Below, one piece after another: positions 1-29,867 of a stretch of 29,867 bases of DNA (positions are counted from its first letter, which is position 1; each line of letters opens with the position of its first letter). Both the position numbers and the translations under genes were made by a program. The notes under the pieces were generated by a model. That model was not told the DNA's origin, did no database searches, and worked only from the letters and a program-made list of their open reading frames with translations. The stretch comes from Pedosphaera sp. Lineage in GTDB: Bacteria > Verrucomicrobiota > Verrucomicrobiia > Limisphaerales > SIBH01. Location of the stretch: contig JANOQV010000150.1 of the NCBI GenBank assembly GCA_031414955.1, positions 1 to 29,867 of the forward strand, read 5' to 3'.

Positions 1-1016
1 ATCCGAAAGTTTGTGTGCGGGTCAGAACTGAGCGAGAAGAAAGCACATGAGCAAGACGAAGACGGAAAAGACAAAACCGGAAGCTTTTAAGAACGGAAAG
101 ACGGGGCGGGACGTGACCCTGATCGATCAATGGATCGCGGAACATTACGAGGGGCCGGACGATATTCTGGGGAAGGAGGGCCTGCTGGCGCAGTTGACCA
201 AGGCGGTGGTGGAGCGGGCGCTGGGGGCGGAGTTGACGCATCACCTGGGCTACGCCCCGGGCGGAGCGCCGGACGAGGAAGGTGGCAACTGCCGCAACGG
301 CACGAGCGCCAAGACCGTGATCGGAGAAGGCGGCCAGGTGGAGATCGCGGTGCCGCGCGACCGGCACAGCACGTTCGAGCCGCGCCTGATCGCCAAGGGG
401 CAAAGACGCTTTGAAGGGTTCGACCAGAAGATCATCGCGATGTATGCGGGCGGGATGACGGTGCGGGAGATCCAGGGTCTGCTGCGCGAGCAGTATCAGG
501 TGGACGTGGGCCATGACTTCATCAGCACGGTGACCGACGCGGTGCTGGGCGAGGTGGTGGAATGGCAGAACCGGCCATTGGAACGGATGTATCCGATCGT
601 GTTCTTCGACGCGCTGCGGGTGAAGATTCGCCGCGACGGGACGGTGCAGAATCAGGCGGTGTATCTGGCGCTGGGGGTGGCCCCGGACGGGACGCGCGAC
701 GTGCTGGGCCTGTGGATCGAACAGACCGAAGGAGCGAAGTTCTGGCTGAAGGTGATGAACGAACTGCGCAACCGGGGCGTGAACGACCTGCTGATCGCGG
801 TGGTGGACGGGCTGAAGGGATTTCCCGAGGCGATCACGACGGCCTTTCCGCAGACGACGGTGCAGACGTGCATTGTGCATCTGACGCGCTTCAGTCTGGC
901 GTATTGCGCGTGGCAGGACCGGGCGAAGGTGGCCGGAGAGTTGAAGAACATCTACCGGGCGGCCAGTGCGGAAGAAGGGCAACGCCTGCTGGAGGTGTTT
1001 GCGGAGAGCGAGTTGC
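1..1016 (+). mobile_element. IS256-family element, left part only (the window starts inside its left terminal IR; the 3' part is lost at ~1010-1016)
   Basis: The window start ATCCGAAAGTTTGTGT resembles IS256-type ends. The ORF from 47 has IS256 motifs (NCRNG, VPRDRHSTFEP, YPIVFFDALRVKIR, DGLKGFPEAI, QTCIVHL). Confidence 0.85.
47..1016 (+). pseudogene. IS256-family (mutator-type) DDE transposase, C-terminally truncated
   Basis: Similarity stops after ...LLEVFAESEL. The rest of the 47..1249 ORF is unrelated read-through antisense to another gene, and the C-terminal catalytic Glu region is missing. Confidence 0.85.
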
Positions 1017-1173
1017 CGAGCGGTTTGAGGAAGCGAACCTCGACGAGCAGGGCGATGCGATCGGGATGGTGGCCGAGCAATGCGGCCGTCTGTTCGACAT
1101 CAAGGCGCGCGGGCAGGTGCCGCAGGTTCAGGAAGTTCGCGACGGAATTGGGGATGAGTTCGCGGCTGGGCAT
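1011..1173 (-). pseudogene. Small excisionase-like/HTH DNA-binding protein of a mobile element, 3' end replaced by IS256 sequence
   Basis: MPSRELIPNSVANFLNLRHLPARLDVEQTAALLGHHPDRIALLVEVRFLKPLGN has a wHTH-like pattern. After KPLGN it runs into IS256 antisense. Confidence 0.5.
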
Positions 1174-1175
1174 GG

Positions 1176-1283
1176 TCAGGATTGGGCTTTCTTGGCGGCT
1201 TCAATTCTATCATCAACGCCGTTCTTGTTGGCATCGACGAAGACCTTGAGTTGGCCGTGAGGATGCGCGAGGAGCCATGCAAG
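1176..1283 (-). pseudogene. C-terminal fragment of a phage-like hypothetical protein
   Basis: The minus frame reads AWLLAHPHGQLKVFVDANKNGVDDRIEAAKKAQS* and stops 2 nt before the ATG at 1173. No start is present. Confidence 0.35.
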
Positions 1284-1525
1284 CCGGTTCTGCTTTGCAT
1301 TCCATAATCACTCACCAACGCCAGCCGTTGGCTCCGCTCGTGAGCAACCCATTCACTTTCCCGGTAATCGTAATACTCATTCAACGCTGGATTCAAACCC
1401 ACCGTCACAACCTTCAAATGCGCCTTGGTTAGGTCCCCAAAGTAGGGCACGGGCCGTCATTCATTGACCACCTGGTTTTCGCACGCTGGATTGCCAACGC
1501 ACCGATGACATCTTTCAACAGACAT
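1284..1525 (-). pseudogene. N-terminal fragment of a uracil-DNA-glycosylase-like protein with an in-frame TGA
   Basis: MSVERCHRCVGNPACENQVVNE*RPVPYFGDLTKAHLKVVTVGLNPALNEY: the PYFGD...VVTVGLNP motif is typical of UDG-like superfamily N-termini. Similarity is lost near 1284. Confidence 0.45.
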
Positions 1526-1620
1526 TTCCAAATTCTAGCCGCCCGACCGTTCCGAACCCCAGCTGCCATATCCCGCCGGCTTTGTCGCCGCTTTGGGGCT
1601 TCACGCAACACGAAGCAGCC

Positions 1621-1995
1621 TCACGGCCTCGGCAGATACTCAATGCGGTCGGCCCAATCCCAATCCTTCGCTTCTCGCCACAAGTTCACCAGCAATCGCG
1701 CCTGCTTGCCGTAAGCCGTGGTCGGCACCGAACGGCGAAAGAGGATGACCCCGGCATGGCCCACGCCTTCGCGGGTCAGGGTACCGGCGTGCAACGGCAT
1801 GCTCGCACGGTCAAAGCCCACCAAAATCATTTCGTGCTCACGCAACGTCATCAGCAAGGCCGGGTCTTTCACGGACAGGTAAGCGCCATTTTCCCACTCG
1901 GAGATGTGCATGATCGGAAACCCATCTTCGATCTGCTGGCATGCTGCCACCAGCCGGTGCGAAGTGTTTTCGTCGGCGAGCAGGCTCGGTTTCAA
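1621..1995 (-). CDS. DUF5615-family PIN-like toxin (VapC45-like)
   Basis: LLADEN N-terminal motif, D..LL, ILVGFD and HAGVILF motifs. The start overlaps the upstream antitoxin stop (ATGA). Confidence 0.8.
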   Translation of the reverse strand: MKPSLLADENTSHRLVAACQQIEDGFPIMHISEWENGAYLSVKDPALLMTLREHEMILVGFDRASMPLHAGTLTREGVGHAGVILFRRSVPTTAYGKQARLLVNLWREAKDWDWADRIEYLPRP

Positions 1996-2354
1996 GCGCC
2001 AACCTCAGCCTTGCGTTGCTGCTCGATGTCGCCGCGAAACGCCTTGGCGAACGCCATCGCGCACCGGACCAGCGCGGGCGGCCAGCGAAAATGGTCAGCC
2101 GCCTTGGCGACAGTCTTCACTTCGTGAAGCACGTCCGCCACTTCCCATACGGCGACGCGATGCCCCTGGACATAGGCTTCACGGCCGCCGGCACCGTCCC
2201 GAAAGCCAATGCCAGGATACTCCTCTTCCAATGCCTTTTCCTTCAGGTAAAGGCTGCTCAGGGTGGACACTTCCAGATGACGGCGCTTGGCCTGGCGGGC
2301 CAGCAACGCCGCGTGGTCTGCTTCGATTCGACAGGATTGTACGATGGTCGGCAT
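1992..2354 (-). CDS. DUF433-domain antitoxin (VapB45-like) with an N-terminal RHH-like DNA-binding region
   Basis: Start chosen at MPTIVQS (2354). YPGIGFRDGAGGREAYVQGHRVAVWEV...AADHFRW is the DUF433 signature. Confidence 0.8.
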   Translation of the reverse strand: MPTIVQSCRIEADHAALLARQAKRRHLEVSTLSSLYLKEKALEEEYPGIGFRDGAGGREAYVQGHRVAVWEVADVLHEVKTVAKAADHFRWPPALVRCAMAFAKAFRGDIEQQRKAEVGA

Positions 2355-2360
2355 GACGGC

Positions 2361-2389
2361 ACTCTCGTTTACAACGTAAACACTGTCAA
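2361..2389 (-). promoter_or_regulatory. Sigma70 promoter of the TA operon with a palindromic operator in the spacer
   Basis: TTGACA (2389-2384), 17-bp spacer, GAGAGT (2366-2361), then ATG 6 nt downstream. The inverted repeat GTTTAC-AAC-GTAAAC (2367-2381) fills the spacer. Confidence 0.65.
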
Positions 2390-2425
2390 GCGCGCCGGAC
2401 ATCCGCTGAACCACGGACGCGCGAC

Positions 2426-2867
2426 GTGCGCGCCCCAGGCCAAGGGCAAGATCGAACGCCAGCACCAATACTGGCAGGGCCGCCTGCCCGCGCTCTTCGC
2501 CGCCGAAACCATCACCACGCCCGAAGCGGCCAACCTCCTCCTGCCCGCCCTGCGCCGCCCTGCGCGCCAAGCACAGCATGTTGCGCGTCGTGCCACGCTG
2601 CGCCTGGTGGCCCTACATCTGGAGCCGCCGCACCACGCTCCAAGTCGGTCCCGATGGTCGTGTCCCCATCGGCCACGAACGCTTGCGCGTGGGCGTGAGT
2701 GCCGGCACCCGCGTCGTCCACGGTCTCCAGCCCAATGGCACCATCAGCATCCTCGCCCACGAACCTAAAACCGGAGAACGGCCCGCCCTCCTCCTGCAAA
2801 TCCGCGCCTGAGGCGGCTGTCCGCCTTTGCTCGCACACTTTTGTTCGCCTTTGAAATCCTCACGACA
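2426..2867 (+). mobile_element. 3' remnant of an IS481/IS1202-like element (transposase C-terminal fragments plus right end)
   Basis: APQAKGKIERQHQYWQGRLP is the integrase-core Glu motif. A second frame gives ALRAKHSMLRVVPRCAWWPYIW...LLQIRA* (stop 2811). Subterminal repeats GTCCGCCTTT/GTTCGCCTTT and the end ...CACGACA (5'-TGT terminus) at 2867. Confidence 0.6.
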
Positions 2868-2883
2868 GCGGCGGACTCCATCG

Positions 2884-5278
<2,395 letters not shown>

Positions 5279-5305
5279 TGCCCCTGCGCCGCTGGCGCTG
5301 ACGCT

Positions 5306-6043
5306 GTGAGCGCACCCACTCTCCAACTCAGTCCGCAGGCCAAGTCCACGTTGCCCACACATGTGGCCATCATCATGGACGGCAACGGGCGCTGGGCCAA
5401 GGAGCGCGGTCTGCCCCGGGTCGAGGGCCACCGCAACGGGGTCGAGTCGGTGCGCGCCGTGGTGCGGGCGGCGGGCGAGGTGGGCATCAAGTACCTCACC
5501 CTTTACGCCTTCTCAGTCGAGAACTGGAACCGCCCCAAGGACGAGGTGGACACGCTGATGAAGTATCTCGCGCGTTTCCTCAAGAACGAGATCGGCGAAC
5601 TGACCCGCAACAACGTGCGTCTGGAAGTGATTGGCCAGATTTACCGTCTGCCCGAGTTCGTGCAGGAGCAGTTAAAAAAAACCCAGGCGGCACTGGCCAA
5701 ACATAACGGCCTCACTTTGATCCTTGCGCTTAGCTACGGTGGCCGGCAGGAGATCGTGGAAGGCGTGCGCGCCCTCGCCACCAAGGTCAAGGCGGGCCGG
5801 CTCGAACCGGCCGAAATCACCGAGCAGGTCATCTCGCAGCATCTTTACACGCACCAGTATCCCGATCCGGACCTGCTCATCCGCACCAGCGGCGAATTGC
5901 GCGTAAGCAACTTCCTCCTCTGGCAGATTTCCTATGCGGAGTTTGTCGTCACGCCGAAGCTCTGGCCGGAATTTCGCCGACCCGAGTTTTTCGACGCATT
6001 GGAGGAATACACGCGGCGGCATCGGCGCTTTGGCGCGGTGTGA
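5306..6043 (+). CDS. uppS: Undecaprenyl diphosphate synthase (isoprenyl transferase)
   Basis: HVAIIMDGNGRWA, YAFSVENWNRP and PDLLIRTSGELRVSNFLLWQISYAE motifs. Confidence 0.97.
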   Translation: MSAPTLQLSPQAKSTLPTHVAIIMDGNGRWAKERGLPRVEGHRNGVESVRAVVRAAGEVGIKYLTLYAFSVENWNRPKDEVDTLMKYLARFLKNEIGELTRNNVRLEVIGQIYRLPEFVQEQLKKTQAALAKHNGLTLILALSYGGRQEIVEGVRALATKVKAGRLEPAEITEQVISQHLYTHQYPDPDLLIRTSGELRVSNFLLWQISYAEFVVTPKLWPEFRRPEFFDALEEYTRRHRRFGAV

Positions 6044-9000
6044 GCAGCCGCGCCCGGCCGCAAATCCACTTTACACACCACACTCCGGCTCGGAACACTC
6101 CGACCGTGCCGATATACCGCTGGCTTCCCGCGCTCGTCCCGGTGCTGCTGATCCTGGGCGCGGTGTGCGGCCCGGCCGAGTTGGTGGCGGCGGTTCCGCC
6201 CCGTTTCTCCATTCAAACCTGGGAGACGGACGAAGGGCTTCCGAATCGTTCCGTGGTTTCGATGGCTCAGACGCCGGACGGCTATCTTTGGCTCGGCACG
6301 TTGCAGGGGTTGGCGCGTTTCGATGGCGTCAGTTTCAAGGTTTTCGATCAGGAGAACACCCCCGCCTTGAAGGACAACCGTATCCTGCATCTGTTTGCCG
6401 ACAGCCGGGGCACGCTTTGGATCGGCACCGAGCATTCCGGCACCCTCCAACTACGGGCGGATCAAATCTCCGCTCCGACGGAACTCTCCAGCGGCGGGAG
6501 CGAACGAAGGCTGATGGCCGCGTGCGAGGATGCCTCGGGCGCAGTGTGGCTCTACAATGCCAATGGTGAAGTCTGGCGATACGCACAGAACCGCTTCACG
6601 CCCTTCATCATTACTCCGCACGAGGAGAGCCGCTGGCGGACCATCATCCAGGAAACGAACGGGCCGGTCTGGGTCGGCACCATGCGCCGCCAATTCGCGA
6701 TCGGCGACCTTGCGGAGCATGATTCGCTGGCCTTGCCCACGCACCTGGAAATAAACGCGGGCCTGTTGAACTCCCTGGTGCCAAGCGCGCGGGGCGGGTA
6801 TTGGCGGCTCGGGCTGGGCATCCAGAAATGGACCACGAACCGGCTGGAGCGCGATTTCGGCCATTACCCCGGAGGGCTGGTCCCCACGGCCGCGTGCGAG
6901 GATCGGGAAGGCAACCTGATCATCGGCACGCAAGGATTGGGCGTTTTCATCATTGGCCTGGACGGGGCGATCACGTCCATTTCCACCAACCACCAACTTT
7001 CCCACAATTGGATTCAATCATTGCTCGTGGATCACGAGGGCACTTTGTGGGTCGGGACGGACGGCGGCGGGTTGAACCGCGTCCGCCGGCAGTCCTTCAA
7101 CGTGGTGGAAAACACCACGCGCTGGAGCGTGCGCTCCGTGACGGAAGATGCGGCGGGTGATTTGTGGATCGGCACGGTGCGCGACTCGCTCGGGCATTGG
7201 GTTCGGGGCACGAATCAACTGGAGCAGCTCACAGTTTCCCGGAGCGGCCATTCCATCAGCTCGGTCTATTCCGACCGCAGCAACCGCTTGTGGATCGCGA
7301 CGGCGGGCGGCGAACTGCTCCTGCGCGAGCACGGCCGGCCGGATCAGCCCGCGGGCGGCGGTCTGATCCAAGGCACGGTGCGGGCCATTCACGAGGACCG
7401 GTCGGGGCGACTCTGGTTTGGTTCCTCCTCCGGGCTGGCCAGCCTGAGGAACGCCGAATGGAAAAAGTTCACAACTTCCGATGGCCTGGGTTCGGACCAA
7501 ATCACCGCGATCACGGACGCTCCTGGCGGCCTGCTCTGGGTGGGCACGGCGCGTGGCGGCCTTTATCGCCTGGAGGAAAATCGCTTCACCGAAGTGCAAA
7601 AGCCGGCGGGCCAGGCTGCGGATGACATCCGGGCGCTTTGGTCGGACAACGATGATGTGCTTTGGGCCACCACCTCGGGCAATGGGCTGCTGAGATTCAA
7701 GGGACGTCAGTCCAGCCGGTTCACGGTGCGGGACGGCCTGCCCAGCAACCGGCTTGGGTTCATCATCGAGGATCGGGAGGCCAATCTGTGGATCGGTTCG
7801 AGCAAGGGACTGTTGCGCCTGGCCCGGCGCTCGGCGGCGCTCTTCGCGGAAGGCCACTTATCCTCGCTCCCATGCCGCACGTATCGCAAAGAGGACGGAC
7901 TGGGATTGCCCACGAGTGAATGCGCCACCGATTCGCAACCGGGAGCCTGGTTGGGGCGGGATGGGACGCTCTGGTTTGCCACGGCCAAAGGTTTGGTGTC
8001 GGCCAATCCCGCGCAACTCCGCCCCAACACCAATCCACCTCCGGTGAACATCGAACTGGCCCTCGTGGATGATGTCATCCGGCCCGCGCGCGACTTTGAG
8101 GGCCGGCCCGCCCTAGTCCTGCATCCAGGAGATGAGCGGTTGCACATCCACTATTCGAGCCTGAACCTTGGCCCGACCAACAGCGTGCGCTTCCGTCATC
8201 GGTTGGAAGGCTATCAAAAGGACTGGAGCGAGGCGGGCAATGATCGGGTGGCGAAATTCCTAAAACTGACTTCGGGCCGTTACACCTTTCACGTCATGGC
8301 GGCGAATGAGGACGGGGTGTGGAATGAAATCGGCAGCACCCTGGCCGTGATCGTGCGCCCTCCGTTCTGGAGCACCTGGTGGTTCCTCGGCGCGGCGGCG
8401 GTGGCGGGCTTCGGGCTGGTCGCGGGCATCGTCCACTTTCTCTCCACGCAAAAACTGGAACGACAGCTCGCCCTCCTGCGGGAAAAGGAAGTGCTGGAAA
8501 AGGAACGCGCCCGCATCGCCCGCGACATTCATGACCAGGTCGGGGCCAGCCTCACCCAGGTCGCGCTGCTGGGCGAACTCGTCCAGACGGACAAGGATTC
8601 CCCCGGCGAGGTGCTCGAACACGCGCAGCAGATTTCGCTCACCGCCCGGGAGACCACCCGGGCGCTGGATGAAATTGTATGGACGGTCAATCCGCAGAAC
8701 GACACCTTGGAAGGGCTGGTGAATTACATCTGCAAATACGCGCAGGATTATCTCGCCGTGGCCGGGGTGCGCTACCGCTTTGACATTCCGGCGCAGGTGC
8801 CGGCCCGGGCGGTAGCTCCCGAAGTGCGGCACAATGTCTTCCTCGCCTCCAAGGAAGCCGTGACCAACATCGTGCGCCACGCCCAAGGCTCGTCGGCCTG
8901 GCTTCGCATCCGACTCGAGCCAGCCTCGGTCGTTTTGGAAATCGAAGACAACGGTCGCGGCGTCGCCGACCTCGACGTGGACGCGCCGCGCACGCGGAAC

Positions 9001-9108
9001 GGACTCAAGAACATGCGCAAGCGCCTGGAGGACATCGGCGGTTCCTTCTCCCTCACCCCCGGTCCCGAGGGGGGCGCGCTGGTGCGCCTCACGTTCCCCC
9101 TGACCTGA
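6040..9108 (+). CDS. Sensor histidine kinase with Reg_prop beta-propeller repeats, a Y_Y_Y domain, a TM helix, HisKA_3 and HATPase domains (true start may be GTG ~6106)
   Basis: Signal peptide; repeated D..G.LWIGT..GL units; YTFHVMAANEDGVWN; ERARIARDIHDQVG H-box; EAVTNIVRHA and EDNGRG motifs. Confidence 0.93.
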   Translation: MSSRARPQIHFTHHTPARNTPTVPIYRWLPALVPVLLILGAVCGPAELVAAVPPRFSIQTWETDEGLPNRSVVSMAQTPDGYLWLGTLQGLARFDGVSFKVFDQENTPALKDNRILHLFADSRGTLWIGTEHSGTLQLRADQISAPTELSSGGSERRLMAACEDASGAVWLYNANGEVWRYAQNRFTPFIITPHEESRWRTIIQETNGPVWVGTMRRQFAIGDLAEHDSLALPTHLEINAGLLNSLVPSARGGYWRLGLGIQKWTTNRLERDFGHYPGGLVPTAACEDREGNLIIGTQGLGVFIIGLDGAITSISTNHQLSHNWIQSLLVDHEGTLWVGTDGGGLNRVRRQSFNVVENTTRWSVRSVTEDAAGDLWIGTVRDSLGHWVRGTNQLEQLTVSRSGHSISSVYSDRSNRLWIATAGGELLLREHGRPDQPAGGGLIQGTVRAIHEDRSGRLWFGSSSGLASLRNAEWKKFTTSDGLGSDQITAITDAPGGLLWVGTARGGLYRLEENRFTEVQKPAGQAADDIRALWSDNDDVLWATTSGNGLLRFKGRQSSRFTVRDGLPSNRLGFIIEDREANLWIGSSKGLLRLARRSAALFAEGHLSSLPCRTYRKEDGLGLPTSECATDSQPGAWLGRDGTLWFATAKGLVSANPAQLRPNTNPPPVNIELALVDDVIRPARDFEGRPALVLHPGDERLHIHYSSLNLGPTNSVRFRHRLEGYQKDWSEAGNDRVAKFLKLTSGRYTFHVMAANEDGVWNEIGSTLAVIVRPPFWSTWWFLGAAAVAGFGLVAGIVHFLSTQKLERQLALLREKEVLEKERARIARDIHDQVGASLTQVALLGELVQTDKDSPGEVLEHAQQISLTARETTRALDEIVWTVNPQNDTLEGLVNYICKYAQDYLAVAGVRYRFDIPAQVPARAVAPEVRHNVFLASKEAVTNIVRHAQGSSAWLRIRLEPASVVLEIEDNGRGVADLDVDAPRTRNGLKNMRKRLEDIGGSFSLTPGPEGGALVRLTFPLT

Positions 9109-9117
9109 TTTCCAACC

Positions 9118-9747
9118 ATGCCCATCCACGTTTCCATTGTTGAAGACAACGACCAGTTGCGAAAAACCCTGGCCCGCGTGCTGAACCGCGCGGAGGGGTT
9201 CGAGTGCGTCAGTGACTACCCCAACGCCGAGGGCGCCCTCGAAGATTTGCCGACGAAGAATCCCAACGTCGTGCTCATGGACATCAATCTGCCGGGCATG
9301 AACGGGGTAGAGTGCGTGCGCAAGCTCAAGCAGATCGCCCCGCAGATTCAGATCATGATGCTCACCGTGTACGAAGACACGGAGAACATCTTCGCCGCCC
9401 TCGCGGCCGGCGCTTCCGGCTACATGCTCAAGCGCACCGCCACGCCCGAACTGCTCGACTCAATCCGGGAAGTGCATCGCGGCGGCTCGCCCATGACCGC
9501 GCACATCGCCCGGATGGTCGTGTCCTCGTTCCAGAAGTCCGCCGCCGTGGCCGCCTCCACCACCGAGGACCTTTCGCCCCGGGAACGGGAGGTGCTCGAC
9601 TTTCTGAGCCAGGGTTTTCTCTACAAGGAAATCGCCGAGAAGCTCGGCATCAGCTACGAGACCGTCCACACCTACGTCCGCCGCATCTACGAGAAGCTGC
9701 AAGTCCGCACGCGCACCGAAGCGGTGGCGAAATTTCTGCGCCGTTAG
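9118..9747 (+). CDS. NarL/FixJ-family response regulator (REC + LuxR HTH)
   Basis: VEDN, LMDINLPG and GYMLK in the receiver domain; LSPREREVL...YKEIAEKLGISYETVHTYVRRIYEKL. Confidence 0.95.
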   Translation: MPIHVSIVEDNDQLRKTLARVLNRAEGFECVSDYPNAEGALEDLPTKNPNVVLMDINLPGMNGVECVRKLKQIAPQIQIMMLTVYEDTENIFAALAAGASGYMLKRTATPELLDSIREVHRGGSPMTAHIARMVVSSFQKSAAVAASTTEDLSPREREVLDFLSQGFLYKEIAEKLGISYETVHTYVRRIYEKLQVRTRTEAVAKFLRR

Positions 9748-9906
9748 GAAAGCCTCGCCGGGCGCGGGCCTCGGGCCTCGTCCAGGCGTCGGCGTCCGCC
9801 GCAGAACTGCGGCCGGAAACGTCGGTGATTTGCGTGCCAGGTCACGCCCGGCTGCTGGGGGTGCGGGGTCAGGGCCGACGCATCAAAATGTTTGGTTCCA
9901 CGGGCT

Positions 9907-10032
9907 GAAACCCAAAATCCAAATCCCAAATCCCAAATAAGCTCTCAATTCCAAACTCCCATGGGGGTGCGAACGCCTGGTTTTGGAATTTGGGCCGTTG
10001 GAATTTATTTGGAATTTGGGTTTTTGGTTTTC
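9907..10032. repeat. AT-rich imperfect palindrome built from heptamer-like repeats
   Basis: The left arm has CCCAAAA/TCCAAAT/CCCAAAT units and the right arm has TTGGAAT/TTTGGG units. Confidence 0.7.
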
Positions 10033-10124
10033 GTGCGAAACACCGCGAAATTAGATGCGTCGGCCCTGGGGTGCGGGTGCATGTGTCTTGGCAATCCGCG
10101 CTGGGTTACATACGCTGCCCACGC

Positions 10125-11291
10125 ATGCAGAATGGTCCTGGCAGGGAGCAACGGCGCGACGGCCCGGCAAACCGCTGTCAGTGGCTGCGCCACGGGCGGG
10201 AGGCTATCGCGGCGATGCTTGACCTCATCGGCCAAGCCCAGAGCACCATCCGTCTGGAGACGTTCATCTTCCACCCCGACGAAATTGGGAACTCTTTCCG
10301 GACGGCCCTGCTGGCCGCGCAGCAGCGCGGTGTGCGGGTGCGCGTGATGTGCGACGCGGTGGGTTCGATCACCTTGCGAGCCAGTTACTGGGAGGAACTG
10401 GTCGCGGCCGGAGGCGAGTTCCGCTGGTTCAATCCGCTCGATCTCAAGCGGCTCATCCACCGCGACCATCGAAAAATTCTGGTCGTGGACGACGAAGTGG
10501 CCGTCATCGGCGGTTTCAACATCGGGGCGAATTACGCCGGGGACGGCGTGATCAGCGGCTGGCGCGATCTCGGCCTGCTCATTCGTGGTTCCATGGCCGG
10601 CCAACTGGCGGACGCTTTCAATCATCTCTTCGTGCAGGCTGAGTTCCGCCATAGCCGCTTCCAGCGCCTGCGCCGCACGCGCTCCGAAACCAGCCTGACC
10701 GGGCCGGGCTGGACGCTGTTGTTAAGCGGTCCCGGGCGCGGGCATCGGGCCTTGAAGCGGGCGCTGGCGCAGGACTTTTCCCGCGCGCGATCCATCCAAA
10801 TCATGTCCGCCTATTTTCTGCCGAACCTGCGCCTCCTCCGGGAACTGAAGAGGGCGGCCAAACGAGGAGCGAGGGTGCAACTCATCCTCGCCGGCAAGAG
10901 CGATGTCTGGCTGATGAGCCTGGCCACGCGCGGCCTATACGCCGCGCTGCTCCGGGCCGGCGTGGAGGTGCATGAATACACGCCGCAGGTGTTGCATGCG
11001 AAACTGGTGATTGTGGATGACGTGATCTACGCCGGTTCGGCGAACCTGGATGCGCGCAGCCTGAGCATCAACTACGAGGTGCTGGCGCGGATCACGGACA
11101 CGCGGCTGGCGGCCCAGGCCCGGCGGCTTTTCGCAGCCGATCTGAAGCACTGCCATCGCGTGGAGCGGCGCGCTTTGGGCCAGCCGCGCGGCTGGTGGCA
11201 GGGTGTGCTGGAGCGGTGCGCCTTCTTCATCCTGGCGCGGATTGATCCCTATCTTGCCCGTCGGCAGCAGCACCGGCTGATCAACTCGTGA
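10125..11291 (+). CDS. Phospholipase D-family protein, cardiolipin synthase (ClsB-like)
   Basis: Two HKD motifs: HRKILVVDDEVAVIGGFN and HAKLVIVDDVIYAGSANLD. Start taken at MQNGP (10125). Confidence 0.88.
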   Translation: MQNGPGREQRRDGPANRCQWLRHGREAIAAMLDLIGQAQSTIRLETFIFHPDEIGNSFRTALLAAQQRGVRVRVMCDAVGSITLRASYWEELVAAGGEFRWFNPLDLKRLIHRDHRKILVVDDEVAVIGGFNIGANYAGDGVISGWRDLGLLIRGSMAGQLADAFNHLFVQAEFRHSRFQRLRRTRSETSLTGPGWTLLLSGPGRGHRALKRALAQDFSRARSIQIMSAYFLPNLRLLRELKRAAKRGARVQLILAGKSDVWLMSLATRGLYAALLRAGVEVHEYTPQVLHAKLVIVDDVIYAGSANLDARSLSINYEVLARITDTRLAAQARRLFAADLKHCHRVERRALGQPRGWWQGVLERCAFFILARIDPYLARRQQHRLINS

Positions 11292-11574
11292 ACGCAGATT
11301 GCGCTTTTGAAGCGGACCACAACCCAAGGACAAGTGCTGTGCGTGCATTTCCATATCCACCGCGCCTCCCGCAAAGACCGCCACCAGCTCGTCAGCCAGC
11401 GGAAGGGCGCCCCCAACATGGACAACCTGGACATTGGGCACCGGCGCGGAAAGAAGTCCGAATGCGATGCCCAAGTCAACGAGATGGGCGGCGCGGATTC
11501 AGGACCAGCACTGCGACCTATTGAGACTCGTGCCATGGAGTGACAGCCATGATGCGACAGGCGTGTCTGTAGAA

Positions 11575-11642
11575 GGAGCGCCGAGCATTGCTCGGCATGA
11601 GTGGAACGCCGCCCCTTCGGGCCGAGCAATGCTCGGCGCTCC
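11575..11642. repeat. REP doublet (REPIN-like)
   Basis: GGAGCGCCGAGCATTGCTCGGC (11575-11596) and its exact reverse complement (11621-11642). Each unit is itself a hairpin. Confidence 0.8.
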
Positions 11643-11978
11643 GTCATTCTATGGCACGAGCCCCAGTAATTCATCGTGAACCGCATCCACAAGACGATGG
11701 CCGGGCGTTCAGAGCATACCGCAAGTGGGCGGCGCGGCGCGGTGTGCGCGCGTCCTCCGACCGAACCGACAAAAATGTGGGACCGCAAAACGGCGGCTTC
11801 GGGCCACAGCCTGTCAGTCCACATGCCGGGAAACACCCATGGAACAAGCATGACCAATCATCCCTGCTGACCATGCGGCCCCAGCCGCATGGCCGGGCCT
11901 GGTTTGGTCGAACCCGATTCAACTCCGGCGGCTGAGTTTTCCCTTTAGTCCCCCGGCGCGTTCGGAATAACTTCCGCC

Positions 11979-13217
11979 GTGGATTTCACGCCCTACCTGG
12001 TCGTGCTGGGTGTTTTGGTTTTTGCCGCGGTGAGCTTCTTCTTCGCGCTCGCCGAGTCCGCCCTGTTCACGCTGGGCAAATGGCAAGTCGAGCAACTCGC
12101 TGAACGGGCACCGCAGCGAGGCGCGGTCGTCGCGCGGCTGCTGCAACAACCCTCCGAATTGCTCGCCACGATCGTACTCGGCAACACCGTCGCCAATGCC
12201 CTGGTCGTGGCCATTGGTCTAGGCGTGACCCTTTGGCAGGGCGGATCGGTGCCGGGCATGGTCGGGGCGTTGGCGGTGCTCATCCTGGTCGGCTGCGAGG
12301 CACTGCCCAAGACACTGGCCGTGCGCTCACCGGAGACGTGGTCATTGCGCGTGGCCCGGCCGATGTCGTGGCTGCACGGCCTCACGCGACCGGTGCAGCG
12401 CCTGGCCACGGCCCTGAACAACTTGGTTCTGCAAGGTGTGCTGGCCCGCGCGATCAAGCCGCAGACCGTGGCGACGGAGGATGATTATCGCGAACTGCTG
12501 GAAGTGGCTGCGCAGCACGGCGCGCTGGCGGTGCGCGAAAAGGAGATCATCTTCGAGATCATCAGCCTGGACAAACGCACCGCCGCCGATGCCATGACGC
12601 CACGTTCCCGCATGTCCTCCATCCCGGATGACCTCACCGTGGAGCAAATGATCGTCGAGGCCCGCCGGCTGCGCCACCGGCACTTGCCCATGTATGACGA
12701 GACGCCGGACACCATCGTGGGCGTGCTCGACACGAAGAAGCTGTTGCTCGACCCGGGCGTGGATCTGGCCGAGGCGATCGAATTCCCGTCCTTCGTTCCG
12801 GAGAGCATGAACCTGCTCAAGCTCTTCCTCGCCTTGCAGCGCCAGCGCCGCGGCATCGCCATCGTGATGGATGAATTTGGCGGCACGGCCGGCGTGGTCA
12901 CGATGGAGGATATTCTGGAGGAACTGGTGGGGGAGATTCACGACGAAGATGAAACCCAGCATTTCGTCATGGAGAAGATTGGGCGCGAGCGTTGGCGCGT
13001 GGGCGGCGTGGTGGCGGTGCGGGATTTTCGCCGCGAATGTCCGGACATTGGTGACGTCCCGGAGGTGGAGACGCTCGGCGGATTGGTCACCATGCTCCTG
13101 GATGTGGTGCCAAGCCTGGGCGAGTCGGTGAATTTTCGCGGCCTGAAACTCACCGCTGCGCGCGTGGACGACCGGGCTGTGCGCGAGGTGACCGTCGAAC
13201 GGTTGGTGAAGCGATGA
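11979..13217 (+). CDS. CNNM (DUF21)-CBS-CorC/HlyC hemolysin-family membrane protein
   Basis: FFALAESALFTL, LLATIVLGNT, EALPKTLA, MTPR, VMDEFGGTAGVVTMEDILEELVGEI and ETLGG motifs. Confidence 0.93.
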   Translation: MDFTPYLVVLGVLVFAAVSFFFALAESALFTLGKWQVEQLAERAPQRGAVVARLLQQPSELLATIVLGNTVANALVVAIGLGVTLWQGGSVPGMVGALAVLILVGCEALPKTLAVRSPETWSLRVARPMSWLHGLTRPVQRLATALNNLVLQGVLARAIKPQTVATEDDYRELLEVAAQHGALAVREKEIIFEIISLDKRTAADAMTPRSRMSSIPDDLTVEQMIVEARRLRHRHLPMYDETPDTIVGVLDTKKLLLDPGVDLAEAIEFPSFVPESMNLLKLFLALQRQRRGIAIVMDEFGGTAGVVTMEDILEELVGEIHDEDETQHFVMEKIGRERWRVGGVVAVRDFRRECPDIGDVPEVETLGGLVTMLLDVVPSLGESVNFRGLKLTAARVDDRAVREVTVERLVKR

Positions 13218-14197
13218 ACTCCGCCTTCCTCATCTTCATCGCCCTCGGCCTCGGGCTGTCGTTCTTCTTCTCCGGGATGGAGGCGGGCGTATTCGCCTTG
13301 AGCCGGGTGCGCATCCGGCGCCTGGTACGTTCGGGTAATGCCAACGCGCGGCGTTTGAGCCGTTACCTCGATCATCCCGAGGAGTTTCTCTGGACGATCC
13401 TGGCCGGCAACACCCTGGCCAATTTCGCCGTCGCCAGTTTCGTGGTCCTGTTGCTGGGCGAGTGGGCGCGCTCGCATCCGGCGCTCTTCGTGGGCGCGTT
13501 TCTTCTCGGGGCTCTGGTGTTCTACGCGGCCTGCGAACTGTTTCCCAAGATGCTCTTCCGGCTCTATCCAAACAGGTTGTGCCTGCTTTTCTCCCGGCTG
13601 TTCAGCGTCCTGCACTTCTTTCTGCGTCCCATTGTGGCCCCGCTGCGCTGGCTCTCCACGGGATTGCTGCGCTGGTCCGGCGGGCAGACTTTTCAGGCTC
13701 AGGTCTTCGGCACGCGGGAGGAGTTGCGTGTCCTCATGCAGGATTCGGCCCAGGAACTTTCCTCCGAGGAGCGCGGCATGATCAACAGGGTGCTCGATCT
13801 GCAAAACCTCACCGTTTCCCACATCCTTGTGCCCATGCCGCGCGCCGTGACCGTGAACATGGACACCCTCGTGACCGAGGCTCTGGCCTTGTGTCGCGAG
13901 CGCGGACTGAGCCGTCTTCCCGTCTGGCGCTCGGACGGGGACACCCGTCGCATCGCCGGCGTCTTTAACCTCAAGTCGCTGCTCTATCGCGAGGATCTTG
14001 ATCCGGCCAAACGCGCCCGTGACTACGTGAAACCCGCCGCCTTCGTCGATGCCGACATGCGGCTCGACGAGGCCATGAGACATTTGCAGCGCGCGGGCCA
14101 GCGCCTCGCCATTGTGCTCACTCGCGACGGTCGTGAGATCGGCATCGTGAGCCTGCAAGATCTGCTCAAGGCGGTTTTCGGCGAGGTGAAGCTGTGA
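13214..14197 (+). CDS. CNNM (DUF21)-CBS protein lacking the CorC/HlyC domain
   Basis: SFFFSGMEAGVFAL, ILAGNTLAN, ELFPK and GIVSLQDLLKAVFGE motifs. It overlaps both neighbours by 4 nt. Confidence 0.9.
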   Translation: MNSAFLIFIALGLGLSFFFSGMEAGVFALSRVRIRRLVRSGNANARRLSRYLDHPEEFLWTILAGNTLANFAVASFVVLLLGEWARSHPALFVGAFLLGALVFYAACELFPKMLFRLYPNRLCLLFSRLFSVLHFFLRPIVAPLRWLSTGLLRWSGGQTFQAQVFGTREELRVLMQDSAQELSSEERGMINRVLDLQNLTVSHILVPMPRAVTVNMDTLVTEALALCRERGLSRLPVWRSDGDTRRIAGVFNLKSLLYREDLDPAKRARDYVKPAAFVDADMRLDEAMRHLQRAGQRLAIVLTRDGREIGIVSLQDLLKAVFGEVKL

Positions 14198-15528
14198 ACG
14201 CCGACGAGTTCATGGGCATCTTCTGGCGGCTCTTTTCCGTGGGTGTACTCGTGATCCTCAACGGCTTCTTCGTGGCGGCGGAATTTGCCCTGGTCAAAAT
14301 CCGCGACACCCAACTCCAGCCGCTCATCCGGCGCGGGCACAAGCGCGCCCGCATTGCCCGGCATGTGCTGCAAAACCTGGATCGCTCCCTCAGCGCAGCG
14401 CAACTCGGCATCACTCTGGCCAGTTTGGGGCTGGGCTGGATCGGGGAACCGGTCTTCGCCAAACTGCTGCAACCGCTCTCGGGCATCTTGAACATTCAGT
14501 CTGAGGCGGCCCAGCACACGCTGTCTTTCATCGTCGGGTTTACTCTGATCACCTTCCTGCACATTGTGGTCGGGGAGCAGGCGCCGAAATGGATGGCCAT
14601 CCAAAAACCTTTGCCCACCGCGCTTTGGATTGCGGCTCCGCTCCGCTTCTTTGGCTGGATCACTTTTCCCTTCATCTGGGTGCTGAACAACGCGTCGCTC
14701 TGGTTCCTGCGGCAGATCGGACTCGAATCTGGCGGCGAATCTGAGCACGCCCATTCTGAAGATGAGTTGCGGCTGCTCGTGGCCACCAACCAGTCCCACG
14801 ATGTCGGCTCTCTCGGGCGAAATCTCGTGCTCAACGCCTTCGATCTCCGCCGCCGCGTGGCCCGCGAGGTGATGCGACCGCGCCGGGAAATCACCTCGTT
14901 CGACAGCGAGGCCACCATCGAACAATGCCTGGAGCAGGCCGAACAAAGCCGCTTCTCTCGCTACCCGATTCTTGAACGGGGCGATCTCGATCGTGCGCTG
15001 GGCTTCGTGCATGTGAAAGATTTGTTTGCGGCGCGAGCCCGCGCACGAACCGCCCGTGATCTTGTCCCCTCGGCCAAGAAGCTGGTCTATGTGCCCGAGA
15101 CCTCGCACCTGGACCGGTTGCTGCAGATTTTTCTCGAACGCAAAGTTCATCTGGCCTTTGTCGTGGACGAATACGGCGGCACCGTCGGGCTGGTCACGTT
15201 GGAAAACATTATCGAGGAACTGGTCGGGCAAATTCAGGATGAGTTCGATCATGAGAAGCCCTTGCTTGTCAAATCGGATGCCAGCACCTGGTCAGTGGAT
15301 GGCGCGCTGCCCTTGCACGATCTCGCCGCCCTGGTCGGGGAAACTTTGGCCGAGGAAGGCGTCACCACCGTGAGCGGTTGGGTCACGCACCGGCAGGGCG
15401 GCTTTCCGAAGGAGGGAGACGTGTTGAGCATAGGAGCCTTTCACCTGGCCGTGAAGGAAATGGACGGGACGCGCGTGGCGCAGTTGACCCTCAGGCGGCT
15501 GGAGCAGTCATCGGAAGGTGTCGCTTGA
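14194..15528 (+). CDS. CNNM (DUF21)-CBS-CorC/HlyC hemolysin-family protein (TlyC/PaeA-like)
   Basis: LNGFFVAAEFALVKIR, QLGITLASLGLGWIGEP, GEQAPK and VVDEYGGTVGLVTLENIIEELVG motifs. Confidence 0.94.
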   Translation: MNADEFMGIFWRLFSVGVLVILNGFFVAAEFALVKIRDTQLQPLIRRGHKRARIARHVLQNLDRSLSAAQLGITLASLGLGWIGEPVFAKLLQPLSGILNIQSEAAQHTLSFIVGFTLITFLHIVVGEQAPKWMAIQKPLPTALWIAAPLRFFGWITFPFIWVLNNASLWFLRQIGLESGGESEHAHSEDELRLLVATNQSHDVGSLGRNLVLNAFDLRRRVAREVMRPRREITSFDSEATIEQCLEQAEQSRFSRYPILERGDLDRALGFVHVKDLFAARARARTARDLVPSAKKLVYVPETSHLDRLLQIFLERKVHLAFVVDEYGGTVGLVTLENIIEELVGQIQDEFDHEKPLLVKSDASTWSVDGALPLHDLAALVGETLAEEGVTTVSGWVTHRQGGFPKEGDVLSIGAFHLAVKEMDGTRVAQLTLRRLEQSSEGVA

Positions 15529-15588
15529 GCCGGGCACAAAAAAAGAGCGAGGTTGTTCACCTCGCTCACGAAAGTTGGTCTGGAAAAA

Positions 15589-15861
15589 CTAGGCGGCCTT
15601 CTTGACCGCGTCCTTCTTCCAGGTGCGTCGAGGAGCCTTGGTCACGAGACCCTTCTTGATCGCGCTGGCCGTGACACGGAGATAGCGGACTTCGCCATTG
15701 GGCAGGATGGCCTTGACGCGTTGGAGATTGGGAAAGAAGCGGCGCTTGGTCGTGGCGGTGACGTGGGTGCCGATACCACCCTTTTTCTTGGCCTTACCCG
15801 AGCGCCAAATGTGACGCCCCTTGATGGGGCCTGTGCCGGTCAATTCGCAAATACGAGCCAT
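15589..15861 (-). CDS. rpmB: 50S ribosomal protein L28 (bL28)
   Basis: MARICELTG...TKRRFFPNLQ...LRVTASAIK, with the GKAKKKGGIG insert seen in PVC/Bacteroidota-type L28. Confidence 0.95.
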   Translation of the reverse strand: MARICELTGTGPIKGRHIWRSGKAKKKGGIGTHVTATTKRRFFPNLQRVKAILPNGEVRYLRVTASAIKKGLVTKAPRRTWKKDAVKKAA

Positions 15862-15905
15862 AAAATGTCCTGTTCCAAATGCTGTTCCAGATTTAAGGAG
15901 GGCGG

Positions 15906-15933
15906 AAAATAGCAGCGCCCGAACCGCTGGCAA
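15906..15933 (-). promoter_or_regulatory. Probable rpmB promoter
   Basis: TTGCCA, 16-bp spacer ending in TGc, then TATTTT on the minus strand. Confidence 0.45.
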
Positions 15934-16017
15934 GGAGTTATTTTGCGGCAAAAGGTTATGATTTTGAGGGGGATTTGCCTTTCCAAACTCCTCTTACCTC
16001 CGACCTCGTCCCTCAGA

Positions 16018-16047
16018 AAAATGGCGACCCTACCGGGAATCGAACCC
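16018..16047 (-). repeat. att site: displaced 3' fragment of tRNA-Glu
   Basis: Identical to 26586-26615, covering part of the T arm, the acceptor 3' strand and CCA. Confidence 0.95.
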
Positions 16048-16283
16048 AATTCCCGTCAGGGAACCTGTGGGAACACTTGGGAATCATTGGGGAATCTTCG
16101 CCCACTGTGGGAACCAAGGGGAACCATCAGAAAGGGATTCGTCAGTTTTTGTCAGTGTACGATTGTTGGAAGATTCTTCAGTGACCCAGTGATCGGTCGA
16201 AAACCCACTTCCACCACTGCGAACATTGGTCTTCGCGAACATTTGATGGCGTTTTTGAGAGGCTGACGTTCCCCGTCAGGGGA

Positions 16284-16514
16284 ATGAACAAGCATAACGA
16301 CGAACCACACGGCGCTAAGACGGAGGGCACGGAAAGGCGGTACATCACCAAGCGCCAAGCGGCAGAGATGCTTGGCGTGACTCCACGTTGCATCACGAAC
16401 TTCATGCAACGTCGGTTGATCCCCTTTTACCGCCTCGGCGGCAAAATGGTGCGCTTCGACCCGTTGAGCATCCGCGAACATCTGGAAGCCAACTGCAAAT
16501 TCGAGAAGCGATGA
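16284..16514 (+). CDS. Excisionase/AlpA-like HTH protein
   Basis: RYITKRQAAEMLGVTPRCITNFMQRRLIPFYRLGGKMVRFD is an HTH_17/Xis pattern, and the gene lies next to att. Confidence 0.85.
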   Translation: MNKHNDEPHGAKTEGTERRYITKRQAAEMLGVTPRCITNFMQRRLIPFYRLGGKMVRFDPLSIREHLEANCKFEKR

Positions 16515-17032
16515 ACGCATCACCACCCTTCCATGAGGCTATGGACACCGCGAAAACCGAGGGCGTTGATCCCCTTTACGACGGCCATCAAGGGTTCGAC
16601 TGGGAGACAGTCGAGCGTGCCCTTGGTGAGATCGAGGATGGGCTAGATGATGAAGCGCAGCGCCAAAAGTTGCGTGTCGCCCTTGCTGAAATTCTCCGCT
16701 TCATCTGTGGCGTGCGACTCAGGCCGGGCGCAGACGCATGGATCGGGCGGCGCTGCATTGCTCTCTGCTGGGTTGTAAACCCTGAGCTTTTTGGCGGCGT
16801 GTCGCTCACGAAGCTCGCGGAATCCATCGGCCATCACAAGATGGCACTCAGCCCGAAAGCCGCCGATGCGACGCGCAAATTCAATGTGAGGAATCGTTTT
16901 CAGGCTCACGGCTGGCAACACAATCAGCAACGGCAGTCGGCGAGATCCACCAACCCATTGCCAGAAGACGCGGAGACGGATGAGGAAAACAAACCCGACC
17001 AACACGGGGCGGAGGGTGAAGACGATGGGTGA
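16511..17032 (+). CDS. Hypothetical protein, possible C-terminal HTH
   Basis: ATGA-coupled to xis. SLTKLAESIGHHKMALS is HTH-like, followed by an acidic tail. Confidence 0.7.
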   Translation: MNASPPFHEAMDTAKTEGVDPLYDGHQGFDWETVERALGEIEDGLDDEAQRQKLRVALAEILRFICGVRLRPGADAWIGRRCIALCWVVNPELFGGVSLTKLAESIGHHKMALSPKAADATRKFNVRNRFQAHGWQHNQQRQSARSTNPLPEDAETDEENKPDQHGAEGEDDG

Positions 17033-17732
17033 CTCACAGACAGAAAACAACCCGCAGGCCAAAGGCACCATGCGGGCTGATGAGGGTTCAACTCACAACA
17101 CGGGACACGTCAAGGCCGGCCACGGCTTGCCGTTTATTCCGGCTTGGCTGGATGACCTCCGCCTGGATGCCTTCCAGTTCCTCGTTTACGCCCACGTCGC
17201 GCGGCGCGCTGGCGGCAAGGGCACATGCACTGAGTCACTTCCCAACATGGCAGCGTTTCTGAAGCTCGACGATAAGACCGTGCGTTCGCGCCTCCAGAGC
17301 CTGGTTGCGCTTGGCCTTCTTGGAAACGAATACGTAGCGGGCAAGGGTGCCCGCTATTGGCTTCTCCCAAACCCCTCCCGCCAGACGGCAGACAAAGGTT
17401 CTCCCCTTCTTAAGGTTCTCCCTGAAGGTTCTCCCTTGAAGGGTAGCGGCGCGAAAACGCCGCCAGCGTCGCGGAAGAAATTACCGGAACCTGATGACGC
17501 GTGGCTGAACGGATTGGCAACTGCCCCTGCATACCTCGGCATCGACGTGCGCAGGGAGTTCTCCAAAATGCTCCTTTGGTGCGAAGTGAAAAGTAAGAAG
17601 CCCAGCCGTGGCAGATTTCTCAACTGGATTAACAAGATCGAACTGCCGATGCGCCCGGCCATGCCAGCACAGCCAGCGACACAACAGCTTCCACTCACGC
17701 CCCACGATCCCAACGACAGGAAACGAATATGA
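17025..17732 (+). CDS. Phage-type replication initiator (N-terminal wHTH, internal iterons)
   Basis: FLVYAHVARRAG...CTESLPNMAAFLKLDDKTVRSRLQSLVALGLL is HTH_36-like, with a C-terminal ...FLNWINK. It lies directly upstream of a DnaC-like gene. Confidence 0.75.
   Translation: MGDSQTENNPQAKGTMRADEGSTHNTGHVKAGHGLPFIPAWLDDLRLDAFQFLVYAHVARRAGGKGTCTESLPNMAAFLKLDDKTVRSRLQSLVALGLLGNEYVAGKGARYWLLPNPSRQTADKGSPLLKVLPEGSPLKGSGAKTPPASRKKLPEPDDAWLNGLATAPAYLGIDVRREFSKMLLWCEVKSKKPSRGRFLNWINKIELPMRPAMPAQPATQQLPLTPHDPNDRKRI
17395..17435 (+). repeat. Three direct repeats AAGGTTCTCCC, candidate origin iterons
   Basis: Exact copies at 17395-17405, 17412-17422 and 17425-17435 within the initiator linker. Confidence 0.7.
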
Positions 17733-18667
17733 CCGACACACCAAAACCCAACACCACAGACTTACTGATGAACGCGGCCTTGGCCGTCCGCGCCGAACAA
17801 GATCGCCGGACTGCCGATGCGGCCGGCAAGGCTCCACAGAGCGCGGCTGAAATCGTGGCGGAAACCGAAAGCCGAATGGCTCAGGTTCAAGCGAGCCACG
17901 CGGAGAAGCGGCAACGCCTTCGGGAATGGCTTGCACCACTCCCACAAACCGACGTGTGCCCCGTGCATGGCTGTGAGCGGGAAATCAGCCTGGAGCTTTC
18001 CTACGAGACACAGTGCAACGTGGCACGGAAAGACCGTCACGAAGGGTTAAGCAACGGCACGTTCTTTGCCGAGTACGCGTGCCCCAAGTGTGAGCGGGAA
18101 GCGACTTACTTCCAGTGGCAGCGTCTCGGTATCCCAGAAAAGTATTGGGGCGAGACACTCGACGTTCTGAGCTATGACACGGAGAAGTGCAGGGAACACC
18201 TTAAACTCTGCCGTGCTTACGAAGCCAACCCGCGAGGCTTTCTGCTTCTGCTCGGGAATCCCGGCACAGGCAAGACACATGCGGCGTGTGCCATCCTCGG
18301 CAAGCACGGGGCGGGATGGTTCACCAGCCAGTCCGATTTGATCGTTGCCATGCGCGAACGCTACAACAACCCGGCCCTTCTAAACGTGCGGGCGAAGGCA
18401 ATCACCGCTCCGCTGCTTGTGATAGATGAAATCGGCGTGGCGAGTGGCGGAAATGATGCGGCGACGATCTTGTTCGACGTGATCAACGCGAGATACGCCA
18501 GTAAGCGCCCCCTCATCCTGACTAGCAATGTTCCCCGCGAGGAACTGCTACGGAACCTCGGCCATCGCGTCTTGGATCGCATCGGCGAAGCAGCCTTTGC
18601 CGTGCTCAAGTTCGACGAGCCAAGCAAGCGGGCACAGGCCAACGAGCGATACTTGGAGGGCTTCTGA
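17729..18667 (+). CDS. DnaC/IstB-like AAA+ helicase loader
   Basis: Walker A GNPGTGKT, Walker B LLVIDE, INARY...PLILTSN and RVLDRI. N-terminal Cys motifs CPVHGC and CPKC. Confidence 0.9.
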   Translation: MTDTPKPNTTDLLMNAALAVRAEQDRRTADAAGKAPQSAAEIVAETESRMAQVQASHAEKRQRLREWLAPLPQTDVCPVHGCEREISLELSYETQCNVARKDRHEGLSNGTFFAEYACPKCEREATYFQWQRLGIPEKYWGETLDVLSYDTEKCREHLKLCRAYEANPRGFLLLLGNPGTGKTHAACAILGKHGAGWFTSQSDLIVAMRERYNNPALLNVRAKAITAPLLVIDEIGVASGGNDAATILFDVINARYASKRPLILTSNVPREELLRNLGHRVLDRIGEAAFAVLKFDEPSKRAQANERYLEGF

Positions 18668-19072
18668 TGCGCTGTAGCCACGACGCATTGAGCGATGCTG
18701 GCAGGCACGCTAGGTTTTTCATGCAGATACGCCGCGATTCTCCAAAAAATCTTGTCGAAGGAATCTTTTGTTTTTCAGTGAGCCACGGGGGTTGGGCGTC
18801 AAGGGGGAATCCATCTGGATTCGGCATTTTTGGGGTGTCCCATGAAACAAAACCAAATCAGGCCAGCACGAAACGCACAAACATTGTGCGAATACACGAT
18901 CTGAACGGTTCAGCCCAGGTGCTCAAGGGACATCGACTCCGCAACTCGGCTCTCTGAGGCCGAAGGTGGAGCGGCCCGGCGACTGGCGACCGTTCCACAG
19001 GGAACAAAGCCCGGCGTCCCATGTCCCGCCCACCACGCCGGGAAGTGGGCTTTACGTTCCCGCTTAGACGAC

Positions 19073-19279
19073 ATGCAAACATTTGTAAGTCTCGAAACAC
19101 TTAGCCGCAGGGTGAACCGATGTGGCGCGACGCTGCGCTCCCGGATCGTGGACGGCACGATCACGCCGGACGCTATTGTCATCGCGGGGGCCAAGGAAAT
19201 GATGGTGTTCGATTCGGCGAATCTGCCGGCCATCCGTGCGGCCCTGAACCCAAAGAACGAACCGGCTGTCATCGTATGA
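19073..19279 (+). CDS. Small MerR-like/wHTH DNA-binding protein
   Basis: VSLETLSRRVNRCGATLRSRIVDGTITPD...VFDS. ATGA-coupled to the next gene. Confidence 0.55.
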   Translation: MQTFVSLETLSRRVNRCGATLRSRIVDGTITPDAIVIAGAKEMMVFDSANLPAIRAALNPKNEPAVIV

Positions 19280-19992
19280 GCGTGGTCGCCAAAAATCCAC
19301 ACTGGGGAAAAACCGACTGCGAGGCGCAGATCGAGTTACTCCAAGCCGAGGCGTCGAAACTCGAAGTGGAGTTGCGCGCATCGGGAAAGCCGGTGTCTCA
19401 ATTCTTCGCGCCAAGCGATTCGTTCGACATCGTTGCTCTGTGCGACGCGCTGGAGGCCCGCGTGGTTCAGTTGAAGATGCAAGCAAAGTTGCCCCGCGTT
19501 GAGATCACTGCGCCCACTCTCACGCCTGCCCCGGCTCCCGTCGTGACGCCACCCGCGCCGCGTCTCACGTCGTTCACGCCAGACCGCTACGGCCCGGCGT
19601 TGATCGATGCCACGCTCGCGACGGCGGAGGCAAGGGTTGCCGCCCTGGAGTCCGTGATCGTGCGCGCTGGGGGAACGCCGCCGCGCTTCTTCGACCACGG
19701 AGCGCCGTGCAAGGACATCAAGGCCAAGTTGCTCGAATCACACGCCGAGAAGCTCGAAGAATTTTGCGCGGAGCGCGGGGTTTCACTCCCGTCGCGACTC
19801 CCCAACACCAAGGAGAAAACCAGCATGAGTCAGCAATACACAGGTGCCACCGCGAAGGTGTTGGCATCCCAAACCACAGCAACCGCCGTGGAAGTGCCCA
19901 AGGCCAACGACAAGGGCGAAAAACTTTCGGCCACGGAGCGATGCAGGCTCGCGGCGCAACAGCGTGACGAGGCCAAGACCAAGAAGAAGTAA
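19276..19992 (+). CDS. Hypothetical helical protein with internal repeats and a Pro-rich linker
   Basis: Start at MSVVAKNP by ATGA overlap. Natural composition with a Lys-rich end. Confidence 0.7.
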   Translation: MSVVAKNPHWGKTDCEAQIELLQAEASKLEVELRASGKPVSQFFAPSDSFDIVALCDALEARVVQLKMQAKLPRVEITAPTLTPAPAPVVTPPAPRLTSFTPDRYGPALIDATLATAEARVAALESVIVRAGGTPPRFFDHGAPCKDIKAKLLESHAEKLEEFCAERGVSLPSRLPNTKEKTSMSQQYTGATAKVLASQTTATAVEVPKANDKGEKLSATERCRLAAQQRDEAKTKKK

Positions 19993-20002
19993 GGAGCAAC
20001 CC

Positions 20003-20509
20003 ATGAAACCAATCACACAATCGCCGGAAGGCTTCGATGTCCCTGCCGATCCAGAGGACGAACGACGCGAACTCACTGAAACCGCCGTAGCCGCTGCGGT
20101 GAAGCCCCAAGCCGCTGTTCCGGTCACAGCGGACGCACCGCCAGCGCAGGCCGGCGAGGATGTCGCCCCCGAACCCGTCGCGCCTGCCGCGCCAGTGATG
20201 CGCTTTCCCGAACGGAAAGAGCAGGTGATTGACGCCGAGGACATGGAGACATTTCCGCCCGGCCTGGCGCAGTCGTTTGCGATTCTGAACGTGCGCCAAC
20301 TGGAGTACGACAACCTGCTCGACAAAGCGCCGAGGGCAGCACAGCGCAAGGCGTTGGCGCGGCTCAATAGAATTCGCGCCCACTGCGGCCAGATACAGCA
20401 GGGGCTTCCCTTGCTCACTGGCGGGCCGCGCCCGGACCCGAACAACCATCCCGCCATTGAGCGACTTCAGAAGCGCATCGTTATCGCGACTGCGCCAGCC
20501 ACGACCTAA
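20003..20509 (+). CDS. Hypothetical protein with an acidic, Pro/Ala-rich N-terminus
   Basis: AAGGAG RBS before the ATG at 20003; operon position. Confidence 0.7.
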   Translation: MKPITQSPEGFDVPADPEDERRELTETAVAAAVKPQAAVPVTADAPPAQAGEDVAPEPVAPAAPVMRFPERKEQVIDAEDMETFPPGLAQSFAILNVRQLEYDNLLDKAPRAAQRKALARLNRIRAHCGQIQQGLPLLTGGPRPDPNNHPAIERLQKRIVIATAPATT

Positions 20510-20533
20510 ACCACAACCGATTGAGGAAAGATC

Positions 20534-21076
20534 ATGAGTAAGAAAAATCCGAAGCTCGACATCACGGGCCATCAAAATGTCATCACCGCTCTTGGCGTCG
20601 CGCGGGCCAAGCAGGACGCGTATCTGAGCACACTGATTGAGCACGAACCGATTCTCGACCCCGAGAACAACGCCAAGGCACACCGCCGCGCCATTGAGCA
20701 AGAAGGGAAAGCTGACCGCATCGTGGAATTGGCCGAGAAGATGAATTCCCTGTCAGGGCCGGGCCTTGCAGCGGCAAAGGCCAGGGCCGAAGGCATCTGC
20801 GGACAGGCGCAACTGGCGCTCAGGGCCACAATGACGCCTCTACTCGACGCGGCGTTTGATGTGCTCGCTGAACTCCGCACGGAAGCGCGCCTCGCTGAGA
20901 GTGAGTTCCTTTGCGAGTTTGGCTTGGCTTACGAAGTCACGGGAGTCAGTCGCCGCCTCGACAAGATGGAGTTCGACCTGAAGAACTTCCGCGATGGGCT
21001 GGCGGTGCATCAGGCTTTCCTGATCTTGGTGCCGAACGCCTTCGCGCACTATCTCGATTGGTTCACTGCCGAGTAA
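20534..21076 (+). CDS. Hypothetical helical protein immediately upstream of the tape measure gene
   Basis: GAGG RBS, helical heptad-like composition and operon position. Confidence 0.75.
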   Translation: MSKKNPKLDITGHQNVITALGVARAKQDAYLSTLIEHEPILDPENNAKAHRRAIEQEGKADRIVELAEKMNSLSGPGLAAAKARAEGICGQAQLALRATMTPLLDAAFDVLAELRTEARLAESEFLCEFGLAYEVTGVSRRLDKMEFDLKNFRDGLAVHQAFLILVPNAFAHYLDWFTAE

Positions 21077-21103
21077 TCGGATCAACACTCAATCGGTTGA
21101 CAC

Positions 21104-23545
21104 ATGAGCAACGTCATCGAAGCAAAGCTGAAGCTGTCGGGTCTGGCGCAGACGGAGGCGGGCTTGCGTTCGTTGGGTCACTCGCTCGACGTGCTGAAGC
21201 ACAGCGCGTTTGGCGGAGTGGCGGCGTTGAGCGTGGTTGGTCTGTTCGAGTTCGTTAAGTACGCGGCGATTGCGGCGGACACCGTGGGCGACGTGGCGGA
21301 GGCGTTGGGAACCACGTCAGAGGCGATGTCGCAACTCGAGTACGCGGCGAAGCTGTCCATCGACGAGCTTCGGGTGTTCGGGCGCTTCTTCTCGTCGTGG
21401 CAATCGGAACACGGGCAGGGTGGAACGGGACTGACGGAGGGGTTGATCCAGACGGCGGAACTTTTCCAGAAAATCCCGGACGGCGCGGACAAGGCGAGCA
21501 TCGCGGTGGAGCGTTTCGGGCGGAGTGGTCTGGAAATGATCGAGTTCCTGAACAAGGGACCGGAGGAAGTTCGCCGGCTGTTGAACGAGGCGGGACGGTA
21601 TGGGTTGGTGAGTGAGGAAGCCTCGAAGCGGTCGGATGCGTTTGAGACTTCGACCAAGCATCTGACGTACGCGCAGAAGCAGCTTTCGATTCAGATCGGG
21701 CAGGTGTTCATCCCGAGGATGAAGGCGCTGGTGGATGCCACGACGGAGGCGGCGGGAGGTTTCACGCGGTTGCTCCAGGGTTCGGAAGCAGCACGCGGCG
21801 GCTTCGAGGCACTGAGTTACGCGGCAGTGGCGGCGGCGGCGGCGGTAGCGGTGAAAAAGGTTGGGGCGTTGACTGGGTTCGCGGCGGCGGCAGGGACAGC
21901 AGCCAAGGCCATCGGAGTTCTCGGCGCTGGCGTGGTGGGTTGGATCGGTGGCAGGGCGCTCGGCAGCGTCGAGTTGTTCGGGAAGTCCATCAACGACCAT
22001 GTGGTTGCAACGATTGTCGCCGCGCAACTGGCGTGGGAGAAGTTGAAGGCGAGCATGGGCGCGGACAACGGCGCGTTCATCGCACAGTTGGAGGAAGAAC
22101 TTTCCAAGCTGTTGTTCAAAACCGCCGAGGCGGTTTCGCCAGAGGCACGCGGCGTGAAGACGGGTCTGCTCACTGACGGCGTGAAGTCCAAGCAAGACTT
22201 CGAGGATCGGATGAAGCTGTTGGCGGTGCAGCAGGATGAAGCGACCAACGAGTCGGCGCTGAATCAGATCGTGATGCGGGGCAATGCGTTGTCCGAAGAA
22301 CGGTGGAAAAACTACCGCGCAGGCGTCGATGGTGTGAGCGCGAAGCTCAAGCTGATCGATGAAGCCGAGCAGAAAACTTTCCTGTCGAAGTCAGAAGCGG
22401 ACGCGCTGCGGCTGAAGGCGAACAAGGAATATCTGGCTCTGCAAAAGCAGGCGTTCGAGCTTAACGCGGATGAGGCCAAGGCCGAGATCAAATCGATCAA
22501 TGATAGAGTGGAGGCGGAGGAACGGTTCGCCGCGCTCCGGATCGAACTCATTCAGAACAGCGACGGGCTTTCCAGTGACGAGAAGCGCCTAGCCATCATC
22601 GACGAACAGAACCGGCTTTACGGGTTCATCGTGGAAAAGGTGCGCTATCTGCGCGAGGGCGTGCAGGGCACCGAGAATCGGGACGTGGGGGAAGCGTTCA
22701 GTTCGGCGGCGGATGCGCTGGATCGAAAGTCGGAGGGCGTGGCCGGTGAGAACGGAAAGACGGAACGGACGCTTCGCACGGAGAACTTGGGCGATCAAAT
22801 GGGGGCGGCGATGAAGCAGCTTCGCGAGGAAGCGGGGACGGTTGCGGAGGCGATTGCACGGACGTTCAAGAATGTGATCGGAGCGGCCATCAGTTCGATT
22901 TCCTCGGGCATCTCGGGATTGATCAAGGGGACAATGACTTGGGGGGAAGTGTTGCTGAACATCGGCACGTCCGTCATGGATGCCTTGATCGACTCGGTTG
23001 TTACCTACGTGATCAAATGGATCACCGGGCACACCGCGATGGAAGCGGCATCGTCCGCTTTGAGCGCGTTGAAAATCTCGCTGGGCTGGGCGGAGAGCGC
23101 GGCGCAAATCGCGGCGAGCGTCGCCACTTTGCCAACGCTCGCGATTCAGGCTGTGCTGGCGGCTATCGGAAGCTACGGCACGGCAGCGGTGGTGGGCATC
23201 GCGCTGCTGGTGGCAGGGCTGGGCGTGGGCATCGCGGCGGCGACGGGGGCGTTTGCGGAGGGCGGCTACACGGGCGGAGGCGGGAAGTATGAGCCTGCCG
23301 GGGTAGTGCATCGCGGCGAGTGGGTTATGCCACAGGAGACGGTGAACCGTTACGGTCTGTCTGGGATGCAGGCGATCCAGGATGGCAGCGCGCCGAGCGG
23401 TGGGGGTCAGGGCGGCGGCAGCAAGGTCACGGTGGCGATCTTCGACGAGCGTTCCAAGTCGCAGATGAAGCAATTCATGGAGGAGCGGGAGTTTGAGGAT
23501 CGGGTGGTTCAGATCGTTGGAAGGAACGGGCACCGACTCGCATGA
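21104..23545 (+). CDS. Phage tail tape measure protein (lambda gpH-like C-terminus)
   Basis: 813 aa, Ala/Gly-rich and helical, with a TMP core (GDVAEALGTTSEAMSQLEYAAKLS...FGRSGLEMIEFLNKG) and hydrophobic segments. The C-terminal FAEGGYTGGGGKYEPAGVVHRGEWV motif resembles lambda gpH. Confidence 0.88.
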   Translation: MSNVIEAKLKLSGLAQTEAGLRSLGHSLDVLKHSAFGGVAALSVVGLFEFVKYAAIAADTVGDVAEALGTTSEAMSQLEYAAKLSIDELRVFGRFFSSWQSEHGQGGTGLTEGLIQTAELFQKIPDGADKASIAVERFGRSGLEMIEFLNKGPEEVRRLLNEAGRYGLVSEEASKRSDAFETSTKHLTYAQKQLSIQIGQVFIPRMKALVDATTEAAGGFTRLLQGSEAARGGFEALSYAAVAAAAAVAVKKVGALTGFAAAAGTAAKAIGVLGAGVVGWIGGRALGSVELFGKSINDHVVATIVAAQLAWEKLKASMGADNGAFIAQLEEELSKLLFKTAEAVSPEARGVKTGLLTDGVKSKQDFEDRMKLLAVQQDEATNESALNQIVMRGNALSEERWKNYRAGVDGVSAKLKLIDEAEQKTFLSKSEADALRLKANKEYLALQKQAFELNADEAKAEIKSINDRVEAEERFAALRIELIQNSDGLSSDEKRLAIIDEQNRLYGFIVEKVRYLREGVQGTENRDVGEAFSSAADALDRKSEGVAGENGKTERTLRTENLGDQMGAAMKQLREEAGTVAEAIARTFKNVIGAAISSISSGISGLIKGTMTWGEVLLNIGTSVMDALIDSVVTYVIKWITGHTAMEAASSALSALKISLGWAESAAQIAASVATLPTLAIQAVLAAIGSYGTAAVVGIALLVAGLGVGIAAATGAFAEGGYTGGGGKYEPAGVVHRGEWVMPQETVNRYGLSGMQAIQDGSAPSGGGQGGGSKVTVAIFDERSKSQMKQFMEEREFEDRVVQIVGRNGHRLA

Positions 23546-23892
23546 AGAACAACGCACAGCATCAACTTTACGCTTTCGGCTACAACGTCCGCCCGACGCC
23601 AAAGCACCCGGCATTTGGAGAAATCCAAACCGCCGTGTTGTGGGTGTTCATGGTGGGTGATCCCGGAATCACCGTCGCGAACTACCGGGCAAGCAGCCCG
23701 TTCAAGATCTCCGTGTTCGCCATCCCGACGCACCTGTACGAGATGGTGAACGACGTTGTTGGCTTCAACACGATCAAGGATGGCGAACGGCTCAAGCCCA
23801 AGGCGGCAGACAAGGCTGCGGACGCGGCGCGAGTGGTAGGAGTTGGCTTCTATCTGAACTGCGCTCCGGGATCAGTAATCACGCCAGACTAG
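23542..23892 (+). CDS. Hypothetical protein
   Basis: ATGA-coupled to the TMP stop and followed by a GC hairpin at ~23901-23927. Confidence 0.65.
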   Translation: MKNNAQHQLYAFGYNVRPTPKHPAFGEIQTAVLWVFMVGDPGITVANYRASSPFKISVFAIPTHLYEMVNDVVGFNTIKDGERLKPKAADKAADAARVVGVGFYLNCAPGSVITPD

Positions 23893-24000
23893 AAATGATT
23901 TTCCCGCGCGCCTGTCGCGCGGGGGAAGCCCGGTGCGGTCACTCAGTCATCAGCCCGCCAGTCGAGAGTGGCCACAACATATTGCACCGGGCACTCTTTG

Positions 24001-24035
24001 AAACGAAACGGCCCCGGAGTGATGTCCGGGGCCGT
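24001..24035 (-). terminator. Intrinsic terminator between convergent transcription units
   Basis: ACGGCCCCGGA (24008-24018) pairs with TCCGGGGCCGT (24025-24035), with a T-rich tail on the minus strand. Confidence 0.7.
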
Positions 24036-24055
24036 GCGCTTCCTGTGTCTCTGGT

Positions 24056-24430
24056 TTACTGTGCGGCGGGCGCTGGGGCGTAACCGATCACCATATGGCG
24101 CATCGCCACACAGGCACGGTATCCCATATCGTCACCGGCTTCGTGCGTCGTGACTCTGGCGCAGTTGTCGAGCAACCAGCGGTAGAAGTTCAGGGCGGAT
24201 TGCGTGGTGGTTCGCCCCAGCCGGGCCGGTGCCTCGCTGAGCGTCAGATACATCACCCCACGGCGCGTGGCGATGATTTCACCGCCAGGGGTCGTAACGA
24301 CGGGCTGAAGCCCTTGGCGGCGACACTGGCGAAGCGCGGCGCGTTCCTGTGGGGTTTGCGTGGTGGGAGTTCTGCCGGGCAACTGGCGGTTGAACCGTTC
24401 AACGGACACTGACTTCTTAATGGTCTTCAT
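24056..24430 (-). CDS. Hypothetical protein
   Basis: Start at MKTIKKS after an A-rich leader. A terminator follows the stop and a promoter-like TACAAT lies upstream. Confidence 0.55.
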   Translation of the reverse strand: MKTIKKSVSVERFNRQLPGRTPTTQTPQERAALRQCRRQGLQPVVTTPGGEIIATRRGVMYLTLSEAPARLGRTTTQSALNFYRWLLDNCARVTTHEAGDDMGYRACVAMRHMVIGYAPAPAAQ

Positions 24431-24639
24431 AGCTTTCTGTTTGTTCGTGCGACTTCCTGCCGGGAACATCCCGGAGGTTACATCGCGGCCAGTCATACTT
24501 AACTGACTAATGACCATTGTAGGTTGGAATGATGTATCTACAACACTAATCAAAGTGGGGACATGTAATTACAAAAACCGTAATTACGTGTAGTTACTCG
24601 CAGAGTATTCCGAGTATTCGGACAACGTGCAATCGGTTG

Positions 24640-25164
24640 TCAGCAGTGGCAGAGTTGCAGGCGTGACTTGAGCTTGAGCAGGTTACTTGTCCGTCCGTGC
24701 TCGTAACGGGTGACAGCCGGGTTGCGGAGCATGAGTCCTTCGCCGTCGCCGTCGAGAACCGAGGCCAGCATGGAGGCCAGCGCGCTCCGGGAGCGGATGG
24801 GTTGCGCGTCCAGCGTGAAGGCGTGCGCGCATCCGGCGAGTTTGGCACTTGCGGCGGCAAGACGCTCAGGATAGCCGCCCATGACACCGGGGGCATCGAA
24901 CACGGGGAAGGAGCAACGGCGCGTCCAGCGGCCATACTGCACGGCGGCGCGGGCTTCCTCAAAGCGTCCACGGCCACACCACACGCCACCATCCAGAGCG
25001 AAGCCTTGGGGCAGACCAGCCGTCAACCATGCCGGGGCCGCGATGGCGTTGCCGTCGCGTGTCCAGAGCTGGCGACCGTCCCAGTAGGCGCGCACGTCTT
25101 CCACCTTTTCCGTGGCGAGCCAGCCGATCACGCGCTGGCCCGCGTAATCGGTGCCGAGTGTCAT
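24640..25164 (-). CDS. ATP-dependent DNA ligase adenylation domain only, with degenerate motifs (possibly a pseudogene)
   Basis: GWLATEKVEDVRAYWDG (motif I, canonical EKLDG), ALDGGVW (motif III, canonical DGELW), VFDAP, GEGLMLR and LLKLK. It stops before the OB domain. Confidence 0.8.
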   Translation of the reverse strand: MTLGTDYAGQRVIGWLATEKVEDVRAYWDGRQLWTRDGNAIAAPAWLTAGLPQGFALDGGVWCGRGRFEEARAAVQYGRWTRRCSFPVFDAPGVMGGYPERLAAASAKLAGCAHAFTLDAQPIRSRSALASMLASVLDGDGEGLMLRNPAVTRYEHGRTSNLLKLKSRLQLCHC

Positions 25165-25183
25165 GGAGGATTCGTTGATCAAA

Positions 25184-26527
25184 TCAGCCCTCCGCCTGTT
25201 GCAACGTCGGCATTTCCTCGTCACCGGACGGGACGATGCTGAACCACACGTCCGCTTGCTTGCGTGTAACGAGTTCCCGGTAGTGCTGGAAAATCATCGT
25301 GGGGCTGTTGCCGGCTTCCAGCGCAACCTGATTCACGTTCTGAGTCTGGGCTACCCGGTACGAGATGAACGAGTGTCGCAGGCCGTTGTCTTTCAGCTTC
25401 ATGGCTTCAACCGTGGCACTGCCCGTCGCCGCGGCTACCTCGCGGAGTCGCTGATGGAAGTAAGCGTGCCCGAGTTCCCACACCAAGCCGGACTTCTGCG
25501 CTATCGGTGTCAGCCACGTCGCCAGATTGTCCGTGATCGGAACCACGCGCCGGGAGGCAGTCTTGGCCTTGCCCGCCTTCACTTCGATGAACCGCTCGGC
25601 AAGGTTCACTTCGCTCCAGTCGAGCCGCTCAATCTCCGCGCTCCGCAGGCCGGCGAACGCACCGATGACGAACACCGGCAAAATATCATCGTCCGCAGCC
25701 TGCAACAGCCGGTCAATCTCACCCGTGCTGTAGATTTCGATCTCACCACCCTTGTCCTTCACCGGCTCGATTCCGCTCAAGTCGTCGTGATCGAACGGCA
25801 GGAGCCTGCGCGCCTTTGCGAATTCAAACAGCCGGTTGATCGCCCCGAGGTAATTGTTGTGGGAGCGACCAGACAGCGCGTGAGAAGTCGTGCCCTTCCC
25901 ACCGTCTTCGTTCCGCGTGGTTCTGAGGCCAGCGAGGAAGCCGCGCACGTCGTCGGCACTCACTGCGGCAATCGGGCATTGGAACGCATCAGCGAACTTG
26001 CCCGCCCGATGCTCCAAATCCTGAATGTAGCGGTCGCTCAACTTTCGGGCGTGTGCGTCGGCGATCAACATGTCGTAAACTTCAGTGACACTCTTGTTCA
26101 CCGCGATCTTGGCGTGGCGCTTCTGATAATACTTTGCGGCTTCGATCACCAAATCCCCACCGAGGATCTTCACTGCTTCGGCGAAGTGGCGCGCCGCGAT
26201 GGGGAGCGCGATGCCAGTGGGCTTCACCAACTCGACCGAATGCAGGTAGTCCGTCGCGTCCCGGTTCGTCATCACATGAGCCGCCACGTCGCCCCGTGCG
26301 AGTTGGGTCGCAATCTTCGCGGCAGCGGCCCTGGCTTCCTGTTCGTCCGCGAACGTGCGGAGCTTGCGCTTCCCGCTGCTGTAGTCGGCAACTTGGAAGT
26401 GGATGCGCCTCACTTTGGTTCCGTCTTTGAGGCTGGAGTTCGCTTGGACGCGGTAGATTTTGACGGTGATATTCCCGTTGTCCGGTGACTGGATTACTAT
26501 CGGTTTTGGCTTCGATTTCTGTTTCAT
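25184..26527 (-). CDS. Tyrosine recombinase/integrase
   Basis: FAGLRSAEI, KAKT, NGLRHSFISY and AGNSPTMIFQHY catalytic motifs, with an N-terminal arm-binding region. It lies adjacent to the tRNA att. Confidence 0.95.
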   Translation of the reverse strand: MKQKSKPKPIVIQSPDNGNITVKIYRVQANSSLKDGTKVRRIHFQVADYSSGKRKLRTFADEQEARAAAAKIATQLARGDVAAHVMTNRDATDYLHSVELVKPTGIALPIAARHFAEAVKILGGDLVIEAAKYYQKRHAKIAVNKSVTEVYDMLIADAHARKLSDRYIQDLEHRAGKFADAFQCPIAAVSADDVRGFLAGLRTTRNEDGGKGTTSHALSGRSHNNYLGAINRLFEFAKARRLLPFDHDDLSGIEPVKDKGGEIEIYSTGEIDRLLQAADDDILPVFVIGAFAGLRSAEIERLDWSEVNLAERFIEVKAGKAKTASRRVVPITDNLATWLTPIAQKSGLVWELGHAYFHQRLREVAAATGSATVEAMKLKDNGLRHSFISYRVAQTQNVNQVALEAGNSPTMIFQHYRELVTRKQADVWFSIVPSGDEEMPTLQQAEG

Positions 26528-26589
26528 GGGTAGGATTGTCAGGTTTTTGTCAGGTTTTGACAAGACCAACATGAAACCCCTTTAGAAAA

Positions 26590-26664
26590 TGGCGACCCTA
26601 CCGGGAATCGAACCCGGGCTACCTCCGTGAAAGGGAGGTGTCCTAACCGCTAGACCATAGGGTC
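26590..26664 (-). tRNA. tRNA-Glu(TTC)
   Basis: Acceptor stem GACCCTA/TAGGGTC, anticodon arm CCTCC-CTTTCAC-GGAGG, T loop GGTTCGATTCC and encoded CCA. Confidence 0.97.
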
Positions 26665-26798
26665 GTCCGCCCAAGAGCGGCGCAATATAAGCAGCAAGGT
26701 TTTCGTGTCACGCAGAAACTTCCCCGTTGCCGGCCGCCGTTGCACAATGTGGGCCTGCTTGGTGCGCGTGTGCGCCAGCGCCAGCCTGGACATTTGTT

Positions 26799-26826
26799 TT
26801 GACCGCGACACCGCCTTTGCTAGCGT
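26799..26826 (+). promoter_or_regulatory. Promoter of the DAHP synthase leader
   Basis: TTGACC, 16-bp spacer ending in TGc (extended -10), TAGCGT, then the leader ATG 6 nt downstream. Confidence 0.6.
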
Positions 26827-26832
26827 GCGCCC

Positions 26833-26904
26833 ATGTCACGCAGCTTTTGGTTTTATGCCTGGTTTGCCGGCTACTTTAGCCCGGCCAATCTGCGGTTGCG
26901 CTGA
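26833..26904 (+). CDS. Aromatic-amino-acid-rich attenuation leader peptide MSRSFWFYAWFAGYFSPANLRLR
   Basis: 23 codons with 4 Phe, 2 Trp and 2 Tyr within residues 5-15. It lies upstream of a terminator and the DAHP synthase gene. Confidence 0.85.
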   Translation: MSRSFWFYAWFAGYFSPANLRLR

Positions 26905-26923
26905 CCCTCGAAACGTCAACCTG

Positions 26924-26950
26924 CCGCGGGTCGCCACCTGCGGATTTTTG
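26924..26950 (+). terminator. Attenuator terminator
   Basis: CCGCGGGT-CGCC-ACCTGCGG followed by ATTTTTG, located between the leader stop and the aroF start. Confidence 0.75.
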
Positions 26951-26984
26951 TGACGACGACCTCCGGCCAACACTCAGCAAAAAC

Positions 26985-28001
26985 ATGATCATCGTTCTCA
27001 AACCGGACACTTCAAAAAAAGACGAAGCCGCCGTGCTTCGTGAAATTCGCAAGCTCGGCTATAAGCCGCACGTCATGCGCGGCGTGGAGCGCGTCGTCAT
27101 CGGGGCCATCGGCGACGAGCGCACGCACGCCAATCTCGAAACCCTTACTACTTGGCCCCAGGTCGAGCGCGTCATGCCTGTGCAAAAGCGCCACAAGTTA
27201 GTCAGCCGCGAGGCCCACGAGGGTAACTCCACCATCACGCTGCCCAACGGGACGGTCATCGGGGGCCAAAAGTTTGTGGTCATGGCCGGGCCCTGCTCGG
27301 TTGAGAGCGAGAAGCAATTACTTACTACGGCCGAGGCCGTGGCCAAAGCCGGTGCCACGGTCTTGCGAGGCGGAGCCTTCAAGCCGCGCACCTCGCCGTA
27401 TGAATTCCAAGGACTCGGCGAGAAGGGTTTGAAGATGCTGGCCAAGGCGCGCAAGCAAACTGGTCTCGCCGTCATCACCGAGCTCCTTTCCGAGCAACAC
27501 GCTGAGATGGTCGCGGAATACGCCGACATTTTGCAAATCGGCGCGCGCAACGCGCAGAATTTCCAACTGCTGATCGCCGCCGCCCGAACCGGCAAGCCGG
27601 TGCTGCTCAAGCGTGGTCTCTCCATGAAAATCGAGGAATGGCTGCTGGCTGGCGAATACATCCTCGCCCACGACAACGCAGGCCTGATGTTCTGCGAACG
27701 CGGCATTCGCACTTTCGAAACGTATACGCGAAACACTCTCGATCTCTCGACCATTCCCATCATCAAGAAGGAATCGCACTGCCCCATCATCATCGACCCG
27801 AGCCAGGGGGCGGGTAAGGCCGACCTCGTGGCCGCCATGAGCAAAGGCGCCGCCGCCATGGGGGCCGACGCGCTGCTCATTGAAGTGCATCCCAATCCGG
27901 CCGAAGCCTGGAGCGACGGCGCGCAGCAACTGACCCTCGAAGGCTTCGCGAAACTGATGACTGACCTGAAACCATTCATTGCGGCGGCGGGCCGGGAGTA
28001 G
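26985..28001 (+). CDS. aroF: DAHP synthase, type I-beta with an N-terminal ferredoxin/ACT-like regulatory domain
   Basis: AGPCSVES, LRGGAFKPRTSPY, QIGARNAQNF, LLKRG, CERGIRTFE and IEVHPNP motifs. Confidence 0.95.
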   Translation: MIIVLKPDTSKKDEAAVLREIRKLGYKPHVMRGVERVVIGAIGDERTHANLETLTTWPQVERVMPVQKRHKLVSREAHEGNSTITLPNGTVIGGQKFVVMAGPCSVESEKQLLTTAEAVAKAGATVLRGGAFKPRTSPYEFQGLGEKGLKMLAKARKQTGLAVITELLSEQHAEMVAEYADILQIGARNAQNFQLLIAAARTGKPVLLKRGLSMKIEEWLLAGEYILAHDNAGLMFCERGIRTFETYTRNTLDLSTIPIIKKESHCPIIIDPSQGAGKADLVAAMSKGAAAMGADALLIEVHPNPAEAWSDGAQQLTLEGFAKLMTDLKPFIAAAGRE

Positions 28002-28282
28002 TTCGCCACAACGGGCCTGTTTCTCTGGGCCGGAATCGCGAAGCGGGAGCGGCAAGTCCAAGCTCAATGATGACGATCTATCGAGCTGGATCGGCATGTG
28101 TCTATGCTCCCAGCATCAAGCCCTTCACCCTGTTGCGACCAACACGAACGAACTCCAGCACCCGCCTTGCACCAAGGTGATCGATCATCAACCAGGCCGT
28201 TTTGGTGCCAGTTTTGGGTAAAACAAATTGGCTGCTTGCGCTCGGTTGGAACCGGCTGCTAGGTTCCGCGCCTCTTTCGGTG

Positions 28283-28367
28283 GCCCACGTGGCGGAATTG
28301 GCAGACGCGCTAGATTCAGGTTCTAGTGAGTAACATCGTACAGGTTCAAGTCCTGTCGTGGGCACCA
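28283..28367 (+). tRNA. tRNA-Leu(CAG)
   Basis: Acceptor stem GCCCACG/CGTGGGC, anticodon arm CTAGA-TTCAGGT-TCTAG, long variable arm, GGTTCAAGTCC and CCA. Confidence 0.96.
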
Positions 28368-28568
28368 TCTTCAGATTAGTCAATGAAATCAGCACTTCCC
28401 TCCCGATAAGGCCAAGCGAGTGCCCGTTGGCATAACAGCCTCGCATAACAAATTCAAAATCGTTCAACCGCGTTCAAGCCTGTCACTACTGCTTCGGCCG
28501 CTCCGTTAAATGAGCCATTGCAGGTCAGACTCCGGCCCTCAACAACTCCCTGTCCACCAATCTGTCTC

Positions 28569-29087
28569 TCACAACCTGATCTTCAAATCGAACTCCCGGA
28601 CCATCGCCATCATTGCCTCAGCGTTCCCTTTCGCATCGTCAACTGGGTGGTGTGTGTGCCCGGTGATCCGCAGATGCTTGAAGTTCTTGGACGTGTCTCG
28701 CACCAGTCCTTTGTAGAGCGAGCCGAGGTTGGTTGAGGAATGGCCGAACGGATTCTCACCCAGGAAGTGATGGAAATACCAACAGATGAACTGCCAGTCG
28801 TAGCCGTTATTGTCAGAGATGAACATGGGACGGTTGGACACATTCACCTTCAGCCAGTCGCGAAAGTCAGCCATCACCTTCTCGGGAGCTTCGAACTGCA
28901 TCACCTCCTCACGACTGAACCCGCTGACTGCCAGAGCTTCAGGAATCCACTTGTCGGAGATCGGTCGCAGCTTCCCGTAGAACGTCTTGTCGAGGGTGGG
29001 AGTGACCAGAACCGCACCGAAGCTGATCAAGGAATAGTCGCCTGGAATTGGCCCGTCTGACTCGACATCCACCATCACGTAGCTCAT
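28569..29087 (-). CDS. DEDDh 3'-5' exoribonuclease (Rv2179c/RNase AS-like)
   Basis: VMVDVESDGPIPG (ExoI), NNGYDWQF (ExoII) and THHPVDDAKGNA (ExoIII). Confidence 0.85.
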   Translation of the reverse strand: MSYVMVDVESDGPIPGDYSLISFGAVLVTPTLDKTFYGKLRPISDKWIPEALAVSGFSREEVMQFEAPEKVMADFRDWLKVNVSNRPMFISDNNGYDWQFICWYFHHFLGENPFGHSSTNLGSLYKGLVRDTSKNFKHLRITGHTHHPVDDAKGNAEAMMAMVREFDLKIRL

Positions 29088-29185
29088 GGGCGGATGGTGG
29101 TTGAATGGAGGATTGTGGGCAATTCTCAACGGCCGTTTGATCTCGTGCGGCGTCAAACCGGTGGCACTGTTCACTTTGGTGTTTG

Positions 29186-29338
29186 GTGCTGTTCTACGGG
29201 GCGCTGAAGGCTGATGAGGTGAAGGCCGAGTTGCTGGAGTTCGCGGAAGGCACGCACGGCTACAAGGGCAAGGACTGGGACGCCTGGCAGAAGCGATGTG
29301 TCGAGTGGCTTGGAGAGACGTTCAAGCTGAAGAATTGA
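29186..29338 (+). pseudogene. C-terminal remnant of an alpha/beta hydrolase (esterase-like)
   Basis: VLFYGALKADEVKAELLEFAEGTHGYKGKDWDAWQKRCVEWLGETFKLKN* includes the catalytic-His HG motif. No N-terminal part is present. Confidence 0.55.
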
Positions 29339-29408
29339 AGCGGGCGATCCCGGCTCAAGCCAGCCACGAGCAGGTGCCGAGCGACCGCGGTCAAAGCGTG
29401 TGTCCACG

Positions 29409-29867
29409 CTAGACAGTATGGCTGGCGATGAAAGTGAAAGTGGTGCCTGCTCTCCGGGAACGTGGATTGCGCCGCGTGGGCGGTGCCGAGCCACCAGGTT
29501 GGGAACGGAAGTTCCCACCGCAGTTGAAACCACAGCTCCAACAACCTGAAAGGAAAGCAGACACCATGAAGACCTACATACTCCGCGACCCAAAAACTGT
29601 CGAGCGGCAAAAGCCCGCCGCCCGACTCCCCCAACCCAACCCCGCCCCGGCCGTCGTCACCACCACCGCCCTGGCGGTGGCCGACCGTCTCGTGCCCCCG
29701 GTGTTGTTCATCGGCCTGGACGTCCACAAGGATTCCATCGCCGTGTCGCTCGCGCCCTCGGACTCGACCGAGGTGCGGCGCTACGGGGTGCTCGGCGGCA
29801 CGCACGATGACGTGCTCCAGCTCGCCAAGAAGTTGCAGGCCGCCCATCCCGGCACGGAACTGCGCTT
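29409..29867 (+). mobile_element. IS110-family element, left end (continues past the window; left boundary approximate)
   Basis: A ~155-nt structured non-coding region precedes a DEDD recombinase N-terminus. No terminal IR is seen. Confidence 0.75.
29566..29867 (+). CDS. IS110-family transposase/recombinase, N-terminal part (runs off the window; not in the ORF track)
   Basis: MKTYILRDPK...VLFIGLDVHKDSIAVSLAPSDSTEVRRYG contains the IGLDVHK RuvC-like DEDD motif. Confidence 0.9.
   Translation, partial: MKTYILRDPKTVERQKPAARLPQPNPAPAVVTTTALAVADRLVPPVLFIGLDVHKDSIAVSLAPSDSTEVRRYGVLGGTHDDVLQLAKKLQAAHPGTELR

Follow-up and report, generated by a model that had tools for sequence, protein, structure and literature searches.

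A 10.6-kb tRNA-integrated element of Pedosphaera sp. with its own tape measure gene: a probable cos-type satellite of lambda-like siphophages

What kind of mobile element carries an intact gene for a tail tape measure protein (TMP) and no recognisable gene for a head or for the rest of a tail? The question is raised by an island of 10.6 kb (16018-26615) in the window, i.e. the whole 29,867-nt stretch of Pedosphaera sp. DNA analysed here (GCA_031414955.1, contig JANOQV010000150.1), which a sequence-only reading had described as a satellite-like element whose only virion gene is the TMP. The island is intact and integrated in a tRNA gene (Table 1). The att repeats reported in that reading are indeed exact, and their 30 bp occur twice in the whole 6.55-Mb genome, both copies bounding the element; in one run (X1) it was assembled as a single contig of 10,598 bp from att to att, the contigs being interrupted at the 30-bp repeat. 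In an empty-site comparison within the genus, the rpmB neighbours were non-syntenic in five genomes. As reported, capsid, portal and terminase appear to be absent: none of the 13 ORFs of the element matches capsid, portal, large-terminase, tail-tube, baseplate or lysis families at E<=0.1, and the only terminase match comes from xis, a weak one of HTH type to phrog_57 (E 0.0023).

Table 1. Features of the element and its target site (positions in the window)
Position	Strand	Feature	Basis or remark
16018..16047		Left att repeat, 30 bp, copy of tRNA-Glu 3' end	Exact direct repeat
16065..16127		Short imperfect repeats adjoining att, possible integrase arm sites	
16284..16514	+	xis, Xis/AlpA-like HTH protein, 76 aa	HTH_17 = PF12728, E 7.9e-8; phrog_66
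16511..17032	+	orf2, 173 aa	Family common to other satellites and lambda-type prophages
17025..17732	+	rep, lambda-O-like replication initiator, 235 aa	HTH_36 = PF13730; phrog_270/391
17395..17435	+	Three identical 11-bp repeats within rep, likely origin iterons	
17729..18667	+	dnaC, DnaC-like helicase loader, 312 aa	IstB; phrog_50, E 5.7e-41
18758..18801	+	Putative cos-like packaging site	Two conserved 12-mers, 18758-18769 and 18790-18801
19051..19066	+	Conserved motif just 5' of o68, putative late promoter	Also in four other satellites
19073..19279	+	o68, small MerR/Xis-like HTH protein	Conserved first gene of late operon
19276..19992	+	o238, candidate scaffold mimic	Conserved family
20003..20509	+	o168	In three lambda-type prophages its homolog directly follows the major capsid gene
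20534..21076	+	o180, all-helical family marker	140 clusters at 50% identity
21104..23545	+	TMP, tail tape measure protein, 813 aa, intact	11 PHROG tape-measure families, best E 2.7e-14
23542..23892	+	o116, coupled to TMP	Weakly homologous to a single gene, which follows TMP in satellite L054
24008..24035		Hairpin, 11-bp stem, between convergent operons, likely terminator	
24056..24430	-	o124, accessory ORF	No homolog in loci compared
24640..25164	-	Short ATP-dependent DNA ligase-like gene	phrog_114, E 2.9e-12
25184..26572	-	Tyrosine integrase (start 26527 or 26572)	Phage_integrase; phrog_1
26586..26615		Right att repeat, 30 bp	Exact direct repeat
26590..26664	-	Host tRNA-Glu(TTC), intact, integration target	3' end is the 30-bp repeat

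The uninterrupted TMP of the earlier reading is borne out, since its frame has no internal stop and it matches the PHROG families listed. Its C-terminal 249 aa are 40% identical to a lambda-type prophage TMP and the remainder is unaligned; global identity is 16-26% to 18 other TMPs and 16-24% to eight other satellite TMPs, so that full-length prophages do not appear as close relatives. The TMP is as long as those of the likely helpers (782-865 aa); therefore, this copy would hardly change tail length, contrary to what had been suggested. Selection was gauged on relatives rather than on this copy: a hand count over 200 codons of a related pair of satellite TMPs gave differences at 53 third positions, against 14 at first and 9 at second positions. 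No tail assembly chaperone was recognised by comparison with PHROG chaperones and the two chaperone families of the order, and a remote chaperone is possible.

The intergenic cos-like motif at 18758-18801 is a new finding. Its two parts have a cosQ/cosN-like spacing of 23 nt, equal to that of the lambda end-to-end junction, and to judge from position and spacing only it is likely to function as cos. The motif is single-copy in the host genome (G000), lies within the element, and does not occur in 718 kb of control loci. It is present in 14 of the 19 satellite loci, in six of ten stretches upstream of lambda-type terminases, and in none of eight such stretches from Mu-head prophages; in its strict form it is missing from two complete elements (L075 and L081) and from the other four lambda-type stretches. 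Since the motif is common to satellites and lambda-type prophages and has lambda-like spacing, it indicates the class of the helper. Sixty-two of its 107 matches in viral and metagenome contigs are without any profile match and are probably due to chance or short contigs. Within the same genus, matches fall in a host-like region (G015) and a primase-type island (G098), with a terminase in neither.

The genes preceding the motif form a replicon of the lambda-O plus DnaC type with iterons, for which no primase match was obtained. The translational coupling claimed for xis-orf2-rep-dnaC can be seen in overlaps of 4-8 nt between neighbouring genes. The xis product is Xis-like, with a weak additional MerR_1 match (E 0.075), and no AlpA or Stl regulator was matched among the element ORFs by profile search. 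The orf2 family sits directly upstream of the cos-like motif in lambda-type prophages, and from this position orf2 is likely a late-gene regulator; a search for a solved relative of it found none.

Behind the motif, leave-one-out profiles built from positional equivalents recover o68, o238, o168, and also orf2, at E 1e-17 to 3e-22. The o68 product is weakly MerR/BldC-like, and its assignment as Nu1/Rpp-like was dropped at a match of E 0.056 only. Two relatives of o238 contain the C-terminal motif of a prophage scaffold-position protein, which does not score in the present copy. Among 4,820 host proteins, o168 came out on top with a profile made from prophage sequences only (E 9.9e-6, against 0.45 for the runner-up). 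To call the TMP the "only virion gene" is therefore too strong: o168 is homologous to a post-capsid prophage gene, two o238 relatives have the scaffold-position motif, and relatives add TerS, protease, or capsid genes. Although the position of o168 resembles that of lambda gpFI, this identity was rejected for want of a profile or Atlas match, and a low-confidence model gave no fold match. The gene is fused to o180 in several relatives; readthrough was considered here and rejected, since the frame is the same, yet two stops and a separate ribosome-binding site intervene.

The o180 family occurs in 13 of 60 loci, every one a small element, and in none of 31 prophage tail loci, 20 prophage upstream stretches, or 52 integrase loci; a phylum-wide search gave one weak match among 400 other genomes. 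An o180-like gene noticed by eye in L057 was not confirmed by the profile, weak matches in L080, L082, and L083 dropped out on profile check, and the locus set leaves out the weak match G242. No Pfam, PHROG, or PDB family is common to 105 homologs, and BFVD returned nothing at E<=0.001. Comparison with P4 Psu and Sid gave an Atlas feature match of 0.90 at low recognition and a Foldseek rank of 3 (E 0.51); for Psu, VIA gave a Z of 6.5 (rmsd 6.6, rank 20), which is background level, and Psu was not in the top 50 of a wide VIA search. With a shallow Psu profile of 100 sequences the score was 10.9, inside the shuffled controls (9.7-20.3), and hhalign against single Psu or Sid sequences gave no support. 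A reading of o180 as the tail chaperone was rejected (5.9% against the c5 family; o180 also occurs without the TMP). The o180 product may be a capsid-remodelling protein, possibly a new one; with no capsid match in the element, o168, o238, and o180 are no more than candidates for capsid morphogenesis.

The proposed search for att-bounded relatives yielded ten further elements of 9.0-11.4 kb at seven tRNA/tmRNA types that share parts of the layout, so that 11 elements, including the present one, occupy Glu, Pro, Phe, Lys, Ser, Met, Thr, and tmRNA sites. With the layout recurring at different tRNAs and no close prophage parent found, the earlier preference for a satellite over simple prophage decay is strengthened. 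The element is likely a parasite of lambda-like prophages, since it has the cos-like motif in common with them and a full-length TMP gene. A resident helper was sought in G000 (95.9% complete): there was no match to phrog_15 or phrog_21, and no tblastn match to the TerL, portal, and capsid of the order. In the two runs containing the element, its depth equals that of the host (13.9 vs 12.1, and 7.2-7.6 vs 6.9-9.4, in assembled contigs), and therefore no amplification is seen.

Satellites with a TMP have already been published, namely PLEs, EPIPs, and some cf-PICIs (PMC12987554, PMC12822802); the claim of a different satellite type with its own TMP is therefore upheld as to the satellite, not as to the novelty. 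A close resemblance in outline may be drawn to cos-type Gram-negative PICIs such as EcCICFT073, which has no TerS and relies on the helper cos (PMC6092414): about 10 kb, an integrase with a specific att site, an HTH regulator, its own replicon, no TerS by profile search, a helper-type cos-like site, and a lambda-like helper, as seems likely here. In contrast to PICIs, the element has Rep and DnaC instead of a primase-replicase, no AlpA, capsid, or Rpp match, a tail gene, a conserved operon of unassigned function, and a Verrucomicrobiota-type host. Vibrio cholerae PLEs are likewise satellites without capsid genes and with their own TMP, which is built into chimeric tails and required for transduction (PMC12987554). 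They are, however, about 18 kb long, retain tac alongside tmp (in PLE11 bhuB as well), and exploit the contractile-tailed lytic helper ICP1 in Vibrio, whereas the present element has 10.6 kb, Verrucomicrobia-labelled relatives, no recognisable TAC or hub gene, a presumed temperate siphophage helper, and a TMP that is optional in the family; this contrast is drawn from descriptions of PLEs.

EPIPs of Mycolicibacterium aichiense (PMC12822802) share a size of about 11 kb, a TMP, and a temperate long-tailed helper, but they differ in their serine integrase and in carrying TerS, head-tail adaptor and stopper, scaffold, and a listed capsid gene; the integrase of the element is of the tyrosine type, and profile search showed none of those other genes. 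The cf-PICIs are integrated, similar in size, and in some cases carry a TMP, but encode capsid, portal, and TerL (PMC12987554, PMC10085698), all missing here, where head-tail connectors are also unmatched. P4-like satellites (X51522) resemble the element in being about 11 kb, tRNA-integrated, and cos-dependent (putatively so here), and in a late operon that encodes a small DNA-binding protein together with an all-helical one of 180-190 aa (sid-delta-psu in P4); in contrast, the element lacks the alpha primase(-helicase), and o180 has no profile match to Psu or Sid.

Overall, the island belongs, in intact form, to a family of small integrated elements that recurs in one bacterial order; it is probably a cos-type PICI-like satellite packaged by lambda-like siphophages, with its own TMP likely substituted into the borrowed tail. 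One possible scheme is that helper infection or induction would lead to Int/Xis excision and replication, and that the helper terminase would cut at 18758-18801, as the copy has no TerS. The products of o238, o168, and o180 would act on the helper head, perhaps giving a small capsid or favouring satellite DNA, and the satellite TMP, loaded by helper chaperones, would fill the helper tail tube; its incorporation into particles is likely. As the TMP has the helper length, the gain probably lies in a different surface for DNA entry or escape from defence rather than in tail length. A bolder and rather doubtful extension is that these satellites rebuild both siphophage ends: o180, with the captured head-accessory domain o168 and the scaffold mimic o238, would shrink the capsid, and a swappable TMP of 374-813 aa would set tail core, entry route, and escape from TMP-directed defences.

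It is unlikely that particles of a cos-type satellite use the helper TMP and that the satellite copy is accessory cargo, captured into a variable slot that closes the late operon. The gene is found in 10 of 19 o180-bearing loci and is thus not core; complete elements without it (L075, L076, L081, and L228) hold other cargo after o180 (head-tail and chaperone-like genes in L075), the range of satellite TMP lengths and the low identity of this TMP to the others suggest repeated captures, and this copy has no recognisable chaperone gene. On the other hand, no other cargo is nearly as common in that slot as the TMP, all 813 codons are intact with strong host-like codon bias, and related satellite TMPs diverge mainly at third positions. 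Quite unlikely, too, is a TMP that mainly serves as a decoy, titrating helper tail chaperones or tail-tip proteins, spoiling helper tails, and shielding the host population. Half-length TMPs (374-459 aa in L057, L077, and L084) and the alignment confined to the C-terminal part would suit a decoy, and tail assembly is a known defence target (Rta, PMC12987554; cf. PMC11364771 and PMC10884400); yet a decoy needs no full helper length, which this TMP has, the gene belongs to an operon that is presumed to be late and follows the cos-like site, and PADLOC found no defence system in eight other ORFs, so that the earlier idea of tail poisoning as defence has gained no support so far.

Decay from a lambda-type prophage by deletion of head and tail genes is improbable and largely refuted. 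Although orf2, the cos-like motif, o168, and the TMP have counterparts in similar order in lambda-type prophages, and the read data show no activity, o180 is in no prophage locus examined nor in 50,697 phage records searched, independent elements converge on one size range and one gene order, no frameshifts or stubs are seen, and the best local TMP identities are 50% or less in short segments and 30-45% in long segments. It is very improbable that the island is an integrative replicon spreading without a tailed helper, by vesicles or transformation, with the motif as a regulator-binding site. The motif does follow orf2 in most loci, TerS is 3-8 kb further on in six prophages, and 172 of 401 genomes of the order contain it, which exceeds the number with recognised prophages; however, in several satellites it directly adjoins TerS, in two phage contigs TerS-TerL follows it at 0.1-0.3 kb, its two parts are spaced as in lambda, and no role is known for a TMP except in a tail.

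PLEs, whose helper has a contractile tail, are the only satellites for which a role of their own TMP has been shown, and no description of such satellites in this order was found in the literature searched. The SatelliteFinder PICI model forbids tail genes (PMC10085698), and therefore such elements would be filtered out by a standard search of this kind. A comparative test is possible within the family, in which backbone and cos-like motif stay the same and the TMP is full-length, half-length, or absent; the motif and the o180 marker can also serve to trace satellites, together with their likely helpers, through an order that is large, mostly uncultured, and at home in soil and sediment. If both ends are rebuilt, chimeric-tail piracy would extend to non-contractile tails and the PVC superphylum, with a natural TMP length series available as a test.

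The integrase did not serve as a family marker: 51 genome loci and one viral locus retrieved with it contain neither o180, TMP, nor motif. Three features, the rep iterons, the cos-like site, and the ligase-like gene, were not in the sequence-only reading. The last consists of the catalytic domain alone, with motif I altered, and is 42% identical to its counterpart in satellite L077.

The sequence-only reading had described a tRNA-integrated, att-bounded element, and its boundaries were confirmed by an exact 30-bp repeat of the 3' end of tRNA-Glu(TTC), of which no further copies exist elsewhere in the genome holding the window, G000 (6.55 Mb, 313 contigs). Searches of Pfam and PHROGs assign six of the thirteen element ORFs as an Xis-like HTH protein, a lambda-O-like initiator, a DnaC loader, a tape measure protein (TMP), a tyrosine integrase, and a short ligase-like gene overlooked by the earlier reading; the remaining seven have no match at E<=0.1. 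The ligase-like gene recurs in satellites and in contigs bearing the cos-like motif described below (compared loci L077, L245, L166, L170, L191, L215, and L234). Within rep, an 11-mer occurs in three identical copies that resemble iterons of an origin. Integrase relatives in GTDB (n=51) are labelled mostly Verrucomicrobia, which points to a Verrucomicrobiota host, and both sequencing runs holding the element, X1 and X2, are freshwater-sediment metagenomes from which it may derive.

Of 401 genomes of the order, 51 (including G000) contain a match to the TMP. The 40 TMP loci compared, from 35 of the other 50 matching genomes, comprise 28 prophage morphogenesis regions, six loci in which Mu-like transposase genes accompany the TMP, and six small elements that lack tail genes (both att repeats are present in four of these). 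The gene 5' of the TMP, o180, serves as the family marker. Searched with a three-sequence o180 profile, 1.84 billion representatives gave 140 clusters, and 17 of the 401 genomes gave matches; with 105 sequences in the profile, o180 was upheld in 13 of 60 loci, all small elements, and three weak matches were lost. The o180 profile matched none of 31 prophage tail loci, 20 upstream prophage stretches, and 52 integrase loci, the prophage loci being morphogenesis regions and not whole prophages, and o180 had no match among 50,697 phage records. One weak match was seen in 400 genomes across the phylum; judged by its matches, the family is centred on this order.

Eleven complete att-bounded elements, this one included, span 9,045-11,419 bp (from att start to att start); four of them lack the TMP. 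Their integration targets are Glu, Pro, Phe, Lys, Ser, Met, Thr, and tmRNA, and the common order is orf2 (the gene between xis and rep), rep/dnaC, an optional TerS, o68, o238, o168, o180, and TMP. Leave-one-out profiles retrieve o68, o238, o168, and orf2 of the window at E 1e-17 to 3e-22, with mild circularity since the alignments were made with the window protein, which was then taken out. The window TMP shares 16-26% identity with 18 other TMPs; therefore, no close parent exists among those sampled. Overall, it is very likely that this is a genuine satellite-type element rather than a decayed prophage. The distal ends of family elements hold varied cargo, including TIR-like and toxin-antitoxin-like ORFs (partly by eye), and are likely a defence-cargo slot.

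The statement that the TMP is the only virion gene holds among database-named genes, but not when o168 and the relatives are considered. With a prophage-only profile, made from three prophage proteins encoded directly 3' of the major capsid gene, o168 is the top match among the 4,820 proteins of the host (E 9.9e-6; the next has 0.45). This is the FI position in lambda; o168 was considered as gpFI on that ground, but it has no match to gpFI. The confident part of its model is a helical hairpin only, and it is fused to o180 in L058, L071, L075, L077, L078, L079, L081, L084, and L212. A prophage protein encoded between protease and capsid has a C-terminal motif matching two o238 relatives (E 1e-8 and 0.0024), with no match in the o238 of the window; scaffold mimicry by a shared motif has been described for SaPI CpmB (PMC12409344). 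The o180 model has seven helices, one of 51 residues (pLDDT 96.6), and initial hints of a Psu-like protein stayed within background in profile and fold comparisons. The product of o68 is a small HTH protein. TerS is present in relatives L048, L058, L071, L072, L074, L084, and L088, an S49 protease in L034 and L077, and a protease with capsid in L054. From these likenesses and relatives, the family appears to touch the head pathway too.

Comparison of intergenic DNA revealed a conserved 12-mer, which is single-copy in G000 and missing from control loci totalling 718 kb. Of 19 satellite loci, 14 contain it; among the others, L047 carries an imperfect copy, L072 and L078 are truncated by their contigs, and L075 and L081 are complete elements without it. 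It also occurs, directly 3' of an orf2 homolog, in six of ten regions preceding terminases of the lambda-A type (phrog_15 family), and in none of eight upstream stretches of prophages with Mu-type heads. A second conserved 12-mer lies downstream. In lambda, GGGTCCT (cosQ) precedes, by 23 nt, the genome end to which the 12-nt left end is joined, and in the window GGAATCT stands at the same spacing before the second 12-mer. The cosQ/cosN/cosB layout has been described (PMC6092414). From its position and spacing, the two-part motif is read as the putative cos site of the helper. A scan with the two-part pattern found 11 IMG/VR and 96 metagenome loci. Of these, 11 are satellite-type, 8 contain TerL or portal, 26 contain at least one family gene, and 62 have none. 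Two phage contigs carry the motif 0.1-0.3 kb upstream of TerS-TerL. A shorter pattern is present in 172 of 401 order genomes versus about 37 for a reversed control (hand count); there are therefore probably many further islands or prophages that bear cos. L280, by its gene content, is a different replicon type with the same cos-like motif.

G000 yielded neither a lambda-type terminase nor a lambda-type portal, and has one weak phrog_2 match (E 2.3e-5). Read depth gave no amplification of the element in X1 (13.9 vs 12.1 for the left flank) or X2 (7.2-7.6 vs 6.9-9.4). The X1 and X2 contigs break at the att repeat, and a different sequence that one contig joins to the att core possibly belongs to another strain, organism, or element at tRNA-Glu.

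The TMP is the commonest cargo 3' of o180, yet it is not core, since it is present in 10 of 19 o180-bearing loci (counting partial L073, and L212, a possible duplicate of L058) and was not seen in five partial loci. A change of tail length had been suggested; however, prophage loci with lambda-type head genes (n=11) have TMPs of 782-865 aa, and the 813-aa TMP would give about the tail length of the helper. A difference of 95 aa is expected to change the tail by 10-15 nm (PMC12987554). The C-terminal 249 aa share 40% identity with one lambda-type prophage TMP and the remainder does not align, a pattern compatible with a TMP that still docks to the helper tail tip but differs in its luminal part. 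The TMP determines inner-membrane entry and is the target of the SNIPE defence (PMC13190303), and Rta is another TMP-directed defence (PMC12987554). Therefore, escape from defence or a different entry route would be a plausible gain from an own TMP. No gene in the window could be recognised as a tail chaperone, so the element would depend on chaperones of the helper. Between two related satellite TMPs encoded in one genome (90% amino-acid identity), 200 codons contain 53 third-position, 14 first-position, and 9 second-position differences (hand count), a bias that, for these relatives, indicates purifying selection.

The helper is likely cos-dependent and lambda-like, and the favoured mechanism is that the element's TMP is built into tails; we consider this reading as a whole moderately probable. 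The helper terminase would package the element at the putative cos site, and the TMP, loaded by helper chaperones, would enter helper-type tails. The element works most like a cos-type PICI, yet it is not filed as one because it has a tail gene, which is forbidden in the SatelliteFinder PICI model (PMC10085698). Satellite TMPs as such are already published: in PLEs, where this was shown experimentally (PMC12987554), in some cf-PICIs (PMC12987554, Extended Data Fig. 10), and in EPIPs (PMC12822802). VEIMEs include Verrucomicrobia-associated elements, and the tape measure is absent from the main text of that report (PMC9618062). No published description of this o180-marked family was found in a search with subscription journals mostly outside its coverage.

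In the six Mu-like loci, the neighbours of the TMP are a MuA-like transposase (phrog_310) and a MuB-like ATPase (phrog_296). A capsid, protease, or MuF-like gene is present in some of these loci, and none has a terminase or tail tube within the sequenced locus; three adjoin a tRNA, and the two examined have no clear terminal repeats. They may be transposable TMP-bearing satellites. G000 itself holds a second island, on contig C102.

Coordinates of features in the window and in compared loci (L-numbers; genomes of the same order in brackets)
Locus	Coordinates	Feature
Window	47-3581; 29260-29867	ORFs resembling transposases (by eye), close to either contig end
Window	11979-15528	Tandem array of three paralogous host genes, CBS-domain CNNM/CorC transporter-like (by eye), left of rpmB and element
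Window	16018-16047; 26586-26615	att repeats
Window	18758-18769	First 12-mer
Window	18790-18801	Second 12-mer
Window	24640-25164	Ligase-like gene, catalytic domain only, motif I altered
Window	26586	In runs X1 and X2, a contig joins att core to a different sequence absent from G000
C102 (G000)	~62000-78215	Island at tRNA-Gly, related integrase (38%) and xis; ORFs resemble (by eye) PAPS-reductase, ATPase, ParB-type defence cluster
L054 (G149)	186-5771	tRNA-Met-adjacent: motif, o68, ClpP-type protease, major capsid gene, TMP, o116-like gene; no portal or terminase within sequenced locus
L058	13432-14193	Distal cargo
L048	6710-7452	Distal cargo
L081	10428-12037	Distal cargo
L076	3956-9183	Distal cargo
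L075 (G093)	11542-13264	Complete element: head-tail and chaperone-like genes c14, c12, c5 after o180, no TMP
L280 (G098, same genus)	872-6812	Integrase, 828-aa primase, cos-like motif downstream
L036 (G161)		Mu-like TMP locus
L049 (G191)		Mu-like TMP locus
L051 (G040)		Mu-like TMP locus
L052 (G340)		Mu-like TMP locus
L053 (G209)		Mu-like TMP locus
L056 (G243)		Mu-like TMP locus
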